Origin: an uncultured Anaerolineales bacterium | Lineage (GTDB): Bacteria > Chloroflexota > Anaerolineae > CG2-30-64-16 | Assembly: GCA_964474695.1 (NCBI GenBank) | Contig: CAYYTK010000017.1 | Coordinates: 25,572 to 89,571, forward strand | Direction of reading: 5' to 3' | DNA length: 64,000 nt | Part shown: positions 1-64,000 of the stretch, piece after piece | Position numbering within the stretch: position 1 is the stretch's first letter | How the letters are laid out: each line of letters starts with the position of its first letter | Position numbers and translations under genes: made by a program | The notes under the pieces: generated by a model | The model's input: only the letters and a program-made list of their open reading frames with translations | Databases searched by the model: none | What the model was told of the DNA's origin: nothing

Positions 1-441
1 CCGGTCGAGTCGGAGATCTCGGTCGCCGCGCGGCGGCACAAGTCGGTGAGCCACGGCGTGGCGATCCTGGAGGCGGCGCACCACCTGGCCGCGGCCGGCT
101 ACGCGGTGGACGACGACCCGCAAGCGTTGCTGGCGGACGACACTGCCCCCTGGCACGCCCGCGCGGAGCCGGACCTGGCGCTGCTCCTGAAAGGCGAGTG
201 GTGGCCGGCCGAGATCCAGCGTGAGGTTTCGCCGCGCGTGGTTGCCAAGTGGGCCAAGAGCCTGGAGCTATGCGGCCGGCTGGCGCTGGTGCTCTACCAC
301 GAGGAGGCGCGCAGGAAGCAGGCGGCGATCTTGACCGCCGCGCGCTTCCGGCTGCCGACGGGCGTGATCCGGCTGGCCAGCCTGGAGCAGATGGAACGCG
401 GCGCCTGGGCCTGGCAGGAGATTGCAACGACGGGATCGTGA
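1..441 (+). CDS. hypothetical protein, N-terminus outside the window
   Basis: Frame 1 is open from nt 1: PVESEISVAARRHKS precedes the GTG at 46 used by the ORF track. Third codon positions are GC-rich. I recognise no motif. Confidence 0.45.
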   Translation, partial: PVESEISVAARRHKSVSHGVAILEAAHHLAAAGYAVDDDPQALLADDTAPWHARAEPDLALLLKGEWWPAEIQREVSPRVVAKWAKSLELCGRLALVLYHEEARRKQAAILTAARFRLPTGVIRLASLEQMERGAWAWQEIATTGS

Positions 442-540
442 CCGCGGTGACAGCGGCGCCCAAACCGGATCAGGCATGTGGTGATCGTCGCCAAGCGGCC
501 ATTGCGGCGCCGGACGCCTATTGGACAAGGCCGAAGAGGT

Positions 541-561
541 GTGCTATCATTTTGATAGCAC
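541..561. promoter_or_regulatory. perfect palindrome GTGCTATCA-ttt-TGATAGCAC, putative operator of the TA operon
   Basis: The 9-bp arms are read directly from the sequence, about 60 nt upstream of the RHH antitoxin start. RHH antitoxins commonly autoregulate through such palindromes, so the operator role is inference. Confidence 0.4.
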
Positions 562-622
562 ATACACCTGAAGCAGGGCCTTTCAGGCGCCAGGTAATGC
601 AAAACACAGGAGGGATAGCACC

Positions 623-853
623 ATGCCTCAGTTATTGGTTCGAGACCTGGACACCGGCACGGTGGAGCGGTTGAAGCTGCGCGCCCAGCGCCACGGCCGC
701 TCCCTGCAAGGAGAAGTCAAGGCGATCCTGCAGGCAGCCGCGACCTTCTCGATGAGCGAGGCAGGCAGCGTGGCGGAAGGGTGGCAGCGCAAGCTTGCCG
801 GCCGCGCCTACAGCGACAGCGCCGAGGCCATCCGCGAGGATCGCGAACGATGA
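623..853 (+). CDS. vapB: ribbon-helix-helix antitoxin (FitA/VapB-like)
   Basis: 76 aa. MPQLLVRDLDTGTVERLKLRAQRHGRSLQGEVKAIL shows the strand/helix/helix pattern of Arc/MetJ-type antitoxins. Its stop overlaps the next start (ATGA at 850-853). Confidence 0.75.
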   Translation: MPQLLVRDLDTGTVERLKLRAQRHGRSLQGEVKAILQAAATFSMSEAGSVAEGWQRKLAGRAYSDSAEAIREDRER

Positions 854-1302
854 GCGCGCCTGCCGAGCCGCGGGAGGCCCTCAGCCGGGTCGTCGTGGAT
901 GCCAGCGTGGCGATCAAGTGGTTCGTGCCCGAGATCCACGCCGAGGCCGCGCGCCGCCTGCTGCGCGAAGGCATCACCCTGCTCGCGCCCGACCTGATCT
1001 GGGCGGAGGTCGCCAACGCACTGTGGCGCAAGTGGCGGGAGAAGGAGCTGACCGCCGAAGCGGTAGAGGGCATCCTGAACGACTTCCGCCGCTACCCGCT
1101 CCGCATCTGCTCCGGCGAGTCGCTTTACGATGTCGCCTGGCCGGTGGCCCAGGGCAGCGGCCGGACGTTCTATGACAGCCTCTACCTGGCGCTGGCGATG
1201 AGCAACGGCTGTCTGATGGTCACGGCCGATCTGCGCTTCTACAATGCCATCAAGGACACGCCCTGGGGCCGGCATTGCCTGTGGATTGAGGATATGCCCT
1301 AA
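850..1302 (+). CDS. vapC: PIN-domain toxin (VapC-like ribonuclease)
   Basis: The acidic residues fall in PIN order: VVDASVAIKW, WAEVANAL, YDSLYLALA, MVTADLRF. I start the gene at the ATG at 850 (4-nt overlap with the antitoxin stop) rather than at 781 as in the track. Confidence 0.8.
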   Translation: MSAPAEPREALSRVVVDASVAIKWFVPEIHAEAARRLLREGITLLAPDLIWAEVANALWRKWREKELTAEAVEGILNDFRRYPLRICSGESLYDVAWPVAQGSGRTFYDSLYLALAMSNGCLMVTADLRFYNAIKDTPWGRHCLWIEDMP

Positions 1303-1394
1303 TCCTGTTTAGTATCGCATGTCGTTTTATGACAACCCGTAGTCCAACCCTCTTGCACTCCCCCGGAACCGCTGTCCCCTGTTTGTGCGCAAGG

Positions 1395-1423
1395 TTGCTT
1401 ACTTGGTCGTGCTATGGTATAAA
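1395..1423 (+). promoter_or_regulatory. sigma70-like promoter TTGCTT-17 nt-TATAAA
   Basis: The hexamers and 17-nt spacer are read from the sequence, about 130 nt upstream of the 1556 CDS. A 17-bp palindrome, CGCACGCG-G-CGCGTGCG (1488-1504), lies between this promoter and the start codon. Confidence 0.3.
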
Positions 1424-1555
1424 GTACATCCAAGGTCACAAACCCCAACAGTTATACGCGAAGTTTCACGCATCGCGTGGCAGCCCTCGCACGCGGCGCG
1501 TGCGGAGGCACTCCGATAGCGATATGTGAAAGCCTGTTGAAATGGCGCACTGACT

Positions 1556-2725
1556 ATGTCATTCGGACGCAGCTTCAGCGTAGGTTTTCTAGCCATGCTG
1601 GGCGGGCTACTGGTCAATATCCTGACCAACCCGGCCAGCGAGTTCGCCGCGCGGTTTCAACTTCCGCTGGTGCCAGTGCTCGTCGCGACCCTGCTCTTTG
1701 TGATCCTTGTCAGCGCGATTTTGCAGATCTTGCCATCGAGACACGGCAGCACGCCGCCTCAACTCCAGGCGCAGTTAGCTGAACATCGGGCGGCCCTCGG
1801 CCGGCTGAAGGAACGCTGCCTCTCCGAGCAGTCGTGGACGGCGGCGTGTATCGAGGCGTGGCAAGAGCACCAGCAAAGCATTCTGGCTCTAAAGCGAGCC
1901 TTCAGCGATTTGGGGGTACCTGTAAAGGACGATCCGATTGACATCGAGCCTCCGCCACGACTTGGCTGTGGGCTGCGGCTTGCGTTGCTCATAAGGCACA
2001 CTGCCGCCCTGCTGGCAGTTCCCTTGGTGGCATTCAGCGTGTCGTATCTGGCTGCTTTCCAGCTGGACTACGATCGTCTCAATCATTCCCAGCTCATTGC
2101 AGCTCTTTTGACGCCGCGCACTACTCCGTTACCTTTAGCAACCGCCACATCCAGAGCGAGCGCGACGCCCGATCTTGTCGCGCTCGTTTCGCCCACATCC
2201 GGCACAGCCTCTGTGGTGTTGACAAGTGGTCCGTCTATCGTTGGCACAGCCACCACCATTGCTGCCACTCGCTTACCCAGCCCGGCGGCTTCCACGACTC
2301 CGGTCGCAACCCGAACGGTGATCCCTAGAGCGACGATGTCTCCGCCCGCCACCGTACCTAGGACCTCAATCCCACCCACCACACCACCCGTCTCTAGTCT
2401 TCCCGTGGGGTGCGTACTGGGACGTCGCAGCATAGATGGTCCCATAACGGGTCAAATCCTGGAAAGAGGCATCCTCCAGGTGAAAGGGTCAGCCAATTCC
2501 GAACCTTTCCAACGTTATAAACTGGAGCTTGCCCCTGGAGCCAATCCAAATGAAAGCAAGTTCTTCGTATTGGCAGAGGTACAGGTTCCCGTTACCAATG
2601 GAGTCCTGGCAGAATGGAACTCGGCGACAATGCCGCCCGGCGTCTACACGCTTCGGCTGACCGTTGTGAAGCCTGACGGCAATTGGTTCGAGCCAAGATG
2701 CCTCGTCACGTTTACGCTCCAATGA
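1556..2725 (+). CDS. membrane-anchored protein with Pro/Thr/Ser-rich linker and C-terminal beta-rich domain
   Basis: Hydrophobic segments FLAMLGGLLVNILT, LVPVLVATLLFVILVSAILQIL and LLAVPLVAFSVSYLAAF. A long PTS-rich low-complexity stretch follows, then a C-terminal ~110 aa (GVYTLRLTVVKPDGNWFEP) that looks like an Ig/beta-sandwich. I assign no specific family. Confidence 0.6.
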   Translation: MSFGRSFSVGFLAMLGGLLVNILTNPASEFAARFQLPLVPVLVATLLFVILVSAILQILPSRHGSTPPQLQAQLAEHRAALGRLKERCLSEQSWTAACIEAWQEHQQSILALKRAFSDLGVPVKDDPIDIEPPPRLGCGLRLALLIRHTAALLAVPLVAFSVSYLAAFQLDYDRLNHSQLIAALLTPRTTPLPLATATSRASATPDLVALVSPTSGTASVVLTSGPSIVGTATTIAATRLPSPAASTTPVATRTVIPRATMSPPATVPRTSIPPTTPPVSSLPVGCVLGRRSIDGPITGQILERGILQVKGSANSEPFQRYKLELAPGANPNESKFFVLAEVQVPVTNGVLAEWNSATMPPGVYTLRLTVVKPDGNWFEPRCLVTFTLQ

Positions 2726-2753
2726 ATGATCGCAAGGAATCCAAAGAGCTATT

Positions 2754-5681
2754 ATGCCCACCGACCAACGCCTGATCGAAGACTACATCCCCATTGAGGC
2801 CATCTCGGCGGAGGCGCGGCGCGAGAAATCCGTGCGCAAGGGCCACATCGCCACGCTGCACCTCTGGTGGGCCAGGCGGCCGCTGGTCGCGGCCCGCGCC
2901 GCGGTCTACGGCGCGCTGGTGCCAGCGACCGTTGGCAAGCAGAAGGAGAAGGACACCACCTCGAGCTTCGTAGCCGATCTGTGCAAGTATCCCGGCTCGC
3001 CGTCGGTCATCGCTGAGGCCCGCCGCAACATCCTGGAAGCCCACGCCGCGCGGCTGACCACCGAACGCGTCGGGGCTGGCCTCGCGTCGGCCCAAGCCAC
3101 CGTCACCGCCGAAGACATCGAGGCCGGCCGTGCGCCGCGGCCGCGCGTGCTGGATATGTTCGCGGGCGGCGGTGCGATCCCGCTGGAGGCGCTGCGCCTG
3201 GGCTGCGAGGCGTATGCGCTCGACCTGAACCCGGTCGCCTACCTGATCCAGCTCTGCACCCTGGTGTACCCGCAGCAGTACGGCGCGCCTGAACCGGCCG
3301 CCCACGGCTGCGCGGCCGATGGCACGTGGGCCGGCCTGGCCGCGGAGGTGGAGCACTGGGGCAAGTGGGTCTTGGGGCGGGTCAAGACTGAGATCGGCGA
3401 CCTATACCCACCCATTCCTGATCCTGCCACCAGGCCGGCAAAGGAGGGTGGGGGCCAACTCGGCATGGATTGGGCCACGCCTGCGTCCGCCGGAGAACAC
3501 GGCAAAGGCATGTTGACCCCCGTCGCCTACCTGTGGACGCGCACGGTGCGCTGCAAGAATCCGGCATGCGGCGGGACCGTGCCGCTAGCGCGGCAAACCT
3601 GGTTGGCGAAGAAAGAGAACCGCTACATCGCCTTACAGATGGATGCCGAGACGAACCGGGCCATGACAGCGAGCGAGAAGACAGTAGGGTTCCGAGTTGT
3701 CGAGGCAACGACTGAAGAGGGATTGGGATTCGATCCGGCGGCGGGTAGCAAGGGCGGCAACGTTGCCTGCCCATTTTGTGGGACAGTCGTTGATGTGGCC
3801 TATGTGCGGAGGGAGGGTCACGCTCAGCGCATGGGTAGTCAATTGTTTGCTGTGTTATGCCTACAACCAGGCCAGCAGGGCAAGAGATACCTTTCAGCAG
3901 AGCAGATACCGCCCAATAGTTGGCCTATGGATAAAGTGCTGTGGGAGCGTATAACTCCTCACTTGGGGGGCGATCGCCCTATTCCGCCTCTGGAAAACAT
4001 CGAAGCCAATCCTCGCTCCATGGACGTTCAAAACTACGGCTTTCAGAAATGGATCGACCTGTTCACCCCCCGTCAGCTTCTGTCCCTGCTGACTTTCACC
4101 AAACAGGTTCGGTGCGCCCATGAGGAGATGCTAGCTGCTGGCTATGAATCATCACACGCCAAGGTTGTGACCACTTATCTTGGACTGATACTCAGCCGAC
4201 TGACTGACTTCTGCAATGCACTCTGCACCGTCGCAACTGCTGGGGGACGTGGAATCCGACAGGTATTTTCGCGACAAGCACTACCCATGGTTTGGGATTT
4301 CGCCGAAGCAAACCCGCTGAATTCAACAATTGCTAGCTGGAGTTCCATGTCGAGTACCGTCCTCCAGGTCCTGCGCCGAGGCAACTTCCCACCAAGCGCA
4401 GCTCATGTCGAACGAGGTTCAGCTACCGAAACCACTTACCCACATGGATATTTCGACGCAGTTATCACCGATCCGCCATACTACGACAACGTCTCATACT
4501 CTAACCTTGCTGACTTCTTCTATGTTTGGCTAGCAACCAGCATAGGCCATCTATACCCTGATCACTTCGCCACGTCACTTACGCCCAAAAAGCGAGAGGC
4601 CATTGCCGCGTCCTATCGACACGGAGGCAGCAGGGACGAAGCAAAGCGATTCTACGAGAACATGATGGCTCAAGTCTTCGCTGAAGCCAATCGCATATTG
4701 AAACCAAATGCTCCCATGGTGGTGGTATATGCTCACAAAACCACCTTGGGGTGGTCTACCTTGGTTGACGCTCTACGAAACTCGTGCTTCACTGTGACCG
4801 AGGCGTGGCCTTTGGAGACCGAGCAGGCTCATCGAAGCCGTGCCATCGAAAACGCTTCTCTTGCTTCCTCCATCTTCCTCGTTGCCCGCCGACGCGAATC
4901 CAACGAAACCGGCTCCTACGAACGCGACGTCCGCCCTGACCTGGAGCGCATCGTCCGCGAGCGCGTCGACCGGCTGTGGGCGCAGGGCGTCACCGGCGCG
5001 GACCTGGTGATCGCGTGCGTGGGCGCCGGGCTGGCCGCGTTCACGAAGTACGCGCGCGTCGAGTATGCCAACGGCGCACCTGTGCCCGCGGACACCTTCC
5101 TGGCCGAGGTCGAGGGCGCGGTGCTGGAGACGTTGCTGGAGCGGCTCTTCGGCATCAGCCGCGCCGGGTTCAGCCGGGTGGACGCAGCCACGCGGTTCTA
5201 CGTGCTGTGGCGCTACGCCTACCGCCTGGCTGCCATCGACGCTGGCGAGGCCATCGTCTTCGCCTACCCGCAGCACGTCGAACTCGACGGCGCCAACGGC
5301 CTGACAGGCGGCGGAAACCCACTGGTCGAGAAGGGCGGCAGCAAGTACCGCCTGCGCGACTTCACCGAGCGCGGCGACGACGAGAAGCTTGGCCTGCCGA
5401 AGGACGGCCGCTCCGCCTCGCTGGTGGACGTCCTCCACCGCGTGCTCTGGCTGGTGGAGCACCGCCCGGCGCTGATCCCCGCGTACCTGGACGAAGCCCA
5501 GCCCGACATCGAGCACCTGCGCGTCGTGGCCCAAACGCTGGCCGGGCAGACGCTGGCCGGCAACGGCAGCGGCGGGGGCCGGTCGCTGGTCGCCGCGCGT
5601 GGCGCGGAGGCGGCCAGCCTGCGGAAGCTGACGACGAATTGGCGGAGTTTGATTGAGACGGAGCGAAGAGGAATTGGATAG
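2754..5681 (+). CDS. DUF1156-family DNA methyltransferase with Zn-ribbon (N6-adenine/N4-cytosine type, DPPY)
   Basis: N-terminus LIEDYIPIEAISAEARREKSVRKGHIATLHLWWARRPLVAARA matches my memory of DUF1156/COG1743. SAM motif-I-like LDMFAGGGAIPLEALRLG. Cys pairs CKNPACGG...CPFCG. Motif IV VITDPPYYDNVSY. Confidence 0.85.
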   Translation: MPTDQRLIEDYIPIEAISAEARREKSVRKGHIATLHLWWARRPLVAARAAVYGALVPATVGKQKEKDTTSSFVADLCKYPGSPSVIAEARRNILEAHAARLTTERVGAGLASAQATVTAEDIEAGRAPRPRVLDMFAGGGAIPLEALRLGCEAYALDLNPVAYLIQLCTLVYPQQYGAPEPAAHGCAADGTWAGLAAEVEHWGKWVLGRVKTEIGDLYPPIPDPATRPAKEGGGQLGMDWATPASAGEHGKGMLTPVAYLWTRTVRCKNPACGGTVPLARQTWLAKKENRYIALQMDAETNRAMTASEKTVGFRVVEATTEEGLGFDPAAGSKGGNVACPFCGTVVDVAYVRREGHAQRMGSQLFAVLCLQPGQQGKRYLSAEQIPPNSWPMDKVLWERITPHLGGDRPIPPLENIEANPRSMDVQNYGFQKWIDLFTPRQLLSLLTFTKQVRCAHEEMLAAGYESSHAKVVTTYLGLILSRLTDFCNALCTVATAGGRGIRQVFSRQALPMVWDFAEANPLNSTIASWSSMSSTVLQVLRRGNFPPSAAHVERGSATETTYPHGYFDAVITDPPYYDNVSYSNLADFFYVWLATSIGHLYPDHFATSLTPKKREAIAASYRHGGSRDEAKRFYENMMAQVFAEANRILKPNAPMVVVYAHKTTLGWSTLVDALRNSCFTVTEAWPLETEQAHRSRAIENASLASSIFLVARRRESNETGSYERDVRPDLERIVRERVDRLWAQGVTGADLVIACVGAGLAAFTKYARVEYANGAPVPADTFLAEVEGAVLETLLERLFGISRAGFSRVDAATRFYVLWRYAYRLAAIDAGEAIVFAYPQHVELDGANGLTGGGNPLVEKGGSKYRLRDFTERGDDEKLGLPKDGRSASLVDVLHRVLWLVEHRPALIPAYLDEAQPDIEHLRVVAQTLAGQTLAGNGSGGGRSLVAARGAEAASLRKLTTNWRSLIETERRGIG

Positions 5682-5859
5682 GAAGCAGCGGGTCACGGAC
5701 CCGTCAGGAGCGCAGAGTTCCGCTTCGGATGCCTGCGCGAACATCAATATGGGTCTTCTGCCTTGGGAAACCTGATTCAATCAACAAGCGCAGATCCGCG
5801 GTACAATTCTCTACATGTGCGTGCCGAGTTCATCTCGATTCGATTAAGCAGGAGGCTTC

Positions 5860-6183
5860 ATGAAGGCGAAGATACGTGAACTCTTATGTTCTATCTTCAA
5901 CCACGAGTGGGGCGAATACACAGATATAGGTCCATGTCATCGGGCACGTACCTGCGAACGCTGCGGCAAAACGGAGAATCGGGATGTTCACACGATGGAA
6001 TGGACGCCCGAGCGGGAGGGGTGCATCGGAGCATGCAGTAGGTGCGGAGCGAAAACACGACAGGAACACGACCTCTCCTGGGAATGGGACCCTGACTACG
6101 AACCATGCGACGATGGCGTGAATATGCAAGGCTGGCCTCGATTGTGGGAATGTAGCCGTTGCGGGTACACGTACCGCCAGTGA
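5860..6183 (+). CDS. small Cys-rich protein with three CxRCG units (zinc-ribbon-like)
   Basis: AGGAGG lies 4-5 nt upstream of the ATG. Three spaced units are present: CERCGKTE, CSRCGAKT, CSRCGYTY. The gene is AT-richer than its flanks and sits between the DUF1156 and DUF499 genes. Confidence 0.5.
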   Translation: MKAKIRELLCSIFNHEWGEYTDIGPCHRARTCERCGKTENRDVHTMEWTPEREGCIGACSRCGAKTRQEHDLSWEWDPDYEPCDDGVNMQGWPRLWECSRCGYTYRQ

Positions 6184-6433
6184 TGAACGGCCCGTTTCCT
6201 GGAAGTCGTTCGATGCCATGGGCTTCGTTGCGATAGCTGTCAAGCTGGGACAGAAACAAGAACATGCCGTCTGGGAGAACGAGTACCAGGCCGAAGACGT
6301 GTTCGCACCAGGATTTCTGCGAGTGAAGACCTAGTACATTCACACCGATTCACTCCAATCGCATTGGCGTTTAGCTGAGTTGCCGGGATAATCTGCGTGG
6401 ATCGTTGACCGGCAGACAGCAGGGACGAGGGCC

Positions 6434-7081
6434 ATGTTCTCATCGAATCAAATCCGCGCCTTTCGCCACTGGATCCAGGGCTACCAGAACTTCTACGAGC
6501 CGATCGTAGAGGCTTACTTCCGCTTCGCCGGCTACGCGGTGCTGGCACACCCGGCGAAGGTCGGCGCAGCGGACATCCAACGCATCGTGGACGCCCTCTT
6601 CGACGGCCGCAAGCGGCTCGGACCGGATCTTGATAGCCGCGCGTTGCAGGCTTTTCTCAAGCGTCGCTCGCGCCTGCAGCCCGACTTCCTGCTGGAGCGC
6701 GGCGGCCGGCGTTACCTGGCCGAGCTGAAAAGCTGGGGCGGGTTCACCGCCTCCGGCCAGTTCGATCCCAAGCTGATGACCGACTATTTCCTGGGGCCCA
6801 AGCCCAACGCCTACGACGGCGCCTATCTGCTGGTGGATTGGCTGGAGGACGCACCCATCGCGGGCAAGCTGCTGGTCGTTTCCTCTCGCAGCCCGCAGCA
6901 TGACCAGGTGCAGGCAGGCCTGCAAAGGGCGTACGACACGCAGGTCGAGCTGCTCTACCTGGACGAAATCTTCCGGACGCCGCAGTTGGCCGGCGCCATC
7001 GAACGCCAACTGCGCTACCTGGACGCCGCCGTTGCGGAGCTCAAGCAAGCCTTTCAGCCCAACCAAGGGGAACCTTCATGA
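6434..7081 (+). CDS. hypothetical protein with PD-(D/E)xK-like motif (possible nuclease partner of DUF499)
   Basis: LQPDFLLERGGRRYLAELKSWGG gives a D...ExK spacing typical of the restriction-endonuclease fold, preceded by YEPIVEAYF. The stop overlaps the DUF499 start (ATGA at 7078-7081). Size and position fit the small protein (DUF3780?) that I recall accompanying DUF499/DUF1156, but I could not verify this. Confidence 0.6.
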   Translation: MFSSNQIRAFRHWIQGYQNFYEPIVEAYFRFAGYAVLAHPAKVGAADIQRIVDALFDGRKRLGPDLDSRALQAFLKRRSRLQPDFLLERGGRRYLAELKSWGGFTASGQFDPKLMTDYFLGPKPNAYDGAYLLVDWLEDAPIAGKLLVVSSRSPQHDQVQAGLQRAYDTQVELLYLDEIFRTPQLAGAIERQLRYLDAAVAELKQAFQPNQGEPS

Positions 7082-9915
7082 CCACCGCCCAACTTCGTCC
7101 CTGGAGCCAGGTCGTCAGCCTCGACCACGACGTCGAGTCCGGCAACACCGCGGTCGCAGCCTACGCGATTGACCTCGGCGCGCTGGTGGCGGGCGACCCG
7201 CGCATCCCGCGCGTCTACCGTCAGCCGGCCGACTTCTTCGCGGTGACGCACCTCACGACCGGCCTGCGCCGGCTGCTGAGCGACGTCCTGGCCGGGCTGA
7301 CCGGCGGAACCGGCGACCGGGTGCTCCAGCTCCGTTCACCCTTCGGCGGCGGCAAGTCGCACACGCTGGCCGCGCTCTACCACGCAGCCAAGGACCGGAG
7401 CGCGCTCGACGTGCTGCCGGGCGGCACGGCGCTGCCGCGGCCGGGGACCGTGCGCATCGCCGTGTTCGACGGTGAGAAGTTCGACGTGCAGGGGCGGCTC
7501 GTGGAGGGCCAGCAGGTGCACACGATGTGGGGGGTGCTGGCAGCTCAACTTGGCCCCTACGACGCCGTGGCCTACCACGACGCCAACCGCATCGCGCCCG
7601 GCGGCGACCGCATCGCCGAGATGCTGGGCGACGAACCGACCCTGATCCTGCTGGACGAGGTGCTCAAGTACCTGGAGCGCGCCGGCGCGGAGGTGGTGGG
7701 CGACTCCACGCTGGGCCGCCAGACCCAGGACTTCGTGCAGTCCCTCTCAGTGGAAGTGGCCCGCTCGGCGCGCGCGGTCCTGGTCTACAGCCTCCAGGCC
7801 AGCACGCGCGAGGCGCTCGGCAATGAGGCGCTGCTGGCCATGCTCGACCACCTCACTTCCCGCGTCGATGCCAAGCGCGAGCCGGTCTCCGGCGACGAGA
7901 TCCTGCCCGTGCTGCGCCGCCGGCTGCTCCGCGCACCGTGGCCCACGGCGGACGACGCCCGCCCCGTTGCCGAGGCCTATGCGGCCGAGATCACCCGCAT
8001 GCGCGCCGCGCACGCCGTAGATGAAGCCTCCCGCCGCGCGGCCGAAGACGACCGGCTGGCGCTGCGCGACCGGCTCGTGGCCGCGTACCCGTTCCACCCT
8101 GCGCTGATCGACATCATGCGCGAGCGGTGGGCCTCGCTGCCCGACTTCCAACGCACGCGCGGCGCGCTGCGCTTCCTGGCGGTCTGCCTGCACACGCTGA
8201 AACAGGCCAACACGGCCGGCCCCCTGCTTGGCCCCGGCGACATCGCCATTGAGAACGACGACGTGGCCCAGGCCTTCTTCACCGAGGTCGGCCAGCGCGA
8301 GCCGTTCAAGGCGGTGCTGGAGCGCGACTTCCGCGGCCCCAACGCCCGCATCGGCCGCATTGACGAGCGGCTGGGTCGCGAGCACCCGGAGCTGAGCGGC
8401 GTCCGGCCGGCCATGCGCATTGCCACCGCCATCCTGGCCTACTCCTTCGGCGGCCTGACCCGCCGCGACGAGCAGGGCGGCGAACCGATCGCCACCGGTG
8501 TCACCGAGACCGAGCTGCTCTCGGCCGTGGTCAGTCCCGAGCTCGACGACATCACCGCGCGCGCCGTGCTGAACGAGCTGCGCACGCAGTGTCTCTTCCT
8601 TCACTTCGACGGCGCGCACTACGCGTTCAAGACGACCCCCAACGTCACCCAACTCCTGGAGGACCAGGCGGTCCACGTGCGCCCGCGCGAGATCGAGGAA
8701 GCCATCGAGGCCGACCTGGTGAACCGCCTGAGCGGCCGGCACGGCGCCATCGTCTGGCCGCGGGCCAGCCAGGGCATCCCCGACCGCGAGCCGCGCTTCC
8801 TGCTCGCCTACCTGCCGCTCGATTTCGCGGCCCTGAGCGATGCAGGCCAGGAGCAGCAGGCCAAGGCGTATTTCACGCAGTACGGCGACGCGCCGCGGCG
8901 CTACCGCAACGGGCTGGGCCTGGCGATCCCGAGCCGCGAGCCGGCCGACACCCTGCGCCGGGCCACCCGCTACCTCAAGGCGATCGCACTGCTCAAGGGC
9001 CGGCGGCAGGAGTTCAACCTGACGAGTGCGCAACTGGCCCAGCTCAACCAGCGCGAGACCGCGGAAAAGACGGCGTTCGAGTCAGCCATGCGCGACCTGT
9101 ACGCGTCCGTCTGGCTGCCGGCGTTCAGCGAAGCCGGCCTGGCCATCGAAAAGGTCGGCCTTGCCGGCCGGCCGCTCCAGGCGACCACAGTCCACGAGCG
9201 GCTGAGCGAGCTGCTCACCGCGGTGTCGCCCCCGCGTCTCTTCAACTCGCTGCGGCCCGCCAAGATCGTCGAACTGCTCCGGCTCGGCGCCGGCGCCGGC
9301 GAGAACCGGACCGTGGGCGTGGACCAGGTGATCGCTACATTCTACGAGGTGCCCGGCCTGCCCCGGCTGGAGAGCGACGCCGCGATCCGGCAAGCCATCG
9401 CGGCCGGTGTGCAGGAGCGCACCTTCGGCCTGGTCGGCCGCGCGGGCCGCGACGAGGTCACCCGGCTGCGCGAGGCGAGCGGCTACCTGGTCAGCCGCCG
9501 CGCGGTGCAGATCGGCGTGGCCGTGCCGGCGGACAGCATCGAGCCGGCTGCCGCGTTCCTCATCGTGCCGGAAGCGATCGAGAGTGAGGCGCCGCCTCCC
9601 GCACCCACTCCTGACCAGACACAACCCGCCGCTGGCGGCGTCACCCCAACACCCGGTGTGACCGTCGTCACGCCAGGCGGCACTCGCCCCACGCCCAACG
9701 CCGACCGCTGCACGTCCGTGCGCCTCGCCATGCGCATGACCCGGCGCGAAATCTTCGCCAGCTCGAACGCCCTGGCCAACCTGGCCGACAAGGCCGGCGA
9801 CATCCAGGTGACGGTGGAGGCGGAGAAGGCAGATGGCTTCGATCCCGCCTGGCTGCGGAATGCGGTGCTGGAGCCGCTGGAGGAGGCGGATGTGAGGATG
9901 GAAGAGCAGGGGTAA
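7078..9915 (+). CDS. DUF499-family P-loop ATPase (COG1483-like)
   Basis: N-terminus LRPWSQVVSLDHDVESGNTAVAAYAIDLGALV, Walker A SPFGGGKSHTLAAL and Walker B-like LILLDEVLKY match my memory of DUF499. Confidence 0.85.
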   Translation: MTTAQLRPWSQVVSLDHDVESGNTAVAAYAIDLGALVAGDPRIPRVYRQPADFFAVTHLTTGLRRLLSDVLAGLTGGTGDRVLQLRSPFGGGKSHTLAALYHAAKDRSALDVLPGGTALPRPGTVRIAVFDGEKFDVQGRLVEGQQVHTMWGVLAAQLGPYDAVAYHDANRIAPGGDRIAEMLGDEPTLILLDEVLKYLERAGAEVVGDSTLGRQTQDFVQSLSVEVARSARAVLVYSLQASTREALGNEALLAMLDHLTSRVDAKREPVSGDEILPVLRRRLLRAPWPTADDARPVAEAYAAEITRMRAAHAVDEASRRAAEDDRLALRDRLVAAYPFHPALIDIMRERWASLPDFQRTRGALRFLAVCLHTLKQANTAGPLLGPGDIAIENDDVAQAFFTEVGQREPFKAVLERDFRGPNARIGRIDERLGREHPELSGVRPAMRIATAILAYSFGGLTRRDEQGGEPIATGVTETELLSAVVSPELDDITARAVLNELRTQCLFLHFDGAHYAFKTTPNVTQLLEDQAVHVRPREIEEAIEADLVNRLSGRHGAIVWPRASQGIPDREPRFLLAYLPLDFAALSDAGQEQQAKAYFTQYGDAPRRYRNGLGLAIPSREPADTLRRATRYLKAIALLKGRRQEFNLTSAQLAQLNQRETAEKTAFESAMRDLYASVWLPAFSEAGLAIEKVGLAGRPLQATTVHERLSELLTAVSPPRLFNSLRPAKIVELLRLGAGAGENRTVGVDQVIATFYEVPGLPRLESDAAIRQAIAAGVQERTFGLVGRAGRDEVTRLREASGYLVSRRAVQIGVAVPADSIEPAAAFLIVPEAIESEAPPPAPTPDQTQPAAGGVTPTPGVTVVTPGGTRPTPNADRCTSVRLAMRMTRREIFASSNALANLADKAGDIQVTVEAEKADGFDPAWLRNAVLEPLEEADVRMEEQG

Positions 9916-9990
9916 CGTCGGGATCACGTCGGTAGTTTATTAACGCGGATCACAATGCCATCCCAAGCGATTAGTTGAGGAGGTATTGAC

Positions 9991-10698
9991 GTGGACGATC
10001 TTCAGGTCTTCATTTGCTACAGTCACAAAGATGCCAAGTGGTTCGACGAAAGTAACGAGCGCTGTCTGATCCCCTGGCTGGAAGATATCCTGCGCGCCAG
10101 AGGCATCACGCTGTGGTTTGACCGCAGCGGACTGAAGGCCGGCGACCAGTACCGGAACGAGCTTATTGCAGGCATAGACCGCTCACGGATCGCGCTGCTG
10201 TTGGTCAGCTGGAACTTCCTCGCCTCGGACTTCATTCTGAAGACAGAACTGCCTCGCATCCAGGCGCGGGAAGACCAACACCTGATAACCGTGATTCCCG
10301 TGTTGCTTTCCCCTTGCGAGTGGAAGCAGTACCCACAGATCGAGAAGTACCAGATCCTGCCAGGCCAGCCAACACCGCTAGTCAATTACACCCGGAATGA
10401 CGTTGACTGGGAAGATGCCAAAAACCAGATTTTGACGGCCGTTCTTGCCAGAGCTGACGAAATCCGCCGAGCAGCGCCTCCATCCCCTGAAGAGCGACGG
10501 GAACTGCGCCAGCGGGAGCAGTGCGAACAGGAGGACCAAGCCTGGGAAACAAGGATGGAAAAGGACCAAGAGAGATGGGAACAGGAGGTTAGGATCGCCC
10601 AAGAGAAAGAGCAGGCAAACTGGGATGCGTGGCATGAGCGGGAACAGGCCAAATGGGACGCGTGGCGCCGGGAATTCTATGGGGATGACCACGAATAG
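9991..10698 (+). CDS. stand-alone TIR-domain protein with Trp/Glu-rich C-terminal tail
   Basis: GTG start preceded by GAGGAGG. TIR motifs: VFICYSHKDAKWF, ITLWFDRSGLKAGDQY, IALLLVSWNFLASDFILKTELPRI, VIPVLLSPCEW. The tail contains ANWDAWHEREQAKWDAWRRE. Confidence 0.8.
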   Translation: MDDLQVFICYSHKDAKWFDESNERCLIPWLEDILRARGITLWFDRSGLKAGDQYRNELIAGIDRSRIALLLVSWNFLASDFILKTELPRIQAREDQHLITVIPVLLSPCEWKQYPQIEKYQILPGQPTPLVNYTRNDVDWEDAKNQILTAVLARADEIRRAAPPSPEERRELRQREQCEQEDQAWETRMEKDQERWEQEVRIAQEKEQANWDAWHEREQAKWDAWRREFYGDDHE

Positions 10699-11031
10699 AT
10701 ACCACGACAGAACTGATGCTGCGGCAATGGCCTCCGGATTGCTGCGCACTCATGCCAGGTTGTTCGGCCGGAAGTACTGCCTCGCCGCGACCGGTGCCAC
10801 AAAACGAACACCTATCTTGGTAATCCAGGCGCTCGAGCAGGCGCACGACAGTGAAATGCGAGCCGGATTGCTGTTCCTGCGCGGCCAGGCACCGTAACCA
10901 AGAGAAACGCAGTCATCTGAGCCCCGCCACTTCTGTATCGATAGCCTGAGTTGCTCTGTTGTCATCAAGGCTGTGCTTCACCTGTGTACGCAGACATAAT
11001 GGCTTGACTTGCGACCGAGGAAGACTCCACT

Positions 11032-14000
11032 ATGACAGACCCGACCACTCCCGATTACCGTTACTGGGCCTTCATCAGCTACAGCAGCAAAGACGCCGTG
11101 CACGCCAGATGGCTGCACCGCGCCATCGAGACTTATGGCATTCCTGCTAAGCTGGTCGAGCATGGCCATACGACGCCGCTGGGCGAACCGGCCCCCAAGC
11201 AGTTCAAGCCGGTGTTCCGCGACCGTGACGAGCTGCCCGCTTCCGCCGACCTGGGAGAAGCTATTCAAGACGCCCTTGCCGCCTCGCGCTGCTTGATCGT
11301 GATCTGTTCACCCCATGCTGCAATTTCGCCATGGGTTAATCGGGAGATCGAGACCTTCATCGAGATGGGCCGGGGCGACCGCATCTTCGCGTATATCGTG
11401 GACGGCGAGCCGAACAGCGACGACGAGAGGGAGTGTTTTCCGCCCGTGCTCAGGCGGCCGGTCGAACCTTTAGCCGCGGATGCCCGCCAGTCAAAAGATG
11501 GGCGAAACGATGCCAAACTCAAGCTACTGGCCGGCATGCTCGGCGTGGGATTTGACGCGCTCAAGCAACGCGATACTCAGCGCCGGGTGCGCCGCCTCCA
11601 GGTAGTCGTTGCGGCAGTCCTTCTCCTTGCACTGGTTCTGAGTGGCCTGGCCTGGTACGCCAACGCAGCCCGGCTGCGAGCAGAGGCGGCTGAAGCCAAC
11701 GCGGTCAACGAGTCGTATGTCCGAGCGACAGCCGAGGCCCAGGCCGTATCTGAATCCCATGTTCGCGCAACAGCAGAAGCTAATGCAGTCACTGAGGCCC
11801 ATGCGCGCGCCACAGCCCAGGCCGTGGCGGAAGATGAGCGCAATCGCGCCGAAGACGAGGCTCGAATTGCGCGAGTGCGTGAGCTGGCAGCAAAATCGCA
11901 GGCGGTCATCGAAAGCCAACCGCAGCACAGCCTGCTGCTTGGAATCGAGGCCGTTCAACTCGGCGCACAGGCCACACAAGCGTTGACTGGGGCTAAGAAC
12001 AATCTCTATCAAGCACTCTCTAGGATTGGCGGCCTTGGCTTGAGTGGCCACCGCAATTGGACTTGGCGGATGGCCTTCAGCTTGAACAGTCAGCGTTTGG
12101 TTACGGGCGGCCAGGATGGCACTGCACGCGTATGGGACATGACGGAGTCACCTATCCCACGTAATACCAGGGTTTACCAGACAAGGAATTCGATTACGTC
12201 GGTGGCCGTCAGCCCGGATGGTCGATGGCTGGCTGCCGCAGACGGAGACTTGGGACTCAATCCCTACTTGGTTGGTGATCTGGGTGGACTGGACACGCTT
12301 TTTCAGAGACGGGATCGTCAAGTGCAAGGCGCAGTCGACCGAAGCCGCGATACTGCCGTCTACTTGTGGGATCTCAATGCGCCTGACGACCGCCCTCCCA
12401 TCGTCCTTGGGGGCTACGACCACATAATCCACGCACTTGCTTTCAGCCCGGACAATCGCTGGTTGGCTACCGGCAACTACGACGCCACTGTGCGTCTGTG
12501 GAGTCTGGAAGCTCTTACGACCACGCAACCAATCATCCTGCATGGTCACGAATGGGATGTGTTGTCAATCGCCTTCAGCCCAGATGGGCGGCGGTTAGTT
12601 ACTGGCAGCGCTGACAACACAGCTCGCGTGTGGGACCTTTCCGTACCCGAGCCAGATAAGACCTCGATCGTGCTTGCTGGCCACACTGATCAGATCCAGG
12701 CCATGGCGATGAGTTCTGATGGGCACTGGCTAGTTACCGGCAGTGAAGACAAAACGGCCCGCTTATGGGACTTGACTGCACCTGACCCAGCTTCAACATC
12801 GGTGGTCATCGCACAACACAAGGCAACCGTTGCTGCAGTTGCTATCAGTCCAGATAACCGATGGGTGGCAACGGGAGGCTTTGCCGAGGACAATACCGTA
12901 CACTTGGTGGATCTCGCGGCCAGTCAATCGATAACGGATTCGCTGGTGTTTCGGGGGCACGAACGGAGCGTCATAGGTCTTGCATTCAGCCCCGACAGTC
13001 ATTGGCTCGTGTCAGCAAGCCTGGACAGCACTCTGCGTGCCTGGAATATCACATCCCCAGATCCTGTGGCTTCGGTTCGCGTCATTCGCGGGCAAAACAG
13101 CGCAAACCGCGCCATTGCTGTTAGCCCAGACGGCCGCTGGCTTGTAGCCGGCAGTGAAGATGGCAACGTGCGCCGATGGGCCATGTCAACAATTACCGGC
13201 ACATCTGTATTGGGCAATCCTGCTACCATCCCCCTGGCCTTGATGGGACACAAGGACAGGATCGTTGACCTGGCTGTCAGTCCGGATGGCCGTTGGTTGG
13301 CCACAGGCAGCAAGGAAGCCACGGCGCGGCTGTGGGATTTGCATTCGTTCTCGCCAGAATCTTTCTTTTCGACCGATGCTCTCCCCTCAATTGCGCTCGA
13401 AGGTCACCGGGACGAAGTATATAAACTCGCGTTCAGCGCTGACAGTCATTGGCTTGCGACCGCCAGCTTGGATGACACCGCGCGGCTGTGGGATCTGAAG
13501 GCAGCCAACCCGGCAGTCACCTCTCTACTTCTGGAGGGTCATGAGGGAGATATCAATGCTGTTGCGTTCAGCCCGGATGGCCATTGGCTTGTCACCGCCA
13601 GTGATGATCGAACTGCACGTCTATGGGATATCAGATCGACTAATCCAGCGGAGGACTATGTCGCTCTCACTGGTCATCAACTCCCAGTGCTCGTGGCAGA
13701 ATTCAGCAGCAACGGGCGCTGGCTGGCGACAGGTAGCATGGATGCTACAGCACGCCTCTGGGACATGTCCTTGGCAACTCCTGAAGCCAAGCCGATGGAA
13801 CTGACCGGTCACACCGATCATGTGATTGCGATGGCGTTTAGCCCAGACAATCACTGGTTGGCAACCGGCAGTGCGGACCACACCGCCCGTCTCTGGGACT
13901 TGACCAATCCAGAAAGCAGCACCCCGGTAGCGGTCCTGAGCGGCCACGTAGGCTATGTCACTACAGTCGCGTTCAGCCCTGATTGCCGTTGGCTGGTTAC

Positions 14001-15132
14001 CGGAGGAGCAGGATCCCTGGACCCTCTTCGCTTGTGGGACTTGACGTCCGAAGATCCTGCCGCTTCCCCCATTATCTTGCAGGGCCACAAGGCTTGGGTT
14101 TGGAATTCCGGGTTCACTCCTGATGGCCGTTGGCTGATCACCAGCAGTCTTGATGGGACAGTGCGCCTCTGGGACATGGCCACGGTTAACACCGATCCCT
14201 CATCGATTGTCCTTCTCGGCAAGCTGCCAGTGCTCGATCATGCCGTCAGTCCTGACGGACGTTGGCTGTTCACCGCAGACGAGCGTGGCGCAGCATTCAT
14301 CTGGCCTCTGCGGGTCGCAGATGTGGTGGAGCTGGCTTGTCTCACCGTTGGACGCAACATGAGCCTAACCGAATGGGAGCAGACCTTCTATGACAGCCCG
14401 TATCGGCTGACCTGCACTGACTTCCCGCTCCATCCCGCTCTTATTCAGCGGGCGCGATTGATTGCCGAGGGGGGCGATATGGCCAGAGCCATGTTGTACC
14501 TCAAGACCGCTTTGGAAATCGACCCCACTCTGGACCTGGAACCTGAGACAGAAGTGAAACGGTACACTGCGGAGGCCCTGCGGGAGGAAGGCGCACTCCT
14601 GGCGCAAACGGAGGGAGATGTGCAAGGGGCAACCGAGAAGTTTCGGCAGGCGCTTGAGCTGTACCCCGAGCTGGCTTTCGATGCGGAGGCAGAGGCTGGA
14701 CACTATGCTGCGCCGCATTTGCTGGATGAGGGGAGGCGTCTGGCAAGAGAGGGAGAAATGCTGGAAGCCTTGGCACTCTACGACAAGGCGCTGCAGCTAG
14801 ATCCTCACCTGATGATATCGGCCTCCTATTGGAATTATGTCTGCTGGTATGGGGGCCTATGGGACCAGGCGCAGGCAGTCATGGACGCCTGTGAGCGTGC
14901 CGTGGCCCTGAATCCGATCGACGGCAATATCCGAGATAGTCGTGGGCTTGTTAGGTCGCTGTTGGGACAGTATTCGGGAGCCATTGAGGACTTCCAGTAC
15001 TTCATCGCATGGCTGACAGAGAGAAACGGGAGCGCCAAAACAATCTCCCAGCGCGAAGCATGGGTTGCCACGTTGGAGGAAGGACGAAATCCTTTCGATG
15101 CGGCAACGCTCGAGGCGCTACGGGGTAAATAG
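11032..15132 (+). CDS. TIR - single TM - Ala/Glu-rich repeat - WD40 array - TPR protein
   Basis: TIR: YWAFISYSSKDAVHARWLHRAIETYGIP, CLIVICSPHAAISPWVNREIETF. Linker: PLAADARQSKDGRNDAKLKLLAGMLGVGFDALKQRD. TM: RRVRRLQVVVAAVLLLALVLSGLAWY. Many xxAFSPDxxWLxTGSxDxTARLWDL blades follow. C-terminus: ACLTVGRNMSLTEWEQTFYDSPYRLTC plus TPR-like helices. Confidence 0.9.
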   Translation: MTDPTTPDYRYWAFISYSSKDAVHARWLHRAIETYGIPAKLVEHGHTTPLGEPAPKQFKPVFRDRDELPASADLGEAIQDALAASRCLIVICSPHAAISPWVNREIETFIEMGRGDRIFAYIVDGEPNSDDERECFPPVLRRPVEPLAADARQSKDGRNDAKLKLLAGMLGVGFDALKQRDTQRRVRRLQVVVAAVLLLALVLSGLAWYANAARLRAEAAEANAVNESYVRATAEAQAVSESHVRATAEANAVTEAHARATAQAVAEDERNRAEDEARIARVRELAAKSQAVIESQPQHSLLLGIEAVQLGAQATQALTGAKNNLYQALSRIGGLGLSGHRNWTWRMAFSLNSQRLVTGGQDGTARVWDMTESPIPRNTRVYQTRNSITSVAVSPDGRWLAAADGDLGLNPYLVGDLGGLDTLFQRRDRQVQGAVDRSRDTAVYLWDLNAPDDRPPIVLGGYDHIIHALAFSPDNRWLATGNYDATVRLWSLEALTTTQPIILHGHEWDVLSIAFSPDGRRLVTGSADNTARVWDLSVPEPDKTSIVLAGHTDQIQAMAMSSDGHWLVTGSEDKTARLWDLTAPDPASTSVVIAQHKATVAAVAISPDNRWVATGGFAEDNTVHLVDLAASQSITDSLVFRGHERSVIGLAFSPDSHWLVSASLDSTLRAWNITSPDPVASVRVIRGQNSANRAIAVSPDGRWLVAGSEDGNVRRWAMSTITGTSVLGNPATIPLALMGHKDRIVDLAVSPDGRWLATGSKEATARLWDLHSFSPESFFSTDALPSIALEGHRDEVYKLAFSADSHWLATASLDDTARLWDLKAANPAVTSLLLEGHEGDINAVAFSPDGHWLVTASDDRTARLWDIRSTNPAEDYVALTGHQLPVLVAEFSSNGRWLATGSMDATARLWDMSLATPEAKPMELTGHTDHVIAMAFSPDNHWLATGSADHTARLWDLTNPESSTPVAVLSGHVGYVTTVAFSPDCRWLVTGGAGSLDPLRLWDLTSEDPAASPIILQGHKAWVWNSGFTPDGRWLITSSLDGTVRLWDMATVNTDPSSIVLLGKLPVLDHAVSPDGRWLFTADERGAAFIWPLRVADVVELACLTVGRNMSLTEWEQTFYDSPYRLTCTDFPLHPALIQRARLIAEGGDMARAMLYLKTALEIDPTLDLEPETEVKRYTAEALREEGALLAQTEGDVQGATEKFRQALELYPELAFDAEAEAGHYAAPHLLDEGRRLAREGEMLEALALYDKALQLDPHLMISASYWNYVCWYGGLWDQAQAVMDACERAVALNPIDGNIRDSRGLVRSLLGQYSGAIEDFQYFIAWLTERNGSAKTISQREAWVATLEEGRNPFDAATLEALRGK
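11689..11814 (+). repeat. 3 x 42-nt in-frame tandem repeat (AEANAVNESYVRAT / AEAQAVSESHVRAT / AEANAVTEAHARAT)
   Basis: Read from the translation and DNA. It lies immediately after the TM helix of the 11032 gene. Confidence 0.8.
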
Positions 15133-15253
15133 AGGTTGGCCGTACGCCGGGTTGCCTCGTCATTCACTTGTGCATCCCAGCCGACTACCTAAGCTACCGT
15201 GGGATAGAAGTCAGAAGTCGCCATTTGTCATCAAACCATAAGGTACCTACGCC

Positions 15254-18200
15254 ATGAGCGAGCAACCTGCCAGGGAGTACCGTTACTGGGCCTTCATCAG
15301 TTACAGCCACAAGGACGAGAAGCAGGCCAAGTGGCTGCACCGCGTCATCGAAAAATACGGTATTCCTATAAAGCAGCTTGAAAGAGGGCATCTCACCCCC
15401 GCGGGCGAGTCTGTGCCTAAGCGATTCTTCCCCGTCTTCCGCGACCGAGCCGAACTGCCGGCTTCCTCGGACTTAAGTGAGACAATCAGAGACGCCCTGG
15501 TGGCCTCGCGTTACCTGATCGTGATCTGCTCTCCGAATGCCGCACGATCCCAGTGGGTGAATCGGGAAGTGGAGACCTTCACCGAGTTGGGCCGCAGCGA
15601 CCGAATCTTCGCCTACATCGTGGATGGTGACACCGACTTGCGCAGATTCGTTAGGCGCTTTGTCCATTTGCTCACCCACATCTTCGCGCACACTACGAGC
15701 GTCGAAGTCGACAGCGGCGACGAGCAGGTGAACTTCCCGGACGCGCTGGAGGAGCAGGAGCCCCTGGCCGCCGATGCCCGCCGGCAAGGCGACGGCAGGA
15801 ATGATGCCAAGCTGAAGTTGCTGGCTGGTATGCTCGGCGTGGGGTTCGATGCGTTGAAGCAGCGTGACAAGCAGCAACAGGCCAAGCGATTCCGACTGAT
15901 AGCTGCCGTCGCGCTGGTACTCGTGATGGTCTTCTCTTTGCTGGCACTGTATGCCGAGTATCAGCGCCGCGAGAGCGAGGTCCAGGCCATGGGCCGCATG
16001 GCCATAGGATTCGCTGATCAGGCCAAGAAAGATGTCGCTGCATATCCCCAACGAAGCCTGCTCACTGCGATCGAGGCAGTCAGCTACTATTCCCAGAGGG
16101 CAGGCGAGACCGGGAGTTCGCCGGCTATGTCCTCCTTGCGTTACGTCCTTAACCGCACAGGGGGGCTAAGCCTGCCAGGCCACCAGGATGCGGTCGGGGT
16201 GACCGCGATCAGCCCGGACAGCCGATGGCTCCTGACCGGCGATGCCGGCGGGTTGGCCTTCATCTGGGATCTAAAAGCTGACGATCTGCGCGCAACGCGC
16301 ATGCAGTTGGCCGATCACCACGGACAGATAACCGCCGCGATGTTCACCCCTGACGGCAAACTGTTAGTCACCACCAGTGCAGATAGGCTCTACGGGTCCG
16401 GCCACGTCCGCATCTGGGTCATTGGGGACGGTGGGGTATCCCCTTCGCCAACCTTTGTATCAGCAAGAGGTGCTGGAAGCCTCGCTGCAGCGGTGAGTCC
16501 CGACAGCAAATGGCTGGTCACTTCAGACGGCGACTATCTCGTGAAGCTCTGGGATTTACGCAACTTTAGCTCCCCGCCGGTCACTTTACTGGCCAGGTCC
16601 AACGTAGTCAAGTCGATAGCATTCAGTCGCGACGGTCACTGGCTTGCAGCCGCCAGCCGCAATGGAAAGGCGTATTTATGGCGGGTCGGGACATTAGGAC
16701 CCTCTGAGACGCCTCTGGTCCTGCGTGGCCACGAGGACTGGGTGAACGCCGTGGCTTTCAGCGCGAACAGCGAATGGCTGTTTACTGGCAGTGGACAGTG
16801 GCAGGTGTGGCCTAACACCGTGACCGGAGCGGCTGCGAAGGATAACTCGCTCGTCGCCTGGAACCTCACAGCAGACAATCCGGCGGGAGCCGGAACGCTG
16901 ATGGGGAAGCTCGATTCGCCGGTGATACAGCTTGTCGTCAGCGATTCAGGCATGGGCCTGATCAGCGTGGGACTGGGCGCTGTCCGGGTCTGGCAACAAT
17001 CGGAACTCAATCACGCTGTGGTCCAGCAGCAGGGGGAGGTGCTGAAGGAATCGGCCGGCGTCGCCGCGTTTAGTCTTCACTCCGATTGGCTGGTCGTCGG
17101 CGACTCCCTCTGGGAGCCTCGTTCAGGATCATATGGTTACGGCAGGTATCTGAAGCTCGATGGCCACGAGGGAGCCATCCTGAATGTCGCCTTCAGCCCC
17201 GACGGGCGGTGGCTCGTCACAGCCGGAGCCGATGGTCTGCCTCGCCTGTGGAATCTCCACCGCATTGGGCTAGAAAATAAAGCGCAGGCTACTCCCCTCA
17301 GTTTTCAATCTCCTTTAGGTTGGTATCACCAGGCGGCCTTCAGCCCTGATGGCCGGTGGTTGGCATTGAACTTCGCAACTGACGGAACTCGCGAATGGGG
17401 CAAGATCAAGTATGGGCCCAAAAGCGCCTTCGCTGTGTACTTGTGGGGCGTAAATGACCTTGTGAACGGCTACAGCCCGAACTACCTCATAGGCCACAAC
17501 GCAGCTGTTGAATATCTCGCATTCAGCGGAAACGGACGATGGTTGACCACTTTGGACCGGAACAGAGAGATACTTTTGTGGGATATGCTGCAGGTACAAT
17601 CTGGTCCCTTCAAAGTACCCGGGATGGATCCTATAGTGTCGCTGGCGCTGAGTAGCGACGGTCGGTGGTTAGCCGCGCTAGGCGATCGAACAAAAACAGT
17701 GAGTCTCTGGAATCTGGACAGAGCGCCGGAAGCGATTCCTTCGCCCGTCGTACTTCGGGGCCATACGGAAAACGTCAACTCCATCGCCTTCAGCCCCGAC
17801 AGCCGGTGGCTCCTCACCGGAAGCGACGACAACACGGCGCGTCTTTGGGATCTGGCATCCGCAACCACGGTAGGGAATCCAATCGTGTTAGCCGGTCATA
17901 ACGGTGATGTAAGGCAGGTGTTAGTTACCCCCGATGGGAAGTGGGCGGTAACGAGCAGCTATGACCACACGGTCCGACGTTGGGATTTGCAGTCTATCAA
18001 CCCAGGCAGTGAATCTCACCCATACTCCGGATATCAGCAGTGGGATGTGCTATTGGGGGCAAGCTCAGATGGACACTGGCTGGTCACGGTGGACGGCAGC
18101 AATCCGGTCCTCTGGAACCTGTGGCGCAAGCAGGCGGACGCGATTGTCCTGACCGGACATACGGCTGCCGTGAATGCCATAGACATCAGCCCGGACAGCC

Positions 18201-19093
18201 GGTGGCTGATCTCGGGAGATCAGGTGGGAGAGGCGTTCATTTGGGATCTCCATAGTCCTCAGAGTAGCCCGGCCTTCTTTTCGAATTCCGGTCATGCGAT
18301 AGAGGTTGTGCGGGTTAGCGGTGATGGACGCTACGTGCTTGTGGTAGACACATCGGGTCTTGCTTCACTGATACTTCTGCGAACGGACGACTTGGTCACA
18401 CTTGCGTGTCAGGTCGTGGGACGAAACTTCACCGCCTCGGAGTGGAATGACTTCTTCCCTTTGCGTGCCTATCGTCCCACCTGCCCGGACTTGCCGCTCC
18501 CCCTGGGTCTGGTCGAGCCGATACTGGATGAGGCCAAACAACTTGCCGAGGCGGGTGACGTAGCGAAAGCCACCGCCAAGTTCCAGGCGGCAAAGACGAA
18601 AATCCCGACCTTGAATCTGGATCCCTCCGCCGAAGCAGAACGGCTTGCTATTGGAGCAAAGATAGAAGGCCTGGTCAAACAAGACCAGACCCAGGAAGCG
18701 CTCGACTTGTTTCTTGCGGAACGGGCTAGGGAGGGGGCGCCTGTGCTCTCGATGGACGCCATGGCGTCACTCTGCGTGTTCGGGAGCTATGCATCCCCGG
18801 TGGAAACAAAGGAAATCTGCAGCGAAGTCATCCGGAGGGATGACGTCCCGACGCATGGCGTCCGCCCCATGGGATTCGCGCTTTTCGGAAGGGGTATCAC
18901 ACGCATCGCCGCACACGACTATTCAGGCGCGGTTGAGGATTTCACCTCCATTACAAAAGGGCTGAATGGATTGGAGGGTTACGACGAGTTCCGGTCCGAG
19001 CTTGGCGTGGACCTGGATGCATGGATTGCCGATCTGAATGCCGGGCGGATTCCGCCGGATGCGCCTTCTCGCCGATCCTACAGCCGGCGCTGA
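15254..19093 (+). CDS. TIR - single TM - WD40/beta-propeller protein (paralog of the preceding gene)
   Basis: TIR: YWAFISYSHKDEKQAKWLHRVIEKYGIP, YLIVICSPNAARSQWVNREVETF. It has the same linker, PLAADARRQGDGRNDAKLKLLAGMLGVGFDALKQRD. TM: KRFRLIAAVALVLVMVFSLLALY. The WD40-like blades are degenerate. C-terminus: ACQVVGRNFTASEWNDFFPLRAYRPTC. Confidence 0.9.
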   Translation: MSEQPAREYRYWAFISYSHKDEKQAKWLHRVIEKYGIPIKQLERGHLTPAGESVPKRFFPVFRDRAELPASSDLSETIRDALVASRYLIVICSPNAARSQWVNREVETFTELGRSDRIFAYIVDGDTDLRRFVRRFVHLLTHIFAHTTSVEVDSGDEQVNFPDALEEQEPLAADARRQGDGRNDAKLKLLAGMLGVGFDALKQRDKQQQAKRFRLIAAVALVLVMVFSLLALYAEYQRRESEVQAMGRMAIGFADQAKKDVAAYPQRSLLTAIEAVSYYSQRAGETGSSPAMSSLRYVLNRTGGLSLPGHQDAVGVTAISPDSRWLLTGDAGGLAFIWDLKADDLRATRMQLADHHGQITAAMFTPDGKLLVTTSADRLYGSGHVRIWVIGDGGVSPSPTFVSARGAGSLAAAVSPDSKWLVTSDGDYLVKLWDLRNFSSPPVTLLARSNVVKSIAFSRDGHWLAAASRNGKAYLWRVGTLGPSETPLVLRGHEDWVNAVAFSANSEWLFTGSGQWQVWPNTVTGAAAKDNSLVAWNLTADNPAGAGTLMGKLDSPVIQLVVSDSGMGLISVGLGAVRVWQQSELNHAVVQQQGEVLKESAGVAAFSLHSDWLVVGDSLWEPRSGSYGYGRYLKLDGHEGAILNVAFSPDGRWLVTAGADGLPRLWNLHRIGLENKAQATPLSFQSPLGWYHQAAFSPDGRWLALNFATDGTREWGKIKYGPKSAFAVYLWGVNDLVNGYSPNYLIGHNAAVEYLAFSGNGRWLTTLDRNREILLWDMLQVQSGPFKVPGMDPIVSLALSSDGRWLAALGDRTKTVSLWNLDRAPEAIPSPVVLRGHTENVNSIAFSPDSRWLLTGSDDNTARLWDLASATTVGNPIVLAGHNGDVRQVLVTPDGKWAVTSSYDHTVRRWDLQSINPGSESHPYSGYQQWDVLLGASSDGHWLVTVDGSNPVLWNLWRKQADAIVLTGHTAAVNAIDISPDSRWLISGDQVGEAFIWDLHSPQSSPAFFSNSGHAIEVVRVSGDGRYVLVVDTSGLASLILLRTDDLVTLACQVVGRNFTASEWNDFFPLRAYRPTCPDLPLPLGLVEPILDEAKQLAEAGDVAKATAKFQAAKTKIPTLNLDPSAEAERLAIGAKIEGLVKQDQTQEALDLFLAERAREGAPVLSMDAMASLCVFGSYASPVETKEICSEVIRRDDVPTHGVRPMGFALFGRGITRIAAHDYSGAVEDFTSITKGLNGLEGYDEFRSELGVDLDAWIADLNAGRIPPDAPSRRSYSRR

Positions 19094-19243
19094 GTAGATG
19101 CGCAGGGACATAGAGCACAGGATTGACGTCCGGTAAGCGTACCTTGAGAGAGCGAACCATGGGAACAACCGGCAGACCCTTCCGCATCGAGCGTTTCCAG
19201 GCGATTGACCTGCGCTGGGGCGTGAGCGAGAAGGAGGCGCATA

Positions 19244-21613
19244 ATGGTTGAGAGAAAGCGTTCTTTCATCAGCATGGCCAGGCTATCCCACCTCTGGCGC
19301 CGCCATGGCTGGCTGATTATCGGCCTGCTGTGGATCGTCGCACTGGCGTTGGGCTGCGTTGGCTTTGCGCTGAACGCGGCGGTCGAGGGGCGGTCGCCGC
19401 GCTTCTTCGACGTGGCCTACCGCACCCTCCAGCTTATCCCGATGAACTCCGGCGACGTGGATAGCGCGGCCTGGCCACTCGATGTCGCGCGCTTCCTGAT
19501 CCCCTTCCTCGCGGCCTGGACTGCGGTCCGCGCGCTGCTGGGGCTGTTCAGCGACCGCTGGCAGCAGTTCCTCCTGCGCACCTGGCGCGGCCACGTGATC
19601 ATCTGCGGGCTTAGCCGCAAGGGCTGGCTGCTGGCACAGGGCTTTGTGGAGCGGGGTGACCGCGTGGTCATGATCGAGGCCGATGAATCCCACGACCTGA
19701 TCGGCCCCTGCCGCGAGCGCGGGATAGTTGTGCTTCTGGGCGACGCTACGGATTCGGACCTGCTGCGGCGGGCCGGCGTGCTCCGCGCTGGGCACCTGGT
19801 GGCAGTCACCGATGACGATGGCGTCAACGCGGAGATCGCGGTGCGCTCCCAAGGGGTGCTGCGCAACGCTGCCCAGGGGAGCAGGAGCCAACGAGGATCC
19901 TTGACCTGCACCGTACACCTGGTGGACCCGCAGCTTTACGAGCTGGCGCGCACGCGCGAGCTGGCGCTGGAAGAGGACGTGCCGCTGCGCCTGGAGCTGT
20001 TCAACGTGTTCGAGCGCGGGGCCCGCCTGCTGTGGGATGACTTCGGGCCGGTGCGCGGGGGAAACGGCGCACCGCAAAGGGGAGTCGAGACAACTGACGT
20101 GTGCTCGGCGCATGTGTTGGTGGTTGGGCTGGGCCGCCTGGGCGAGTGCCTGGCCGTTCACGCGGCGCGCGACTGGCACACGCGGCTGCACGATTCACCC
20201 TGCGCCGCGGCCGGCCGGCTGCGCATCACCGTGGTGGACCTGGAGGCAGACTGGAAGTGCCGGGCGCTGAGCCTGCGCTACCCGCAACTGGCCGGCGTGT
20301 GCGACCTGATCCCGTTGGCTATGGACGTGCGCGGGCCGGGCTTCTATGAGGAGACCTTCCTGACCGGGATAACCGATCACCCGCCGGCCAGCGCGGTCTT
20401 CGTTTGTTTCGACGACGACTCATTGGGGCTGCGCACCGGGCTGGCGGTCCATCAGCGCCTGCTGCACACGGCCGCGGGGCCGACGCCGGTGATCGTGCGC
20501 ATGGCGGAGGCCGGTGGGCTGGCGCGGCTGTTGGAGCGGGCCGTCGAGGGCCATGGGGCGACGACCTTTGCCAACCTGCACGCCTTCCCCCTGCTCGACC
20601 GCACCTGCACGCCCGAAGCAATCCTGGGCGGCACGCACGAGGTGTTGGCGCGCGGCCTGCACGGGGTCTACCGCCGGCAACAGGAGGCGCTCGGCCACAC
20701 CGCCGCCACCAATCCGTCGCTGATCGGTTGGGAGGAGCTGCCCGAGGCGCTGCGCGAATCGAATCGCGCCGAAGCTGACGGCATCTTTCGGCACCTGGCC
20801 TCCTTGGGATACACGCTCATTCCGTTGGCCGATTGGAACGCTGCCTTCTTTCGCTTCCCCGAGGCAGAGCTCGAGCGCCTGGCGCAGGTGGAACACGAAC
20901 GCTGGGTCAGCGACTTGCGGCGCCGCGGCTTCAGGCCCACCGATGGGCCGAAGGACGTGGCTGCCAGACTTCATCCGGCGCTGCGGCCCTGGGCTGATCT
21001 GCCTGACGCGGAGCGCATCAAGACGCGCGACAATGTACGCGAATTGCCGGCGACATTGGCCCGCGCCGGCTTCCAGGTCGTCCGGCTGGCTTCGACCGGC
21101 CAAAGCATAACCCCCAGCCCCTCGGCACAAGGAGAAGAGCCAGTGAGCATGCAATCCAATCGGCGCGAGGTCCTGGGCCGCGCCATCCACGAACGCTATC
21201 GGCAGAACCAGCGGGGCATCAAATCGCCGGACGACCCAGCCATGCAACCCTGGGAGACATTGGCCGAGCATCTGCGCGAGTCCAACCGGCAGCAGGGCGA
21301 CGACATCGAAGCCACCCTGCAGCACATCAGCTGCGGGGTGCGGGCTGCCGTAGGCCCGGCGCCGGTCCCTTTTGTCTTCACGAATGAAGAAATCGAGGCC
21401 ATGGCCGCCTTAGCGCATGAGCACTGGATGGCGGAGCGCCGCCGGGCGGGCTGGAGATCCGGGCCGCAGCGCGACGCGGAACGCAAGATCACCCCGTACT
21501 TGATACCCTACGCTGAGTTGACAGAGGATGTCAAGGAGTGGGATCGCCAGGCTGTGCGAGCGATACCGGAAGTGTTGGCGGCCGCCGGGTTGGAAGTGCA
21601 TCGCCTGCCGTAG
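19244..21613 (+). CDS. channel-like 2-TM protein with RCK/TrkA-N NAD-binding domains and two C-terminal RyR-type units
   Basis: AAGGAGG lies 8 nt upstream of the ATG. TM1 is WLIIGLLWIVALALGCVGFAL. A pore-loop-like segment, FFDVAYRTLQLIPMNSGDV, precedes TM2 LDVARFLIPFLAAWTAVRALLGLF. RCK: GHVIICGLSRKGWLLA..VVMIE..GDATDSDLLRRAG..AVTDDDGVNAEIA. A second Rossmann-like segment is HVLVVGLGRLGECLA. RyR-like: LAQVEHERWVSDLRRRGFRP..LHPALRPWADLPDAERIKTRDNVRELPATLARAGFQVV and AALAHEHWMAERRRAGWRSGPQRDAERKITPYLIPYAELTEDVKEWDRQAVRAIPEVLAAAGLEV. Confidence 0.8.
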   Translation: MVERKRSFISMARLSHLWRRHGWLIIGLLWIVALALGCVGFALNAAVEGRSPRFFDVAYRTLQLIPMNSGDVDSAAWPLDVARFLIPFLAAWTAVRALLGLFSDRWQQFLLRTWRGHVIICGLSRKGWLLAQGFVERGDRVVMIEADESHDLIGPCRERGIVVLLGDATDSDLLRRAGVLRAGHLVAVTDDDGVNAEIAVRSQGVLRNAAQGSRSQRGSLTCTVHLVDPQLYELARTRELALEEDVPLRLELFNVFERGARLLWDDFGPVRGGNGAPQRGVETTDVCSAHVLVVGLGRLGECLAVHAARDWHTRLHDSPCAAAGRLRITVVDLEADWKCRALSLRYPQLAGVCDLIPLAMDVRGPGFYEETFLTGITDHPPASAVFVCFDDDSLGLRTGLAVHQRLLHTAAGPTPVIVRMAEAGGLARLLERAVEGHGATTFANLHAFPLLDRTCTPEAILGGTHEVLARGLHGVYRRQQEALGHTAATNPSLIGWEELPEALRESNRAEADGIFRHLASLGYTLIPLADWNAAFFRFPEAELERLAQVEHERWVSDLRRRGFRPTDGPKDVAARLHPALRPWADLPDAERIKTRDNVRELPATLARAGFQVVRLASTGQSITPSPSAQGEEPVSMQSNRREVLGRAIHERYRQNQRGIKSPDDPAMQPWETLAEHLRESNRQQGDDIEATLQHISCGVRAAVGPAPVPFVFTNEEIEAMAALAHEHWMAERRRAGWRSGPQRDAERKITPYLIPYAELTEDVKEWDRQAVRAIPEVLAAAGLEVHRLP

Positions 21614-21673
21614 GGGTCACTTCGTCCGATCCATAGGGGGTACAAAACGCAGTCTTTTGGACGGAGGTGTAAC

Positions 21674-24241
21674 ATGACCGACGGAATCTCGCAAAGTGAT
21701 ATTGATTGGGCCTGCCGACAGATCGCCTGCTACAGTGAGCTCTATCCGAGATATCAGACCTATGCAACGGTCCTGAAGAACGTGCTCGATCAGGCAGTGC
21801 GCGGCCTGGCCCCACTCGCCACCGTAGAGACCCGACCGAAAAACATAGCCAGCTTCGCCGAAAAGATCATGCGCAAGAAAGACAAATACCGGGACCCGGT
21901 CAACCAGTTGACCGACCTGTGCGGCGCTCGCGTCATTACCCACACCTACGCCGAAGTCGGATTGATCTGTGAGTTCATCGAGCAGCACTTCATCGTGGAT
22001 GCTGCAAACAGCGTCAAGATCCACCAGCGGCTGAAGCCCAACGAGTTCGGGTATCGCTCGGTGCATTACGTCGTGCAGATCCCCCGTGGTGTTTTCACAA
22101 AAGAGCGTGAGGCTGTCGAGATCCCGGAGGATGTATACCCAGGACCGCAGGGGGCTCCCCCCATGAAAGCCGAGATCCAGGTGCGGACCCTGCTGGAGCA
22201 CGCTTGGGCGGTGTTCAGCCACGAAAAAGCATACAAGGGCGCATTCGACATGCCAGCAGTGTGGGACCGCGAACTGAACGGCATTGCGGCCTTGCTGGAG
22301 GAGGCTGACCAGGCCTTCTCGCGCATCCAGGCTGGCTTGCGCGCCTACGCGGCCAGCTATGGCGCTTCCATGAAACCTGAGCAGGTTCGTAACGAAATCG
22401 CCCTGCTCCGCGTCGTGTGGGGATGCAGCAACTCAGATCTCGATGTGGCTTACCGCATTGCCAAGCTGGCTATGACCATCGAAGATTGGGACCAGGCGAT
22501 TGAAATGCTTCGACCGCACAAGGAGGCCCTCAGCCAACCAATGCTGCGAGACCTGGGCATTTCGCTCACAAAGAAGTATGCGCAGGAGCCTCAGAGTATG
22601 GACTTCATAGAAGGCCGCGAACTCCTGGCCCGCGCGTGCGAGCTCAATCCCGCCGATGCCGATGCCTGGGCTTCCCGCGCCGGCGCCCACCGGGATGACC
22701 CGGCCACCCGACGCTTCTATTACCAACGCGCCTTTGTAGCTGACCCAACCGATCCATACGCTGTTAGCCGGCTTCTGGTCAGTGAGGTCTCGCGAGCGTG
22801 GGATCCTGCGGCGACCCAATCATCAGCCGCTGCGCCCAACCAGCCCATCGAGAGACAATACCTGCCTGCTGCACAGCTAATGGAACCCGCGATCAGAGCA
22901 TCCATCCAGCGCTGCCGAAACCAGATCGCGGTAGGGACGAACATGCCATGGGCTTACTACAGCCTTGGCATGTTCCATCTGATGCTGCACGAGCCCTACG
23001 AAAGCCTGATTGACTACGCCAAAGCGACCCAACTCAGCACGGCCCCCTGGATGATCAAGACCTCGCTGGATACCCTCCATGAGTTGGCACCTGTCCGCAG
23101 CTTTCTGCCCGGATATGATTGGCTAGTGCGATGGCTCATCCTCGGATGGGCCACACTGTTCCCCGACAAAGCCCCCGTTGACCAAATGGCTGCGCTGCGC
23201 AGGTCGAGCGACGAGCCCATCTCAGCGCCAGTGCTTGTCATTGCAGGCGGCACGGATCCCAGTGTCGAAGAGAAGATGCAGACCTACCGAAAGTTCCTGC
23301 TGGACGGGCTTAAGGACTATGCGGGCACCATCATCTCGGGCGGCACGCTTGCAGGGATCGCGCGACTCGTCGGCGATGTACAAGAGGCCGCAGGCGATAG
23401 AGTCAGAACCACCGGCTACATACCTGCAGAAGCAGAGGATCTTCCACTCGACTCCCGGTATCGCGAGCTCCGAACGACAGAAGGACGCGATTTCAGTGCG
23501 CTCAAGGTCGCTCAGTACTGGATCGACCTTGTGCTATCGGGCGTCCGCCCCCAGCAAGTCAAGGTCATCGGGATCAACGGCGGGCGTATCTCCGCAGTAG
23601 AATATCGCTTGGCCCTGGCCCTAGGCGCACAGGTCATCGTCGTTGAGGGCAGTGGCCGGGCCGTCGATGACTTGCTCAAGGATCGCAACTGGGCCGACGA
23701 ACCCAATCTACTCCCAATTCCGGCCGACGCAATAGTCCTCGGGGGTCTTGTCGGTGCCAAGCGGCCGATCATTGATAAGAATCAGCGCGAAGACCTGGGA
23801 CGCGCCATCCACGCGGCATACTGCCAGACACAGGCGATTGAGCGGGCCAGGGCAGACCCGTCCACGGTTGGCTGGGATAGCCTGGCGGAGAACCTCCGGG
23901 AGTCGAATCGCCAGCAGGCCGATCACATTGAAAAGAAGGTGGCGCAGATCGGCTGCTCCATTTGCGCTGCCGGAGAGACAGAAAACCCCGTCATGGAGTT
24001 CAGCAAAGAAGAGGTCGAGGCCATGGCCGAGATGGAGCACGGCCGGTGGATGGCCGAGCGTCTGCAAGCTGGATGGCGGCGCGGCACGCCCAAGGATGTG
24101 GCGAGGAAAACTAGCCCGTACCTTATGCCGTGGTGGGAACTTGACGAGGACGTGAAGGAGTGGGATCGTGTCACCGTGCGCCAGATTCCGCAGTTACTGG
24201 CGGAAGTCGGACTGCAGGTGCGGCGAGATCGTCCTACGTAG
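21674..24241 (+). CDS. RelA/SpoT-family nucleotide pyrophosphokinase - TPR - SLOG (LSDAT/TRPM-type) - RyR-unit fusion protein
   Basis: GGAGGTG lies upstream of the ATG. Synthetase motifs: RPKNIASFAEKIMRK, DLCGARVITH, EFGYRSVHYVVQ, AEIQVRTLLEHAWAVFSHE. Helical TPR-like middle region. SLOG: VLVIAGGTDPS, IISGGTLAGIARLVGD, VIGINGGRIS, QVIVVEGSGRAVDDL. C-terminal RyR unit: AEMEHGRWMAERLQAGWRRGTPKDVARKTSPYLMPWWELDEDVKEWDRVTVRQIPQLLAEVGLQV. Confidence 0.85.
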   Translation: MTDGISQSDIDWACRQIACYSELYPRYQTYATVLKNVLDQAVRGLAPLATVETRPKNIASFAEKIMRKKDKYRDPVNQLTDLCGARVITHTYAEVGLICEFIEQHFIVDAANSVKIHQRLKPNEFGYRSVHYVVQIPRGVFTKEREAVEIPEDVYPGPQGAPPMKAEIQVRTLLEHAWAVFSHEKAYKGAFDMPAVWDRELNGIAALLEEADQAFSRIQAGLRAYAASYGASMKPEQVRNEIALLRVVWGCSNSDLDVAYRIAKLAMTIEDWDQAIEMLRPHKEALSQPMLRDLGISLTKKYAQEPQSMDFIEGRELLARACELNPADADAWASRAGAHRDDPATRRFYYQRAFVADPTDPYAVSRLLVSEVSRAWDPAATQSSAAAPNQPIERQYLPAAQLMEPAIRASIQRCRNQIAVGTNMPWAYYSLGMFHLMLHEPYESLIDYAKATQLSTAPWMIKTSLDTLHELAPVRSFLPGYDWLVRWLILGWATLFPDKAPVDQMAALRRSSDEPISAPVLVIAGGTDPSVEEKMQTYRKFLLDGLKDYAGTIISGGTLAGIARLVGDVQEAAGDRVRTTGYIPAEAEDLPLDSRYRELRTTEGRDFSALKVAQYWIDLVLSGVRPQQVKVIGINGGRISAVEYRLALALGAQVIVVEGSGRAVDDLLKDRNWADEPNLLPIPADAIVLGGLVGAKRPIIDKNQREDLGRAIHAAYCQTQAIERARADPSTVGWDSLAENLRESNRQQADHIEKKVAQIGCSICAAGETENPVMEFSKEEVEAMAEMEHGRWMAERLQAGWRRGTPKDVARKTSPYLMPWWELDEDVKEWDRVTVRQIPQLLAEVGLQVRRDRPT

Positions 24242-24349
24242 GAATTTGCCACTTCCATAGATGGCAGTCTCGATACTGCGACCAAATGCTGTTCATGTCA
24301 GGTCTCGGAATCGTAGATTCGCAACAGCAGGCAAGGGGGGTAGAAGCGC

Positions 24350-25462
24350 ATGACTATGCCCATCCATCGCATCGGCGTCCTCACCGGTGGCGGCGACTGT
24401 TCCGGCCTCAACGCCGTCATCCGCGCGGTCGTCAAGACCGCTATCACCCGCCACGGCTGGGAGGTGATCGGCATCGAAGACGGCTACGAAGGGCTGATCC
24501 TCCCCGGTAAGACGCGGCCTCTGGGCCTGGCGGACGTCCGGGGCATCCTCCCACGCGGAGGTACGATCCTCGGCACAACCAACCGCGCCGACCCGTTCCA
24601 TTACGAGGTGGAGGTCCAGGCCGACGGTCAGACCAGGATCGAAGTACGGGATGTCTCGGACCAAGTCATGGCCCGGGTGGCTGAACTGGGGCTGGACGCG
24701 CTGGCGATCATCGGCGGCGACGGATCACTGCGCATTACGGTCGAGCTCATCGCCAAAGGGCTGCAAGCAGTCGGCATCCCCAAGACCATTGACAACGACA
24801 TCGCGGGCACCAACGTCACTTTCGGCTTTGACACGGCGGTCAATACGGCCATGGAGGCGTTGGACCGCCTGCATACGACCGGCTCAAGCCACCACCGGGC
24901 CATGATCCTGGAGGTGATGGGGCGCGACGCGGGCTGGATCGCGCTGCATGCTGGCATCGCAGGCGGCGCCGATGTGATCCTGATCCCCGAAATCCCTTAC
25001 GATATCCGGGCCGTGGCGGCCAAGGTGCAGGAGCGCAGCCAGCGCGGCACTCGTTTTAGCATCCTTGTGGTGGCCGAAGGCGCGCGACCCAGGGATGGCG
25101 AGGCGCTGTACCTGGCGGAGCGCGACCTTGGCGGCGCGCGGCGGCTGGGCGGCATCGGCGAAACGGTCGCGGCGCAGCTCAAGGCACTGCTGGATGTCGA
25201 GGTACGCGTCACGGTGTTGGGGCACGTGCAGCGCGGCGGCTCGCCATCGGCTTTCGACCGGCTCCTGGCCAGCCGCTTCGGCGCTTACGCCGTCCAACTC
25301 ATCGCAGAAGGCACACTCGGCCACATGGTCGCACTGCGCGATGACCTGCTGGTGGCGGTACGGCTGGAGGAGGCTGTAGGTCATCAGAAGTTGGTGCCGC
25401 TGGACAGTGATGTACTGGCGACTGCGCGTGGGTTGGGAGTGTGCGTGGGGGAAGCAGGATGA
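24350..25462 (+). CDS. pfkA: 6-phosphofructokinase (ATP- or PPi-dependent not resolvable by eye)
   Basis: IGVLTGGGDCSGLNAVIRAVV, IIGGDGSL, IPKTIDNDI, MGRDAGWIALHAG and LGHVQRGG are canonical PFK-A family motifs. Confidence 0.9.
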   Translation: MTMPIHRIGVLTGGGDCSGLNAVIRAVVKTAITRHGWEVIGIEDGYEGLILPGKTRPLGLADVRGILPRGGTILGTTNRADPFHYEVEVQADGQTRIEVRDVSDQVMARVAELGLDALAIIGGDGSLRITVELIAKGLQAVGIPKTIDNDIAGTNVTFGFDTAVNTAMEALDRLHTTGSSHHRAMILEVMGRDAGWIALHAGIAGGADVILIPEIPYDIRAVAAKVQERSQRGTRFSILVVAEGARPRDGEALYLAERDLGGARRLGGIGETVAAQLKALLDVEVRVTVLGHVQRGGSPSAFDRLLASRFGAYAVQLIAEGTLGHMVALRDDLLVAVRLEEAVGHQKLVPLDSDVLATARGLGVCVGEAG

Positions 25463-25501
25463 GCGAAGTGCAGATCCCTCCGCACTTAAACGGCACGTGG
25501 T

Positions 25502-28500
25502 GTGACGATGGATGGACAAATGACGAGTATATTCCTCTCCTATGCACGCGATGATGACGAGCCATTCGTCCGGCGGCTGTACGACGACCTGACCGAGGCC
25601 GGATTCACCGTCTGGTTCGACCGCGTCTCCATGCCGAGCCGTGCGCTCACCTTCCTGCAGGAAATCCGCGACGCCATCGCCGCTTCCAACCGCCTCCTGC
25701 TCGTGGTGGGACCGAAAGCCGTCGCCTCGGACTACGTGGCGGCTGAGTGGCGCTGCGCGCTGGAGCTGTGCCTCGCGGTCACGCCGGTGCTACGGCTGGG
25801 CGACTACAACCTGGTGCCCCCTGAGCTGTCGGTGCATCACTGCCCCGATGCCCGGCCAGAGCGCCCCTACGCCGACGCGCTAGCTGAGCTGCTGCGCGTC
25901 CTGGCCGAGCCGGTGCCGCCCCTGGCGGCGCTACACGGCGTGCCATCGTTGCCCGCGCACTTTCTGCCCCGGCCGACCGACCTGGCTTTCCTGGACGAGG
26001 CCGTGCTGGCGGACGTGCGCGGGCCGACGGTCATCACCTCGGCCAGGCAGACCACGGCGCTGCAAGGGATGGGCGGCGTGGGCAAGTCGGTATTGGCCGC
26101 GGCCTTTGCGCGGAGTTGCGGCGCGCGCCGCGCGTTCGGCGACGGCATCGTCTGGCTGACCCTGGGCCAGCAGCCCGATCTGCTGCGGGTGGCGTTGGCG
26201 CTGGCTGCGGCGCTGGGGGACGACTTGGCCGAGTACACCGACCTGCAACGCGCCCGGAACCGCTTGCCGAAGCTGCTGGACGACAAGAAGTGCCTGCTGG
26301 TGCTCGACGACGCCTGGGACGTGGCCCACGCCGAGCTCTTCGCCAACAGCCTTGGCCCGCGCTGCCGGCTGCTGGTGACCACGCGCGACGGCGGGCTGGC
26401 GGCCGCGCTGGGCGCACAGGAGCGTCGGCTGGACGTGCTGGAGCTGGATGCGGCCTTGAGCCTATTGGCAGACTGGTCGGGCAAGGCCAGCGAAACCCTG
26501 CCGTCCGAGGCGTGCGAGGTGGCCGCCGAGTGCGGCTACCTGCCCTTTGCGCTGGCGTTGTGCGGCGCAATGGCCCGCGACGGCGCGCCTTGGGCCGACC
26601 TGCTGGACGCGCTACGTGAGGCCGATCTGGCGTTCTTGCAGGCGCAGTTCCCCAACTACCCCTACCCCGACGTGCTGCGGGCACTGAAGGTCAGTGTGGA
26701 CGCTCTGGCCGCCAGCGACCCGAACTGGGCGAGGCACTACCAGGAGCTGGCCGTTTTCCCACCTGACGAGGCAGTGCCCGAAGCTGCGATCGTCCAGTTG
26801 TGGGTGCACACCAACGGCCTCAACGAACGAACCGCGCGCCAACTGCTGACGACCCTGGGCCGCAAGTCGCTGGTGCGGCTGGAGGGCCAGGCGCCGCACC
26901 GCCGCGTGGCCCTGCACGATCTGCAACACGACTACCTGCGCGCCGCGCTGCGCGACCTGACCGGCCTGCACGCTGAGCTGCTCGCCGCGTACCGGGAGAA
27001 GTGTCCCGAAGGCTGGCACGCCGGTCCGAACGACGGCTACTTCTTCGAACGGCTGACGTGGCACCTGGCCCTCGCCGGTCGGGCTGCTGAGCTGCGCGAT
27101 CTCCTGCTCGACTACCGCTGGATTCGAGCGAAGCTGGGGGCCTCCGGGCCGGCCGCGCTGATCGCGGACTACGATGTCGCGTTCGACCTTGCCGCGCCCC
27201 GTGGGGCCGGCGATGAGACGGTGCGGCCGGTGCAGGGCGCGATCCGGCTGTCGGCGCATGTGCTGGCGCGGGATGTGGAGCAGCTGCCATCGCAGATCAC
27301 CGGCCGGCTGCTGGCGCGGCGGGAGGAGGAGATAGAAAAACTGCTGCAGCAAGTGCGCGACGAGACAAAGACGCCGTGGCTGCGACCCCTGGCGCCGACC
27401 CTGGACGCCCCTGGCGGCGCGCTGGTGCGCACGCTGACCGGCCATACCAGTGGCGTCCTGGCTGTGGCGCTCACGCCAGACGGACGGCAGGCAATCTCTG
27501 CATCGGGGGACAAGACGCTTAAGGTATGGGACTTGACAAGCGGGAAGGAGTTGCGCACCCTGGCCGGTCATACCAATGACGTCACGGGCGTAGCGCTTAC
27601 GCCAGACGGCCGACTGGCCATCTCCACATCTGAGGACACGCTCAAAGTGTGGGACGTGGCAAGCAGCCAGGAATTACGCACTATAACATGCCATGACGGC
27701 TGGATCAAAGCCGTGGCATTGACACCGGACGGTAGGTTGGCGGTCTCCGCCTCGTGGGACAGCACGCTCAAAGTGTGGGACGTGGCAAGCGGCCAGGAGT
27801 TACGCACCCTAGCCGGCCATGTCGGGACAGTCGAGGCCGTGGCGTTGACACCAGACGGCCGGTTGGCGGTCTCCGCATCGGAAGATGAAACGCTTGAGAT
27901 TTGGGACGTGGCAAGCGGCCAGAGGTTGCGCACCCTGGCAGGCCACACCGGGTGGGTCTGGGGCGTGGCGATCACAGCGGATGGGCGGCTGGCCGTCTCG
28001 GCATCATGGGATAACACGCTTAAGGTGTGGGACATAGCGACCGGGAAGGAACTGCACACTCTGGTCGGTCATTCAAAGGGTGTCAAGGCCGTGACGCTCT
28101 CTCCCGATGGCCGGTTGGCCATCTCGGGCTCAGACGATAGGACGCTCAAGGTGTGGGACGTGGCCAGCGGGCAGGAGCTATGCACGCTCGCAGGCCATGC
28201 TGGTCCGATCACCGCCGTGGCAGTGACGCCGGACGGTAGGTTGGCCGTCTCTGCATCGTGGGACCAGACGCTCAGGGTGTGGGACGTGGCCAGCGGGCAG
28301 GGGCTGCGTGCCCTGACCGACCATGCCGGGGCGGTCACCACAGTGGCGCTCACATTAGATGAACGACTAGCCGTCTCGGCTTCAAGCGATATGACGCTGA
28401 AGGTCTGGGATGTGGCCAGTGGGTCAGAGTTGAAGACCCTAGAAGGCCATGCCGGCCAAATCACGGCCGTGGCCCTCACGCCAGACGGCCGGCTGGCCGT

Positions 28501-29581
28501 CTCCGCATCGAACGACCATACGCTCAAGGTGTGGGACGTGGCCAGCGGGCAAGAGTTACGCACGCTGGAGGGCCATACCGAAGGTGTTCGAGCCGTGGCC
28601 CTCACGCCAGACGGCCGGCTGGCCGTCTCCGCATCGAACGACCATACGCTCAAGGTGTGGGACGTGGCCAGCGGGCAAGAGTTACGCACGCTGGAAGGCC
28701 ACAGTGGTGCAATTACCGCCATCGCACTCACAGCAGATGGGCAGCTGGCTGTCTCCGCATCGAGTGACCATACACTCAAGGTGTGGCAGATTTCGGCGCC
28801 GCATGATCTGAACCGCGTTCGCCGATGGCAGGCCCAAGAACCTTATGCGGACGTGGCCACAGGGATGGAAATGCACACCCTGGACGGCCATAGTTGGTGG
28901 GTCGAAGCCGTGGCACTCACAGCAGACGGCCGCCTAGTCGTCTCCGCATCGTTCGATGAAACGCTTAAGGTATGGGATTTGGCGAGCGGCCAGGAGCTAC
29001 GCACCCTGGCCAGCTATGCCTATGGGGCAACCTCCGTTGCACTCACACCGGATGGCAGGTCGATCATCTCCGCATCGAACGACCATACGCTTAAGGTGTG
29101 GGACGTAGCGAGTGGAACGGCGCTACGGACTCTGGCAGGTCGTGCCAATGGAGTCCGAGCGGTGGCGATCACACCGGACGGCCGACTGGCCATCTCCGCA
29201 TTGCAAGACAAAACGCTCAAGGTGTGGGACGTGGCCAGCGGGAATATGCGCGCATCGTATATAAGCGAAGGGCTGGCCACGTGTTGCCCGTCGAGTGGAG
29301 CCGACGGACTCTTGCTGATGGGCGACGCAAGCGGGCGCGTACACTTTCTGCGCTTGGAGAACGTGGCCTTCGGGCCGACAATCATCACTGCGTGGCAAGC
29401 ACCTGCGGCTCTCGATGTGGCCTTCGGCTGCACCCACTGCCGCACCTGGTCCGAGGTCCCCGCGTCGACGCTGGGCACGGAACTGCCCTGCCCCCGCTGC
29501 GGCAAGCCGGTCAAGCTCAACCCATTCGTGATCGAGGCGGACTGGCGGCCGGTGGCGGCCGCGTGGCGAGGTGAACGTTAA
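25502..29581 (+). CDS. TIR - NB-ARC (STAND) - 14 x WD40 - C-terminal Zn-ribbon protein
   Basis: TIR: IFLSYARDDDEPFVRRLYDDLTEAGFTVWFDR, LLLVVGPKAVASDYVAAEWRCALE. P-loop LQGMGGVGKSVLAAAFA and Walker B CLLVLDDAWD. Fourteen blades of the type GHxxxVxAVALTPDGRLAVSASxDxTLKVWDVASGQELRTL. Tail: CTHCRTW...CPRCG. An alternative ATG start lies at 25508. Confidence 0.9.
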   Translation: MTMDGQMTSIFLSYARDDDEPFVRRLYDDLTEAGFTVWFDRVSMPSRALTFLQEIRDAIAASNRLLLVVGPKAVASDYVAAEWRCALELCLAVTPVLRLGDYNLVPPELSVHHCPDARPERPYADALAELLRVLAEPVPPLAALHGVPSLPAHFLPRPTDLAFLDEAVLADVRGPTVITSARQTTALQGMGGVGKSVLAAAFARSCGARRAFGDGIVWLTLGQQPDLLRVALALAAALGDDLAEYTDLQRARNRLPKLLDDKKCLLVLDDAWDVAHAELFANSLGPRCRLLVTTRDGGLAAALGAQERRLDVLELDAALSLLADWSGKASETLPSEACEVAAECGYLPFALALCGAMARDGAPWADLLDALREADLAFLQAQFPNYPYPDVLRALKVSVDALAASDPNWARHYQELAVFPPDEAVPEAAIVQLWVHTNGLNERTARQLLTTLGRKSLVRLEGQAPHRRVALHDLQHDYLRAALRDLTGLHAELLAAYREKCPEGWHAGPNDGYFFERLTWHLALAGRAAELRDLLLDYRWIRAKLGASGPAALIADYDVAFDLAAPRGAGDETVRPVQGAIRLSAHVLARDVEQLPSQITGRLLARREEEIEKLLQQVRDETKTPWLRPLAPTLDAPGGALVRTLTGHTSGVLAVALTPDGRQAISASGDKTLKVWDLTSGKELRTLAGHTNDVTGVALTPDGRLAISTSEDTLKVWDVASSQELRTITCHDGWIKAVALTPDGRLAVSASWDSTLKVWDVASGQELRTLAGHVGTVEAVALTPDGRLAVSASEDETLEIWDVASGQRLRTLAGHTGWVWGVAITADGRLAVSASWDNTLKVWDIATGKELHTLVGHSKGVKAVTLSPDGRLAISGSDDRTLKVWDVASGQELCTLAGHAGPITAVAVTPDGRLAVSASWDQTLRVWDVASGQGLRALTDHAGAVTTVALTLDERLAVSASSDMTLKVWDVASGSELKTLEGHAGQITAVALTPDGRLAVSASNDHTLKVWDVASGQELRTLEGHTEGVRAVALTPDGRLAVSASNDHTLKVWDVASGQELRTLEGHSGAITAIALTADGQLAVSASSDHTLKVWQISAPHDLNRVRRWQAQEPYADVATGMEMHTLDGHSWWVEAVALTADGRLVVSASFDETLKVWDLASGQELRTLASYAYGATSVALTPDGRSIISASNDHTLKVWDVASGTALRTLAGRANGVRAVAITPDGRLAISALQDKTLKVWDVASGNMRASYISEGLATCCPSSGADGLLLMGDASGRVHFLRLENVAFGPTIITAWQAPAALDVAFGCTHCRTWSEVPASTLGTELPCPRCGKPVKLNPFVIEADWRPVAAAWRGER
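27428..29250 (+). repeat. 126-nt-period coding tandem array (14 WD40 blades) with very high inter-blade identity
   Basis: The periodicity is visible in both DNA and protein. It includes a perfect 103-nt duplication (28467-28569 = 28593-28695). Confidence 0.9.
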
Positions 29582-29624
29582 TCTCAGGTCTTTCCACGCA
29601 GGAGCAGGACAAAAACCCTGGCTT

Positions 29625-29653
29625 TTGACGCTGATGGAGCCATACGGTATAAT
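29625..29653 (+). promoter_or_regulatory. near-consensus sigma70 promoter TTGACG-17 nt-TATAAT
   Basis: The hexamers are read directly: TTGACG at 29625-29630, TATAAT at 29648-29653, with a 17-nt spacer. The site is about 90 nt upstream of the first gene of the AT-richer cassette. Confidence 0.5.
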
Positions 29654-29742
29654 CTTGACCTGACCTTTGTAATTGTATTCTGCCTCCGGCTTGTCCCGAG
29701 AGTCCTGGCAACCTCGATATATAGCAGGCATAAGAGGGCCCG

Positions 29743-30387
29743 ATGATGAGCAGTGGTGATGTTGTCGAGTATAGCCGCAAGGTGGGCCGCATCGTGTACG
29801 ATAGCTACGGCAAAGCACCTAAGGACGGCGGCTGGTCCTTTAGTGCCGACGGTACGCTGGAAGAAAACGTATACAAGGTCGAAATCACGCCGAACGGCGA
29901 TATCTTTGGCCGCCACGGGGACCTTAAGGACTATACTAAAGCTATCGGCCTTTCCGGTCAGCGAGCCGAAGGCATCGCGAACCTCGAATCCCATCACCTT
30001 ATTCCGGCGGAGATACTCGAACAGATAGGGATCGCCAAAGAAGACGGTATCGCTGTTGCTGTAGACTCCGTCGGCCATATGAAAGATATCCACGGTAACG
30101 GTGGCCTGGTTAAGGGTCTTCTCTTCACTGACATCGACCAACTCAAAAACTACTACAAGGAAACTTACGCCAGCCTGGGAGCACCCGAGTGGGCTGACAA
30201 GGTGGACGAGTACATCGAGGCCAACCGCGACACGTTTACGAAAGGCCTGGCTGCGATCGCCGATCAACTGGAAGCTGGCCAGCCGGACCCACTGGCCGAA
30301 CCCGCCATGGATGAAGTACAGGATGCTTCCGATGCCTTGGAAGCAGGCGGCGATGCAGTGAAGGACGTTGGCACTGATAAAGTATGA
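29743..30387 (+). CDS. hypothetical protein with xHH signature (possible HNH/EndoVII-fold AHH/SHH-type nuclease)
   Basis: ANLESHHLIPAEILEQIGIAKEDGIAVAVDSVGHMKDIHGNGG follows an HH...H...H pattern resembling my memory of AHH/SHH toxin nucleases. The C-terminal tail is acidic. An AGAGGG RBS is present. The + strand is preferred over the antisense ORF 29584-30267 because of promoter orientation and codon pattern. Confidence 0.55.
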   Translation: MMSSGDVVEYSRKVGRIVYDSYGKAPKDGGWSFSADGTLEENVYKVEITPNGDIFGRHGDLKDYTKAIGLSGQRAEGIANLESHHLIPAEILEQIGIAKEDGIAVAVDSVGHMKDIHGNGGLVKGLLFTDIDQLKNYYKETYASLGAPEWADKVDEYIEANRDTFTKGLAAIADQLEAGQPDPLAEPAMDEVQDASDALEAGGDAVKDVGTDKV

Positions 30388-30390
30388 TAT

Positions 30391-30858
30391 TTGACCCCGA
30401 GGGAGTTTGACGTGGAAAAACGACCACCCATCTTCTCACTACTCCTATTCCTGGAGGAGTTCGCTATGTGGCAGCCAGGAACCATAAACACCATCGTCGA
30501 GCGCTTTCTCCAGCTGGCGCTTAAGTCGACACCGGACGTTTCCCAATGGTTGACCCTGCTTAATCCGGGCCTATCTATCCTCCTGTTTCTGGTCACAGTG
30601 GGGGCGACAGTTGGGTATGTGCACTCGCTGCTCTACAACTCCATCAGCCCCGGCCTGATTCTCTTCATGAACCGACACTCTATCATCCGCTTCATCCTGG
30701 CCGGCCTGGTCGCTTTCTGGCTCTTGCGCCAGCTGATGGCGACGCTTTCGGGCGACGTGGGCAGCCTGATGGACCTGTATATCGACAAGTCCTTCTGGAC
30801 AATGCTCTTCGTGGGGATTGCGGCATACAAGTTCGTGTCCCCATCTCGCCAGGATTAG
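30391..30858 (+). CDS. small polytopic membrane protein
   Basis: Hydrophobic helices PIFSLLLFLEEFAMW, LSILLFLVTVGATVGYV, IIRFILAGLVAFWLL and FWTMLFVGIAAYKFV. The track uses TTG at 30391; an in-frame GTG at 30412 with GAGGGA 7 nt upstream is an equally good start. Confidence 0.6.
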   Translation: MTPREFDVEKRPPIFSLLLFLEEFAMWQPGTINTIVERFLQLALKSTPDVSQWLTLLNPGLSILLFLVTVGATVGYVHSLLYNSISPGLILFMNRHSIIRFILAGLVAFWLLRQLMATLSGDVGSLMDLYIDKSFWTMLFVGIAAYKFVSPSRQD

Positions 30859-30870
30859 GAGGTAGGTGCC

Positions 30871-31668
30871 ATGACACGTCTGGTGCTGATTCATGATGAG
30901 ATGGGGAGAAACTACCGACTGGTGACCGGAGAAAGCCGTATCGGGATATGGCTAAAGCGCACAGTTGAGCGGCGCAACACCGGCTACAGCAAGATCCTCG
31001 ATATAGTACTGCCCATCCGCCAGAGCGAGACCTTGGCCCTGGGCCAGATCGATGCCAGCCTGACGCTGCAGATCGACTGCCGCGATGGCAGCCTGGAGCG
31101 GACCCTCAACGACCGCCAACGTGAGTCGCTGGAGACCCTGGTTAACAACGGAGCCAGCAGCATCAAGGCGCATATTGAGACGGTAGTCAGCCACGTCAAG
31201 ATGCGCGCCGCCGTCCCTGGCGTCACCCCACTCGACCTGAATCGGGCGCTCAGCCTCATCTATCCTCACATCATCGCAAGGACCAGGGATGTGTTAGGGC
31301 TGGCAACCGAGGAGCCGAACCTGCCTTTCTTGTCCGTTCGCCTGGGCGACACGCTTAATCTCTCCCGATTCGTCGATCGCCTCATCGAACAGGATCTGAA
31401 AGATCGCACGACGCTAATCGAGAAGATCGCAACGCCAGAACTCACAACAGCCTATCCGCCGGAGGAGGAGCTGCGCATCCGCCGGGAGCACTACGAACTC
31501 ATAATGCAGCAGTGGCCCCTCTCCCTTGCGCCCGTGATCAGCGACCCAAGTGCCCTGCTGCCGGTTGTTGACGAGTACGCTGACGGGCTCATCCAGGACC
31601 TGCATGTTGCAGAACCGCCTGCCCCTGGCTTATTCGGCCGTCTTTTAGGCGGGGGACGTCAGAGATGA
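30871..31668 (+). CDS. hypothetical protein (no confident family; faint SPFH/band-7-like periodicity only)
   Basis: Strong AGGAGG RBS upstream. The stop overlaps the next start (ATGA at 31665-31668). I recognise no catalytic motif. Confidence 0.65.
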   Translation: MTRLVLIHDEMGRNYRLVTGESRIGIWLKRTVERRNTGYSKILDIVLPIRQSETLALGQIDASLTLQIDCRDGSLERTLNDRQRESLETLVNNGASSIKAHIETVVSHVKMRAAVPGVTPLDLNRALSLIYPHIIARTRDVLGLATEEPNLPFLSVRLGDTLNLSRFVDRLIEQDLKDRTTLIEKIATPELTTAYPPEEELRIRREHYELIMQQWPLSLAPVISDPSALLPVVDEYADGLIQDLHVAEPPAPGLFGRLLGGGRQR

Positions 31669-33470
31669 GACTCGCGTTTGCGCGCGAGTTGCGAATCACG
31701 GGCACCGAAATCCCTGAAGAACTTCAGGTCGCGGCACGCTCGATAGCTGGTCGCAACGCGCGGCTGCTCATTGCGAACGATGGGACACGATGCTGGTTGC
31801 TGAGTTGGGAGGGCGATCAACTTTACTCCTCCTACGTTATCCAGGCTGCATCAGTTGAACCCCGACAGGAACCCCAGTTCAATTCTCGCTATTGGGTTCG
31901 CCGGCCTCCCGAGCGATCAGGTCATAGTTTCCGTATCGGCGGCGTTGAGGTGGATTCCATTTTGACGTTGCCATGGGAGGAATTGTTACGCCGCAATGAC
32001 ACCTTTGGTGTTCTGGTACGCGCCACCAACACCCGACAGGTACCGATTAGCGACCGCGGCGGAATCGTGGAACTGGAGATCGCAACAGATAATCAGGCGG
32101 TAGCCGAGCAGATGTGCGTCTGGTTCGGCGGCTTCATCTCCGAACGTCCCGTCAGCACCTATGCCTACACGCACGAGTTGGTCTACTTCTTTCGCCCGCC
32201 GGTGCAGTCAGCCGCCTATTTTCCTGATGGCGTCCTGGTCACAACGCCTGACCTGCTGCAGAGACTGAGGGTTGAGCCTGATCTGTTGACCCGTCATATC
32301 CTCATTTGCGGCCGGGCCGGATCCGGGAAGACCAACACAAGCAAGCTGTTGCTGACTCGTCTATGTGAGACGAACCGCCCCAGGGGCATCCTCATCCTGG
32401 ACCCTCACGGCGAGTACGGCGATGTAGCCGCGCGGCATCCCAAGTGGAGCCTACAATGTATCGCAGCGGGGCGCGAAGGGAAGCAATTGGGCCGACTGAA
32501 CATCAACCCCTTCCTCCCTGCGCCTGCGCAAAACCTAGAAGCACATCTCGACACGCTTAGCACCGTATTCGCAATCTCTGCCTTTCGGGGCGGTGGGACG
32601 AATCTCCCCAGCTACATGCATCAGTTGCTCCGCCTGTTTGTAGCCGACATGTGGCGCAAACAGAATAGCTGGCCAGAGAAATCTCCGCTAAACCGCGCGC
32701 AACGTCGCGAAGTGCTGAGCAAGACGGGCCAAGAGGTCCGCGCAGCCCAATTCCTGGCCTCTCCCCGCGAAGGTCCTTCGACGCTGGACCAGTTGTGTGA
32801 CTTTTGGGACGAACACCGCCAGGCTATTCTGACCGAGATGACGGGCGGGCAGACAGGCAGCCAGAGGGCTGACCTTGAGGCGGTCATCACCGCCCGCCTG
32901 AACGAGATCGAGATGAGCCTGCTGCGCCACTTCGACTACTCGACCCAGGGCCGGAGCCTGGCTGCGCTCCTTCATACGCCCGCAGTGATCTCTCTGGAAG
33001 GCGCCTCTGAGGCAGATGTCGGCCTGCTGGTCTCGTTGCTCATGATGGGCGTGGCGGAGGCTGCACTGGTCGCACCGCGCCAGGACTGCCTAGAAACGGT
33101 ACTGGTCATCGAGGAGGCGCACCGTGTAATGCAGCGGCCCGGCCCCGAGTCGGCTGAGTTCCAAAGTGCGAAGCAGCGTCTGACCAGCACGTTTCAGCGG
33201 GCTTTCCGTGAGTTGCGGTCGCGCGGCGTGGGCCTGTTTGTCATCGACCAGAGTCCATACACCTTGATCGACGAAGCATTCGCCAATACCGGCGTCAAGA
33301 TCGCTCACCACCTGCAGTTACCGGAGGATCAAGAACGGATCAAGAAGGTATTCCAGGTGGATGGAGTTGATCTGGCATCGTTCGAACGCGGGGAGTGCCT
33401 TGTGAAAGTTGAGGGTAATCCTGCTTATCGGACTAAGATGCCGCTTTGGGACGAAGCTGCCGTGAGATAA
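31665..33470 (+). CDS. HerA/FtsK-superfamily (DUF87-like) P-loop ATPase
   Basis: Walker A HILICGRAGSGKTNTSKLL, ILILDPHGEY, Walker B VLVIEEAHRVM, and LRSRGVGLFVIDQSPYTLIDEAFANTGVKIAHHL. The ~200-aa N-terminal domain is unassigned. Confidence 0.8.
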   Translation: MRLAFARELRITGTEIPEELQVAARSIAGRNARLLIANDGTRCWLLSWEGDQLYSSYVIQAASVEPRQEPQFNSRYWVRRPPERSGHSFRIGGVEVDSILTLPWEELLRRNDTFGVLVRATNTRQVPISDRGGIVELEIATDNQAVAEQMCVWFGGFISERPVSTYAYTHELVYFFRPPVQSAAYFPDGVLVTTPDLLQRLRVEPDLLTRHILICGRAGSGKTNTSKLLLTRLCETNRPRGILILDPHGEYGDVAARHPKWSLQCIAAGREGKQLGRLNINPFLPAPAQNLEAHLDTLSTVFAISAFRGGGTNLPSYMHQLLRLFVADMWRKQNSWPEKSPLNRAQRREVLSKTGQEVRAAQFLASPREGPSTLDQLCDFWDEHRQAILTEMTGGQTGSQRADLEAVITARLNEIEMSLLRHFDYSTQGRSLAALLHTPAVISLEGASEADVGLLVSLLMMGVAEAALVAPRQDCLETVLVIEEAHRVMQRPGPESAEFQSAKQRLTSTFQRAFRELRSRGVGLFVIDQSPYTLIDEAFANTGVKIAHHLQLPEDQERIKKVFQVDGVDLASFERGECLVKVEGNPAYRTKMPLWDEAAVR

Positions 33471-33605
33471 GAGAGTGCGCGGCCACATCATTGACGCCGA
33501 TCGCTTAGCTGGAAGGATGTCACATTCGTGCCGGACACCCGTCGTCCCCGCACGGAGTAACTCTGCATATACAGGCTTGATCGCCTGATGCAGACGCCGT
33601 CTTGT

Positions 33606-33651
33606 GAGAGCCATCCCGAATGCCGCCAAGCAATTCGTTGGGATGGCTCTC
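33606..33651. repeat. 12-bp perfect inverted repeat GAGAGCCATCCC-22 nt-GGGATGGCTCTC between convergent genes
   Basis: Read directly from the sequence. No clear U-tract follows. It could be a bidirectional terminator or a protein-binding site. Confidence 0.35.
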
Positions 33652-33825
33652 GTCGTTTAAGCGCCACGGCGTCCGCACCTTGTTTGCTAAGGTGCAATTC
33701 AGTTGTCTGTTGCCATCTTACTTACTTTCGTGTAGGTTGTCAAATCACCTGTTTCCGCGCTTTTCCTCTCCTTCCCCCTTCGGCAGGCTTTGTTACCCCG
33801 GCCAGCCGGGCACGTAATTCATCCA

Positions 33826-36207
33826 TCACTCATCGGCTACCTCCGCAAGCTCTTCGCCCGCCTTGCGGAAAGACGGCCGGCGCCGCTTCGGTTTCGGCTG
33901 CTCTCCTTTGACGGCCAGGACCTCGACCAGGGTGAACTCCGAGCCGATCAATGTCGCCGCGCCGCGCCCTGCGGCTTCCGCGGCCAGCCGCGCTAGACCC
34001 TTCTGATAAGCATCGTCGGACAGGCTCGCCAAGAGACCGGGGCGCTGTTGGGCGATGGCGTGAGCCGCGGCCAGGCTGATCGGCTGGTAGAAGCTGTGCT
34101 CTCTGAGCTTGACGCCGAAACCCGCCTCGCGCAGGGCCGTGCTGAACTTGTAGCTGGTCCACAGCGTGTCGCGCACATAGACCCAGGCGTCCGGAAAATA
34201 GGTGAAGACCCAGTGCGCCGGCATCGCCGGTGGCATCAGGTCCACGAAGCGCCAGTAGCCGCCTGGCTCCAGGAGTGCGTACACCTGGGGCAGCAGCTCC
34301 ACGAACTCGGCCTGGCTCGCCATGGCCAGCGGCGTGTCCAGGCACGCCAGCGACCCGGCCGGGAGCGCCAAGGCCTCGGGCAGCGTCAGGCGGCGCAGGG
34401 TGACATCCGGCCACTTGCGGGGGTCAACGACAAGATCGGGCACGCCGGCGCGCGGCACGGCCACAACCGCGCCGCCCTCGTGCGCGCCCTGGCGCCGTCC
34501 GCGCAAGACGTCGCTCAGGGCCGGGCTGATGCGGGCGCTCGGATTGGCGGGCCAGGGCCAGGCCGGCAGGAAGGGCAGCGCGACCGGTTCCTCAAGGGCC
34601 GCCATCAGCGGCGGCAGGCTGGGGATAGTCAGGGCCTCAGCCGTGTCCGGCAGCCACACCGGCACGAAGCTGCCCATCTCGCGCTCGGCCAGCAGCGGGA
34701 TCTTGCGGAAGAGCGGCACGAAGGGCGCGGTCGGATAGATGAGCTGCAGGCGCCCCTGGGCCACGTCGACGCGCGCGTCCCGCAGCATCAACTGGGTGAG
34801 ATCGCGCTGATCACCAACCTCGGCGTCGTCCCACACCTCGGAGAGGGAGTCCAAGAGCACGGCCGCCTGCTTCACCTGCTCCAGGTCTTCTTCACTGGGC
34901 AGCCCTTCCAGCTCACGGCGCAGGCGCTCCAGCTCGCGGCGATAGATGTCCTCGTTCTCGGCGAAATCGCCCCGCACGAAACCCTCGATCAGCCGCCGCC
35001 GCGCGGCCATGAGCCGCTCGCGCTGGTTGGCCAAAGTCGCGACCTTATCCCCTTCGCCGATCATCTGCGCCAGCTCCGCCTGCCAGTCCGGCGGCAATTG
35101 CAAGAGCCGCAGGATGGCGCCGATCTGCGTGTGCAGCGGCTCGATGCGGGTGCCCAGCCGGGCGTTGGGACAGTCGTCGTAGCCCCGGTCATAGGACATC
35201 TCGCGGTAGTAGCCGCCGGTGTCCGAGGCCTGCGCGCGCAGGTTGCGGCCGCACAAGTGGCAGCGGGCGAGCTGGCTCAACAGATAGGGCCGTGACACGG
35301 TGCTCAAGATGCGTGAGCGGTGCTGATGGCGCTGCCGCACGCGCACGCTGGCGTCCCACATTTCCTCCGAGATCAGCGCCTCATGCTGGCCCTGAAACAC
35401 CTCGCCGACGCCCCGCGCGCGCTGTCCGGCCTTGTAGATCACCTTGCCGGCGTAGAACGGATTGCGCAGCATGTCCGTGACGGTGTCCTTGGAGAAGCGC
35501 CGGCCGGCCCGGGTGCGCCAGCCGCGATCGTTGACCATGTCGGCGATCTCGGCGAAGGAGAAGCGGCCGGTCACGTAGCGCTCAAACATGAAGCGCACCG
35601 CCTCGGCCTCGGCGGGTGCGACCACCGGCGCCACCCGCGCCGAGTCGCCGAACGCGTAACCGTAGGGGCAGACTGAGGCATTGTAGAGACCTTCGCGCGC
35701 CCGCTCCCGCTTCGCCTTCTTGGTGTGCATGCGCAAGATATCAATGTAGTACTGGTTGATCGCCGCGATCATGGTCAGCATGAAGCGGCCGGTCGGGCTG
35801 GAGAGGTCGAACTCCGGCTCCTTGACCGAGGCGAAGCCGACCTTGCAGCGGCCCAGCCGATCGAAGATGGAGAAGGTGTCGTAGACCGAGGAACGCGACA
35901 GCCGAGAGAGTTCGTGGACGATCACGACGTCGAACGCGCCCTGCTCAGCCGCAGTGAGCATATTCTGCAAGCCCGGCCGGTCGAGGGTCTGACCGCTGAT
36001 GCCGGCGTCCACGAACTCGCTGACCACGGTCCAGCTGCGAGCCGTGGCATACTCCCGGATTTCGTTCAGTTGGGCCGTGATCGAAAGGCCTTCCTCAGCC
36101 TGCATCTCGGTGGAGACGCGCGCGTACGCCGCGACGCGCTCGACCGCCAGTTTCCTGTCGCGGTAGCTTGTGGCCGGGTGACCTTTGCGAGCAGCAGAAG
36201 CCATCAA
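33826..36207 (-). CDS. large serine recombinase with ~300-aa C-terminal methyltransferase-like extension
   Basis: Resolvase catalytic region VAAYARVSTEMQAEEGLSITAQ, VVIVHELSRLSRS. Recombinase domain (YGYAF, MLRNPFYAGKV). Zn-ribbon CHLCGRNL...CPN. Coiled coil. The C-terminus then contains AEFVELLPQVYALLEPGGYWRFVDL, reminiscent of class-I SAM-MTase motifs. Confidence 0.9.
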   Translation of the reverse strand: MMASAARKGHPATSYRDRKLAVERVAAYARVSTEMQAEEGLSITAQLNEIREYATARSWTVVSEFVDAGISGQTLDRPGLQNMLTAAEQGAFDVVIVHELSRLSRSSVYDTFSIFDRLGRCKVGFASVKEPEFDLSSPTGRFMLTMIAAINQYYIDILRMHTKKAKRERAREGLYNASVCPYGYAFGDSARVAPVVAPAEAEAVRFMFERYVTGRFSFAEIADMVNDRGWRTRAGRRFSKDTVTDMLRNPFYAGKVIYKAGQRARGVGEVFQGQHEALISEEMWDASVRVRQRHQHRSRILSTVSRPYLLSQLARCHLCGRNLRAQASDTGGYYREMSYDRGYDDCPNARLGTRIEPLHTQIGAILRLLQLPPDWQAELAQMIGEGDKVATLANQRERLMAARRRLIEGFVRGDFAENEDIYRRELERLRRELEGLPSEEDLEQVKQAAVLLDSLSEVWDDAEVGDQRDLTQLMLRDARVDVAQGRLQLIYPTAPFVPLFRKIPLLAEREMGSFVPVWLPDTAEALTIPSLPPLMAALEEPVALPFLPAWPWPANPSARISPALSDVLRGRRQGAHEGGAVVAVPRAGVPDLVVDPRKWPDVTLRRLTLPEALALPAGSLACLDTPLAMASQAEFVELLPQVYALLEPGGYWRFVDLMPPAMPAHWVFTYFPDAWVYVRDTLWTSYKFSTALREAGFGVKLREHSFYQPISLAAAHAIAQQRPGLLASLSDDAYQKGLARLAAEAAGRGAATLIGSEFTLVEVLAVKGEQPKPKRRRPSFRKAGEELAEVADE

Positions 36208-36331
36208 TTACCTCCACACGGGTAAGCAGGCCGATTATACCCCAGGCCCGCGCACCTCCGTAAATCGCCCGGAACAGGGCGGCCTGAGACCCATCACAGG
36301 GGCAGGGTGGCGCCTCGCCCTGCCCCAGACC

Positions 36332-36442
36332 TCACTTTTTCTCGCTTTTCCGCCGCTTGCGCTTCTCCCACATCTCCTTGACCTTGCGTAGCCACTCGCG
36401 GCGGATCGCTACATCGGGTTTCGGACCGCTTTTTTGGCCCAT
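36332..36442 (-). CDS. 36-aa basic micro-ORF upstream of the recombinase (MGQKSGPKPDVAIRREWLRKVKEMWEKRKRRKSEKK)
   Basis: Hand-translated; it falls below the ORF-track size cutoff. GGAGG lies 8 nt upstream of the ATG, on the same strand as the recombinase and 125 nt upstream of it. Confidence 0.35.
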   Translation of the reverse strand: MGQKSGPKPDVAIRREWLRKVKEMWEKRKRRKSEKK

Positions 36443-36702
36443 CGGGCGCACCTCCAGGGTTGAGATGGCCCGCCGGCGGGTGTTTTTGAGCTCTTGAGGG
36501 TGTCAACTCAGTGCACTGAGGCCTTTACACCGCGAAAATGGCAACGACAGGCTGGTGCCTGCCGCTGCCAGATTCACAGCGTAAAGACACTGGCTGCTGC
36601 GCAAATCAACTGGCTGCACGCCTTTGCGCATTGCTGCACACAAGGGTATCATCCCAGAATTGCCCACGCAAGAGGCAAAAATCGCCCTACAGGAGCTGAA
36701 AA

Positions 36703-37155
36703 TTGCCCACACAACCCACCAAATTGCCCATAACGTCCGCACAGCGCCACAACTCGCCGCCGTATGCTGGCTTCGGCGCCGCCCTGCGGGCCTGGCTGCT
36801 GCGTGCCGACCGCAGCCAGCAGGAACTGGCCACTGCCCTCAAGGTCGGCCCCAGCACCGTGAGCCGCTGGGCGCAGGGCCAGAAACGGCCCGACGCCAGG
36901 TTGCTCGTCAAGCTGCTGGCGGCCTTCCGAGGCTGGTTCGGCGAAGAATGGAATCCGGTGGAGGCCCTGGATGCCGTCGCCTGCCTGGGCTATGACTGGG
37001 CCAAGGTTCACGCTGCGTCCGTGCAGCACTTCCAGCAGGGGGGGATGTTCAAGCCATCCAGACCTGGTGGGCGGCAGCTCGCCCCGCGCCGCACCGGCTC
37101 TTTCTTCCGCCGCGGCCCCTCCTCCAAGTGCCCCGCAGCGTCGAACACGCTCTGA
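36703..37155 (+). pseudogene. XRE-type HTH domain ORF, probably the frameshifted N-terminal part of an HTH/NB-ARC gene
   Basis: FGAALRAWLLRADRSQQELATALKVGPSTVSRWAQGQKRP is an HTH_XRE pattern. TTG start with AGGAG 7 nt upstream. After a G7 run (37038-37044) the plausible reading continues in the frame of the next ORF. Confidence 0.55.
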
Positions 37156-38075
37156 TCCACGACCTGATCGCCCAGCGCGGCTACCGCCAGGCGCGCTGGC
37201 GCGCCGTGATCCTCTACGGCCTGGCCGGGATCGGCAAGACCGCTATCGCCCGCGCCCTGGCCGACAACGAGCGCATCCGAGACGCTTTTCGAGATGGCAT
37301 CGCCTGGCTGGACGGCAGTTGTGATCCGGAGGCGGAAATCACACGGCTGTGCCAAGCGCTGCAACTGGCACGCGCGCCGGGGGAACGGTGGGTCGAGTGC
37401 TGGCGGCGTTGGGCTGGCGCGGCCGAGCACCGCTTGCTGCTGATCGTTGATGACGCAGTCTCAGCCGCTGGGCTGCCGCCGCTCATCGCGGGGCTGGGGC
37501 CGCAGGTGGTGGTGCTGATCACGACGCAGCAGGGCGCCGAGATCAGAGCTGAGACCGAACGATGGGTGCCCGCAAACGCGATCATGGAGGTAGGAATTCA
37601 CGGCCTTGCGCCCTCTGAAGGAAGAGCGCTGGTCGAAGCGGTGATCGCACGCCCACTCACCGATGCGGACTGGAACATGGTCCAGGAGATCGGCGAGCTG
37701 GTCGGCTGGCACCCCGAGGCGCTGCGGCTGGCGGCGATCGAGGACCGGGAGATCGGCTGGCAAGGGATGCTGGACGAGCTGCGGGCCGGCCGGATGCCGT
37801 GGCCAACGCTTCGCCGCCGGCTGTTGGGCCAGATAGCAGAGCCGGAACCGCGCGGTTGGCTGACGCTGCTGAACAGGGGCAGCGAACCTGGCGCCTGGTT
37901 CGACGAGACTGACACGGCGCGGCGCTGGAGCGTAGAGACCACCGTCGCCCGACGACGGTTGATGCTGCTGAGGCGGCAGGGCCTGGTGCGGGAAACAGGA
38001 GATCCGCCGTGCTGGCGCATGGAGCCGGCCCTGCGGCTGGCAATGGAGCGAGCTGGGCAGGGAGATGCAGAATGA
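37128..38075 (+). CDS. NB-ARC/STAND P-loop NTPase fragment lacking a repeat sensor domain
   Basis: P-loop ILYGLAGIGKTAIARALA, Walker B LLLIVDDAVS, then VVVLITTQ. Its frame is open upstream to the G7 run and encodes ...HRLFLPPRPLLQVPRSVEHAL, the usual pre-P-loop linker of such proteins. Confidence 0.7.
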   Translation: MPRSVEHALIHDLIAQRGYRQARWRAVILYGLAGIGKTAIARALADNERIRDAFRDGIAWLDGSCDPEAEITRLCQALQLARAPGERWVECWRRWAGAAEHRLLLIVDDAVSAAGLPPLIAGLGPQVVVLITTQQGAEIRAETERWVPANAIMEVGIHGLAPSEGRALVEAVIARPLTDADWNMVQEIGELVGWHPEALRLAAIEDREIGWQGMLDELRAGRMPWPTLRRRLLGQIAEPEPRGWLTLLNRGSEPGAWFDETDTARRWSVETTVARRRLMLLRRQGLVRETGDPPCWRMEPALRLAMERAGQGDAE

Positions 38076-38232
38076 GGAAATAAACAGCAAGAGAGACAAT
38101 TGCGTTTGTGTACAGGCGCTGCTTATGCTAGACTGCACAATGCAATTAACTGGCGAAGCCGACCAGGAGCGAACTGATCGGCTTCGCACCCGCCTCCTGT
38201 TTTTCGTTTCCGACCGGAGCGAAGTTGATCTC

Positions 38233-41200
38233 ATGACGGACCCCGCCAGCACGCCGTTGACTGTGTCAGGCAGCCTCCCCAGACTGCCCGCCGCTAAGTC
38301 GCTCTTTTCCCAGCACTACCTGCAAGCGCGCCTGCCGGAGCACGCCGAATGGGCCGCCGATCCGCAGCCCGTCTTCGAGGCGGTGCGCGCACTGTGGGAG
38401 CGGGCGCGCACCTTGGGCGGGACGTGGAACGAGGCGCAGACCGAGCAGGAGTTCGTCAAGCCGGTGCTCGACGCCCTGGGGTGGAGCTACATCGTCCAGG
38501 TGAAGGCGCAGCGCCGGGGCGGCAGCCTGACGCGGCCCGACTACGCGCTGTTCAGCGATCCGGCGGCCCAGGCGCAGGCCTATCCCCACCAGGGCAACGA
38601 TGACGCGTTTTACAGCCGGGCGGCCGCCATCGCCGAGGCCAAGTATTGGGGCCGGCTGCTGAGCGCCACCGATGCGAGCGGCCGCAACACCTGGAAGGCC
38701 GAGAGCAACCCCAGCCACCAGATGGTCAGCTACCTGGTGGGCACGCGCTGCCCGTGGGGCATCCTCACCAACGGTCAGGTCTGGCGCCTCTACAGCCGCG
38801 AGGTCAGCAGCACCGCCAGCGAGTTCTACGAGGTTGACCTCGGCCTGGTCTTCGATTTCCTCGACCCGGACAGCGGCCCCACCCCTGAGCAGCTCGCCGA
38901 CTTCAAACGCTGGTGGCTCTTCTTCCGCCGCGACGCGTTCCTGCCCGCCGCAGGCGGCGCTCGCGGCCGTTCGTTCGTGCAGCAGGTGCGCGAGGGCTCG
39001 GCCACCTACGCCAAGCGCGTCAGCGACAAGCTGAAGGAATTGGTCTTCGACGAAGTGATGCCGGAGATCGCCAACGGCTTCGTGGCTTATCGGCGCGAGC
39101 AGTTGGGCATCCGTGAGGAGACCGACGCCAGCCTGCACGAGATCTATGCCGCCGGGCTGAGCCTGCTCTACAAGCTGTTGTTCGTGCTCTACGCTGAAGC
39201 GCGCGATCTGTTACCCATGCGCAATCCGGCCTACCGCGAGCAGAGCCTGACCAGCCTGGCCGAGTGGGCGGCCGAGCGGGCCGACCGCCATTTGCCGCTC
39301 AGCGACACCACCTTCGCCACCCCGCGTTACGAAACGCTGTTGGCCCTCTTCCGGCGCATTGACCGCGGCGACCCCAGCCTGGGCATCCCGCGCTACGACG
39401 GCGGGTTGTTCAGCGCGGCCACGCCCGAGAATCGCTTCCTGGAGCGCCACAAGCTGAGCGATCGCGCAGTGGCGCGCGCCGTGGACATCATGGTGCGCGA
39501 CGCGGGCGAGCCGGTGGACTACGCCTACATTAGCGTGCGCAACCTGGGGACGATCTACGAGGGGCTGCTGGAGAACCGGCTAACGTTGCTGGACGAAGGA
39601 CGACCGACGAACGACCAAAGCGTCTCCGTCCTCCGTCCTTCGTCTTTCGTCACCCTCGTCAACGACCGGGGCGAACGCAAGCTGAGCGGCTCCTTCTACA
39701 CCCCCGACTTCATCGTCGAGTACAACGTCAGCCAGACCCTCGACCCGATCCTGGATGAGCGCGCCCCGCGCTTCGGCGCGGCGATGGACCGCATTGCCGG
39801 CCTGCGCCAGAAGCTCCGCAGCGCACTGGACACGACGATCAACCAGCGCCTGCAGGCGCAACTGGCTGAGGCCGAGCGGGACGCGCTCGAAGCGTTCCTG
39901 GGGATCAAGGCATGCGATTGTTCGATGGGCAGCGGCCATTTCCTGGTCAACGCGGTGGATCACCTGACCGATGGCATCATCCGGCGGATGCAGGTGTATC
40001 ACGACACCCATCCCGACGTGTCCTGGGTCTGGAACCCCGTGCAGCGGCTGATCGAGCGCATGCGGCGGGAGATCCTGGCGGAGATGGCGCGCCAAGGCAT
40101 CGCGATCGATCCGGCCCGGCTTGACGACACCGCGCTGCTGACCCGCCTGGTGATGAAGCGCTGCATCTACGGCGTGGACCTCAACCCGCTGGCCGTGGAG
40201 CTGGCGAAGCTGAGCCTGTGGCTGCACTCCTTCACCATCGGCGCGCCGCTCAGCTTCCTGGATCACCACCTGCGCTGGGGCAACTCGGTGATCGGCGCGG
40301 ATGTGCGGACGGTGGAACGCGCCATGAAGGTGACGGACGCCGGCCAGTTCGCGCTGTTCCAGGGGCCGTTCGCCGGACTGCTCGACCTGACCGCGGTGAT
40401 GATCGAGGTGGCCGAACGGGCCGATGCCACCCTGGCCGACGTGCAGCAGAGCGCCGAAGCCTACGCCGCGTTCCAGCGCCAGCTCCTGCCCTACAAGCAG
40501 GCGCTTGATCTGTGGGTGAGCCAGTGGTTTGACGAAGGATGGACGACGAACGATGAAAACGACCTGGCTTCATCCCCAGACGGAAGCACCCCTTCGGCAG
40601 GCTCAGGGCAAGCTCTGAGCGGAGCACGGCAGCAGTCCGCCGTGCGCAGTCGAAGGGTGCGGCGTGGCGATGAAGGGGCCGCCGTCGAGTTCATGACGAT
40701 GCACAGCGGCGACGTATTGCCCGCACTGCGCGGGGAGATCGCCGTAGATGAGCGGCATCAGGAGGCGATCGCCCGCGCCCGCGGCCTGTGGCAGCAGCAG
40801 CGCTTCTTCCATTGGGATCTGGAATTCCCCGAGGTCTTCATTGACCTGGCCGGCCGCGACTGGGCCGCGGACGGCGGCTTCGATGCCATGATCGGCAACC
40901 CGCCGTACGTGCGGCAGGAACAGGTGAGCGCGGCCAAGCGCTACCTGGCCGCGGCCCATGCGCCGGTCTACGATGCGGCGGCCGACCTATACGTCTACTT
41001 CTACCACCGCGGCTGCGAGATGCTGCGCCGCGGCGGCCGGCTGGCGTACATCGTCAGCAACAAATGGCTGCGCGCGGGTTATGGCGAACCGCTGCGGCGC
41101 TACCTCGCCCAACAAACCGTGGTGGAGCGGGTCGTCGACTTCGGCCACGCGCCGATCTTCCCCGACGCCGACACCTTCCCGTGCATCGCGGTGCTGCGCA

Positions 41201-42432
41201 AGCCCGCTGCCGAGCCGGCCGCCCCTGCCGAGACGGAGGTGTGCGCCTTCCCGCGCGAGGAGCTGGGCCGCAGCGATCTCACGGCCTATGTGGAAGCGCA
41301 CAGCCATCGCGTACCGGCTGGCCGTTTCAGCGCCGCGCCGTGGAGCCTGGAGCCGCCAGAGGTGGACGCGTTGATGATGAAAATACGGCGCGCTGGTGTA
41401 CCGTTGGCTGAGTTCATCGGCGAAAAAGCCTACAATGGCGTAAAAACTGGACTGAATGAGGTCTTCTCGATAGACACGCCGACGCGTGACCGACTTTTGG
41501 CTGCTGATCCTGGCGTTACAGACGTGATCGTGCCCTATCTACGCGGGCAAGACATCAAACGCTGGCATCCTGAATGGGCCAACCTGTGGATGATTCTGCT
41601 CAAGTCGAGTGAGAACTACGAGTGGCCCTGGAGCAGGTCAGGTGAATCGGCGGAGACGGTCTTTGCTCGCACGTTTCCTTCTCTGCACGCTTACTTGAAA
41701 CTGCACGAAGACGCGCTGCGCAGGCGGCAGGATCAAGGACGCTTCTGGTGGGAGTTGCGATCGTGCGACTACTACTCAGCGTTCGAGCGTCCTAAGATCA
41801 TCCATACCGATATTGCCTGGCGAGCGCAGTTTGCGTACTCCGACAAGCCGGTTTTCCTGGTCAACACGGCCTATGTCTGGCCGACTAGCGACCTTTATTT
41901 GTTGGCAGTTGTGAATTCGCCCCTGATGTGGGCGTACATGTGGCGTAATGCCATGCACGGCAAGGACGAAGTCCTTCGTCTGATCTATTCCTTTACCGAA
42001 GCACTGCCCATCGCTCAGCCCACTGACTCGATGCGCGCTGAGATTGAACCAGCAGTCCAGCGACTGATCGTTCTCGCTCAACAGAACCAGGCAGCAGTCG
42101 CTGAAGTGCTGGCATGGCTCGCCGCCGAGTTCGGCGTGACGACGCCGGGCCAGGCGTTGGAAGCGTTTGCCGATCTGGACGAAGGGACATTCATCCAACA
42201 GGTGCGCGCTCGCCGTCCGAAGGGGGAGGCCCGCCTCAGCCCTGCGGCCGTAGGCGAGCTAACGCGTGTCTACCGGCAGTATGTGCCACCGCTGCGCGCC
42301 GGGGCCGTCGAGAGTGCGCGACTCGAGGGCCAGCTGGCGGAATTGGTCAACGCGGCGTATGACCTGACACCGGATGAGGTCGCGCTGCTGTGGCGTACCG
42401 CGCCGCCACGGATGCCAACAAAAAAGCCGTGA
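38233..42432 (+). CDS. type IIG restriction-modification enzyme (Eco57I/MmeI-like fused endonuclease + N6-adenine methyltransferase + specificity domain)
   Basis: N-terminus SLFSQHYLQARLPEH. PD-ExK: RPDYALF...AIAEAKYW. FYTPDFIV. Motif I ACDCSMGSGHFLVNAV. HWDLEFPEVF. Motif IV MIGNPPYVRQE. C-terminus FWWELRSCDYY. I prefer the ATG at 38233 over the track start at 38065, which overlaps the previous gene. Confidence 0.85.
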   Translation: MTDPASTPLTVSGSLPRLPAAKSLFSQHYLQARLPEHAEWAADPQPVFEAVRALWERARTLGGTWNEAQTEQEFVKPVLDALGWSYIVQVKAQRRGGSLTRPDYALFSDPAAQAQAYPHQGNDDAFYSRAAAIAEAKYWGRLLSATDASGRNTWKAESNPSHQMVSYLVGTRCPWGILTNGQVWRLYSREVSSTASEFYEVDLGLVFDFLDPDSGPTPEQLADFKRWWLFFRRDAFLPAAGGARGRSFVQQVREGSATYAKRVSDKLKELVFDEVMPEIANGFVAYRREQLGIREETDASLHEIYAAGLSLLYKLLFVLYAEARDLLPMRNPAYREQSLTSLAEWAAERADRHLPLSDTTFATPRYETLLALFRRIDRGDPSLGIPRYDGGLFSAATPENRFLERHKLSDRAVARAVDIMVRDAGEPVDYAYISVRNLGTIYEGLLENRLTLLDEGRPTNDQSVSVLRPSSFVTLVNDRGERKLSGSFYTPDFIVEYNVSQTLDPILDERAPRFGAAMDRIAGLRQKLRSALDTTINQRLQAQLAEAERDALEAFLGIKACDCSMGSGHFLVNAVDHLTDGIIRRMQVYHDTHPDVSWVWNPVQRLIERMRREILAEMARQGIAIDPARLDDTALLTRLVMKRCIYGVDLNPLAVELAKLSLWLHSFTIGAPLSFLDHHLRWGNSVIGADVRTVERAMKVTDAGQFALFQGPFAGLLDLTAVMIEVAERADATLADVQQSAEAYAAFQRQLLPYKQALDLWVSQWFDEGWTTNDENDLASSPDGSTPSAGSGQALSGARQQSAVRSRRVRRGDEGAAVEFMTMHSGDVLPALRGEIAVDERHQEAIARARGLWQQQRFFHWDLEFPEVFIDLAGRDWAADGGFDAMIGNPPYVRQEQVSAAKRYLAAAHAPVYDAAADLYVYFYHRGCEMLRRGGRLAYIVSNKWLRAGYGEPLRRYLAQQTVVERVVDFGHAPIFPDADTFPCIAVLRKPAAEPAAPAETEVCAFPREELGRSDLTAYVEAHSHRVPAGRFSAAPWSLEPPEVDALMMKIRRAGVPLAEFIGEKAYNGVKTGLNEVFSIDTPTRDRLLAADPGVTDVIVPYLRGQDIKRWHPEWANLWMILLKSSENYEWPWSRSGESAETVFARTFPSLHAYLKLHEDALRRRQDQGRFWWELRSCDYYSAFERPKIIHTDIAWRAQFAYSDKPVFLVNTAYVWPTSDLYLLAVVNSPLMWAYMWRNAMHGKDEVLRLIYSFTEALPIAQPTDSMRAEIEPAVQRLIVLAQQNQAAVAEVLAWLAAEFGVTTPGQALEAFADLDEGTFIQQVRARRPKGEARLSPAAVGELTRVYRQYVPPLRAGAVESARLEGQLAELVNAAYDLTPDEVALLWRTAPPRMPTKKP
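39592..39651. repeat. GACGAAGGACG / CGTCCTTCGTC inverted-repeat element inside the RM coding sequence
   Basis: The 11-nt arms lie at 39592-39602 and 39634-39644, with extra GACGAACGAC / GTCTTTCGTC-type half-sites. The element encodes DEGRPTNDQSVSVLRPSSFV. Confidence 0.6.
40587..40659. repeat. 73-nt three-way-junction-like structured segment inside the RM coding sequence
   Basis: Outer stem CACCCCTTCG / CGAAGGGTG. Inner hairpins GCTCAG-8 nt-CTGAGC (40601-40620) and GCACGGC-8 nt-GCCGTGC (40624-40645). All were read by hand. Confidence 0.5.
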
Positions 42433-42453
42433 GTCGCACAAAGGAATAGCTTC

Positions 42454-42546
42454 ATGAATGATCTATTGCTGTCTATTGTTCCCGCCGTGATCGTAGGTGT
42501 GATGAGATCCCTTACTTCTTTCAAAAGTGAATTCGCTTCAACCTGA
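42454..42546 (+). CDS. 30-aa hydrophobic micro-ORF (MNDLLLSIVPAVIVGVMRSLTSFKSEFAST)
   Basis: Hand-translated from the 143-nt gap between the RM gene and the SAP-motif gene. AAGGA lies 8 nt upstream. It has one TM-like segment. Support is weak. Confidence 0.25.
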   Translation: MNDLLLSIVPAVIVGVMRSLTSFKSEFAST

Positions 42547-42575
42547 TTACAAGGCATGTTAGCGGGAAGGGAACA

Positions 42576-43379
42576 ATGTCCGATCTCGATGTCGCTCCCT
42601 ACTTTTCGCATCTCAACCCAAGTGTCGAGCAGCTAGCTCGCATCACCCACGAAATTGAAGCCCAAAATCACTGGTGGGGGGTTGGCAACAAACGTTTGAT
42701 CGATACAATTGCCATCGTATTTGCGCCGGGTGATTTGTCGCAGCTTTCTATTGAAGCATTTGAGCTACTGAGGCGATGCCAGGGCCGGGCAAAGTCATTT
42801 GATCTGAAGGGCAAGGATACTGACTACGGACAATCGTGTGATGCTTTCATCGACCGATTTCGGCAGCTAGCTGAGATGGGGTTAGTCAGAGAAGCGGACA
42901 TTCGTGCCAAACTGAAAGGGAGTCGAAGCGTAGGCGAGTTGCGGACGCTCTTGTCAGAGCAAGGTCTCGTTGCCAAGGGAAACAAAGATGATATGGTCGA
43001 ACGTCTGACCAATCACCTGGATGCCGACACCTTGCGGGATCTGACGGCCGACATAGTGCTTTACACCACCACGCCATCTGGCGATCAGGCCATCTCCACG
43101 ATCTCCAAGTTGTCTCTACAAGCGTATGCGCCCTTGTCTCAGGCCCTGCGCGCCAATGAATCGTATCTTGAAAATCAGCGCCCACCGCTGCCATCGGATA
43201 TCGAACCGTCTGAGCTTGAGCTCACGGACGAGGACCTTGAGGCCTCTCTCGACGTATTGGAGGAAGTGCTTGGCCCCGAAATGTTCTTGCAGCTGATGCT
43301 GGGACTCCCTATTGAAAGCCTCCTCCATAGACCAGAGGATTCTAGTCGGCAAGTCAACAAAGATGATTGTGCGAAATAG
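42576..43379 (+). CDS. hypothetical protein with SAP-like DNA-binding motif and acidic C-terminus
   Basis: VGELRTLLSEQGLVAKGNKDDMVERLTNHL fits the SAP helix-extended-helix consensus (L..L.V.ELR..L..RGL...G.K..L..RL). The gene is AT-richer than its flanks. Confidence 0.55.
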   Translation: MSDLDVAPYFSHLNPSVEQLARITHEIEAQNHWWGVGNKRLIDTIAIVFAPGDLSQLSIEAFELLRRCQGRAKSFDLKGKDTDYGQSCDAFIDRFRQLAEMGLVREADIRAKLKGSRSVGELRTLLSEQGLVAKGNKDDMVERLTNHLDADTLRDLTADIVLYTTTPSGDQAISTISKLSLQAYAPLSQALRANESYLENQRPPLPSDIEPSELELTDEDLEASLDVLEEVLGPEMFLQLMLGLPIESLLHRPEDSSRQVNKDDCAK

Positions 43380-43492
43380 CGCCAGTAAGGCAGGTCGGGC
43401 GCCGTGGCTTCTATAGCTTTTTTCCCAGATCGAGGCAGACGATCACGCAGTTACGGATACTCTTGCGAACCAAACAGCCAGAGAGGCTTGCC

Positions 43493-44779
43493 ATGAGTAA
43501 GCATTCCGACCACCATTACGATGTCTTCATCAGCTACAGTCACCAGGATACAGACTGGGTCTGGCAGTACCTTCTACCGCGCCTGGAGGGCGCAGGGCTG
43601 CGCGTCTGTATCGATCGACGTGACTTTGAGATCGGCACGCCAACGCTGGTGAATATGGAGCGTGCGGTGGACCGCAGTCGGCACACCCTCCTCGTTTTGA
43701 CGCCAGCATGGGTTGAAAGCGAGTGGGCGGACCTCGAAAGCCTGCTCGGCGGCACGGGCGACCCTGCTGGCAGGCGTCGCAAGCTCTTCCCGATCATGCT
43801 CAAGGAATGCACGCCGTCGTCACGCATATCAATACTGACCTGGGCCGACTTCACACAACCTGACGAGCACGTGGATCAATTCCAGCGTCTTCTAGAGCAA
43901 CTCCGCGACTCGGTGGAACCCGCCCATCCCCCAGCCGAAGACACCTCCCCGTTTGTCGCAGGCCCGCCGATCATGCGTCCCCGCGGCTTCTTTGGTCGGG
44001 AAGGGGAAATCAGGCGCATCTTTGGCCTCCTTAGGCAGCCACCACTCCAGAACGCGGCGATCATCGGACCACGACGCAGCGGCAAGACATCCCTCCTACA
44101 GTACCTCAAAAACATCACGGCCACAGCGACAACGCAACTGCGTTCAGGTCAGCGAAGTGACTGGTTGCCGCAGCCCGAGCGCTACCGTTGGGTCTTCGTA
44201 GATTTTCAGGATCCGCGGGTAGGTACACAGGAAGGATTGCTGCGCCATCTACTGACCGGACTATGTTTGACTGTTCCGAAACCCTGCAATCTGGAGCAGT
44301 TCCTGGACATCATGTGTGGAAATCTCAACCGCCCCGCCGTGATCCTGCTGGACGAGATCGGGGCAGCCTTACAGCGTTACCCTGAGCTGGACGATACGTT
44401 CTGGGAGGGATTGCGCTCTCTGACTAGTTGCACGGGAGGGAGCAATCTCGCCTTCATTCTGGCTTCTCATATCTCTCCCATTGAGTTAGCACACAACAGT
44501 GGGCACAGCTCGCCCTTCTTCAACATCTTCGGGTACACGTCCACTCTGGGGCCGTTAGCGGAGGCCGAGGCGTGTGCTCTCATCGCGAGCTCCCCGATCC
44601 CGTTTCCGACCGAGGATGTAGCGTGGATCCTGGAGCACAGCGGGCGCTGGCCGCTGCTGCTGCAGCTCCTGTGCCGGGAACGCCTGGTAGCCCTGGAGGA
44701 GGGTGAGACCGGCATCGGTTGGCGCGAGGAGGGTCTGCGGCAGATCGCTCCCTTCGGGCATCTGTTGGAGGCAGCATGA
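43493..44779 (+). CDS. TIR - ORC/Cdc6-like (Arch_ATPase-type) AAA ATPase
   Basis: TIR: YDVFISYSHQDTDWVWQYLLPRLEGAGLRVCIDRRDF, LLVLTPAWVESEWADLESLL, LFPIMLKEC. ATPase: FFGREGEIRRI, IIGPRRSGKTSLLQYL, VILLDEIG. I start at the ATG at 43493 rather than at 43367 as in the track. Confidence 0.8.
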   Translation: MSKHSDHHYDVFISYSHQDTDWVWQYLLPRLEGAGLRVCIDRRDFEIGTPTLVNMERAVDRSRHTLLVLTPAWVESEWADLESLLGGTGDPAGRRRKLFPIMLKECTPSSRISILTWADFTQPDEHVDQFQRLLEQLRDSVEPAHPPAEDTSPFVAGPPIMRPRGFFGREGEIRRIFGLLRQPPLQNAAIIGPRRSGKTSLLQYLKNITATATTQLRSGQRSDWLPQPERYRWVFVDFQDPRVGTQEGLLRHLLTGLCLTVPKPCNLEQFLDIMCGNLNRPAVILLDEIGAALQRYPELDDTFWEGLRSLTSCTGGSNLAFILASHISPIELAHNSGHSSPFFNIFGYTSTLGPLAEAEACALIASSPIPFPTEDVAWILEHSGRWPLLLQLLCRERLVALEEGETGIGWREEGLRQIAPFGHLLEAA

Positions 44780-47550
44780 CTTTGCCAGATGCGGCCCGCA
44801 ACGTCTATACCGATGCACCCCAAATCCATTCCAACTGGATCCTCGGCAGCCTCCAATTGTTCTTTTGGCTCTTCGTACACCCATCAGCCTGGCGTCACCA
44901 TGTGGCCCGTATTGACCCCAATCTCCGTCCCGATTTCGCACTAACCGAATTGAGCAGAGATCACTGGCGCAACCCGGTCCTGCGTCGACTGCTGATCACA
45001 GGGCACCTGGTTTGGCCTCTCGTGACCGGTATTGTGGTCGGCCTTGCTCTATGGGCATCAGGTCGGTCAGATGAAAACGTGGCCTTCGGATTGGCGTTCG
45101 GAATGGTGTTCAGCATAGTGTTCGGTCTGGCAGTCAGCCTGGCAGGCAGCGTGGCGGGCGGCGCAGCAGGCGGCGTGGCGGGTGGTTTCGCGTTCGGCAT
45201 GGCGCTCCCCTTAATGGGCGGCGTGGCATACGGCGTGGTAGGCGGCGTGGCGGGCGGTGTGGCGGGTGGCATCATTGGCACCATCGCGGGACGGGCATCA
45301 ATATCTTCCAACACCAGGTTGTTGAGCAGTATCGTGTTCGGGATCGGGGTGGGGGGCGCTGCGCTCGTTACGGTAGCCTACACGCCGTTCTCTATCCCTA
45401 AGTTCGATACAGGAAGCTTAGCGGGTAGCATGGCAGATTACACATCAGTCGTTATGAAGTATGCCATAGTAGTGGCTTTTGCGGGCTGGTTACACACGCA
45501 CAAGTGGAAAGCAACCGTGACGGGCGGGCTGGTATTCGGCGTGACGGTTGGCGTGGCAAGCGGCGTCGCATACAATATAATGGGTCACGCGACGAGCGGT
45601 GTCACGTATAACGTGATGGGTGGCGAGGATATCGGCATGACAGTGGCAGCGTTGTCAGCAACGCTCTTCTTGTCTGCCTTCGCGGCCGCCGAACGAGTTG
45701 GAGGAACCTGGTCTGGAGCAATAGCGGGCGCATTGACAATCGGTGGTGCCTGGACACTGGCCACCGTTCGAGAGACCGGAGTCGGCAGTCCAGCCTGGAT
45801 TGTACTCGGTGGTTTGATGGGTATTAGCCTGGGCTTGATGCAGGCCCGTTGGCGCCCTCCGTTGTTCTATCCCCTGACAGCCGCGTGGAACACGCTACTC
45901 TATCAGACTGACCAACGACGCTGTGCCAGCCATCCCGGTCTACTGCGTTGGCACTCGGCCTTCTGGGACGAGCACCAGCGCCTGCGCCTGGCCGGATTGG
46001 ACGAGCACCTCGTTATGGTAGCGGAGCACGATCCCGCGGAAGCAGCTATTGCCATGGAATACTTGACGACCAGCCACCAACGCTGGGCCGCCCAGGCTGC
46101 ACAGATCGAGCTCGATGCGCGGCACCTGCAAAGCTGCAGACAAGTGGAAGCCATCGGACTGGCCTACCGCCGTTTGGCAGCCGGCGAACTGGAGGGCCCG
46201 GCCAGCGCGCTACTGCGCAGTTTCGGCCGCATCAGCCAGGATGCTAATGCAGCCCTGCGGCAGGAAAGCAACTACAACCAGCGCCTCGCGCTACGGGCCA
46301 TCGAGTCCGATCTGGATGGCCTGCTGCGGGATCTGACCCGCAGCAGTGACCGCTACGCCGTGCGCTTCACACCCATCGCGACGCAGTGGCGAGACGTAGT
46401 CGCCTGCCACGCTAAGAAGTTGGCCGAAGCGGCCGAACTGCGCCAGGGAATAGATTCGCCCTATGTGATCGGTGTGCCGCTTACCGATCAGCAGGAGATC
46501 TTCGTGGGACGCACCGATATCGGCCGCCGCATCGAACAGCTCCTGCTGGACCAGCGTCGACCTCCCCAGATCCTTTACGGGCAGCGGCGCACCGGCAAGA
46601 CTTCGCTGCTCAACAATCTTGGGCGCCTGCTGCCCAGCACAGTGATCCCTCTCTTTGTGGATTTGCAGGGGCCGGCAACCCAGACCAGCGACCACGCCGG
46701 CTTTCTCTTCAACCTTGCCCGTAGCATGACCGACTCGGCGCAACGGCAACGCAGCCTCGAGCTGCCGCCCCTGGATCGCGACAGCCTCACGGCGGACCCT
46801 TTCACCCGCTTCGACGAGTGGCTGAATGAGGTCGAAACGGCGTTGGGATCGAAGACCGCATTGCTCTCTCTGGATGAGTTCGAGGCATTGGATCGGGCGT
46901 TGACGCAGGGGCGTTTCAGCGACGCGGACGTGCTTGGCATGCTCCGCAATTTGATGCAGCACCGGCCCCACTTCAAGGTATTGCTGGCCGGCTCTCACAC
47001 CCTAGAAGAGCTGGAGCGTTGGGCCGGCTACCTCATTAACGTGCAGGTGGTGCACATCTCGTACCTGAAAGTGGACGAGGCGCGCAAGCTCATCGAGCAA
47101 CCGGTCGCGGACTTCGCCCTGCGCTACGAGCCGGACGCCAGCCAGCGCGTACTGGATCTCACCCGCTGTCATCCCTTCCTGGTGCAACTGCTTTGCGGGG
47201 AGATCGTGGCCTTGAAGAATGAGCAGGAGGTCGCCCTACGCCGGCTGGCGCGCTTATCCGATGTGGAAGCGGCCGCCCACGAAGCCTTGAGTCATGGCAG
47301 CTTCTTCTTCGCTGACATCGAGCGCAACCAAGTGGATGCGGACGGCCTCGCTATCTTGCGCGCCCTGGCCACACGAGGTGAAGGGGTAGCGATAAGTCGC
47401 CAACAACTGGCTAGCCAGCTCACCAATCCCGCGCTGAATGAGCGCAGCTTGGCATCACTCATTCAGCGCGAGTTGATTGAGCCGACCGATGAGGGATATC
47501 GCTTTCAGGTGGAGCTAATCCGGCGATGGTTTGCCAATCGGAGTAGTTGA
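44776..47550 (+). CDS. polytopic glycine-zipper membrane domain fused to the same type of AAA ATPase
   Basis: The start overlaps the previous stop (ATGA at 44776-44779). The N-terminal ~370 aa carries many TM segments rich in GGVAGG/GxxxG. The C-terminus has FVGRTDIGRRIE, ILYGQRRTGKTSLLNNL and LLSLDEFEAL. Confidence 0.75.
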   Translation: MTLPDAARNVYTDAPQIHSNWILGSLQLFFWLFVHPSAWRHHVARIDPNLRPDFALTELSRDHWRNPVLRRLLITGHLVWPLVTGIVVGLALWASGRSDENVAFGLAFGMVFSIVFGLAVSLAGSVAGGAAGGVAGGFAFGMALPLMGGVAYGVVGGVAGGVAGGIIGTIAGRASISSNTRLLSSIVFGIGVGGAALVTVAYTPFSIPKFDTGSLAGSMADYTSVVMKYAIVVAFAGWLHTHKWKATVTGGLVFGVTVGVASGVAYNIMGHATSGVTYNVMGGEDIGMTVAALSATLFLSAFAAAERVGGTWSGAIAGALTIGGAWTLATVRETGVGSPAWIVLGGLMGISLGLMQARWRPPLFYPLTAAWNTLLYQTDQRRCASHPGLLRWHSAFWDEHQRLRLAGLDEHLVMVAEHDPAEAAIAMEYLTTSHQRWAAQAAQIELDARHLQSCRQVEAIGLAYRRLAAGELEGPASALLRSFGRISQDANAALRQESNYNQRLALRAIESDLDGLLRDLTRSSDRYAVRFTPIATQWRDVVACHAKKLAEAAELRQGIDSPYVIGVPLTDQQEIFVGRTDIGRRIEQLLLDQRRPPQILYGQRRTGKTSLLNNLGRLLPSTVIPLFVDLQGPATQTSDHAGFLFNLARSMTDSAQRQRSLELPPLDRDSLTADPFTRFDEWLNEVETALGSKTALLSLDEFEALDRALTQGRFSDADVLGMLRNLMQHRPHFKVLLAGSHTLEELERWAGYLINVQVVHISYLKVDEARKLIEQPVADFALRYEPDASQRVLDLTRCHPFLVQLLCGEIVALKNEQEVALRRLARLSDVEAAAHEALSHGSFFFADIERNQVDADGLAILRALATRGEGVAISRQQLASQLTNPALNERSLASLIQRELIEPTDEGYRFQVELIRRWFANRSS

Positions 47551-50500
47551 GTGGAACAGCAGTACACTCACGATCTATTCATCTCTTGTGCCAATGCCGA
47601 TTTGGCATGGGTCGAGGGCTTTCTCCTGCCCGCGTTAAGCTTGCCAGCGGAACGCGTAATCACCTTCAGGCAATTCGTGCCCGGCGCGAGCTTGATCGCG
47701 GAGTTCGAACGCGCGGTTCGCGACAGCCGTTACACGATCCTCGTGCTCACCCCCGCGTACCTCGCCGATGTGTGGCCGCAGTTTGCTGCGGAACTCGCCA
47801 GCTTCACAAGTGTTGCTGAACGGCAGAACCGAATCATCCCGCTCTTGCGCGAGCCTTGTGAATTACCCCTGCACATTGATTTCCGCGTGGGCTTGGATTG
47901 TACAGCGGCAGCCAACTGGGAGAGCGAAATCGGACGCGCACGCGAACTGCTTGACCAACCCGAACCAAAGGCTGAACGAATCCCCTGCCCTTACCCGGGG
48001 CTGGCGCCGTTCAACGAACATGAGGCAGAACGCTTCTTTGGCCGAGAGGATGAAATCGCCGATCTGCGGCGCCGGCTGCGCTACCACAACTTCCAACTTA
48101 TCATGGGCCCGTCAGGCTCTGGAAAGTCATCTTTGGTCTTCGCTGGCCTGGTGTCAGACCTTCGAAAACACCAGCCTGGTCAGTGGACAGCGCGGGACAT
48201 CCGACCAGGCTCAACGCCCCTCGATGCATTGAACACCGCGGTCGGTGACCTGATCAACCTGGACACGCTTCAACCATCTGGATTGCAGACACCACGCTTC
48301 CTACTGATTGTAGATCAACTCGAGGAGATCTTCGTTCAGGTTGCACGGCCTGTGCAGAGTGATTTCATCGCTGCGCTGAAGATACTCCTACAAGTTCCCA
48401 ACTGCTCTATCGTCGCCACACTGCGAGCTGACTTTTACTCTGATTTGATGGACAGCGACCTCTGGCCGATTGATCCATCCCACAGACTGGAGGTGGTTCC
48501 GCTGCGAGGCGACGCGCTGCGACGAGCCATCCAGCAACCTGCAACAGATGCCGGTGTGTACCTGGAAAGCAGCCTATTGGAGCGTTTGTTAGCTGACGTT
48601 GCTGACGAGCCCGGTTCGCTGCCTCTGCTGCAGGAAACACTGGTGCTGCTCTGGGAAGGCATGGAGCGCCGTTTCTTATCACTTGCATCCTATGCAAAAA
48701 TGGGGGATGGCAAGCGCAGCGGGCTTGCCGTCTCTATGGCCACAAAAGCCGACTCAGTACTCGGCGCGCTGTCAGCCGAACAGCGCACCATCGCCCGGCG
48801 GATTATCATCAGGCTTGTCCAGTTCGGCGTGGGACGTCCGGACACACGACGCCAGCAATTTGTCAGCGATTTGATGAGCGCCGGTGACGATGAAGAGGCG
48901 TTCAGGAACGTGCTGGAGCATCTGGTCCGGAATCGTCTGCTAACATCGAACAGTGCTGAAGAGGCCAGGGACAGGGAGGTAGATATTGCTCATGATGCGC
49001 CGATCTGGGGCTGGCCCGGACAGCAAGCATGGATGAATAAACGGCGAGACGCTGAGCTGCACCGAAGAAGATTAGAGGAACGAGCAGAAGCCTGGGAGGT
49101 CCAACGCGCTGCGCTGCTTGACTCTGTGGAGCTTGCTAACGCACGCCGCTGGTCCGAGGATTACGCTGATGAGTTGGGTTGTAGTGCGACGCTCTTGGCA
49201 ATGATAGCGACCAGCGACAAGGTCAACCGCAGGAATGCCCGGCTTCGGCTTGCGGTCGCAACTGCGATTGTTATGCTTGTCATCGGCATATTGGCAACAA
49301 TTGCGGTTACCCAGTATCAACTGAACGATCAGCAGCGCAGCGCCGCGGCCACGGCGCAAGTGCTCGCCAATGCTGAGTCACACGCTCGAACCACGGCAGA
49401 AGCCGAGGCCCATGCCCGCGCGACCGAAGTTGCCATCAGGAGCGCAGCAGAGGCTGATGCGAAGATTCGAGCACAGGAAGCCCTGGCACGGCAACTGCTG
49501 GCTCAGGCCGAATCCCTCTACGCACGCGAACCGGGGCAGTATGATTTGGCGCTGTTGCTCGGCGTTGAGTCCATGAAACGGCTGAACTCGCCTGAAGGAA
49601 GTGATTTCCTCTATCGCGGCCTGAGCCTGTTGCCGAAGGCTACACAGACCATCACTCACAATTCCGAGGTCAAGAACAGGTTACTTAGCCCGAACGGGAT
49701 GTGGCTTGCCACCAGTAAACAGGATAATACCGTAGAGATCGTCAGCGTGGAAAATAGTAAGATTGTGGCAGCGATAACACCGGACACTCCTCCCAGTTCC
49801 ATGACTTTCAGCCCAAATGGTCGCTGGCTTGCAACGCTCGGCAACCCAATGCAAGTCTGGGATGTCATCACAGCCGAGGAACAGATACGTAGTAGTTTCC
49901 ACGTCAACTGGGATCGTATGGCCTTTGACCCTACCGGTCAGTTTCTTGCAGTGTCAGAGGATGCCCAAACCAGGGTCTATGACCTCACAGCCGGCGAACT
50001 GAGTACCGAGGTGTCGAGCGCCAAAGATGTGAGGGTCCTTGCGTTTAGTCAGACCGGCCGTATGCTTGCCGCGGCAACCGACAACGGTACATACATCTGG
50101 GATGCTGCAACTGGCGCCTCTCTCGTAACCCTACCTACACCTGAAAGAACTTATCGAATCATCTTTGACCCACTCGACGAACTGCTGATCACCGCGGAAG
50201 ACAACGGCACCATTTCCTTTTGGAACATAGACTCGGGTACGGTGCTGACTCGCACTAGACAACTTGAAAGCATCAATGACCTGGTACTCAGCCCTGACGG
50301 TCAATGGCTTGCAGCCGGAAGCTATGGTGGAATGCTCGCAGCTTGGGCGTTACCAGAAGGCGCAGCGAGCATTCATGTGCCGGATAGGCCAACCCTAATT
50401 GCTATGCCAGATCCAAATTTATGGACGAATATGCTCTCCTACTACTACTCTGGGTTTGAAGTAGTCTCCTTTAACCAGAACGGCACTATGCTGGCCACAA

Positions 50501-51828
50501 TCGGTGATGATGGCGTCACGCGCGTTTGGGACACGATGACCATGCGGGAGATCGCAAGAATTACTGATGATAGCGCCATTGACGGGGTAGCCTTCGCGCC
50601 CAATGGGATCCTGTTGATAACCACCAGTCCATTCCATACCAGAAGCTGGGACATCGGACTCAAGGTTGGCCCATCCATGATCTCAAAGAAAGAAGGCTAT
50701 TTTGAGGTAACTCTACGATCTGACGGGGAGCAGTTGGCCGCCACCATTGATCAACAAGTTCGCCTGTGGTCCACACGTTCATGGGGGAACCCAAGCGTGC
50801 TATCGGAAAGCAGAAACATTGAGGCAGTTGCCTTTGACCCCGCCTCCAACAAAATAGCGGTAGCAACAGCTACAGGACTACATATCTGGGATACTGCGGC
50901 CCAAACGATCACAGCCATAATCCCCAACAGCGCGAACATCAGTCAACTTGAATTCAGCCCGGATGGTAAATGGTTAACCGGCACTCAAGATAGGACGATT
51001 CGCGTCTGGGATGCGGAACATTGGAGTCCAGCAATTCAAAACGCATGCCCGGAGCCGAATGAGTGTTGGTTTGGGACTTTCAGTCCTGATGGTCGCTGGA
51101 TGGCGGTCAGGCTTCCCGAGGATCGCATTGCTCGTCTAAGCACTGCTTCATGGCAAGTTGTGTCTTCAGTCATCGCAAAAGGTCACATCACCGGCCTCTC
51201 GTTCACTCCCTCCGGGAATGAACTGATCGCCACGGCTCTGGGTTTCGCTAGTGAGAAGGACACCACTTCTCGAGATGGCACGCTTTCGTTGCATGTATGG
51301 AAGGGAATGAACGGCGACCATATGATCCTCGATAGAACCATCGAGTACACCGTCGGGCCAGAGGGCTTTATAGAATCACAGTTCAGCCCAAATGGCCGAT
51401 GGCTGGCGCTCATTCAGGAATCCACCGTGAGAATCCTAGATCTGACCACCATGAAAGAAGTAAACACTGTCTCTCACAAAAGCGGGAGGATCTATGGACT
51501 TGCCTTCAGCCCTGATGATGAACTCATTGCAACTGCGGGAACAGACCAGATAGTGCGCGTTTGGAAGGTGAGCACCGGCCACGAAGAAGCCAGATTCTCG
51601 CTTGATGGCATGGCATGGCTGGTGGGGTTCAGTGCCGATAACCATTCGCTTCTGATCAACAATTCAACCGCTGATTGGAGCTCGGGGCGCTTGCAAGCGC
51701 ACTATTGGCGCGGCGCTGATCTGATGCGAGAGACCTGCAGCCGCCTCTGGCGAAATCTAGCTCTCGAGGAGTGGTCAACTTACTTTGCCAGTGAGCCATA
51801 TCGACGAACCTGCGATAATTTGCCGTGA
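47551..51828 (+). CDS. TIR - STAND (nSTAND/NACHT-like GPSGSGKSS) - single TM - Ala/Glu-rich segment - degenerate beta-propeller protein
   Basis: The GTG start directly follows the previous TGA. TIR: HDLFISCANADLAWVEGFLLPAL, ILVLTPAYLADVWPQFAAELASF. Then CPYPGLAPFNEHEAERFFGREDEI, IMGPSGSGKSSLVFAGL and LLIVDQLEE. TM: RLRLAVATAIVMLVIGILATIAV. Next AESHARTTAEAEAHARATE, then WD40-like blades. C-terminus: TCSRLWRNLALEEWSTYFASEPYRRTC. Confidence 0.85.
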   Translation: MEQQYTHDLFISCANADLAWVEGFLLPALSLPAERVITFRQFVPGASLIAEFERAVRDSRYTILVLTPAYLADVWPQFAAELASFTSVAERQNRIIPLLREPCELPLHIDFRVGLDCTAAANWESEIGRARELLDQPEPKAERIPCPYPGLAPFNEHEAERFFGREDEIADLRRRLRYHNFQLIMGPSGSGKSSLVFAGLVSDLRKHQPGQWTARDIRPGSTPLDALNTAVGDLINLDTLQPSGLQTPRFLLIVDQLEEIFVQVARPVQSDFIAALKILLQVPNCSIVATLRADFYSDLMDSDLWPIDPSHRLEVVPLRGDALRRAIQQPATDAGVYLESSLLERLLADVADEPGSLPLLQETLVLLWEGMERRFLSLASYAKMGDGKRSGLAVSMATKADSVLGALSAEQRTIARRIIIRLVQFGVGRPDTRRQQFVSDLMSAGDDEEAFRNVLEHLVRNRLLTSNSAEEARDREVDIAHDAPIWGWPGQQAWMNKRRDAELHRRRLEERAEAWEVQRAALLDSVELANARRWSEDYADELGCSATLLAMIATSDKVNRRNARLRLAVATAIVMLVIGILATIAVTQYQLNDQQRSAAATAQVLANAESHARTTAEAEAHARATEVAIRSAAEADAKIRAQEALARQLLAQAESLYAREPGQYDLALLLGVESMKRLNSPEGSDFLYRGLSLLPKATQTITHNSEVKNRLLSPNGMWLATSKQDNTVEIVSVENSKIVAAITPDTPPSSMTFSPNGRWLATLGNPMQVWDVITAEEQIRSSFHVNWDRMAFDPTGQFLAVSEDAQTRVYDLTAGELSTEVSSAKDVRVLAFSQTGRMLAAATDNGTYIWDAATGASLVTLPTPERTYRIIFDPLDELLITAEDNGTISFWNIDSGTVLTRTRQLESINDLVLSPDGQWLAAGSYGGMLAAWALPEGAASIHVPDRPTLIAMPDPNLWTNMLSYYYSGFEVVSFNQNGTMLATIGDDGVTRVWDTMTMREIARITDDSAIDGVAFAPNGILLITTSPFHTRSWDIGLKVGPSMISKKEGYFEVTLRSDGEQLAATIDQQVRLWSTRSWGNPSVLSESRNIEAVAFDPASNKIAVATATGLHIWDTAAQTITAIIPNSANISQLEFSPDGKWLTGTQDRTIRVWDAEHWSPAIQNACPEPNECWFGTFSPDGRWMAVRLPEDRIARLSTASWQVVSSVIAKGHITGLSFTPSGNELIATALGFASEKDTTSRDGTLSLHVWKGMNGDHMILDRTIEYTVGPEGFIESQFSPNGRWLALIQESTVRILDLTTMKEVNTVSHKSGRIYGLAFSPDDELIATAGTDQIVRVWKVSTGHEEARFSLDGMAWLVGFSADNHSLLINNSTADWSSGRLQAHYWRGADLMRETCSRLWRNLALEEWSTYFASEPYRRTCDNLP

Positions 51829-51852
51829 TGGGCCTTCCCTGAGGACTGTGCT

Positions 51853-53157
51853 ATGTCTACCCTTGCAAACTACCACGCCTTAGTCGTCGGCATCGCTGCT
51901 TACCACCATTTGGGGCCACTCCCAGCAACCGTAGCCCAGGACGCCAAAGACACCTATGCCTTACTGGTTGCGCCTGATATCTGCGCCTACCCCGAGAAAA
52001 ACGTCAAGCTCATCCTGAACGACGAAGCAACCCTTGTTCGTCTGCAACAAGAACTAACCAAACTTGCAGAACGCTGCAGCGAAGACTCGACGATTCTTAT
52101 CTACTTTTCTGGCCATGGCGGCCGTATTTCTACCGGGCCGAACGCCGGCGAGTATCTCTTACCGGTGGACACGCGGTTGAGGCGGCGCGCAGACACCGAA
52201 GACGAAGTATACGAGCCAGCGCCAGAAACGACGCTCTCCGGTGCTGAGTTCACCGCCGCGCTACAGGCGATTCCGGCGCGCAAGGTCGTCGTGGTATTCG
52301 ATTGCTGCCACAGCGGAGGGATCGGACATGTCAAGGCCGGCATCGAGCCCGAGTTCAAGGCTGGCCTGCCGGAGAGCTACTACGACAAGTTGGCTGCCGG
52401 CCGCGGCCGCGTGATCCTGGCATCGTCACGCGAGACGGAGTCCTCCTGGGTGCTGCCCGGCGACGCCAACAGCCTGTTCACCAAGCACCTGAAGGCGGGC
52501 CTGGAGGGTGGCGCGCCGGGCAAGGATGGCCTAATCCGCATCTTCGAGCTGTTCGAGTACATTCACCCGAAAGTCACCGAAGCCCGTCCCGATCAGCATC
52601 CGGTGCTCCAGGTGAAGCTGGAAGAGAATTTCCCTATCGCCCTGTACCTCGGCGGCCAGAAGGCGCCGGCGCCCCCGCCTGAGCCGACCGCGGCAGACGA
52701 CTTCCGCTACGACGCCTACATCAGTTGGGTGCGCGCGCCGGCCGACACGGCCTGGATGCGGGACAAGCTGCTGCCGCTGCTCAAAAAGGCCGGGCTGCGA
52801 GTCGCCATGACCGGTCGCGTGGAGGAGCCGGGTGTGCCCGCTGTGGTCGGCATTCAGCGGGCTGTAGAACTGGCTAAACGCACAGTTGTTGTCCTTTCGC
52901 GTGCGTACCTCGAAAGTGGCTGGGCTGCGCTGGAGAGCATCGCCGCCCAGCATCTGAGCGTCGAAGAACGACGGGCCAGGCTGCTGCCGGTTGTGATTGA
53001 CGACTCACTGCTCGATTGGGAGCGACGCATGACCAGGGACGTACCCCTCGGTCTGCGCCAGCTTACGCCGCTTGACGTGGTAGACGGGTTCTTCGGCGAG
53101 GAGAATCTAACTCGTCTACCTGAGATTCTGAAGCAGCCCATTCCTGCAACGCGCTGA
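51853..53157 (+). CDS. caspase-like peptidase (C14 family) fused to a C-terminal TIR domain
   Basis: YHALVVGIAAYHH, catalytic His in ILIYFSGHGG, catalytic Cys in VVVVFDCCHSGG. C-terminal TIR: YDAYISWVRAPADTAWMRDKLLPLLKKAGLRVAM, VVVLSRAYLESGWAALESI, LLPVVIDD. Confidence 0.85.
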   Translation: MSTLANYHALVVGIAAYHHLGPLPATVAQDAKDTYALLVAPDICAYPEKNVKLILNDEATLVRLQQELTKLAERCSEDSTILIYFSGHGGRISTGPNAGEYLLPVDTRLRRRADTEDEVYEPAPETTLSGAEFTAALQAIPARKVVVVFDCCHSGGIGHVKAGIEPEFKAGLPESYYDKLAAGRGRVILASSRETESSWVLPGDANSLFTKHLKAGLEGGAPGKDGLIRIFELFEYIHPKVTEARPDQHPVLQVKLEENFPIALYLGGQKAPAPPPEPTAADDFRYDAYISWVRAPADTAWMRDKLLPLLKKAGLRVAMTGRVEEPGVPAVVGIQRAVELAKRTVVVLSRAYLESGWAALESIAAQHLSVEERRARLLPVVIDDSLLDWERRMTRDVPLGLRQLTPLDVVDGFFGEENLTRLPEILKQPIPATR

Positions 53158-53161
53158 TCCA

Positions 53162-56100
53162 ATGAATCAACTACCTGGTCACATCCACGATCTTTTCATA
53201 TCCTATGCTCGGGCTGACCTGGGCTGGGTATACGGTTACCTACTGCCAGCTCTCGGCCTGCCACCCGATCGCGTTGTAACCGCACAGGATTTTGCGCACG
53301 GCGTCTCAGTTGTATCTGAGTTCGAGCGGGCCGTTCAAGACAGCCGCTTTACAGTGTTGGTATATAGCCCTGCATTCCCTGCCAATGAATGGACTGACTT
53401 CAGCGAACAGTTGGCCTCTCATCTGAGCGTAGAGGAGCAACGCGAACGGGTCGTGCTGCTCCTCCTGCAACCTTGTGAAGTGCCCCTCAGACTGAAGCCG
53501 CGCCTCCACTTAGATTGCACCGAACCAGCAGACTGGGAGCAGCAGGTGGCCCAGCTGCGCCAGATGTTGACGCTCCCAGAGCCCAATCCCGAGGATATCC
53601 CGTGTCCCTATCCGGGCATGGCGCCATTTCGCCAAGAGGACGCTCAGCGCTTCTTTGGGCGAGAGGATGAGATTCAGGAGTTACGCCAGCGCCTGGATGA
53701 GCAGTCGTTGATACTGGTCATGGGCCCATCCGGGTCCGGCAAATCCTCACTGTTATCCGCGGGATTGATCCCCGCGCTCGACGAACGCTGGACTTGCATC
53801 ACGCTGCGGCCGGGGCCCAAACCGATTGACACACTGCAATCAACCATTGCTGAGGTCGAAGGTACTGACGAGCCTGTCGCTGATGGAATCGCGCCTCCAA
53901 AGCAGCCAGGCAAACGCGTTCTCTTGGTGGTGGATCAACTGGAGGAGTTGTTTGTTCAGGCGACCAAGGAGGACCAGGTAGCCTTCATCGACACCATCAG
54001 CAGGCTGCACCAACGCCGGGGCTGGGCGGTGATCCTTGCCCTGCGCGCTGACTTCTTCGACGATCTCATGAACAGCAAGCTGTGGCCGATAGCGCAGCCG
54101 CATCGGATGGAACTCACCCCGCTGCGTGGACAGGCCCTCCAGGTAGCCATTCAACGACCGGCGAATGATCTGAAGGTTCACCTGGAAGCCGGCCTCGTCG
54201 AGAGACTCATCGCCGATGCCGCCGATGAACCCGGCGCGCTCCCATTGCTGCAACAAACGATGGTATTACTGTGGGAAAAACGCCAGCGCCGCCTGCTGCC
54301 GCTGAACGCCTACCGGGCCATGGGCGACGGGCAGCGAAGCGGCTTGGCCACTGCGGTCACTACCAAGGCCGATGAAGCCCTCGCTCGGCTAACACCCGAA
54401 GACCAGGTGGTCGCGCAGCGCATCCTTGTGCGGCTGGTGCAGTTCGGCGAAGGCCGACCCGATACCCGACGGCAACAAGCCATCCCCGCGATCCTCGACG
54501 CAGATGGCGATCGTGATCGGGTACTGCGCGTGGTCCAGCACCTGGCCCAGTATCGCCTGTTGACCTTGGGCGAAAAAAACGGGGAACAACAAACAGTTGA
54601 CATCGCGCATGACGTGCTGATCACGAGCTGGCCGGCCTTCGGCGATTGGCTGAAACAGTGGCGCGCCGCCGAGCTGACGCGCCGCCGGCTGCAAACGAAG
54701 GCGGAAGAGTGGGATCGCTGGGTAGCATCAAAACAACCGAACGCCGGCTTGCTAGATGCAGCGGAACTCGCTGAGGCGGAGCAGTGGCTTGGCAGCGACG
54801 AGGCTTCAACTCTGGGGAGTAGCCGGACGCTGCAAACGCTGGTCAGTGTGAGCCGAGCCGCTATCAAGAAGAGTGCGCGCATCCGTGTCGGCGTGATCGG
54901 TGCCCTGATCACACTGCTCATCGCCGTGTTGGCCGCCATCACCATTGGGCAATCCCAGCTTGCAACCCAGCGCGGCCAGGCGGCTGCCACCGCGGAGAGC
55001 CTGGCGCAAGCCGAATCCTACGCGCGCGGCACTGCCGAACGCGAGGCCATAATCCGTACGACGGCGGAAGCGAATGCCCGGCGCTCTGCGCAGGCCGAAG
55101 CCACCGCGGCCGCAGACGCCAAACAGAAGCAGATGGAGGCCGAACGCGAGGTCGTCATCCGCACCACGGCAGAGGCGAATGCCCGGCGCTCTGCGCAGGC
55201 CGAAGCAACTGCAGCAGCTAATGCAAAACTAAAACAGGCTGAAGCCGAAGCTCAATCTCGTCGTGCTCTGGCCGAAAACCTAGCCGGGCAGAGCCAACTG
55301 CTCATTCGCGTGGACAACAGCCCGGGGGATCTTGCGCTAATTCTCGCCCGCGACGCCGCATTGACAGATGGTAGCGTCAACACCGACCAGGCACTACGCT
55401 TTGCTCTCGAAAGCACTCATCGGCAATGGTCTATCCGATCTACAAGCTATCGCCACGAAGGGGCGGTGTACTCGGTGGCCTTTGATCCCTTTGGCGAGAT
55501 GGTTGTCTCATGTGGGGCCGACGGAACCATTCGCTTCTGGCGCGGAGCTGCGCTCAAACCGTTGCCCTATTTATTTGGTCATGCGGGAGGCGTAAGGTCA
55601 GTGGCCTTCTCCCCGGACGGCAAACTCATCGTCTCGGGCGGCGAAGATGGTACGGTACGACTGTGGGATGTCCTCAAAGGCGAGCAACTCGCCCAACTCG
55701 ACGGTCATGGAGGGATCGTAAACTCGGTGGCCTTCAGCCCGGATGGCGAACGCATCATCTCGGGCGGCGAAGATGGCACAGTGCGGCTGTGGGATGCCAC
55801 CAGTGGCAAGCAATTGATTCTGATTAGCAGTCAGGAGAATATGGTATATTCGGTGGCCTTCAGCCCAGATGGCAAACGCATCGCCTGGAACAGCTACGAT
55901 GGAGTGCAATTGTCGGATGCCACCAGTGGCGAACAATTGGCTGAACTCGGCAGTCTTGCCGAGTGGATGAATTCGGTGGCCTTCAGCCCGGATGGCAAGC
56001 ACATCGTCTCAAACGGTAACGATGGAATGGAATTGTCGGATGCTACCAGTGGAGAACGATTGGTCCAAATCGGCCAACATGAGTTCAGCGTGCCTTCGCT

Positions 56101-58816
56101 GGCTTTTAGTCCGGATGGCAGACGCATCGTTTCGGGGAGTGACACTGTACGATTGTGGGATTCCACCACCGGTGAGCAACTAGCCCAACTCGATGGTCAT
56201 GCGGGGAGCGTCAATTCGGTGGCCTTCTCCCCGAACGGAGAGCGTATTGTTTCGGGCGGTCAAGATGGCACGGTGCGGCTGTGGGATGCAGTAACTGGCG
56301 AGCAACTAGTTCAACCCGATGGTCATGTGGGGAGCGTCAACTCGGTGGCCTTCTCCCCAGATGGCAATCGCATCGTCTCAGGTAGTGGTCACGTCGTCGG
56401 TAGTTCAGATAACACGGTGAGGCTGTGGGATGCAGCTAGTGGCGAACAACTGGTCCAACTCGCCGGCCATGAAGAGAGCGTGACTTCAGTGGCCTTCTCC
56501 CCGGACGGCATACGCATCGTCTCGGGCAGTCTAGACAACACAGTGCGGCTGTGGGATTCCGCCAGTGGCAAGCAATTGCTCCGACTCGACGGGCATTCAG
56601 ACTGGGTACATTCGGTGGCCTTCTCCCCGAACGGCAAGCGCATCGTCTCGGGCGGCGGAGATGGCACGGTGCGGCTGTGGGATTCCACCACTGGCGAGCA
56701 ACTCGCCCAACTCGACGGCCATGTGGGGAGCGCAAGATCGGTGACCTTCAGCCCTAACGGCGAACGCATCGTCTCGGGCGGCGACACAGTGCGACTATGG
56801 GATGCCACCACTGGCGAACAGCTAACCCTACTTGAGGGTCATGAGGCGGGAGTAGCCTCGGTGGCCTTCAGCCCGGATAGCAAACGTATCGTCTCGGGTA
56901 GTTGGGATGGCACAGTGCGGCTATGGGACTCCATCAATAGCAGGCAGTTGATCCAACTCGACACTCAGGGGGGGACCGTATGGTCAGTGGACTTCAGCCC
57001 AGATGGCAGATATATCGTCTCGGGCAGTGACGACGGAGCGGTGCGGCTGTGGGATGCCACCAGTGGCCAGCAATTGGCCAAAATCACCGGGCATGCGGAG
57101 AGCGTCAATTCGGTGGCCTTCAGCCCTAACGGCGAACGCATCGTCTCGGGCGGTGACACAGTGCGCCTGTGGGATGCCATCAGTAACGACGAACTGGTCC
57201 GACTCGACGGCCATATAGGGAGCGCCAAGTCGGTGGTTTTCAGCCCGGATGGCGAACGCATTGTGTCGGGTGGTGACACGGTGCGGCTATGGGATGCCAC
57301 TAGTGGCAAGCAACTCGTCCAACTCGACGGTCATGGAGGGATCGTAAACTCGGTGGCCTTCAGCCCGGACGGCGAACGCATCATCTCGGGCGGCGAAGAT
57401 GGCACAGCGCGGCTGTGGGATGTCACCAGTGGCAAGCAATTGATCCAACTCAGCGCTCAGATGGGTTGGGTATCTGTGGTGGCTTTCTCCCCGGATGGAA
57501 GACGTATCATCTCAGGCGGCCATGATGGCAAGGTGCAGTTGTGGGATGCCACCACTGGCGAACAACTCGCCCCACTTGCCGGTCATGTGGCGAGCGTAAA
57601 GATAGCGGTCTTTTCGCCGGATGGTGAACGCATCGCCTCGGCTGGTGGCAATGACACCGGCATTGTTGCCAACTCAGTGGTGCTTTGGAATACAACGACT
57701 GGCGAACGACTGGTCCAACTCGACAGTCGTGCAGGGAGAGTATACTCGCTCGCCTTCAGCCCAAATGGCGAACGCATTGTCTCTGGCGGCGGAGATGGCA
57801 CGGTGCGGTTGTGGGATGCCGTAACTGGCGAGCAGATGGCCCAACTCGATGGTCATACAGGGAGCGTATACTCAGTAGCCTTCAGCCCGAACGGCGAACG
57901 CATCATCTCGGGAGGCGAAGATGGCACAGTGCGGCTGTGGGATACTACTAGTGGCGAACAGCTAGCCCAACTCAACGGTCATACCGGCAGGGTTTGGACA
58001 GTGACTTTCTCCCCAGATGGTGAACGCATCGTCTCGGGCGGTGAAGACGGGGTGCGGCTGTGGGATGGGACACAACGAATCCTGCTCAGGGCAATTGCAC
58101 GTATTTCGCGACCCGCACCGATTTTGACTAGCGCAGAACGTAAGCGCTTTGGCATTGGCAGAGAGGTTAAATTGCCCGACCAGGAGATGCTAAGGCCTTT
58201 GCTGGTCCGCGCCCAGGCGCTGCGGCTGGTCGAGCAAGGACGTGAACTGGCGCGCACAGGCGCCGTAGCCGAAGCTGTCGTTCATTTCTACCAGGCGTTT
58301 GCCCTCGATCCTATGCTGGCTATCGAACCCAAAACACTCGCGCAACGGGTCTTGCGTAACCAGGTACGTTCACTGCTGTTCACCGGCCACAATCAGGCTC
58401 GACGAGGAGATATGACCGGTGCCATCACCAGATTCGAGGAAGCCACGATTCTGGATCCCAGCCTAACCACTAACCCTGATGCGGCTCAAGACTGGAACGG
58501 CCTTTGCCAGGCCGGCGTACTCTGGAACCAAGCGCCCCTCGTGCTGGATGCCTGCGATACAGCAGTCAGACTGGCCCCCAATGATCGCAACACTCGTGAC
58601 AGCCGTGGCGTAGCACGGGCGTTAGCGGGAAATATTCAGGGGGCCGTCGAGGATTTCGAGCTTGCTTTGGAGCAAGCGAAAGCAAAGGGAGAGTCTGATG
58701 GCTTTATTGCCTCGCGCTCAGCTTGGGTTAAAGCGTTGCAGGAAGGTCTAGACCCAGCGAGCATCTTTGATGAGGCGACGCTTGAGAAGCTAAGGAACGA
58801 GGATTCGGATTGGTAA
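53162..58816 (+). CDS. TIR - STAND (GPSGSGKSS) - single TM - Ala/Glu-rich repeat - ~21 x WD40 - TPR protein
   Basis: TIR: HDLFISYARADLGWVYGYLLPAL, VLVYSPAFPANEWTDFSEQLAS. Then CPYPGMAPFRQEDAQRFFGREDEI, VMGPSGSGKSSLLSAGL and LLVVDQLEE. TM: ARIRVGVIGALITLLIAVLAAITIG. About 21 blades of the type GHxGSVNSVAFSPDGERIVSGGEDGTVRLWD. The C-terminus has TPR-like helices. Confidence 0.9.
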   Translation: MNQLPGHIHDLFISYARADLGWVYGYLLPALGLPPDRVVTAQDFAHGVSVVSEFERAVQDSRFTVLVYSPAFPANEWTDFSEQLASHLSVEEQRERVVLLLLQPCEVPLRLKPRLHLDCTEPADWEQQVAQLRQMLTLPEPNPEDIPCPYPGMAPFRQEDAQRFFGREDEIQELRQRLDEQSLILVMGPSGSGKSSLLSAGLIPALDERWTCITLRPGPKPIDTLQSTIAEVEGTDEPVADGIAPPKQPGKRVLLVVDQLEELFVQATKEDQVAFIDTISRLHQRRGWAVILALRADFFDDLMNSKLWPIAQPHRMELTPLRGQALQVAIQRPANDLKVHLEAGLVERLIADAADEPGALPLLQQTMVLLWEKRQRRLLPLNAYRAMGDGQRSGLATAVTTKADEALARLTPEDQVVAQRILVRLVQFGEGRPDTRRQQAIPAILDADGDRDRVLRVVQHLAQYRLLTLGEKNGEQQTVDIAHDVLITSWPAFGDWLKQWRAAELTRRRLQTKAEEWDRWVASKQPNAGLLDAAELAEAEQWLGSDEASTLGSSRTLQTLVSVSRAAIKKSARIRVGVIGALITLLIAVLAAITIGQSQLATQRGQAAATAESLAQAESYARGTAEREAIIRTTAEANARRSAQAEATAAADAKQKQMEAEREVVIRTTAEANARRSAQAEATAAANAKLKQAEAEAQSRRALAENLAGQSQLLIRVDNSPGDLALILARDAALTDGSVNTDQALRFALESTHRQWSIRSTSYRHEGAVYSVAFDPFGEMVVSCGADGTIRFWRGAALKPLPYLFGHAGGVRSVAFSPDGKLIVSGGEDGTVRLWDVLKGEQLAQLDGHGGIVNSVAFSPDGERIISGGEDGTVRLWDATSGKQLILISSQENMVYSVAFSPDGKRIAWNSYDGVQLSDATSGEQLAELGSLAEWMNSVAFSPDGKHIVSNGNDGMELSDATSGERLVQIGQHEFSVPSLAFSPDGRRIVSGSDTVRLWDSTTGEQLAQLDGHAGSVNSVAFSPNGERIVSGGQDGTVRLWDAVTGEQLVQPDGHVGSVNSVAFSPDGNRIVSGSGHVVGSSDNTVRLWDAASGEQLVQLAGHEESVTSVAFSPDGIRIVSGSLDNTVRLWDSASGKQLLRLDGHSDWVHSVAFSPNGKRIVSGGGDGTVRLWDSTTGEQLAQLDGHVGSARSVTFSPNGERIVSGGDTVRLWDATTGEQLTLLEGHEAGVASVAFSPDSKRIVSGSWDGTVRLWDSINSRQLIQLDTQGGTVWSVDFSPDGRYIVSGSDDGAVRLWDATSGQQLAKITGHAESVNSVAFSPNGERIVSGGDTVRLWDAISNDELVRLDGHIGSAKSVVFSPDGERIVSGGDTVRLWDATSGKQLVQLDGHGGIVNSVAFSPDGERIISGGEDGTARLWDVTSGKQLIQLSAQMGWVSVVAFSPDGRRIISGGHDGKVQLWDATTGEQLAPLAGHVASVKIAVFSPDGERIASAGGNDTGIVANSVVLWNTTTGERLVQLDSRAGRVYSLAFSPNGERIVSGGGDGTVRLWDAVTGEQMAQLDGHTGSVYSVAFSPNGERIISGGEDGTVRLWDTTSGEQLAQLNGHTGRVWTVTFSPDGERIVSGGEDGVRLWDGTQRILLRAIARISRPAPILTSAERKRFGIGREVKLPDQEMLRPLLVRAQALRLVEQGRELARTGAVAEAVVHFYQAFALDPMLAIEPKTLAQRVLRNQVRSLLFTGHNQARRGDMTGAITRFEEATILDPSLTTNPDAAQDWNGLCQAGVLWNQAPLVLDACDTAVRLAPNDRNTRDSRGVARALAGNIQGAVEDFELALEQAKAKGESDGFIASRSAWVKALQEGLDPASIFDEATLEKLRNEDSDW
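55034..55243 (+). repeat. 2 x 105-nt in-frame tandem repeat (AEREAIIRTTAEANARRSAQAEATAAADAKQKQME / AEREVVIRTTAEANARRSAQAEATAAANAKLKQAE)
   Basis: Read from the DNA. A 32-nt identical core lies at 55070-55101 and 55175-55206. Confidence 0.85.
55449..58065 (+). repeat. coding tandem array of ~21 WD40 blades (126-nt and shortened 120-nt units) with near-identical distant copies
   Basis: Periodic SVAFSP(D/N)GERIVSGG units. 55693-55818 and 57319-57444 differ at only 3 of 126 nt (hand alignment). Confidence 0.9.
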
Positions 58817-58937
58817 AGCGTCACGTCTATGAGGGGTAAATACTGTTCCTGCACAGCATTGAGCATGCTATGAAACGGTTCAGTAAAGGCATCTGTTAAT
58901 GACTCCCGGCATCTCCAAAGCAAGTAGTTAGCATTCA

Positions 58938-60242
58938 GTGGTCCACCTAAGGAGCTATCCCTTGGCCAAAAACACAAGAATTATCTTCGCAGTGATCGCC
59001 TCCAGTATCCTGGCGCTTGCGGTTGGACTGCTGGCAAACATCGCGGCCGGCTACTTGGCGCCACAATTCGCCGAGCGGCCGTGGATCGTGTGGTTAGCGT
59101 TAGGAGTTACGTTTCTCCTCTCCTTGCCGCTGTCCGTCTACCTGTTCCTACGTGGCTCAGGAGATCCAGCCCACAAAGATGCTGGCGACCGCCAGGGACC
59201 AACCGTAGATACCACACCGCTTCCGCCCCGCCCTTACCTGCAATTTTTCGGTCGAGAGCCCATCATCGAAGAGGTTCTGGGGGCGCTGCGCGACCCCAGC
59301 GGCAAATGGGCTGTCGGCATCGATGGGATGGGAGGCATCGGAAAGACCTCGCTTGCCCGTGTGGTCGTAGATCGCAGTCTGGAAGAGAAGTTATTCGAAG
59401 TCGTAATCTGGGAGCCGCGTCCAGCGGGCATCTCCTTCGGTACGACCGCGCCGCTGAGTTGGCCCGATATCTTCGCCGCCATCGGACGACAGCTCGGGGC
59501 TCCTGATCTGCAAGGTTTGCCGGAATCAGAGCGGATTCCAAGACTTGGTACGCTGTTGAACCAACATAAAGCACTGCTTGTCCTAGACAACCTGGAGAGC
59601 GCGATACATAGCCAGGATGAGGTGGTGACCAGACTTCTGCCGTTGCTACAGCACAGCAAAGCGATACTCACCAGTCGCCGACGGTTCAAGGGCGATCTCT
59701 ACGCCGTACATCTCAAGGGCCTCAACGATGAAAGCGCCATGCTGTTGATCCGCTCCGAGGCGCAGCAAAAGGGAATCCAACGGGTAGCAGAGGCAGAGAG
59801 TGGCGAACTGCTCCTTGTCACGCATGCTACGGGCGGCTCGCCTCTGGCAATCAAGCTGACTGTAGGTCAGCTACAACACCTCCCACTGGAGCAAGTGTTG
59901 CGCTCACTAGCGGAAGTCGGAGGGGAGCCGACCGGCGATGCAGATGACGAGTACGTTAGGTTCTATAAGGGCATTTTCTGGAACTCCTGGAACCTGTTGT
60001 CGGAGGACGCCCAGCGGCTGTTGATCGCGATGGCTGTGTTTGCGCCGGGAATCGGTGGCACCTTCGATGCCATCCAGAGTACCAGCGGGATTGACCAGAG
60101 CCTACTGACGCGCAAGATCGATGAATTATGGCGTCTCTCCTTCCTTGAAGTTGGTCAGTCAACCCTGCAGAACACTCGATACTATCTGCACCCGCTGACG
60201 CAGTATTTCGTGGTGTCCGACATCGTCAACTCGCCAAAGTAG
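58938..60242 (+). CDS. membrane-anchored NB-ARC (STAND) ATPase, terminated by an in-frame amber codon
   Basis: Two N-terminal hydrophobic helices: IIFAVIASSILALAVGLLANIAAG and WIVWLALGVTFLLSLPLSVYLFL. Then FFGREPIIEEV, P-loop GIDGMGGIGKTSLARVV, Walker B LLVLDNLES, and GGSPLAIKL. A likelier start is TTG at 58962, with AAGGAG 7 nt upstream. Confidence 0.8.
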   Translation: MVHLRSYPLAKNTRIIFAVIASSILALAVGLLANIAAGYLAPQFAERPWIVWLALGVTFLLSLPLSVYLFLRGSGDPAHKDAGDRQGPTVDTTPLPPRPYLQFFGREPIIEEVLGALRDPSGKWAVGIDGMGGIGKTSLARVVVDRSLEEKLFEVVIWEPRPAGISFGTTAPLSWPDIFAAIGRQLGAPDLQGLPESERIPRLGTLLNQHKALLVLDNLESAIHSQDEVVTRLLPLLQHSKAILTSRRRFKGDLYAVHLKGLNDESAMLLIRSEAQQKGIQRVAEAESGELLLVTHATGGSPLAIKLTVGQLQHLPLEQVLRSLAEVGGEPTGDADDEYVRFYKGIFWNSWNLLSEDAQRLLIAMAVFAPGIGGTFDAIQSTSGIDQSLLTRKIDELWRLSFLEVGQSTLQNTRYYLHPLTQYFVVSDIVNSPK

Positions 60243-60281
60243 GCACCTCTATCCGGTGTTGCGACAGCGGAGTGTGAAGAA

Positions 60282-61481
60282 ATGACGTTTTCCAAGCTGC
60301 AGACTGCCAACGCGATCTACGCGGAGGCCCAGCATCGATTCGTCTCCTACTATGTGGGCTTGGCGGAGAAACAGCAGGCCGACCAGGTTGCTCAAGGCGA
60401 AGAGCTACCCAACCTTGTGGCATCGTTGAAGGCATGCCGTGAGCATCACTGGTGGCGGGAGCTGGGCCTAATTCTGCTGACAGTCGGCGGTGTACTGGTT
60501 GATCAAGGATTCTGGGAGCAATACCGTGAATGGCTGGAAGCAGCTCTGCAATCGCCCGAGATCGTGCGATCGCAAGCGGATCGCGAGCTTTACCTCGAGT
60601 TGCTGGATAGCTACGCAACTGCCATTAGCTCACACGGACATCCTGAACGCGCCCTGACGGTGTATCGCCAGATCATCGATCTCGCCCAGCAAAGCCAGAA
60701 GCTGGATGACGTACTGGCCAACGCCTACTACGGCCTGGGGACAACGCTTTTCATCTGCCGGCGGTCAGATGAAGCCAGGAGCGCCTGGAGGGAAGCGGTA
60801 GCCGTCGCCCATCGGATCGGCGATCAGACAATCCCCGCTACCGTGGAGTACTTCCTGACCGAGGGACAAAGCGATGCTGACATCTTGCGTTCCCTCCCAA
60901 AGGCATCCGCAGGGCCGTTGGCGAAACTGAGCGGATGGCGACACTACGCCGAGGGGCAACTTCGGGCGTCCAGACTGGTGCGCGCGGAAAGGTACGCCGA
61001 GGCACAGGTAGCCTATCAGCAGCTGGTGGTCCAGGCCGAGGAACTCAACGAACTGCATGGTCTCGCCATTGCGCTGTTTCATCTGGGTCAAATCGCGGCG
61101 CTCACAGGCAAAGAAGAGGACGCGCTTCAGCTTCTGCATCGGAGTGAGAAAATCGCTGCCCAGATGAACGACCACGTTGGGTTGGCACTGATCTATTCGT
61201 CGTTGGGCTTGATACACTTGAAGCGAAATCGCTTCGATCTCGGTCGGCCCTACCTGGAGGAGAGCGTGCGACTGGAGCGGGAGTACGGCGAGACATCAGC
61301 GCTGGCTGAAGACCTGTACTGGCTCGGCTATGCACTTGCCAATACGGGCGATCTGGAACGAGGACAAACATGCTTTCAGGAGGCAAAGACGCTCTTCGCA
61401 AAGACCGACCAGACGCGAGTAGAGGATGTGGAAAATGCGATCAGTCGGCTGCGCGCAGTAATCGGCGCGTCAACGCTATGA
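60282..61481 (+). CDS. TPR-repeat protein (probably the sensor arm of the preceding NB-ARC)
   Basis: It is in the same frame as the preceding ORF and separated from it only by TAG (60240-60242) plus 13 sense codons. HRFVSYYVGLAE..LPNLVASLKAC is the usual post-winged-helix segment of NB-ARC-TPR proteins. Multiple TPR-like A..Y..LG motifs follow. Confidence 0.75.
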   Translation: MTFSKLQTANAIYAEAQHRFVSYYVGLAEKQQADQVAQGEELPNLVASLKACREHHWWRELGLILLTVGGVLVDQGFWEQYREWLEAALQSPEIVRSQADRELYLELLDSYATAISSHGHPERALTVYRQIIDLAQQSQKLDDVLANAYYGLGTTLFICRRSDEARSAWREAVAVAHRIGDQTIPATVEYFLTEGQSDADILRSLPKASAGPLAKLSGWRHYAEGQLRASRLVRAERYAEAQVAYQQLVVQAEELNELHGLAIALFHLGQIAALTGKEEDALQLLHRSEKIAAQMNDHVGLALIYSSLGLIHLKRNRFDLGRPYLEESVRLEREYGETSALAEDLYWLGYALANTGDLERGQTCFQEAKTLFAKTDQTRVEDVENAISRLRAVIGASTL

Positions 61482-63049
61482 GCAGGGCCACTGCTTGGGC
61501 CGGTGAATACTTTCAGGCCAGCCAGGCCCGCTTCGCCGACGTCTATCGCGCCTATGCGGCCGAGCATTACGAAGACTACAGCAGCCTGCAGGCCGAGCTT
61601 GCCAATCTGACGATTGCGGTCCGCTGGTGCTTGGAACAGGGGGAGAGAGAACGCGCAGTTGAGTTGGTTGCTTCCATGAGTAGTTTCTGGCTTGCCCGCG
61701 GCTACTGGGCAGAGGCCGCCGAGTATGCCAACGTCGCGGCCGTACAACAGAACCAGGCCGACCCTCGACTCGTCGGAAAATCGCGCCAGGACTGGGTGAT
61801 GCTTCATGTCGTAAACGTGGTCGCGCTATGGCTCCAGGGGCAACACGACGCAGCCAGAGACTCGCTCGGCAGCCTGATCGTAGCTAATGGAACTGATTCC
61901 GATAAGATTATCGAGAGTGGCTTGGGCCTACTGACAGGACTGATGACGACTGCAAGCGGGCAGGAAGATGAGGCGATCGCCCTCTACCGAATGGCCCTGA
62001 AGCAAGTACGCGAGCTCAACCATCCGCCGACACTTGCGCTCGTGCTCGACATGCTGGCGCAAGCTCTGGCTGAGCAGGGGCTATACACCGAAGCCATCGG
62101 CTTGTACCAGGAAAAACTACAGCTCATCCGGCAGTCACCCGAACCAACGATCATCATCGAGACACTGCGGGGCCTGGCGGTCGTCGCGAGAAGTGCCGGC
62201 CTTATGGATTTGGCAGAAGGCTGCCTGGAAGATGCAGCCGAACTGGCCCTGCAACATGCGCCTATTGAGCAGCATCGAGAGGCACGGGCAGACCTGGCGG
62301 CCGAGGCGAGCCGACGCGGTGACTTCGCCCGGGCTGCCGCCATATATCGCGAACTAGTCGACCAGGCTCGATTGCAAGGCGACAGACCGACGATGGCCGA
62401 CATGCTCCGTAGTCTCGCCCTTGCCGAAGATGAGTTGGGCAAGGACGTGGGCGAGACGCTCGAAGAGAGCTTGTCCCTCAGTCGGCAGATTGCTGATGCG
62501 CCCGGTATGGCCCGATCGCTGCTCCAACTGGGCGAGTACCATTATGACAGAGGCGAAGCAGATCGCGCCCAGAACTGCTACGACCAGGCCACAGGAATCG
62601 CTGCTCGCATCAACGACCCAGCACTGGAGGCGCTGGCCTGCGAAGGGATAGCCGACTTGGCATTCGATCGCGACGCATGGGAAGAGGCAGAGCATGGCTA
62701 TGCGCGCAGCGTAAGGCTCCACAAAGCTGGCAGGCAGGCAGAGGGGCAAGCCCGGACTCTCCATCGGCTTGGGCAAGTCCTGGCTAGCAACAACAAACGT
62801 ACCGAGGCTGCCGCCGCCTTCCGAGCAGCCATGGATCTGAACGAGCGCCTCGGCGACCGTGAAGCATATGCTGCCGGCCTCTATGGGATAGCTTGCCTCT
62901 GGGCCGACGAGGGCAAATCAGACGAAGCGCTCAAGTTCGGCCAGGCGGCGTTAGAAATCTTGAAGTCGCTCCAATCCATTCATGCGGTTGAGGTCGAGCA
63001 GAATTTGACTGGATGGGCCGCGGGCAATCGAGGTTGCAAAGTCCGGTGA
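61478..63049 (+). CDS. TPR-repeat protein
   Basis: The start overlaps the previous stop (ATGA at 61478-61481). The track's upstream extension from 61370 is Arg-rich and implausible. Repeated TPR-like helices are present (ALYRMALKQ, AIGLYQEKL, AAIYRELVDQ, AQNCYDQA, HGYARSVRL). Confidence 0.75.
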   Translation: MSRATAWAGEYFQASQARFADVYRAYAAEHYEDYSSLQAELANLTIAVRWCLEQGERERAVELVASMSSFWLARGYWAEAAEYANVAAVQQNQADPRLVGKSRQDWVMLHVVNVVALWLQGQHDAARDSLGSLIVANGTDSDKIIESGLGLLTGLMTTASGQEDEAIALYRMALKQVRELNHPPTLALVLDMLAQALAEQGLYTEAIGLYQEKLQLIRQSPEPTIIIETLRGLAVVARSAGLMDLAEGCLEDAAELALQHAPIEQHREARADLAAEASRRGDFARAAAIYRELVDQARLQGDRPTMADMLRSLALAEDELGKDVGETLEESLSLSRQIADAPGMARSLLQLGEYHYDRGEADRAQNCYDQATGIAARINDPALEALACEGIADLAFDRDAWEEAEHGYARSVRLHKAGRQAEGQARTLHRLGQVLASNNKRTEAAAAFRAAMDLNERLGDREAYAAGLYGIACLWADEGKSDEALKFGQAALEILKSLQSIHAVEVEQNLTGWAAGNRGCKVR

Positions 63050-63348
63050 CTATCCTCCGAGAACACCAATGTTGAGCCGCTTTCGGTGATTTGGGCGGAG
63101 GACACTGCAAGGGCAAGGAATACGCAACGGAGCAGTAACTCCGTGCGGTAGGAGACACTTTTCATGACACACACCCCTCTCGATCGAGCTTTCCATTCCA
63201 GCAGGTTTCAGTCTGAGACACGTACTTCACCGATCAAGAGATGTGTTCTTTCGAATTGCGTGGTCACCAGACAGAGCCATGATTGCCTCCATATCTAGCA
63301 GGGTGGCGGGCAGTCGTGACGACGCATTAGTGGGATGAGAGAGTCTGT

Positions 63349-64000
63349 ATGCCGATCACGCTGTTGGCCCGCTACTGGAACGATCTGAACCTCCATTTCC
63401 AGGTCCCCGACGATGTGGTGCCGGTGGACATCACCGAGACGGCGCGCTGGTTCTTCGAGGAAGACGAGGCCGACTATCACGACTACCGAGAGGACTTCCC
63501 CTGCGTCGTGTCGCCCTGGCCGGCGGCGTGGTTTGAGTTCCCTGCGCCCGAGTGGTCGAACCAGGATGGACAGCTCGTCAAGCTGCCGACCCTCCCGGGG
63601 CTGCGTTACGGCTTCTTCGTGCAGGTCCAGGAACTGCCCGAAGAAGAGCGCGCCGACGCCCTGCGCCACGACATGCTGCTGGCGGCCGAGGAGCGCGCCG
63701 GTCGGATCTACACTGCGCCCGAGATTCGCGCCCAGCGCCAGGAGATGATTGCCCACTACCTCGCCAACGACATCCTGCCGCGCTGGGTGCAGCTCGTCGG
63801 CTTCTGCATCGGGGACGATGACCGCTTCGAAGTGATCGCCGCGCCGCAGTTCTACCTGGACGGCGATGGCCGCATCCTGAGCCGGCTGGCCGTCCTGACC
63901 GGCGCGTCGCCGGACTCGAACCTCGACATCGGCATGGTGCAGCCAGTTTTCTTCGCACTCTCGCTCCTGCACTGCCGCAACGTCACCACGGAGGACCAAC
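63349..64000 (+). CDS. hypothetical protein, C-terminus outside the window
   Basis: Hand translation from the ATG at 63349 (MPITLLARYWNDLNLHFQVPDDVVPVDITETARWFFEEDEADYHDY...) stays open to nt 64000 with strongly GC-rich third positions. It is absent from the track only because it has no stop. The 63295-63999 minus-strand ORF is its antisense shadow. Confidence 0.55.
   Translation, partial: MPITLLARYWNDLNLHFQVPDDVVPVDITETARWFFEEDEADYHDYREDFPCVVSPWPAAWFEFPAPEWSNQDGQLVKLPTLPGLRYGFFVQVQELPEEERADALRHDMLLAAEERAGRIYTAPEIRAQRQEMIAHYLANDILPRWVQLVGFCIGDDDRFEVIAAPQFYLDGDGRILSRLAVLTGASPDSNLDIGMVQPVFFALSLLHCRNVTTEDQ

Follow-up and report, generated by a model that had tools for sequence, protein, structure and literature searches.

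The window, i.e. the whole stretch of 64,000 nucleotides that was analysed, is predicted from its sequence to be a Chloroflexi-like defence island with four large TIR genes that are candidate receptors. The four open reading frames, here called A to D, are present as given in an earlier note on this DNA, and all features described below lie on the plus strand. Gene A (11032..15132, 1366 aa; based on the ORF, Pfam matches and an AF2 model) encodes a TIR domain, a juxtamembrane helix, a predicted transmembrane (TM) helix, a coiled-coil stalk, a helical cap, WD40 propellers, a two-Cys motif and a TPR-like tail, in this order. Its paralogue B (15254..19093, 1279 aa), with 58% identity across the TIR-TM part, consists of TIR, TM, a short linker, WD40, the two-Cys motif and the TPR-like tail. 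Gene C (47551..51828, 1425 aa) combines TIR, an nSTAND1 NTPase, TM, stalk and WD40 with a terminal two-Cys motif, and gene D (53162..58816, 1884 aa; 49% identity to C over TIR-nSTAND1-TM) has TIR, nSTAND1, TM, a long stalk, a highly repetitive WD40 array and a TPR-like tail with a Cys pair.

Domain composition of the four proteins

Pfam searches recovered TIR_2, WD40 arrays and the TPR-like tail in A and B, and TIR_2, nSTAND1 and WD40 in C and D. The TIR_2 match of C scored 48.7 bits, and the nSTAND1 matches reached 306.8 bits in C and 330 bits in D (cut-off 27.1). In A, the TIR domain (aa 14-126, 11071..11409) was detected by TIR_2 with 50.6 bits (cut-off 28) and by ThsB_TIR with 40.4 bits (cut-off 21.2), the latter model being matched above its cut-off by B as well, and was modelled by AF2 with a pLDDT above 90. 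E105 of A lies in an SxWVNxE motif and is invariant among 60 homologues; the TIR Glu of C and D is off the canonical W+4 position, which makes catalysis by these two less certain. The WD40 array of A (approximately aa 340-1090, 12049..14301) matched PF00400 in 14 stretches with 446 bits. An N-terminal signal peptide was found in none of the four proteins by hydrophobicity profile and sequence.

According to the earlier note, three of the proteins end with a two-Cys motif. The motif, W..L...AC..GRN.(S/T)..EW..(F/Y)....YR.TC, is indeed present in A (C1103 and C1128, 14305..14439), B (C1052 and C1077, 18374..18508) and C (C1396 and C1421, 51703..51825), but it forms the C-terminus only in C, as a TPR-like domain of 200-240 aa follows in A and B. 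It was absent from D on sequence inspection, and the copy in A matched no Pfam family. In the homologue set, both cysteines were found in 124 proteins, neither in four and a single one in one. The TPR-like module of A (14440..15129; TPR matches in Pfam) contains a second conserved pair, C1271/C1287, with counterparts in B (C1174/C1189) and D (C1782/C1798); one C-side Cys each in A and D is unpaired. Judged by sequence, the Cys pairs of the two-Cys motif and of this tail are probably disulfide-bonded. A search with the TPR-like module yielded 16,281 representative proteins at E<=1e-3, part of them generic TPR/WD40 proteins, and 713 at E<=1e-30; exactly one TM helix lies upstream in 81 of 93 long matches.

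A single hydrophobic helix and its flanks

Each of the four proteins has one strongly hydrophobic helix of about 21 aa between TIR(-nSTAND1) and WD40, which confirms the central observation of the earlier note. On the Kyte-Doolittle and Hessa scales, this helix is the sole strong segment per protein: the Kyte-Doolittle mean over 19 residues (KD19) is 2.64-2.84 with a runner-up peak of at most 1.63, and the Hessa sum is -1.9 to -3.6 kcal/mol, with the next best segment at +6.3 or above. The predicted TM helix comprises aa 189-210 in A (LQVVVAAVLLLALVLSGLAWYA, 11596..11661; KD19 2.64, Hessa sum -1.9, hydrophobic moment 0.15), with a Trp-Tyr pair at its C-terminal, outer end, and aa 214-234 in B (RLIAAVALVLVMVFSLLALYA, 15893..15955; 2.84 and -3.6). 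Those of C (aa 566-587, 49246..49311; 2.71 and -2.8) and D (aa 576-597, 54887..54952; 2.69 and -2.9) align with each other. A fifth protein of this kind in the window, E (25502..29581), with a TIR-like N-terminus and an NB-ARC-like P-loop region recognised by eye and a WD40 part, served as control. Its hydrophobicity profile contains no comparable segment, so the helix is not a by-product of WD40 composition. E also has more cysteines and ends in a zinc-ribbon-like CxxC...CxxC.

The helix is found at the same position in all 80 genome homologues, which come from Chloroflexia, Thermoleophilia, Verrucomicrobia, Planctomycetes, Acidobacteria and Alpha-, Gamma- and Deltaproteobacteria. Exactly one segment with KD19>=1.6 is located at aa 183-222 in 75 of them, and a weaker one in the same place in the remaining five. 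In two sets of metagenomic homologues, 104/120 and 86/120 carry the helix at KD19>=1.9. Conservation of the helix together with its flanking charge bias had been proposed as a check, and most homologues retain both.

The Arg/Lys-rich N-terminal flanks are as quoted in the earlier note. The Ala/Glu-rich motif assigned to all four C-terminal flanks was recovered in A, C and D, but B has no Ala/Glu-rich repeat after the helix; the SESHVRATAEA sequence attributed to B is in fact a second copy within A. In A, the juxtamembrane segment GRNDAKLKLLAGMLGVGFDALKQRDTQRRVRR (aa 157-188, 11500..11595; columns 156-184 nearly invariant) is Arg-rich directly ahead of the helix, and the N-flank of its homologues contains 6.17 K+R on average. 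An Ala/Glu/Arg-rich helical stalk (aa 211-293, 11662..11910) follows, which is built of 14-aa (two-heptad) repeats (ESYVRATAEAQAV, SESHVRATAEANAV and TEAHARATAQAVA). The AF2 model contains a single unbroken helix from residue 174 to 293 that runs through the hydrophobic segment into this stalk, with a pLDDT of 95-98 across the TM. Stalk repeats in A, C and D are multiples of seven residues, and the D stalk includes a tandem duplication (55034..55249) of 105 bp, i.e. 35 aa or five heptads, in 2.1 copies. Between stalk and propellers, A has a helical cap (aa 297-331, 11920..12024; AF2 helices 297-311 and 315-331) with the motif P..SLLLGIEA. Its counterparts are PQRSLLTAIEA in B, DLALLLGVES in C and DLALILARDA in D, and the cap is seen again among homologues.

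Membrane topology and alternative readings

Taken together, these features indicate, with a probability of about 70%, that A to D are single-pass type II membrane receptors. In this sequence-based anatomy, one helix would cross the membrane, and the part ahead of it would be cytoplasmic, namely the TIR in A and B and the TIR together with the nSTAND1 NTPase in C and D. The WD40 propellers of A, C and D would be held off the membrane by a coiled-coil stalk (about 70-120 aa), B having just a short linker, and the two-Cys/TPR-like tail would be extracytoplasmic as well. The earlier note had placed the TIR inside and the propellers outside; this orientation is supported and was never contradicted by the computational tests that were run. 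K+R counts are higher in the N-flank than in the C-flank in the TIR-TM family (6.17 vs 3.20; N > C in 99/103, p=4e-18) and in the nSTAND1-TM family (4.77 vs 2.54; 65/83, p=1e-12), although p-values here and below overstate significance because the homologue sets are phylogenetically non-independent. The set found via the C-terminal module has the same bias (4.88 vs 2.19; 75/80).

The number of helices tracks the need of the C-terminal domain for the cytoplasm. The helix is found in none of nine nSTAND1 relatives ending in GAF/PAS-HisKA-HATPase or a receiver domain, in contrast to 66 of 72 with WD40, TPR, FGE or Sortilin C-termini (Fisher p=1.9e-8). P0061 has two helices: a TIR and a TM are followed by a 31-aa loop, a second TM and an AAA_16 ATPase. 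Cysteine content differs as well. WD40 regions behind the TM (n=80) have a median Cys density of 0.45% and an even Cys count in 78% (p=8e-7), compared with 0.92% and 42% in TM-less NB-ARC/NACHT-WD40 relatives (n=112; Mann-Whitney p=4e-13 for density). Depletion and even-number bias thus occur only behind the helix.

These data bear on whether the segment spans the membrane at all. As a monotopic or re-entrant anchor, or as a buried oligomerisation helix, it would leave both halves in the cytoplasm. PF00400-type WD40 repeats are known mainly from cytosolic proteins, and the three TM-less, apparently complete relatives P0265, P0340 and P0357 share the C-terminal module, which can therefore also be cytoplasmic. 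However, the segment is uniformly hydrophobic and neither amphipathic nor hairpin-like (moment 0.11-0.17, mean hydrophobicity 0.73-0.81, uncharged span of 23-28 aa, central Pro turn absent). In addition, the helix is missing from relatives with an ATP-dependent C-terminal domain and present twice in P0061, the cysteine pattern is confined to regions behind it, and the charge bias recurs in three homologue sets, so that we consider a non-spanning segment very unlikely. Still less credible is an inverted topology with TIR and NTPase outside and WD40 inside, for which this analysis found no support: K+R are enriched on the N-side, an N-terminal signal peptide is absent, the cysteine pattern points the opposite way, and the NTP required by nSTAND1 and the NAD+ required by NADase-type TIR domains are cytoplasmic.

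A different question is whether a protein with the predicted topology signals from outside to inside. The helix could be a mere tether and the external WD40/TPR part structural or adhesive, in contact with the cell wall, a sheath or neighbours in a filamentous bacterium; alternatively, the ectodomain could only place the protein at phage entry sites, with a cytoplasmic cue activating it. The window derives from a Chloroflexia-like organism, a point in favour of this reading. Moreover, the relatives P0386, P0354 and P0267 have a signal anchor alone, followed by stalk and propellers and without a cytoplasmic enzyme, and the ectodomain therefore has a role of its own. On the other hand, every module swapped ahead of the same helix and ectodomain in the wider class, be it TIR, nSTAND1, protein kinase or CHAT protease, is a signalling or effector domain, and sensing in STAND proteins is the task of the C-terminal repeats. 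The high conservation of juxtamembrane segment and helix, predicted as one continuous helix, also fits mechanical coupling. A tether is thus an unlikely, but not a negligible, reading, and the single-pass receptor is preferred here.

Proposed signalling and comparison with known systems

Two candidate effector genes are located directly downstream of B. Gene F (19244..21613) encodes TrkA_N/RCK and RyR domains (Pfam) behind two N-terminal TM segments, seen as hydrophobic peaks, with a P-loop-like stretch recognised by eye between them; a homologue from Thermoleophilia (39% identity across 607 aa) is encoded beside a TIR-TM gene. Gene G (21674..24241) combines RelA_SpoT (59.4 bits), LSDAT_prok (SLOG, 40.1 bits) and RyR (52.8 bits). 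At 40 of the 80 related loci, the neighbours are SLOG-like plus SLATT/DUF4231 (24) or (RyR)-TPR-S-cyclase (17) genes, where the cluster-1 SLOG/SLATT assignments fall under Pfam cut-offs; start/stop gaps are -37 to +5 nt at many of these loci. PADLOC returned no more than weak TIR matches, so that membership in a validated defence system is only putative. As related loci carry SLOG-SLATT or TPR-S-cyclase genes and the window has G and the channel-like F, the sequence suggests a Thoeris-like A/B pathway with a transmembrane ThsB-like sensor.

In the mechanism that we propose, the propellers of the receptor would bind a multivalent extracytoplasmic ligand, for example phage particles or proteins, fragments of the envelope or the surface of a neighbouring cell, and the stalks would be clustered or re-registered. 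This would draw the cytoplasmic TIR domains together or, in C and D, license NTP-dependent oligomerisation of nSTAND1. The TIR may then consume NAD+ and/or produce an ADP-ribose-derived signal; A and B retain the invariant Glu of NADase-type TIR domains. For A and B, the signal would probably be read by G and F, and in related genomes the SLOG-SLATT or RyR-TPR-S-cyclase neighbours may play the same role. If this is true, bacteria could start TIR signalling from the cell surface, by a design that is widespread and rarely discussed.

Thoeris combines a ThsB TIR sensor, which detects infection in the cytoplasm, with an effector reading a cADPR-type signal, SIR2-SLOG in type I. The likeness to the present locus lies in the ThsB_TIR matches of A and B, in two tandem TIR paralogues followed by a SLOG-containing gene, and in related loci where the partner of the TIR gene encodes a SLOG-SLATT or TPR-S protein. 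In contrast, the ThsB proteins known to date are small, soluble sensors, whereas here predicted external repeats of over 1000 aa are fused to TIR-TM, and RelA/SpoT-SLOG-RyR and two-TM-RCK-RyR proteins are not among the described Thoeris effectors. Thoeris types with SLATT (VII) or TPR-containing ThsI (VIII) effectors responding to cADPR have been validated (preprint 10.64898/2025.12.03.692087).

C and D share the effector-NTPase-sensor order of STAND/NLR-like systems (nSTAND1 systems: PMC8195603, Kaur et al., 2021; bNACHT; Avs). They differ in that the TM helix parts the NTPase from the sensor, which therefore could not fold back on the NTPase, unlike in cytosolic STANDs. The earlier statement that WD40-STAND proteins are assumed to be cytosolic was too strong: membrane-associated bacterial NLR-like proteins with possible periplasmic sensing are already in the literature (10.1101/2022.07.19.500537, Kibby preprint; PMC10907252; PMC7145615), including TM-bearing bNACHT proteins that possibly sense intramembrane or periplasmic signals (10.1101/2022.07.19.500537) and one DGR target whose CLec sensor was predicted to be periplasmic (PMC10907252). 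Our literature search found no paper on the TIR-TM-WD40/TPR topology and no published analysis of the TIR-nSTAND1-TM-WD40 form.

Two further systems resemble parts of these proteins. PknD of M. tuberculosis, a receptor Ser/Thr kinase composed of kinase, TM and NHL propeller, likewise has an N-terminal cytoplasmic catalytic domain, one TM and a C-terminal extracytoplasmic propeller, and the kinase-TM-WD40 proteins P0255, P0408 and P0486 are relatives with the same C-terminal module. In A to D, by contrast, the output is TIR or TIR-STAND, and multiple WD40 propellers form a much larger ectodomain. TolA has an N-terminal TM anchor and a long Ala/Lys/Glu-rich helix across the periplasm. The stalks of A and D are also long single helices after a TM anchor, with weak, sub-threshold and composition-driven TolA-like matches; both lack TolA domain III and a Tol-Pal context, and by analogy the resemblance is one of design only.

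Animal TLRs have an LRR ectodomain, one TM and a cytoplasmic TIR. The claim that A to D follow the same logic holds as a functional analogy and not as homology. In both, a single pass parts an external repeat sensor from an internal TIR, and ligand-induced approximation of TIR domains would be the natural activation model. However, TLRs are type I proteins, whereas A to D are predicted to be type II, of reversed polarity, with an N-terminal TIR and no signal peptide. Their ectodomain consists of WD40 propellers instead of LRRs, with a TPR-like tail added in A, B and D, and the TIR of C and D is separated from the membrane by a STAND NTPase. In addition, the TIR domains of A and B keep the Glu of enzymatic (NADase/signal-producing) TIRs, in contrast to the scaffold TIR of TLRs. 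On this comparison, the resemblance to TLRs is convergent and does not reflect a shared architecture.

Domain architecture and the predicted membrane-spanning helix

The four open reading frames A to D on the plus strand, picked out in an earlier note from the sequence alone, are real. Pfam assigned a TIR_2 domain, WD40 arrays and a TPR-like tail to A (11032-15132, 1366 aa) and B (15254-19093, 1279 aa), TIR_2, an nSTAND1 NTPase and WD40 repeats to C (47551-51828, 1425 aa), and the same three domains together with a TPR-like tail to D (53162-58816, 1884 aa). The TIR domain (PF13676) scored 50.6, 49.5 and 48.7 bits in A, B and C (cut-off 28), and the WD40 propellers (PF00400) reached 446, 239, 155 and 688 bits in A to D (cut-off 27). 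The NTPase (PF20703) of C and D scored 306.8 and 330 bits (cut-off 27.1), and both proteins carry the Walker A motif GPSGSGKSS. A and B lack an NTPase; they match ThsB_TIR (PF08937) with 40.4 and 36.9 bits (cut-off 21.2) and are paralogues with 58% identity across the TIR-TM part. C and D are likewise paralogues (49% identity across TIR-nSTAND1-TM), and their hydrophobic helices align. In the A/B family, the TIR residue E105 within SxW..xE (SPWVNRE) is invariant across 60 aligned homologues, whereas the Glu is displaced from W+4 to W+6 in C and W+5 in D.

As the earlier note had proposed, every protein contains one hydrophobic helix, located at residues 189-210 in A, 214-234 in B, 566-587 in C and 576-597 in D by Kyte-Doolittle analysis. 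Its 19-residue mean is 2.64-2.84, with a runner-up of at most 1.63 anywhere in the proteins, and its Hessa-type sums range from -1.9 to -3.6 kcal/mol compared with at least +6.3 for the next segment. Each of A to D thus has a single hydrophobic span of 19 aa or more. With a mean Eisenberg hydrophobicity of 0.73-0.81 and a moment of only 0.11-0.17, the helix is uniformly hydrophobic and therefore not amphipathic, and the uncharged span of 23-28 residues is too short for a hairpin. A re-entrant or amphipathic helix was considered and rejected. The Arg/Lys-rich N-terminal flanks are present in A-D as quoted in the earlier note. A, C and D have the Ala/Glu-rich motif reported behind the helix and B lacks it: the copy ascribed to B, 'SESHVRATAEA', is the second copy of A. 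E (25502-29581, 1359 aa), a TIR-NB-ARC-like-WD40 protein of the same window with a CxxC...CxxC zinc-ribbon-like end, has no hydrophobic segment and served as internal, cytosolic control for the helix and cysteine comparisons. Its WD40 repeats are near-identical and the Cys density of its propeller region is 1.1%.

Behind the membrane helix, A, C and D continue into an Ala/Glu/Arg/Thr-rich helix of about 70-120 residues, and B has a short linker only and no long stalk. The stalk is built of repeats whose lengths are multiples of seven residues (a 14-aa unit in A; in D, at 55034-55249, a tandem duplication of 105 bp or 35 aa), which gives it the look of a coiled coil with variable length. For A, the 14-aa periodicity is visible in the protein only, as Tandem Repeats Finder detected no repeat at the DNA level. 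A helical cap, 'P..SLLL..EA', is conserved ahead of the propellers in all four proteins. AlphaFold2 modelling of A (residues 1-460, 60-sequence alignment) yielded a confident TIR domain (pLDDT >90) and a continuous helix from 174 to 293 that runs through the hydrophobic segment (pLDDT 95-98 to about residue 230), followed by two cap helices and the first blades. The repeats in the WD40 array of D (window 55600-58000) are nearly identical, with 'VNSVAFSPDGERIVSGGEDGTVRLWDA.SG.QL' occurring many times, which is typical of repeat sensors that diversify fast.

Searches of Pfam and of PDB sequences returned no family and no solved relative for the cap and the two-Cys motif, a W..L...AC..GRN-type stretch after the WD40 repeats. 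Pfam matches to the two-Cys motif and stalk were confined to TPR and chance-level matches; in the PDB sequence search, the TIR-TM-stalk part had zero matches, matches of the C-terminal module, which is the TPR-like tail of A and B, were limited to generic TPR and WD40 chains, PkwA among them, and the two-Cys motif matched none. NCBIfam matches to TolB, PQQ-propeller and TolA were all sub-threshold, those of the stalk to the TolA model being weak, and we did not assign membership but take these families as design analogies.

The architecture recurs far beyond the window. A search with residues 1-370 of A collected 620 relatives, in which TIR, a conserved juxtamembrane segment (consensus FDALKQRD..RRIRRLQ) and helix form one module that continues into TPR, WD40 or PDZ C-termini. 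Among GTDB species-representative genomes (one genome per species), there are at least 582 such loci, in Chloroflexia (best match, 70% identity), Thermoleophilia, Verrucomicrobia, Planctomycetes, Acidobacteria and Alpha-, Gamma- and Deltaproteobacteria; cultured hosts include Dyella, Rhodanobacter, Mesorhizobium and Rhizomicrobium. Judging by the best match, the window itself probably stems from a Chloroflexia-like organism. For helix and neighbour counts, 80 of these loci were retained. Exactly one segment with a 19-residue mean of at least 1.6 lies at residues 183-222 in 75 of them, and in the remaining five a weaker segment rich in Ala, Gly and Thr occupies the identical position, so that the helix is retained in homologues. 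TPR domains lie C-terminal to it at 37 of the 74 loci scanned, WD40 domains at 22. One helix directly follows the NTPase in 86 of 120 nSTAND1 relatives (query C 140-700). The C-terminal module of A occurs in 713 representative proteins at E<=1e-30; exactly one strong helix precedes it in 81 of the 93 matches listed with a length of 900 aa or more, and a weaker one in three others. Since the helix is kept across all three sets, the objection that it might not be conserved in orthologues does not hold. Three relatives, P0265, P0340 and P0357, are apparently complete and share cap and C-terminal module, without the hydrophobic helix. Their C-terminal Cys content is about 2% (P0265, P0340) and about 1% (P0357), and in P0265 the first cysteine of the two-Cys motif is gone; these three proteins may have arisen from the membrane form as cytosolic variants.

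Predicted orientation of the helix

The positive-inside charge bias on which the earlier note had based its proposal of an internal TIR and external WD40 repeats is kept in three homologue sets. Counting Lys and Arg in the 15 residues on either side of the helix, we found means of 6.17 in the N-terminal versus 3.20 in the C-terminal flank for the TIR-TM family (N > C in 99/103), 4.77 versus 2.54 for the nSTAND1-TM family (65/83) and 4.88 versus 2.19 for the C-terminal-module set (75/80); these charge statistics, like those on cysteines and on helix versus domain, were computed without correction for phylogenetic relatedness.

The presence of the helix also follows the kind of C-terminus. Among the nSTAND1 relatives, a helix after the NTPase accompanies FGE-type lectin (39/44), WD40 (15/16), TPR (9/9) and Sortilin/BNR (3/3) domains, but is found in none of nine proteins with a GAF/PAS-HisKA-HATPase or receiver C-terminus (66/72 versus 0/9; Fisher p=1.9e-8, relatedness ignored). 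The latter domains require ATP and cytoplasmic partners. In the metagenomic P0061, the order is TIR, TM, a 31-aa loop, a second TM and an AAA_16 ATPase, and the two helices bring the ATPase back into the cytoplasm; the protein is a possible further architecture of the TIR-TM family. On the N-terminal side, the wider class carries nSTAND1, protein kinase, CHAT protease or TIR modules, all of them cytoplasmic chemistries. Finally, there are signal-anchor-only relatives with a short N-terminus, helix, stalk and propellers, in which the helix starts at residue 6 (P0386), 52 (P0354) or 58 (P0267).

In bacteria that form disulfides, exported proteins are classically marked by few and paired cysteines. 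The regions behind the helix (n=80) have a median Cys density of 0.45% and an even Cys count in 78% (mode 4, p=8e-7), whereas the last 650 aa of the TM-less NB-ARC/NACHT-WD40 relatives of E (n=112) have a median of 0.92% and even counts in 42% (Mann-Whitney p=4e-13 for density, relatedness ignored). In the motif W..L...AC..AGRNLT..EW..Y....PYR.TCP, both cysteines were present in 124 cases, neither in 4 and only one in 1. The earlier note had let three proteins end with this two-Cys motif; it is indeed present in A, B and C, but A and B continue into the TPR-like module, which holds a second conserved Cys pair, as it does in D. The even-Cys bias was not seen in the TIR-TM/TPR set (38% even among non-zero counts), whose parity we did not rely on because many of its sequences are incomplete.

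Taken together, charge, the match between helix and C-terminal domain, N-side modules, cysteines and signal-anchor relatives are five independent lines that agree on an N-in/C-out topology as proposed in the earlier note. This comparative support from sequence is strong, and we put the probability of the predicted orientation at roughly 80%. The inverted topology, with the TIR outside and the WD40 repeats inside, was considered and rejected.

Gene neighbourhood and putative signalling pathway

Downstream of A and B, two genes run in the same direction, the gaps being 150 and 60 nt. F (19244-21613) contains two TM segments, TrkA_N/RCK and RyR, and G (21674-24241) RelA/SpoT, SLOG (LSDAT_prok) and RyR. 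With an LSDAT_prok score of 40.1 bits (cut-off 25.4), G is an adjacent SLOG effector candidate. Between the hydrophobic segments of F (window 19244-19600), the stretch 'FFDVAYRTLQLIPMNSGDV' resembles by eye a degenerate K+-channel pore loop (T.GYGD) that precedes an RCK domain. Possibly, F is an ion channel gated by a ligand. An F homologue adjoins a TIR gene in a Thermoleophilia genome.

Comparable neighbours were found at related loci. At 24 of the 80 loci, a gene encodes a protein of some 600 aa that combines an N-terminal SLOG-like domain with four TM segments; it matches DUF4231/SLATT models in 13 of 13 members tested, and its SLATT and SLOG matches lie below Pfam cut-offs. A (RyR)-TPR-S-adenylate/guanylate cyclase protein occurs at 17. 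Either type is present at 40 loci, in many cases translationally coupled to the TIR gene, with start and stop -37 to +5 nt apart. Loci with conserved TIR-TM neighbours include L004, L011, L023, L026, L036, L042, L045, L055 and L072, and the RyR domain recurs in F, G and some of the TPR-S cyclase neighbours. In Thoeris, ThsA reads a TIR-made cADPR isomer through SLOG. Thoeris types with SLATT or TPR-containing enzyme effectors and the canonical cADPR response have been validated in a 2025 preprint (10.64898/2025.12.03.692087). These types, the SLOG/RyR neighbours and the invariant TIR Glu make a Thoeris-like model the most economical one, in which the ThsB-like TIR of A and B would be a transmembrane receptor.

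A stand-alone ThsB-like TIR protein encoded upstream of A (9991-10698, 235 aa) gave the best PADLOC ThsB match in the window (1.8e-15); its C-terminal tail is highly charged, with many Glu, Gln and Trp residues ('QE.AKWDAW'-type repeats). C and D have neighbours of a different kind. Upstream, the gene at 44719-47550 encodes four or more hydrophobic segments and, by eye, a P-loop 'GQRRTGKTS', and its stop abuts the GTG start of C (47550/47551). Between C and D, the product of 51853-53157 is caspase-like (PADLOC caspase match 6e-17) with a C-terminal half that appears TIR-like by eye, and that of 58938-60242, downstream of D, has two TM segments and, again by eye, an NB-ARC-like P-loop 'GMGGIGKTS'. 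Together with these neighbours, C and D may make up a membrane-associated conflict system, or several of them. The TIR-type matches in PADLOC were weak and, the caspase match aside, it gave none for F or the C/D neighbours, so that these genes are not filed under a named defence system. DUF1156 (2754-5681), DUF499 (7078-9915) and an Eco57I/TaqI_C-type restriction-modification fusion (38065-42432) lie in the same window, and a phosphofructokinase gene (24350-25462) is located mid-window. As a whole, the window resembles a defence island, with other defence-type genes at 1556-9915 and 38065-42432.

Possible function and comparison with known systems

As far as we know, the bacterial TIR and STAND defence systems characterised to date (Thoeris, Avs, bNACHT, CBASS/Pycsar TIR effectors) all detect their trigger inside the cytoplasm. 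If the sensor of these TIR proteins is external, NAD+-based immune or suicide signalling could start at the cell surface, with phage adsorption, envelope damage or contact between cells as possible triggers. We rate genuine outside-in activation of TIR signalling at somewhat short of even odds. The broader reading, a widespread uncharacterised class of prokaryotic outside-in innate-immune receptors that are triggered at the surface and relay through an NAD+-derived messenger, is a tentative one that we hold slightly less probable still. In such a class, WD40 or TPR ectodomains would recognise phage particles, envelope lesions or foreign cells when nucleic acid has not yet entered or does not enter at all, and would switch on the ThsB-like or STAND-coupled TIR from the cell surface, and the messenger would carry the signal to SLOG, TPR-S, SLATT or RyR effectors. 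The family is large and present in culturable Proteobacteria, and the SLOG-SLATT and RyR-TPR-S-cyclase neighbours offer a ready read-out. If the ectodomain were a mere tether or adhesin, the topology would still correct the annotation, as the database names ("WD40 repeat protein", "TPR repeat protein", "TIR domain-containing protein") are silent on it.

A-D belong among Thoeris-like TIR signalling and STAND sensors and do not constitute a new category; their design is widespread and has been ignored so far. NB-WD40/TPR proteins 'with or without transmembrane signatures' have been described (PMC7145615), and one NACHT protein targeted by a DGR has been predicted to carry a periplasmic CLec sensor (PMC10907252). 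Literature searches on nSTAND1, STAND with WD40 and a TM helix, bacterial WD40 proteins and TPR-S/SLOG/RyR turned up no paper in which the TIR-TM-WD40 topology is explicitly analysed. A systematic prokaryotic WD40 survey (PMC5587647) does not address membrane topology, and the eLife papers defining nSTAND1 and the 2025 TIR survey (10.64898/2025.12.03.692087) do not discuss a TIR-TM-WD40/TPR receptor topology.

With regard to Toll-like receptors, the likeness suggested in the earlier note stands for the logic but not for the build. TLRs are type I proteins with an LRR ectodomain, whereas the proteins described here are predicted to be type II with WD40/TPR ectodomains and a TIR of the presumably enzymatic kind, less clearly so in C and D with their displaced Glu. 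The TIR (residues 10-126) precedes the helix, there is no N-terminal hydrophobic segment, and among the Pfam matches shown there is no LRR, the C-terminal part being WD40 and TPR. If outside-in activation is true, they would be an independent bacterial functional counterpart of TLRs, with an external repeat sensor, one helix and an internal TIR. With Thoeris, A and B share the ThsB-type TIR and the adjacent SLOG effector candidate, with weak PADLOC ThsB matches. In contrast to characterised bacterial STAND/NLR-like proteins, in which the repeats share the compartment of the NTPase, a membrane would separate NTPase and sensor, as a TM helix is predicted between them in C, D and 66 of 72 relatives. 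Among bacterial receptor Ser/Thr kinases, some carry an external propeller, e.g. PknD. These PknD-type kinases are the closest bacterial architectural precedent, and kinase-TM-WD40 relatives that share the same C-terminal module were indeed found.

Follow-up and report, generated by a model that had tools for sequence, protein, structure and literature searches.

Introduction

True Thoeris effectors near-obligately adjoin their TIR gene. A TIR domain joined to a WD40 or STAND part is generally taken as an NAD+-depleting effector. The known stand-alone RelA/SpoT domains of defence, such as CapRel and toxSAS, act as effectors. SLOG-SLATT and related nucleotide-centric conflict systems were reportedly described by Burroughs and colleagues in NAR in 2015. 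In the available portions of the text and supplements of the survey by Yirmiya et al., which lists 29 putative Thoeris effector types, RyR, RelA/SpoT and TrkA are absent. Phage proteins with a RyR domain (PF02026) either bind 2'/3'cADPR, which are TIR signals, at nanomolar affinity or cleave them (PMC13232231, a 2026 preprint). The ligand residues of RyDEP, a homodimer, are H75, W78, H100 and D117, and among eight other homologues assayed none was catalytic and six bound signals, with the key residues conserved (PMC13232231).

Here we describe two adjacent genes in a 64,000-nt stretch of DNA (the window), encoding a channel-like RCK-RyR protein (gene 1) and a RelA/SpoT-TPR-SLOG-RyR protein (gene 2). 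The locus resembles Thoeris in its defence-island setting, in the directly adjacent, co-directional TIR genes, and in the nucleotide-sensor domains of the candidate effectors, including SLOG as in type I ThsA (SIR2-SLOG); the channel-like gene 1 recalls type X, which has an ion-channel effector. Unlike in Thoeris, the proposed sensor is RyR (PF02026), described in no Thoeris effector, the effectors are of the RelA/SpoT and RCK-channel types, the TIR genes encode large TIR-WD40, TIR-TPR or TIR-STAND proteins instead of the short ThsB, and only about one locus in three to one in two has a TIR gene within 5 kb. With the phage RyDEP/RyR anti-Thoeris proteins the modules share PF02026, the H-x2-W ... 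D ligand spacing and the link to TIR/cADPR (PMC13232231). However, RyDEP proteins, which are small and encoded by phages, end signalling as sponges or glycosidases, whereas the modules here are host-encoded and fused to effector-type domains.

Like toxSAS (FaRel, FaRel2, CapRel), gene 2 has a stand-alone SAS-type RelA/SpoT synthetase with full motifs, an adjacent small hydrolase in most genomes that could reverse its product, and a partial match to the defence candidate PDC-S33. Unlike toxSAS, it is 855 aa long with TPR, SLOG and RyR parts, and it is paired with a Nudix hydrolase in place of SAH or a proteinaceous antitoxin. Gene 1 shares with GsuK/MthK and the TrkA gating rings a predicted TM1/short helix/loop/TM2 arrangement followed by two Rossmann/RCK domains, but lacks TVGYG and any Ion_trans_2 match (41 members) and adds C-terminal RyR modules. 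At the system level, the LSDAT-type SLOG, Nudix, channel-like protein and RyR repeats recall TRPM2 and the animal ryanodine receptors. TRPM2 is ADPR-gated (SLOG/MHR1-2, channel and NUDT9H), and the enzymes adjoining the genes here would make ADPR-type nucleotides. On the other hand, the domains here reside on separate proteins, the Nudix is MutT-like and not NUDT9/ADPRase-like, the SLOG profile does not match TRPM chains, and the putative pore is of neither TRP nor RyR type. As in SLOG-SLATT, a nucleotide sensor is coupled to a putative 2TM pore effector; unlike there, the 2TM part has no SLATT match in Pfam and is coupled to RCK and RyR.

Results

Locus and defence island

As originally predicted, the two ORFs lie on the same strand 60 nt apart (Table 1), each behind its own strong SD sequence (GAGAAGGAGG-n6-ATG for gene 1, GGACGGAGGTG-n4-ATG for gene 2), and all the peptide strings quoted in that prediction were found in the translations. 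The TIR/STAND island proposed around them was also recognized: the window contains genes for TIR, TIR-WD40 (two), TIR-NB-ARC-WD40, caspase-TIR and DUF1156/DUF499 proteins, together with an Eco57I-type restriction-modification gene and a serine recombinase. The TIR-WD40 protein encoded directly 5' of gene 1 retains the putative catalytic Glu (WVNREVE), and in 24 loci a member of its family adjoins a relative of gene 1 or gene 2; it is a candidate signal producer or sensor. Gene 2 is followed by a PFK gene. In the closest relative locus (L164), both TIR-WD40 genes, gene 1 and gene 2 are retained at 67-70% identity. PADLOC matched no system at the locus and gave a sole partial match, PDC-S33, on the synthetase domain of gene 2 (1.2e-13), consistent with the earlier statement that no described defence system of this composition is known.

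Table 1. Positions of the two genes, their domains and the neighbouring TIR genes in the window.
Feature	Position	Strand	Basis or remark
Second TIR-WD40 paralogue	11032..15132	+	also kept in L164
TIR-WD40 protein, directly 5' of gene 1, 150-nt gap	15254..19093	+	Pfam TIR_2 + ThsB_TIR
Gene 1	19244..21613	+	789 aa; ORF + SD
TM1, short re-entrant-like helix, conserved loop, TM2 (residues 1-111)	19244..19576	+	AF2 helices
RCK/TrkA_N Rossmann (GLSRKG ... E145), residues 118-270	19595..20053	+	Pfam TrkA_N
Second Rossmann domain, residues 289-460	20108..20623	+	AF2 secondary structure + invariant columns
RyR module 1, type A, residues 462-615	20627..21088	+	local HMM + alignment
RyR module 2, type B, residues 634-789	21143..21610	+	similarity to gene 2 / c4 modules
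Gene 2	21674..24241	+	855 aa; ORF + SD
Small-alarmone-synthetase-like pyrophosphokinase domain, residues 1-230	21674..22363	+	complete catalytic motif set
All-helical TPR-like solenoid, residues 235-505	22376..23188	+	AF2 helical repeats
SLOG (LSDAT_prok) Rossmannoid, residues 515-695	23216..23758	+	Pfam above cut-off
RyR module, type B, residues 700-855	23771..24238	+	Pfam + PDB matches
TIR-NB-ARC-WD40 STAND protein, downstream, after PFK gene	25502..29581	+	Pfam TIR_2 1.3e-19

Gene 1 encodes a channel-like RCK-RyR protein

The RelA/SpoT, SLOG/LSDAT, RCK and RyR assignments of the original prediction were all recovered by Pfam, and every Pfam-assigned domain of the two proteins scored above the Pfam thresholds except the TPR of gene 2, which was sub-threshold. 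In the confident AF2 model of gene 1 (pLDDT 86.7), TM1 (residues 2-47), a short helix (54-62), a loop and TM2 (77-111) are followed by two tandem, RCK-like Rossmann domains and two RyR modules. The best Foldseek matches were GsuK, TrkA, MthK and RyR3 Repeat12, and the two-RCK GsuK aligned with gene 1 over nearly the whole chain. The TM loop has the family consensus DLxYLTLQLIxMNSG (FFDVAYRTLQLIPMNSGDV in the window), and the (near-)invariant residues of the TM region are D56, Y59, Q63, L64, S69, G70, W77, L79, R83 and P87. The selectivity-filter position is occupied by MNSG or LESG ([ML][NE]SG), not TVGYG. The K+ channel-like pore loop proposed earlier agrees with the AF2 topology and the Foldseek matches, but not with sequence comparisons: the loop did not match K+ channel pores, Pfam Ion_trans_2 matched none of the 41 family members, and the TM-region profile matched no chain in the PDB. 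The putative pore is proposed only from predicted topology and Foldseek similarity to GsuK/MthK, and gene 1 is a candidate nucleotide-gated pore effector.

Pfam TrkA_N covers residues 118-201 of gene 1 (E 1.2e-14), with partial matches of NCBIfam TrkA, Kch and KefC to the same RCK domain. The second Rossmann-like segment, already noticed in the first reading of the sequence, is a Rossmann domain in the AF2 model and has an invariant GxGxxG...D (G295, G297, G300, D332). Pfam RyR matched in three stretches (E 2.4e-27). Module 1 (type A) is native to the gene 1 family, to which all 20 of its 20 nearest modules belong. Module 2 is confined to a sub-lineage, and most family members are ~600-aa proteins with one module. 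The family comprises at least 569 homologues.

Gene 2 encodes a synthetase fused to sensor-type domains

The AF2 model of gene 2 was also confident (pLDDT 85, pTM 0.80), with Foldseek matches to SAS1/RelQ, RelP, RyR3 R12 and TPR proteins. Pfam RelA_SpoT covers residues 53-189 (E 5e-16), and the best PDB matches of this domain were RelP/YwaC (6.8e-10) and RelQ/YjbM. The full synthetase motif set, as claimed before, is present, and R54, K56, S60, K64, D81, G84, R86, G126, Y127, H131, E167, Q169 and T172 are invariant across 27 homologues. The TPR region was matched in Pfam only below threshold, and Foldseek related it to SPY/OGT and consensus TPR. LSDAT_prok matched residues 519-671 (E 3.1e-10; 40.1 bits against a cut-off of 25.4), and the conserved SLOG motifs are GGxD, GTxISGG, GINGGxIxxxE and EGSGR. 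The proposed membership of this SLOG in the TRPM clade agrees with the Pfam LSDAT_prok model only; the SLOG-region profile gave no match to a TRPM chain of the PDB. Pfam RyR covers residues 779-850 (E 4.9e-14), and the PDB matches of the RyR module were a Bt/human RyR chimera (4.5e-18) and RyR2/RyR3 Repeat12. We regard gene 2 as a candidate sensor-coupled toxSAS-like effector.

The shared RyR module and its pocket

The RyR module common to both proteins (Repeat12-type, PF02026) belongs to a family of nucleotide-binding domains. Two RyR units in gene 1 and one in gene 2 had been predicted; the number holds, but each unit is a ~150-aa module of two half-repeats. The resemblance between the last unit of gene 1 and that of gene 2 was likewise real: module 2 shares 52% identity with the gene 2 module across ~150 aa and 59% with a module of c4, a third RyR-fused family of ~880-aa P-loop proteins. 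Type-B modules are carried by gene 2, gene 1 (module 2), c4 proteins and stand-alone RyR proteins, the last of which occur in related loci. Among 74 modules of the gene 2 family, that of the window is the closest to module 2 of gene 1. In 20 other gene 1/gene 2 pairs the similarity ranks of same-locus modules were scattered, from 4 to 72 of 73. The module of the gene 1/gene 2 type was not found in viral contigs.

RyDEP pocket positions were mapped by spacing via a B. thetaiotaomicron RyR protein, not by direct alignment with RyDEP. H789, W792 and D831 of gene 2 have the spacing of RyDEP H75, W78 and D117, and module 2 of gene 1 retains the H, W and D positions. The gene 2 family modules have H in 74/74, W in 68/74 and D in 71/74; the gene 1 family modules have H in 80/83, an aromatic residue in 80/83 and D or N in 77/83. 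Unlike in RyDEP, the H100 equivalent is Ser in most type-B modules, which counts against the reading favoured below. Among the Foldseek matches of both proteins are structures of human RyR3 Repeat12 bound to ATP, ADP or AMP-PCP. We infer the ligand of these modules from distant phage and animal homologues.

Spread of the families and their gene partners

Both families are large and patchy, spanning more than 15 phyla, archaea included, at 40-50% identity. Gene 2 has 832 homologues and occurs in 325 species genomes (one representative genome per species, 185,579 species). Of 80 species genomes with gene 2, 26 have a gene-1 relative no more than 10 kb away; conversely, 11/80 metagenome loci of gene-1 relatives (4/13 with good flanks) have a gene-2 relative within this distance. 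The expected synteny of the two genes is thus non-random, but the pair is not the conserved unit: gene 1 and gene 2 are not obligate partners, and no more than about a quarter to a third of loci have them as neighbours. The commonest partner of gene 2 is a ~140-aa MutT-like Nudix hydrolase (22/37 well-flanked loci), which is the direct upstream gene in 27/63; it was not found in the 64,000-nt window. This Nudix is MutT/NudG/NudI-like, an NTP-type pyrophosphohydrolase, which fits removal of a pyrophosphorylated nucleotide. Gene 1 is accompanied by other RyR-module proteins and by TIR genes, each more often than by gene 2. Certain gene-1 relatives stand alone, surrounded by housekeeping genes (in one case metabolic genes), and keep the RyR module. 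Neighbours of the families are mostly TIR, STAND, SLATT, Nudix and ClpB-like genes. Such variability of partners is a modularity typical of conflict systems.

Linkage to TIR genes

The density of TIR ORFs near gene 2 was 0.065/kb within 2.5 kb against 0.005/kb at 7.5-10 kb, a ~13-fold drop, and it was 0.10/kb beside gene 1. Of 66 TIR ORFs, 40 directly adjoin a RyR protein or Nudix; 36 of these 40 are co-directional, mostly with gaps below 250 nt. A TIR gene is directly downstream of the gene 1 relative in 11/45 loci. Independent precomputed Pfam annotation gave one operon with the order c4-RyR, a 205-aa protein, a gene-1 relative, TIR-DUF1349 and TIR-WD40. The TIR partners have variable TPR, WD40 or TM parts, no nucleotide-sensor domain, and a putative catalytic Glu in 68/70. 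Against a TIR-derived signal, a TIR gene lies within 5 kb in only 12/37 well-flanked gene-2 loci and 7/12 gene-1 loci, and several loci consist of Nudix and gene 2 only. Defence-island clustering alone could account for part of the proximity. Further points against it are the general view of WD40- and STAND-fused TIR as NAD+-depleting effectors and the absence of RyR, RelA/SpoT and TrkA from the available portions of the survey by Yirmiya et al. The recurrence of RyR-module proteins beside TIR genes across many phyla suggests that TIR nucleotide immune signalling has a Thoeris-like branch not yet described.

Discussion

Proposed mechanism and alternatives

We tentatively favour the explanation that both proteins are effectors, a pore and a toxSAS-like pyrophosphokinase, whose RyR modules (and SLOG) sense TIR-derived ADPR-type nucleotides. 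Gene 1 and gene 2 would be parallel effectors of a modular anti-phage conflict system, not a generator-effector pair. Infection would be detected by the WD40, TPR or STAND parts of TIR proteins encoded alongside (in the window, the upstream TIR-WD40 proteins), which would produce an ADP-ribose-derived signal; candidates are a cADPR isomer or ADPR itself. Sensing by the RyR modules may be assisted by SLOG in gene 2 and possibly by the two dinucleotide-type Rossmann domains in gene 1. Ligand-bound gene 1, probably a tetramer like RCK-gated 2TM channels, would open a non-K+-selective pore, leading to collapse of the membrane potential. In gene 2, the ligand would free the RelA/SpoT domain for toxSAS-like pyrophosphorylation of a purine nucleotide or a tRNA, depleting ATP or blocking translation. 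The Nudix beside gene 2 in most genomes, missing in the window, may clear basal product, either as an antitoxin or to set a threshold. Growth would then be arrested or the infection aborted.

The original prediction had a signal passing from the synthetase via SLOG to the channel. Two effectors are more parsimonious, because the synthetase protein itself bears two sensor-type domains, gene 1 is usually found without the synthetase but beside a TIR gene, and RyR domains bind TIR-made cADPR isomers (PMC13232231). It is doubtful that gene 2 generates an alarmone-like signal received by RyR and SLOG, with gene 1 as the gated effector and the Nudix found in other genomes for resetting, even though the invariant synthetase motifs, the tight coupling of an NTP-pyrophosphohydrolase-type Nudix (MutT/NudG) to gene 2 and the wide sharing of the type-B module all fit, and ATP/ADP binding by RyR3 Repeat12 makes a polyphosphorylated adenine nucleotide a plausible ligand. 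In 69/80 gene-1 loci there is no gene-2 relative within 10 kb, yet the RyR module is kept and the flanking genes encode TIR or other RyR proteins; two sensor-type domains on gene 2 match the design of sensor-effector fusions such as ThsA; and CapRel and toxSAS are effectors. Alternatively, RyR and Rossmann modules may sense ordinary ATP, ADP, NAD+ and ADPR, firing on metabolic collapse when NADases in cis or trans (TIR, SIR2) or the phage disturb NAD+/ATP, with no dedicated second messenger. This would account for loci without a nearby TIR gene and agrees with the adenine nucleotides in RyR3 Repeat12 structures, the ADP- and NAD-containing PDB entries of GsuK, the protein that gene 1 matches best in structure, and the invariant GxGxxG...D. 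We consider it unlikely, since operon-level co-directional TIR genes with sensor-like C-termini suggest a dedicated signal and the affinity of the phage homologues for cADPR isomers is nanomolar (PMC13232231).

That the RyR module is a homotypic adaptor, joining RyR proteins like Death-fold or effector-associated domains with no ligand role, would suit its presence on several different proteins of one operon, the homodimerization of RyDEP (PMC13232231) and the closeness of the extra gene 1 module to the neighbouring gene 2 in the window. This is quite unlikely, because same-locus modules of the 20 other pairs are not systematically the most similar, conservation falls on pocket residues and not on surfaces, and solitary gene-1 relatives retain the module. 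A role in ordinary physiology, with gene 1 as an RCK-regulated K+ channel and gene 2 as a stress alarmone synthetase that merely lie in a variable island, could be imagined from the classic housekeeping nature of TrkA_N/RCK and RelA/SpoT, the PFK gene and the gene-1 relative among metabolic genes; the MNSG or LESG filter position, the sporadic cross-phylum spread, neighbours dominated by TIR, STAND, SLATT, Nudix and ClpB-like genes, and the recombinase-bearing defence island make it very improbable. Finally, the conserved equivalents of the RyDEP catalytic dyad (His and Asp) would allow RyDEP-like glycosidases that degrade TIR-made cADPR, with both proteins as negative regulators or signal terminators. 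The lack of catalysis in all eight other RyDEP homologues assayed, which keep the key residues and of which six bound the signals (PMC13232231), and fusion to a synthetase and a pore-like domain, an effector architecture, render such a role highly unlikely.

Other recurrent neighbours

The TIR-NB-ARC-WD40 family (cluster 10) was found again in six other loci. SLOG-SLATT genes (cluster 11) are present in the same neighbourhoods.

Architecture of gene 1 and its putative pore

Gene 1 and gene 2 are co-directional open reading frames (ORFs) separated by 60 nt in the window. The reading frames, their spacing and the peptide strings quoted in the original prediction were all present in the translations, and each ORF is preceded by a strong Shine-Dalgarno sequence. 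In gene 1, Pfam detected TrkA_N (E 1.2e-14) and, in three stretches, RyR (E 2.4e-27), both above the curated cut-offs, which bears out the RCK and RyR assignments made from the sequence alone; NCBIfam gave only partial RCK matches (TrkA, Kch, KefC). The AlphaFold2 model, computed with 41 homologues as input, was confident (pLDDT 86.7). It consists of a long transmembrane (TM) helix (residues 2-47), a short helix (54-62), a loop and a second TM helix (77-111), followed by Rossmann domains at 118-270 and 289-460 and two modules of ~150 aa, each made up of two RyR half-repeats. The second Rossmann domain carries an invariant GxGxxG...D dinucleotide-binding motif.

The model thus has the topology of MthK/GsuK-type channels, that is, TM1, pore helix, loop and TM2, then RCK. 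In a Foldseek search, GsuK ranked at the top (E 4.6e-10), with an alignment covering almost all of its chain; this 2TM K+ channel has two RCK domains in tandem, and its structure was solved with ADP and NAD (PDB). TrkA rings, full-length MthK, Slo1 and human RyR3 Repeat12 ranked below it, and structures of the last have been solved with ATP, ADP or AMP-PCP. In the N-terminal part of the gene 1 family, conservation is highest in the loop between the TM helices (consensus DLxYLTLQLIxMNSGxV), where D56, Y59, Q63, L64, S69 and G70 vary hardly or not at all. The T[VI]GYG selectivity-filter signature is absent from gene 1, its position being occupied by PMNSG (family consensus x[ML][NE]SG). Pfam Ion_trans_2 matched none of the 41 family members at E ≤ 1, and searching the PDB with a profile built from the TM region gave nothing at E ≤ 10. 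Because no sequence match to a K+ channel pore was found, the pore of gene 1 is a prediction from modelled structure only. The proposal of a channel-like protein therefore stands for topology and fold but not for pore sequence, and the likeness to GsuK and MthK is one of predicted architecture only.

Positions of the features discussed (L numbers denote loci of relatives used in the comparison)
Feature	Location	Positions	Strand	Remarks
Gene 1	window	19244-21613	+	789 aa, strong Shine-Dalgarno upstream
Gene 2	window	21674-24241	+	855 aa, strong Shine-Dalgarno upstream
DUF1156 (methylase-like) and DUF499 (ATPase) gene pair	window	2754-5681 and 7078-9915		215-aa ORF between
6-phosphofructokinase gene	window	24350-25462
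Unannotated partner of HerA-like ATPase	window	30871-31668		upstream of the ATPase
HerA-like ATPase	window	31665-33470
Large serine recombinase	window	33826-36207	-	opposite strand
Eco57I-type fused restriction-modification methylase	window	38065-42432		1455 aa
Giant TIR-...-WD40 protein	window	47551-51828
Caspase (Peptidase_C14)-TIR fusion	window	51853-53157
Giant TIR-...-WD40 protein	window	53162-58816
c4-RyR operon	L171	2714-11349
c4-RyR operon	L173	2732-13042
c4-RyR operon	L172	6001-10533
Nudix partner of gene 2 relative	L002	9552-9980		similar genes at 43 other gene 2 loci, usually directly upstream
SLOG-SLATT protein	L018	7718-9463
SLOG-SLATT protein	L049	9673-11286
Gene 1 orthologue	L165	4317-6605		called as two ORFs, 402 + 358 aa
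Gene 1 orthologue	L166	4112-6298		called as two ORFs, 368 + 344 aa
6-phosphofructokinase fragment	L165	9317-9427		after gene 2
Two-module gene 1 relative	L167 (Ga0116237_10000013, 491 kb)	10001-12346		64% identity

Gene 2 combines a predicted alarmone synthetase with SLOG and RyR modules

The RelA/SpoT, SLOG and RyR assignments of gene 2 also held, with RelA_SpoT (5e-16), LSDAT_prok (3.1e-10) and RyR (4.9e-14) all above the curated Pfam cut-offs. PF04607 (RelA_SpoT) scored 59.4 bits against a cut-off of 27, NCBIfam gave a partial YjbM match, and every residue of the motifs RxKxxxSxxxK, DxxGxR, GYRSxH and ExQxRT was invariant in 27 homologues. By sequence, the synthetase domain was closest to RelP and RelQ (PDB, E 7e-10 to 2e-7). 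In the structural model (pLDDT 85, pTM 0.80), a fold of the small alarmone synthetases is followed by TPR-like helices forming a solenoid, then by a Rossmannoid SLOG domain and a single RyR module; Foldseek retrieved TPR glycosyltransferases, SAS1/RelQ (SAS1 TMt about 0.7), RelP and RyR3 Repeat12. Judged by domain and motifs, gene 2 is predicted to be a member of the small alarmone synthetases of the RSH family. Its likeness to toxSAS and CapRel lies in the catalytic domain only.

The SLOG domain had been placed in the TRPM clade. Its LSDAT_prok identity was clear (PF18171, 40.1 bits against a cut-off of 25.4) and is precomputed for most homologues, whereas a profile of the SLOG region matched no TRPM chain in the PDB and no TRPM structure was among the top 50 Foldseek matches of the whole model. 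The only SLOG-related match of this profile was marginal (E 0.15), to 1rcu, which we take to be such an entry; matches of the whole-protein profile to the PDB were dominated by RyR and SAS. A direct SLOG-TRPM link gained no support from the SLOG-only profile. Among gene 2 variants, three of about 1055 aa (P0074, P0081, P0097) have an added KaiC/RecA-like ATPase domain (PF06745), and five of about 685 aa (P0077, L034, L052, L067, L073) are truncated and do not contain the C-terminal RyR module.

The RyR modules retain residues of a nucleotide pocket

Both proteins exceeded the PF02026 (RyR) cut-off of 27.4 bits, gene 1 with 95.4 and gene 2 with 52.8 bits. The gene 2 module matched a chimera of the Bacteroides thetaiotaomicron and human RyR domains in the PDB (E 4.5e-18), as well as RyR2 and RyR3. 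[quoted passage not shown] According to the same preprint, the RyDEP ligand pocket (H75, W78, H100, D117) is conserved across the family and common to the ATP/ADP site of RyR3 Repeat12 (PMC13232231).

We mapped the pocket positions via the B. thetaiotaomicron RyR protein, not the RyDEP sequence itself; that protein aligns to gene 2, and its H, W(+3), H(+25) and D(+42) are spaced precisely as in RyDEP. Mapped in this way, H, W and D are kept at spacings 0, +3 and +42 in the modules studied here. The gene 2 family has H in 74/74, W in 68/74 and D in 71/74 modules, and the gene 1 family has H in 80/83, an aromatic residue in 80/83 and D or N in 77/83. At +25 (RyDEP H100), most type B modules, the kind found on gene 2, on c4 (a family of P-loop and RyR proteins) and on stand-alone RyR proteins, have Ser; c4 and part of type A, the kind native to the gene 1 family, have His. 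The extra module of gene 1 in the window is of the former type. These results suggest that the RyR modules are probably a nucleotide-sensing element common to genes 1 and 2.

Both families are widespread

Gene 2 had 832 scored homologues; the best 120 of these were nearly all full-length (~98-100% query coverage, 43-67% identity), with one truncated exception. In a one-genome-per-species collection (185,579 species), relatives occurred at 325 places. The best 80 of these were all from metagenome-assembled genomes (MAGs) and belonged to Chloroflexota, Actinomycetota, Gemmatimonadota, Planctomycetota, Bacteroidales and Pseudomonadota, among others, as well as to the archaeal Bathyarchaeia, Methanomicrobia and Halobacteriota. 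Gene 1 had at least 569 homologues, most of them ~600 aa long and carrying only one RyR module; the second module occurred only in a small sub-lineage that includes the window. The exact proteins were found in public assemblies in the same gene order and carried no name in any source. Among the IMG/VR viral contigs there was no gene 1 relative, and gene 2 gave only two partial matches to the synthetase domain; a viral origin was dropped on this result. In two related contigs the gene 1 orthologue was called as two ORFs (L165, L166), which could reflect a frameshift, a pseudogene or genuine splitting into an RCK part and an RyR part.

Genes 1 and 2 co-occur but do not form an obligate pair

For synteny, we called and clustered ORFs in two sets of 80 loci each, one from genomes with gene 2 as the seed and one from metagenomes with gene 1 as the seed. 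A gene 1 relative lay within 10 kb of gene 2 in 26/80 loci, and a gene 2 relative lay near gene 1 in 11/80 (4/13 of those with good flanks). This proximity is far above chance, so the idea of a two-gene system holds insofar as the synteny is non-random, but the pair is not obligate and the commonest partner of gene 2 is another gene. This is a NUDIX protein of ~140 aa (Pfam 9.6e-24), present at 22/37 well-flanked loci and directly upstream of gene 2 relatives in 27/63; it is MutT/NudG/NudI-like and not ADP-ribose-pyrophosphatase-like. A tblastn search of the window with 44 Nudix queries found none, and the gene is also absent from the closest relatives of the window (L164-L166). As for a neutralising gene of the toxSAS type, neither a Nudix nor an SAH-like gene was found anywhere in the window. 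A promoter and terminator scan of 14.9-25.6 kb was uninformative: counts equalled the shuffle expectation, and no plus-strand terminator was found between genes 1 and 2.

Recurrent neighbours of gene 1 were c4, stand-alone RyR proteins, a ~200-aa protein and TIR-domain proteins. The c4 proteins (about 870-885 aa) have a ~450-aa N-terminal region with no Pfam match and no PDB sequence match, followed by a P-loop (GSPGSGKS) and RyR repeats. For the ~200-aa protein upstream of gene 1 relatives, kinship with the SLOG domain of gene 2 was considered and rejected (Pfam sub-threshold, hhalign probability 0.2%). DUF4062-NACHT STAND proteins, a ClpB-like double AAA+ protein and SLOG-SLATT proteins recurred at both families. 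The last of these, SLOG-like proteins with SLATT_1/SLATT_3 2TM effector parts, were seen in gene 2 neighbourhoods at L018, L049 and five other loci, and their recurrence ties this locus type to previously predicted nucleotide-sensing pore systems. One two-module gene 1 relative (L167) is surrounded by transport and metabolic genes. Neither a TIR gene nor another RyR protein is encoded within 10 kb of it, so certain members of the family may work alone or with partners elsewhere.

TIR genes adjoin the RyR proteins

We searched for TIR domains with an iterative local HMM seeded with those of the window and found TIR ORFs in 24/80 loci of each seed set. Their density near gene 2 was 0.065 per kb within 2.5 kb versus 0.005 per kb at 7.5-10 kb, and next to gene 1 it was 0.10 per kb. 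Most TIR ORFs (56/63) were on the strand of the seed gene. An RyR protein or the Nudix was the immediate neighbour of 40/66; 36 of these 40 were co-directional, with gaps mostly below 250 nt and some overlaps. The direct downstream neighbour of gene 1 relatives was a TIR gene in 11/45 loci. In Anaerolineae MAGs, independent precomputed Pfam annotation revealed a compact, co-directional operon with overlapping stop and start codons, in the order c4-RyR, 205-aa protein, gene 1 relative, TIR-DUF1349 and TIR-WD40. C-terminally, the partner TIR proteins vary, carrying TPR, WD40 or TM parts, and they lack a nucleotide-sensor domain. In 68/70 a Glu is kept at the position that we take, from the motif, to be that of the catalytic Glu in TIR NADases.

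In the window, 150 nt separate gene 1 from the end of an upstream TIR-WD40 gene. Beyond that gene are another TIR-WD40 gene and one for a 235-aa TIR protein, and on the downstream side there is a TIR-NB-ARC-WD40 gene. The closest relative locus (67-70% identity) keeps the two TIR-WD40 genes, gene 1 and gene 2, and its downstream genes differ. A TIR gene was within 5 kb at only 12/37 well-flanked gene 2 loci and 7/12 gene 1 loci; some loci consist of the Nudix and gene 2 only, and some gene 1 relatives are solitary. DUF4062, the N-terminus of the recurrent NACHT neighbours, compared with TIR at an hhalign probability of 9%, and the DUF4062-NACHT proteins were left out of the TIR counts.

Relation to known systems

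PADLOC gave no match for gene 1 and, for gene 2, only PDC-S33 (1.2e-13), confined to the synthetase domain. In the portions of the text and supplementary material of Yirmiya et al. available to us, RyR, PF02026, RelA, PF04607 and TrkA were not found. Within the same portions, the effectors are of neither the described (I-XI) nor the 29 predicted Thoeris types, and the expectation that no catalogued defence system has this composition was borne out to that extent. A literature search combining Thoeris, RyR and RelA-SpoT found only the RyDEP preprint, and neither RyR nor LSDAT contexts are mentioned in Kaur et al. 2020 and Iyer et al. 2022. The RelA/SpoT-TPR-LSDAT-RyR architecture may already be listed in Burroughs et al. 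2015.

The loci resemble Thoeris in joining a TIR gene to candidate signal-activated effectors, with direct adjacency both at gene 1 of the window and across loci, but differ in the RyR sensor domain and in both effector types, which are absent from the types set out in the available portions of Yirmiya et al. The parallel with TRPM2 (LSDAT SLOG, Nudix, channel) and with RyR channels is one of domain vocabulary at the system level; TRPM SLOG homology was not found by profile.

Possible mechanisms

The observation made on genes 1 and 2 is real and well beyond chance, and the interpretation first given to it was partly right. The two belong to an uncharacterised, widespread, defence-island-associated module family, whose most likely mechanism is a variant of TIR nucleotide signalling. 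The best-supported reading, which we hold tentatively, makes genes 1 and 2 effectors that work in parallel, each coupled to sensor domains, in a modular conflict system that senses an ADPR-type signal made by TIR proteins. The RyR modules would receive this ADPR-derived signal from the neighbouring TIR proteins; gene 1 would then act as a non-K+-selective pore and gene 2 as a toxSAS-like pyrophosphokinase, whose basal product the Nudix partner would remove in most genomes.

The original prediction had instead proposed a flow from generator through sensor to effector, with gene 2 signalling to gene 1. Its domains and the non-random synteny stand, but the pair is not obligate, and we consider this flow unlikely and rank it below parallel effectors. 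Somewhat less likely again is sensing of ordinary adenine nucleotides, or of metabolic collapse, by the same modules. That the RyR module is a homotypic adaptor joining the two proteins is improbable; the gene 1 and gene 2 modules of the same locus are not systematically the most similar pairs, which argues against a purely homotypic role. Locus-specific co-variation, as in effector-associated domains, showed no general trend and was dropped as the main explanation of the shared module. A housekeeping function of the two genes appears very improbable, and we give equally little weight to the modules being glycosidases that degrade the signal.

The parallel-effector reading, if true, would mean that RyR-repeat modules serve not only phages, as counter-measures, but also hosts, as immune receptors for nucleotides made by TIR proteins. 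Bacterial nucleotide immunity would gain a new sensor domain and, on the effector side, two new chemistries: a pore of the RCK type and a RelA/SpoT pyrophosphokinase checked by a Nudix. A more specific version, held slightly more loosely, is a prokaryotic TIR-to-RyR axis in which cADPR-type nucleotides made by TIR proteins act on Repeat12 modules of a channel-like pore and an alarmone-type pyrophosphokinase, as a class of Thoeris-like immunity. If so, the receptor domain and both effector types would be new to Thoeris-like immunity, and the axis would be an antecedent, in bacteria and archaea, of RyR channels modulated by cADPR and of the SLOG, Nudix and channel logic of TRPM2. This would also offer an evolutionary rationale for the RyR Repeat12 domains and the TRPM2 SLOG/Nudix modules of eukaryotic Ca2+ channels. 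Whether and where cADPR acts on animal ryanodine receptors is still argued, and a small soluble RyR module on a channel-like protein beside a putative TIR cyclase makes the question experimentally tractable. Whatever the ligand, both families are large, cross-phylum, uncharacterised and absent from defence catalogues, and are thus worthwhile targets.

The surrounding defence island

The HerA-like ATPase, the Eco57I-type methylase and the serine recombinase mark the region as a mobile defence island. The DUF1156/DUF499 pair has the look of a distinct defence module of a restriction- or BREX-like kind, and the caspase-TIR fusion is located between two giant TIR-...-WD40 proteins. Gene 2 and the TIR-NB-ARC-WD40 gene are separated by the 6-phosphofructokinase gene. 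A fragment of such a gene also follows gene 2 in one related contig (L165) and not in another (L164), and 6-phosphofructokinase may indicate where the block was inserted.

Follow-up and report, generated by a model that had tools for sequence, protein, structure and literature searches.

HerA hexamers act as scaffolds or activators of effector enzymes in the SIR2-HerA and DUF4297-HerA anti-phage systems and in HerA-NurA. SIR2-HerA and DUF4297-HerA each encode a HerA/DUF87-clade ATPase and a toxic effector enzyme in one operon, with the effector gene first and no immunity gene. In HerA-NurA, responsible for DNA-end resection in archaea and Deinococcus-Thermus, the gene for a HerA-type hexameric ATPase adjoins that of its nuclease partner. 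In Zorya type II (ZorAB with the HNH protein ZorE) and Septu (PtuA/PtuB), a sensor/motor that is membrane-anchored or an ATPase works together with a nuclease effector.

The window, a 64,000-nt stretch of DNA from an uncultured Anaerolineales bacterium, contains a real and very rare four-gene operon that combines a HerA-type motor ATPase with a toxin-type protein and with two proteins linked to the membrane that belong to no known family. The features of this cassette and its downstream neighbour are as follows:

29625-29653, + strand: predicted sigma-70-type promoter TTGACG-17-TATAAT, located by consensus scan 90 nt upstream of gene A
29743-30387, + strand: gene A, 214 aa, predicted effector
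Gene A, residues ~1-45: cassette-specific N-terminal segment
Gene A, residues ~46-175: toxin-type domain
Gene A, residues ~176-214: acidic disordered tail, net charge -10
30412-30858, + strand: gene B, 148 aa from GTG 30412, predicted small integral membrane protein
30871-31668, + strand: gene C, 265 aa, predicted alpha/beta protein with long helices
31665-33470, + strand: gene D, 601 aa, HerA/DUF87-clade P-loop ATPase
Gene D, residues ~1-130: lineage-specific N-terminal region
Gene D, from residue ~130: HerA-like region
32307-32339, + strand: Walker A motif of gene D, CGRAGSGKTNT (residues 215-225)
Gene D, residues ~290-470: helical insert
33099-33122, + strand: Walker B motif of gene D, VLVIEEAH (residues 479-486)
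33607-33651, + strand: 12-bp perfect inverted repeat (extended stem 33603-33654), 137 nt past the gene D stop
33826-36207, - strand: large serine recombinase, convergent, 793 aa, with Resolvase and Recombinase domains; listed as a neighbour, not as a member of the cassette

The cassette shares with SIR2-HerA and DUF4297-HerA its single-operon, effector-first arrangement, its ATPase clade and the absence of an immunity gene, and the PADLOC HerA models of those systems match gene D (2e-17 to 1e-6). It differs from them in that its effector is neither SIR2 nor DUF4297 and gene A has no PADLOC match, in that gene B and a novel gene C lie between effector and ATPase, and in that an N-terminal region and a helical insert of its own mark gene D, whose score against the NCBIfam 'HerA_antiphage' equivalogs is 28-30 bits (cut-offs 800-850). 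HerA-type chains in the PDB match gene D weakly, the best being the Thermococcus HerA of a HerA-NurA complex (9x1l, 3.8e-9). The cassette nevertheless lacks NurA and, unlike HerA-NurA, has a membrane component and a patchy, mobile distribution that is not that of a housekeeping function; gene C gave only noise-level Foldseek matches to NurA chains (E 0.1-0.6, TM 0.10-0.16) and no sequence signal. A variant cassette with a true HNH protein (locus L011, below) recalls Zorya type II and Septu. However, no homology to ZorA/ZorB, PtuA or PtuB was found, PADLOC matches are HerA-type only, and the motor is HerA-type rather than MotAB-like or ABC/AAA15-type.

Operon layout and conservation

A first-pass annotation of this DNA had described four tightly packed genes between a near-perfect promoter and a 12-bp inverted repeat, and this layout holds for genes A to D. 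The promoter scores 11/12 in the consensus scan and both of its hexamers are kept in a close relative from another sample (L005); we infer that it acts as a promoter. Although the list of open reading frames starts gene B at TTG 30391, the N-termini of its orthologues (MEK[RS]PP...) and a GAGGGAG ribosome-binding site identify GTG 30412 as the true start, so the A-B gap, earlier given as 3-24 nt, is 24 nt. Genes B and C are 12 nt apart, with an AGGAGG overlapping the gene B stop codon, and the start of gene D overlaps the end of gene C by ATGA, which would couple the two translationally. The arms of the inverted repeat, GAGAGCCATCCC (33607-33618) and GGGATGGCTCTC (33640-33651), pair perfectly in a hairpin of -31.5 kcal/mol (z = -4.8, with no shuffle equally stable), followed by a weak T-run. 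This is probably a transcript-end hairpin and may serve as a terminator.

Synteny beyond the window, raised earlier as a check, was found: all of A to D recur together, with their order unchanged, in about 8-10 lineages (L001/L002, L003/L004/L012, L005-L010, a JGI contig, L011 and L093), and partly so in L092 and L094. These loci have unrelated flanks and a cassette/host GC of 41-58 %. The L005 proteins are 96 % (gene D) and 93 % (gene A) identical to those of the window, with dN/dS values of 0.18, 0.04, 0.13 and 0.13 for A, B, C and D, respectively. Genes A to D thus form a single conserved operon, and at these values (0.04-0.18) each of them is under purifying selection. Orthologues of the cassette are extremely scarce: a search of 185,579 species-representative genomes gave one, a JGI metagenome scan gave another, and viral contigs gave none.

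The most divergent cassette, L011, has a recognisably related gene B and C and D proteins 35 % and 39 % identical to those of the window, while its A slot holds a canonical CxxC...HH...N...N...CH..H HNH protein. The effector is therefore modular, as judged from sequence: a predicted HNH nuclease replaces A while B, C and D stay.

Predicted functions of the four products

The motifs ESHHLIPAE and GHMKDIH reported in gene A are present as quoted, at residues 82-90 and 111-117. An exhaustive profile search places its central domain in a family of 65 representative clusters. In long members the domain is C-terminal, like the HNH/EndoVII domains of polymorphic toxins (AHH, SHH, LHH and GHH) and eCIS/T7SS warheads; co-domains are eCIS_core/DUF4157 (n = 4), WXG100 (n = 2) and Ntox1 (n = 1), and one long member is encoded beside a contractile-tail tube gene, with a small ORF after it. 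This bears out the earlier view of gene A as a toxin-type effector, its core being a predicted toxin warhead domain that elsewhere is C-terminal on injected or secreted toxins. Unlike in polymorphic toxins, the A domain of the cassette stands alone, with neither a trafficking domain nor an adjacent immunity gene. Gene A has eight close homologues, and those examined all lie within the same cassette.

Family-wide, an alignment of 58 sequences keeps G52, G56, E82, H84, H85, H112 and Y142, and contains no conserved Asn. The family motif is E-[AS]-H-H-L with an invariant His further downstream, which in pattern and spacing is similar to the AHH signature and to the HH...N...H layout of colicin type. 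The HNH/EndoVII (AHH/SHH-like) character suggested for gene A would be one of motif resemblance only, as profile, fold and hhalign comparisons gave no support. Gene A matches no Pfam family at E <= 1, the AHH/SHH/HNH toxin families included, and no NCBIfam or PADLOC family; those toxin families are likewise missing from the families listed at E <= 0.1 when the 65 members were scanned. Its AlphaFold model (pLDDT 71) has no PDB match and no His-Me finger match, and hhalign against a true HNH returned no match.

Gene B is predicted to encode a small protein that crosses the membrane 2-4 times. Its hydropathy profile contains two strong hydrophobic segments and one or two weaker ones, which makes the 3-4 segments first proposed plausible, though not proven. 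Gene B matches no known family in Pfam, NCBIfam or PADLOC, and a B-like gene is present in every cassette locus covering its position, including L011, L093 and L094.

Gene C likely encodes a cytoplasmic alpha/beta protein whose confidently predicted fold has no known relative: all five AlphaFold models agree (pLDDT 80), and Foldseek against the PDB and BFVD found nothing significant. Comparison with Pfam, NCBIfam, PADLOC and PDB sequences gave no match, and the SPFH relationship raised as a question in the first-pass annotation was not detectable. The protein has a conserved C-terminal PGxFGRLxG motif and 11 homologues, of which those examined lie in the cassette; in a single case (P0052) B and C are fused. 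Neither gene C nor the N-terminal domain of gene D points to a sensor function.

Motif and profile evidence establishes the predicted gene D product as an intact HerA/DUF87-type ATPase. Its Walker A and B motifs are as first read and invariant across seven orthologues, and Pfam matches DUF87 (59 bits, cut-off 23.2; 7.7e-16) and HerA_C (32.7 bits, cut-off 22; 4e-8). From residue 130 it aligns to a canonical HerA-like protein with 99.1 % hhalign probability. In PADLOC it is matched by the HerA and mad8 models, and it is the only cassette gene recognised, through generic HerA-type models. Five close homologues were found. The possibility that gene D instead clusters with VirB4/TraG/FtsK translocases of transfer operons did not hold: with VirB4/VirD4/TraD models it reaches 10-20 bits, where the cut-offs are 250-590, and plasmid matches are just 22-28 % identical and have no tra neighbours. 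These scores and its absence from transfer operons rule out a conjugation ATPase.

The nearest relatives of the gene D ATPase module outside the cassette are large DUF87 ATPases of 890-1040 aa from Chloroflexota, Bacteroidales, and actinomycete and cyanobacterial plasmids. They are 23-29 % identical to gene D in an alignment covering most of its insert region, and differ from it in a far longer N-terminal half. Next to their genes lie those of membrane-remodelling proteins: dynamin/Leo-like GTPases in L083 and L099, and an SPFH protein in L095. Homologues of B or C are absent from these loci. In L095, a TM protein and a TM-SPFH protein come before the 908-aa HerA-like ATPase (99.2 % alignment probability with gene D), and an A-family protein comes directly after it. 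L095 is an independent association of an A-family toxin with a related HerA-like ATPase, in a differently built locus.

A predicted defence system and its alternatives

Most likely, the cassette is a defence system, as yet uncharacterised. With confidence that is about evenly balanced, we propose a four-component, membrane-anchored toxin system under control of a HerA-type ATPase, acting in defence or abortive infection, which would add a further type to the known HerA-plus-effector systems. Gene B would anchor gene C at the cytoplasmic face of the membrane, the membrane link being suggested by gene B hydropathy and the B-C fusion. Gene C would recruit or regulate the gene D hexamer, which may scaffold effector A and keep it inactive, as HerA does with its SIR2, DUF4297 and NurA partners. 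Foreign DNA or an infection cue would engage the complex, and ATP-driven activity of D would release or activate A. Active A would then destroy nucleic acid or another essential target, stopping the invader or the infected cell. The cassette lacks a cognate immunity gene, and B and C stay as they are under a change of toxin, so it would be the complex itself that keeps the toxin in check.

On the model of the FtsK-like EssC/EccC ATPases and their type VII substrates, the cassette could be a minimal toxin-export machine for bacterial competition, with D as a motor recognising the acidic tail of A, B as channel and C as adaptor. The A domain otherwise occurs on proteins with eCIS_core and WXG100 trafficking domains, the marks of delivered toxins; A-family domains elsewhere are offensive, exported toxins, which suits competition as well as defence. 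Acidic disordered tails of ~40 aa (net charge -3 to -13) end both the A family and the non-homologous L011 HNH protein and could be a shared recognition signal, and both the membrane character of B and its fusion to C in one relative locate the apparatus at the membrane. Against export, no immunity gene is present: B and C are kept when the toxin type changes, and so are not cognate immunity proteins. Further, gene D belongs to the HerA/DUF87 clade (59 bits) rather than the type VII FtsK_SpoIIIE clade (15.6 bits) and has no transmembrane segment, and gene A lacks a WXG100/LXG domain and a signal peptide. We consider export unlikely.

The HerA-FtsK superfamily also includes DNA pumps, such as TraB/FtsK in actinomycete conjugation, TdtA in Thermus and the archaeal Ced system. 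A mobile-element module for DNA transfer or uptake, in which B, C and D form a membrane pump and A or HNH processes the DNA, would suit the membrane link, the best NCBIfam match of gene D (the DNA-translocating ATPase CedD, 3.5e-16) and the mobility genes directly downstream in three lineages: the serine recombinase, which recurs in the same-lineage locus L006, and an IS66 or DDE_5 transposase in its position elsewhere. The CedD score of 59 bits nevertheless falls short of the cut-off of 600, and the low VirB4/VirD4/TraD scores also count against a pump. Three unrelated kinds of mobility gene occur downstream, so the cassette does not go with any one element; no relaxase, replication or other transfer gene adjoins it in the loci examined, and gene D has no phage matches and no close homologues in 72,556 plasmids. 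As the A domain is moreover a toxin warhead elsewhere, we rate translocation lower still. Lowest in probability is an addiction module stabilising a genomic island, in which toxin A would be continuously neutralised by B, C or D. The toxin character of the A family, the accompanying mobile-element genes and the position of the L001/L002 cassette amid classical toxin-antitoxin genes (HicB/HigB/HTH genes upstream) fit this idea, but a 601-aa ATPase and two more conserved proteins far exceed the needs of an antitoxin, and the persistence of B, C and D with an unrelated HNH protein in place of the toxin argues against specific toxin-antitoxin pairing.

Surroundings and base composition

The cassette converges on the large serine recombinase, as first described. 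It may be cargo of a recombinase-mobilised element, as the first-pass annotation proposed, though other lineages have an IS66 or DDE_5 transposase in place of the recombinase. Its surroundings form a dense, large defence (anti-virus) gene island. The window also encodes DUF1156 and DUF499, several TIR/STAND/WD40 giants, a caspase-TIR protein, a RelA/SpoT-SLOG protein and a DrmMI/type IIG methylase. This location is suggestive support for a defence role, and the HicB/HigB/HTH genes upstream of the cassette in L001/L002 are a comparable setting. The drop in GC noted at the cassette is real, at 57.9 % (gene A 55.0 %, gene B 55.7 %) against 66.6 % in the upstream gene and 67.8 % in the recombinase, but smaller than the hand counts of about 55 versus 75 % had indicated. 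The window as a whole has a GC of 61.6 % and is a 52-72 % mosaic, in which the cassette lies at the 10th percentile among equal-sized windows.

Organisation and conservation of the cassette

Genes A, B, C and D, encoding respectively a predicted effector, a membrane protein, a protein of orphan fold and an ATPase, are packed closely on the + strand and end at a 12-bp inverted repeat. ORF inspection bears out this arrangement, which the first-pass annotation had described, as operon-like. The cassette and its borders comprise the following features.

29625-29653, + strand: predicted promoter TTGACG-17-TATAAT, consensus score 11/12
29743-30387, + strand: gene A, 214 aa
GTG 30412 (start), + strand: gene B, 148 aa; its ORF listing begins at TTG 30391
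30871-31668, + strand: gene C, 265 aa; AGGAGG overlaps the B stop codon
31665-33470, + strand: gene D, 601 aa; ATGA overlap with C
33607-33618 / 33640-33651: perfect 12-bp inverted repeat, fold -31.5 kcal/mol, z -4.8
33826-36207, - strand: large serine recombinase, convergent with the cassette

GTG 30412 is taken as the true start of B on two grounds: MEK[RS]PP... is the N-terminus of all orthologues, and a ribosome-binding site, GAGGGAG, is found 6 nt before this codon. The promoter was rightly called near-perfect, and both hexamers are kept in L005, a close relative of the cassette from another sample (D 96 % and A 93 % identical). Its conservation is confined to this relative; no comparable consensus site was found in the distant orthologous loci L002 and L003. 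A second promoter-like sequence, TTGACA-17-TAAGAT (10/12), lies on the - strand at 33715-33743 in the convergent intergenic region, directed at the 3' end of D, and could be an antisense promoter, the promoter of a small ORF, or chance. The drop in GC content reported for the cassette is real but smaller than hand counts had it: a computed profile gives 57.9 % for the cassette, 66.6 % for the upstream gene, 67.8 % for the recombinase and 61.6 % for the whole window, which is itself a GC mosaic of 52-72 %. A search of ~29400-36700 for terminal or att-like repeats bounding a recombinase-borne element returned nothing beyond short, imperfect matches such as chance would produce. Purifying selection acts on each of the four genes: measured against L005, dN/dS is 0.18 (A), 0.04 (B), 0.13 (C) and 0.13 (D).

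Copies of the cassette are extremely rare. Close homologues in a set of 5.8 billion protein clusters number eight for A, eleven for C and five for D (52-96 % identity). Of 185,579 species-representative genomes searched, one, an Anaerolineae MAG, has an ortholog, and a JGI metagenome scan likewise yielded one. None occurs in viral contigs or phage genomes, and plasmid matches are limited to distant ATPase modules, 22-28 % identical; the cassette was therefore rejected as a phage or plasmid gene set.

Wherever a contig is long enough to show it, the gene order is A-B-C-D, so that the four-gene synteny elsewhere, on which the original proposal depended, recurs across lineages with differing flanks. 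HicB, HigB and HTH genes lie upstream in L001 and L002, with an IS66 transposase also downstream in L001, and a DDE_5 transposase follows the cassette in the Anaerolineae MAG contig (L003/L012). In the lineage of the window itself, the cassette lies between a WD40 STAND gene upstream and the serine recombinase downstream. Two further loci, both reached via distant A homologues, carry A-B-C followed by the contig end (L093) and A-B (L094). The GC content of the hosts ranges from 41 to 58 %.

The ATPase and its predicted membrane partners

On its sequence, D is assigned to the HerA/DUF87 clade of FtsK-HerA P-loop ATPases, as had been proposed for it. It scores above the curated Pfam cut-offs for DUF87 (59.3 bits, cut-off 23.2; E 7.7e-16) and HerA_C (32.7 bits, cut-off 22; E 4e-8); FtsK_SpoIIIE, at 15.6 bits, falls under its cut-off of 24, and TrwB lies merely at its own. 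The Walker A (CGRAGSGKTNT) and Walker B (VLVIEEAH) motifs, tested against the patterns GxxGxGKT/S and hhhhEE/DE, are intact and, like many other residues, invariant in 7 orthologues. NCBIfam matches to CedD, HerA and anti-phage HerA are all far below equivalog cut-offs, with VirB4, VirD4 and TraD weaker still. Matches to PDB sequences are weak and all HerA-type (Thermococcus HerA of the HerA-NurA complex, YjgR, SIR2-HerA and TdpA). Compared by hhalign with a canonical HerA-like protein of 601 aa, also with an N-terminal HAS barrel in view, D aligns at 99.1 % probability from its residue 130 (template residue 72) to the C-terminal side; residues 1-130 have no detectable relative, and the orphan part of D is thus its first ~130 residues only.

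D was also considered as a conjugative or T4SS ATPase (VirB4, VirD4/TraG/TraD, TraB-FtsK) and rejected, the models giving 10-20 bits against cut-offs of 250-590. Nor do its homologues sit in transfer operons, tra and relaxase genes being absent beside every cassette and beside the plasmid-borne distant relatives examined. An assignment as a phage ATPase was discarded in the absence of any match in phages.

B has two strong hydrophobic helices and one or two weaker ones by hydropathy, and no match in Pfam, NCBIfam or PADLOC. C likewise has no family match in these three collections and no PDB sequence relative. Its AlphaFold prediction (pLDDT 80, five consistent models) has long helices packed onto a sheet of about seven beta-strands; Foldseek found nothing significant for it in PDB or BFVD. 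The C-terminal end of C carries a conserved PGxFGRLxG motif. The suggestion that C might be an SPFH protein was not borne out: it has no SPFH hit in Pfam, no SPFH protein is among its best 50 Foldseek matches, and hhalign against the true SPFH protein of L095, a related ATPase locus, gives 0.2 % probability. NurA was rejected as well, since Foldseek matches to NurA chains (E 0.1-0.6, TM 0.10-0.16) were treated as noise and there is no sequence signal.

In P0052, a homologous protein on a 1777-bp ENA contig, a linker of 13 residues joins a B-like membrane protein, part of which is duplicated internally, in frame to a C-like protein. This fusion, known from one contig of 1.8 kb, suggests the cytoplasmic end of B as the place where C acts. 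P0052 is a single observation, and may be an assembly or sequencing artefact.

SIR2-HerA, DUF4297-HerA and HerA-NurA each combine a HerA ATPase with an effector and provide the analogy for our model; the cassette fits the known kind of a HerA ATPase plus a toxic effector. It differs from each in detail. In SIR2-HerA and DUF4297-HerA the effector beside HerA is SIR2 or DUF4297 (a Cap4-like nuclease), whereas A, B and C match neither in PADLOC, Pfam or NCBIfam, and D reaches only 29.5 bits on the anti-phage HerA equivalog NF042943 (cut-off 800) and 28.3 bits on NF042944 (cut-off 850). Unlike HerA-NurA, the cassette has no partner of the RNase H-like NurA type and no NurA Pfam hit. MADS has been described as an operon of eight genes (bioRxiv 10.1101/2023.03.30.534895). 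D matches the PADLOC model of its mad8 gene at 6e-18, together with many HerA models, but A, B and C match no model of mad1-mad8, a set that includes a methyltransferase. The earlier suggestion of a defence cassette found a counterpart in PADLOC for D and none for the other three genes. The cassette was rejected on these tests as a member of SIR2-HerA/DUF4297-HerA, HerA-NurA, MADS or the T4SS ATPases. Neither the gene set nor the A domain is described in Pfam, NCBIfam or PADLOC, or in the papers found on systems of HerA with HNH and membrane proteins, on MADS mad8 and on eCIS/DUF4157 toxin domains.

The A domain and the exchangeable effector

The most divergent cassette, L011, retains C (35 % identical to that of the window), D (39 %) and a recognisably related B. 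In place of A, its first gene encodes a canonical HNH protein of 133 aa (CxxC...HH...N...N...C..CH..H), and hhalign finds no detectable similarity between the two (0.3 % probability). This swap of the first gene indicates that B, C and D form a constant core and that the first gene is an exchangeable effector. As B and C stay the same while the effector swaps, they cannot be cognate immunity proteins of A.

A itself has no match in Pfam (E <= 1), NCBIfam, PADLOC or PDB sequence searches. When 1.84 billion representatives were searched exhaustively with a HMMER profile, 65 clusters sharing a core of ~120-170 residues were returned. In many of them this core forms the C-terminal end of long proteins (620-1715 aa), those of 1022-1715 aa included. 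Pfam scans of the family found eCIS_core/DUF4157 in four proteins and WXG100 in two, as well as PG_binding_1, Ntox1 and others. The gene for one eCIS_core protein, P0099, has a contractile-tail tube gene (Phage_T4_gp19) beside it and an ORF of 103 aa after it; small ORFs also follow the genes of two other A-family members, P0062 and P0065, and the cassette has no equivalent gene. The architecture of the long proteins is that of polymorphic-toxin C-terminal warheads. In L096:470-1266 and L097:254-1137, stand-alone P0065 (230 aa) is followed by a small, non-B-like ORF with a 4-nt overlap, which may be a classical toxin-immunity pair within the family.

An alignment of 58 family members defines a conserved core of G52, G56, E82, [AS]83, H84, H85, L86, H112, Y142 and E149-W150. 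H84 is present in 57/58 sequences, H85 in 56/58 and H112 in 58/58; H117 is conserved in the cassette clade only, and a conserved Asn is absent from the family. We take the motif E-[AS]-H-H-L-x-P, with H85 and H112 spaced 27 residues apart, to resemble AHH or colicin-type HNH sites. The AlphaFold model of A (pLDDT 71, one of five models confident) places the HH pair at the end of a strand (81-85), followed by a helix (89-95) and a strand (103-108), with the segment bearing H112 and H117 of low confidence and disordered. The HNH/AHH/SHH nuclease identity given to A in the first-pass annotation gained no support from this model, for which Foldseek found no PDB match with E < 0.7, from profile searches of PDB sequences, which returned nothing, or from the comparison with the L011 HNH protein. 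Pfam matched nothing to A, and the listing of families for the 65 members (E <= 0.1) contains no HNH-superfamily model. With no support from any of these tests, the motif resemblance is what remains. Nuclease activity is our leading guess for A on the strength of that motif and the HNH replacement in L011.

All cassette effectors, the L011 HNH protein included, end in an acidic disordered C-terminal tail of ~40 residues with a net charge of -3 to -13, which may be a docking or autoinhibitory element. The tails are rich in Ser, Pro, Asp and Glu (30262-30387 in the window, A residues ~174-214; L011:352-486 in the HNH gene).

Proposed function, related loci and genomic setting

The best-supported reading, in which we place middling confidence, is that the cassette serves defence of the abortive-infection type as a HerA-ATPase/effector system anchored in the membrane. 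A D hexamer, tethered and regulated by B and C, would hold the effector and activate it upon an infection cue. This proposal draws on operon conservation, the HerA-clade identity of D, the toxin-type effector and its swap, the membrane link and the island context; from them we infer assembly, trigger, target and outcome. If it is right, HerA-centred immunity is not confined to the two-gene SIR2 and DUF4297 systems but includes a design of four parts, anchored in the membrane, whose effectors can be exchanged.

The association of the A domain with eCIS and WXG100, and the acidic tails common to the effectors, would also suit a toxin-export machine, but the immunity gene is missing and D is of HerA rather than FtsK/EssC character, making export unlikely. 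A DNA pump of a mobile element is improbable given the complete absence of transfer genes and the three unrelated types of mobility gene found downstream. We consider an addiction module very unlikely, as B-C-D is large and stays constant across the toxin swap. It is also conceivable, at a low probability, that B, C and D form a new minimal membrane machine whose HerA motor grips the acidic tail shared by the A-family toxin and the HNH protein, and either exports them, threading them across the membrane, or deploys them at the membrane against incoming DNA. In such a machine the HerA motor would be put to a new use, and an uncharacterised toxin domain family would gain a function.

Besides the defence system that we favour, the cassette draws attention to an unannotated toxin domain with the signature E-[AS]-H-H-L...H...Y, present in ~65 clusters at 50 % identity. 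Domains of this type occur as the warhead of eCIS (DUF4157) proteins, in proteins with T7SS-type WXG100, and as a putative intracellular effector. The impact is limited by the great rarity of the cassette, and each functional step is one that we infer; at 3.9 kb with its promoter, the cassette is small and directly tractable.

It is also linked to unexplored loci in Chloroflexota, Bacteroidales, actinomycetes and cyanobacteria, in which HerA-like ATPases of ~900 aa lie beside SPFH or dynamin-like membrane proteins. On a Logan contig (SRR7615342; L095:298-5737), genes for a multi-TM protein (178 aa), a TM-SPFH/Band_7 protein (427 aa; Band_7 3.1e-7, 31 bits, cut-off 23.6), a 908-aa HerA-like ATPase, the A-family toxin P0062 (227 aa; E 2.6e-39) and a 67-aa ORF follow one another in that order, with the toxin gene directly after that of the ATPase. 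The ATPase module aligns to D residues 204-585 at 99.2 % probability (hhalign), spanning most of the helical-insert region of D. Together with the cassette, this locus shows that the pairing of membrane protein(s), HerA-like ATPase and toxin recurs in two non-identical architectures, and it suggests that loci combining a membrane scaffold, a HerA-like ATPase and a toxin form a broader class, as yet undescribed.

The DUF87 ATPases of 890-1040 aa closest to D are widespread, occurring in Bacteroidales, Anaerolineae/Caldilineales, actinomycete (Streptomyces) plasmids and an Anabaena plasmid. Four of their loci were examined.

L083:5207-13427: 890-1040-aa ATPase locus
L099:4487-8898: 890-1040-aa ATPase locus
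L021:7071-12678: 890-1040-aa ATPase locus
L098:5474-10855: 890-1040-aa ATPase locus

Dynamin/Leo-like GTPases are encoded beside the ATPase in two of the four (L083 and L099), small unknown proteins in all four, and transfer genes next to the ATPase in none of the examined loci. HMM searches of 97 loci and hhalign comparisons with 13 neighbouring proteins found no homologues of B or C in the ~900-aa ATPase loci. We know of no system name for these loci.

The 64-kb window is an island of conflict genes. It encodes five giant WD40-repeat proteins (1279-1884 aa), four with an N-terminal TIR and two with an nSTAND1 NTPase, along with stand-alone TIR, TIR-STAND and caspase-TIR proteins and NB-ARC and TPR genes. 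The density of TIR/STAND genes is exceptional at 9991-19093, 25502-29581 and 43367-63049. A DUF1156 protein (2754-5681, 975 aa) and a DUF499 protein (7078-9915, 945 aa), with a 215-aa ORF between them, form a pair that we take to be a predicted methylase/ATPase defence module. At 19244-25462, a phosphofructokinase gene (1.4e-105) comes directly after those of TrkA_N-RyR and RelA/SpoT-SLOG(LSDAT)-RyR proteins; an enzyme of housekeeping type is odd inside a nucleotide-signalling conflict locus. Finally, at 37128-42432, there are overlapping genes for an AAA_16/AAA_22 ATPase (315 aa) and a 1455-aa Eco57I/DrmMI/type IIG-like methylase-nuclease, the overlap being at the start of the latter, which matches DrmMI in PADLOC at 5.9e-85.
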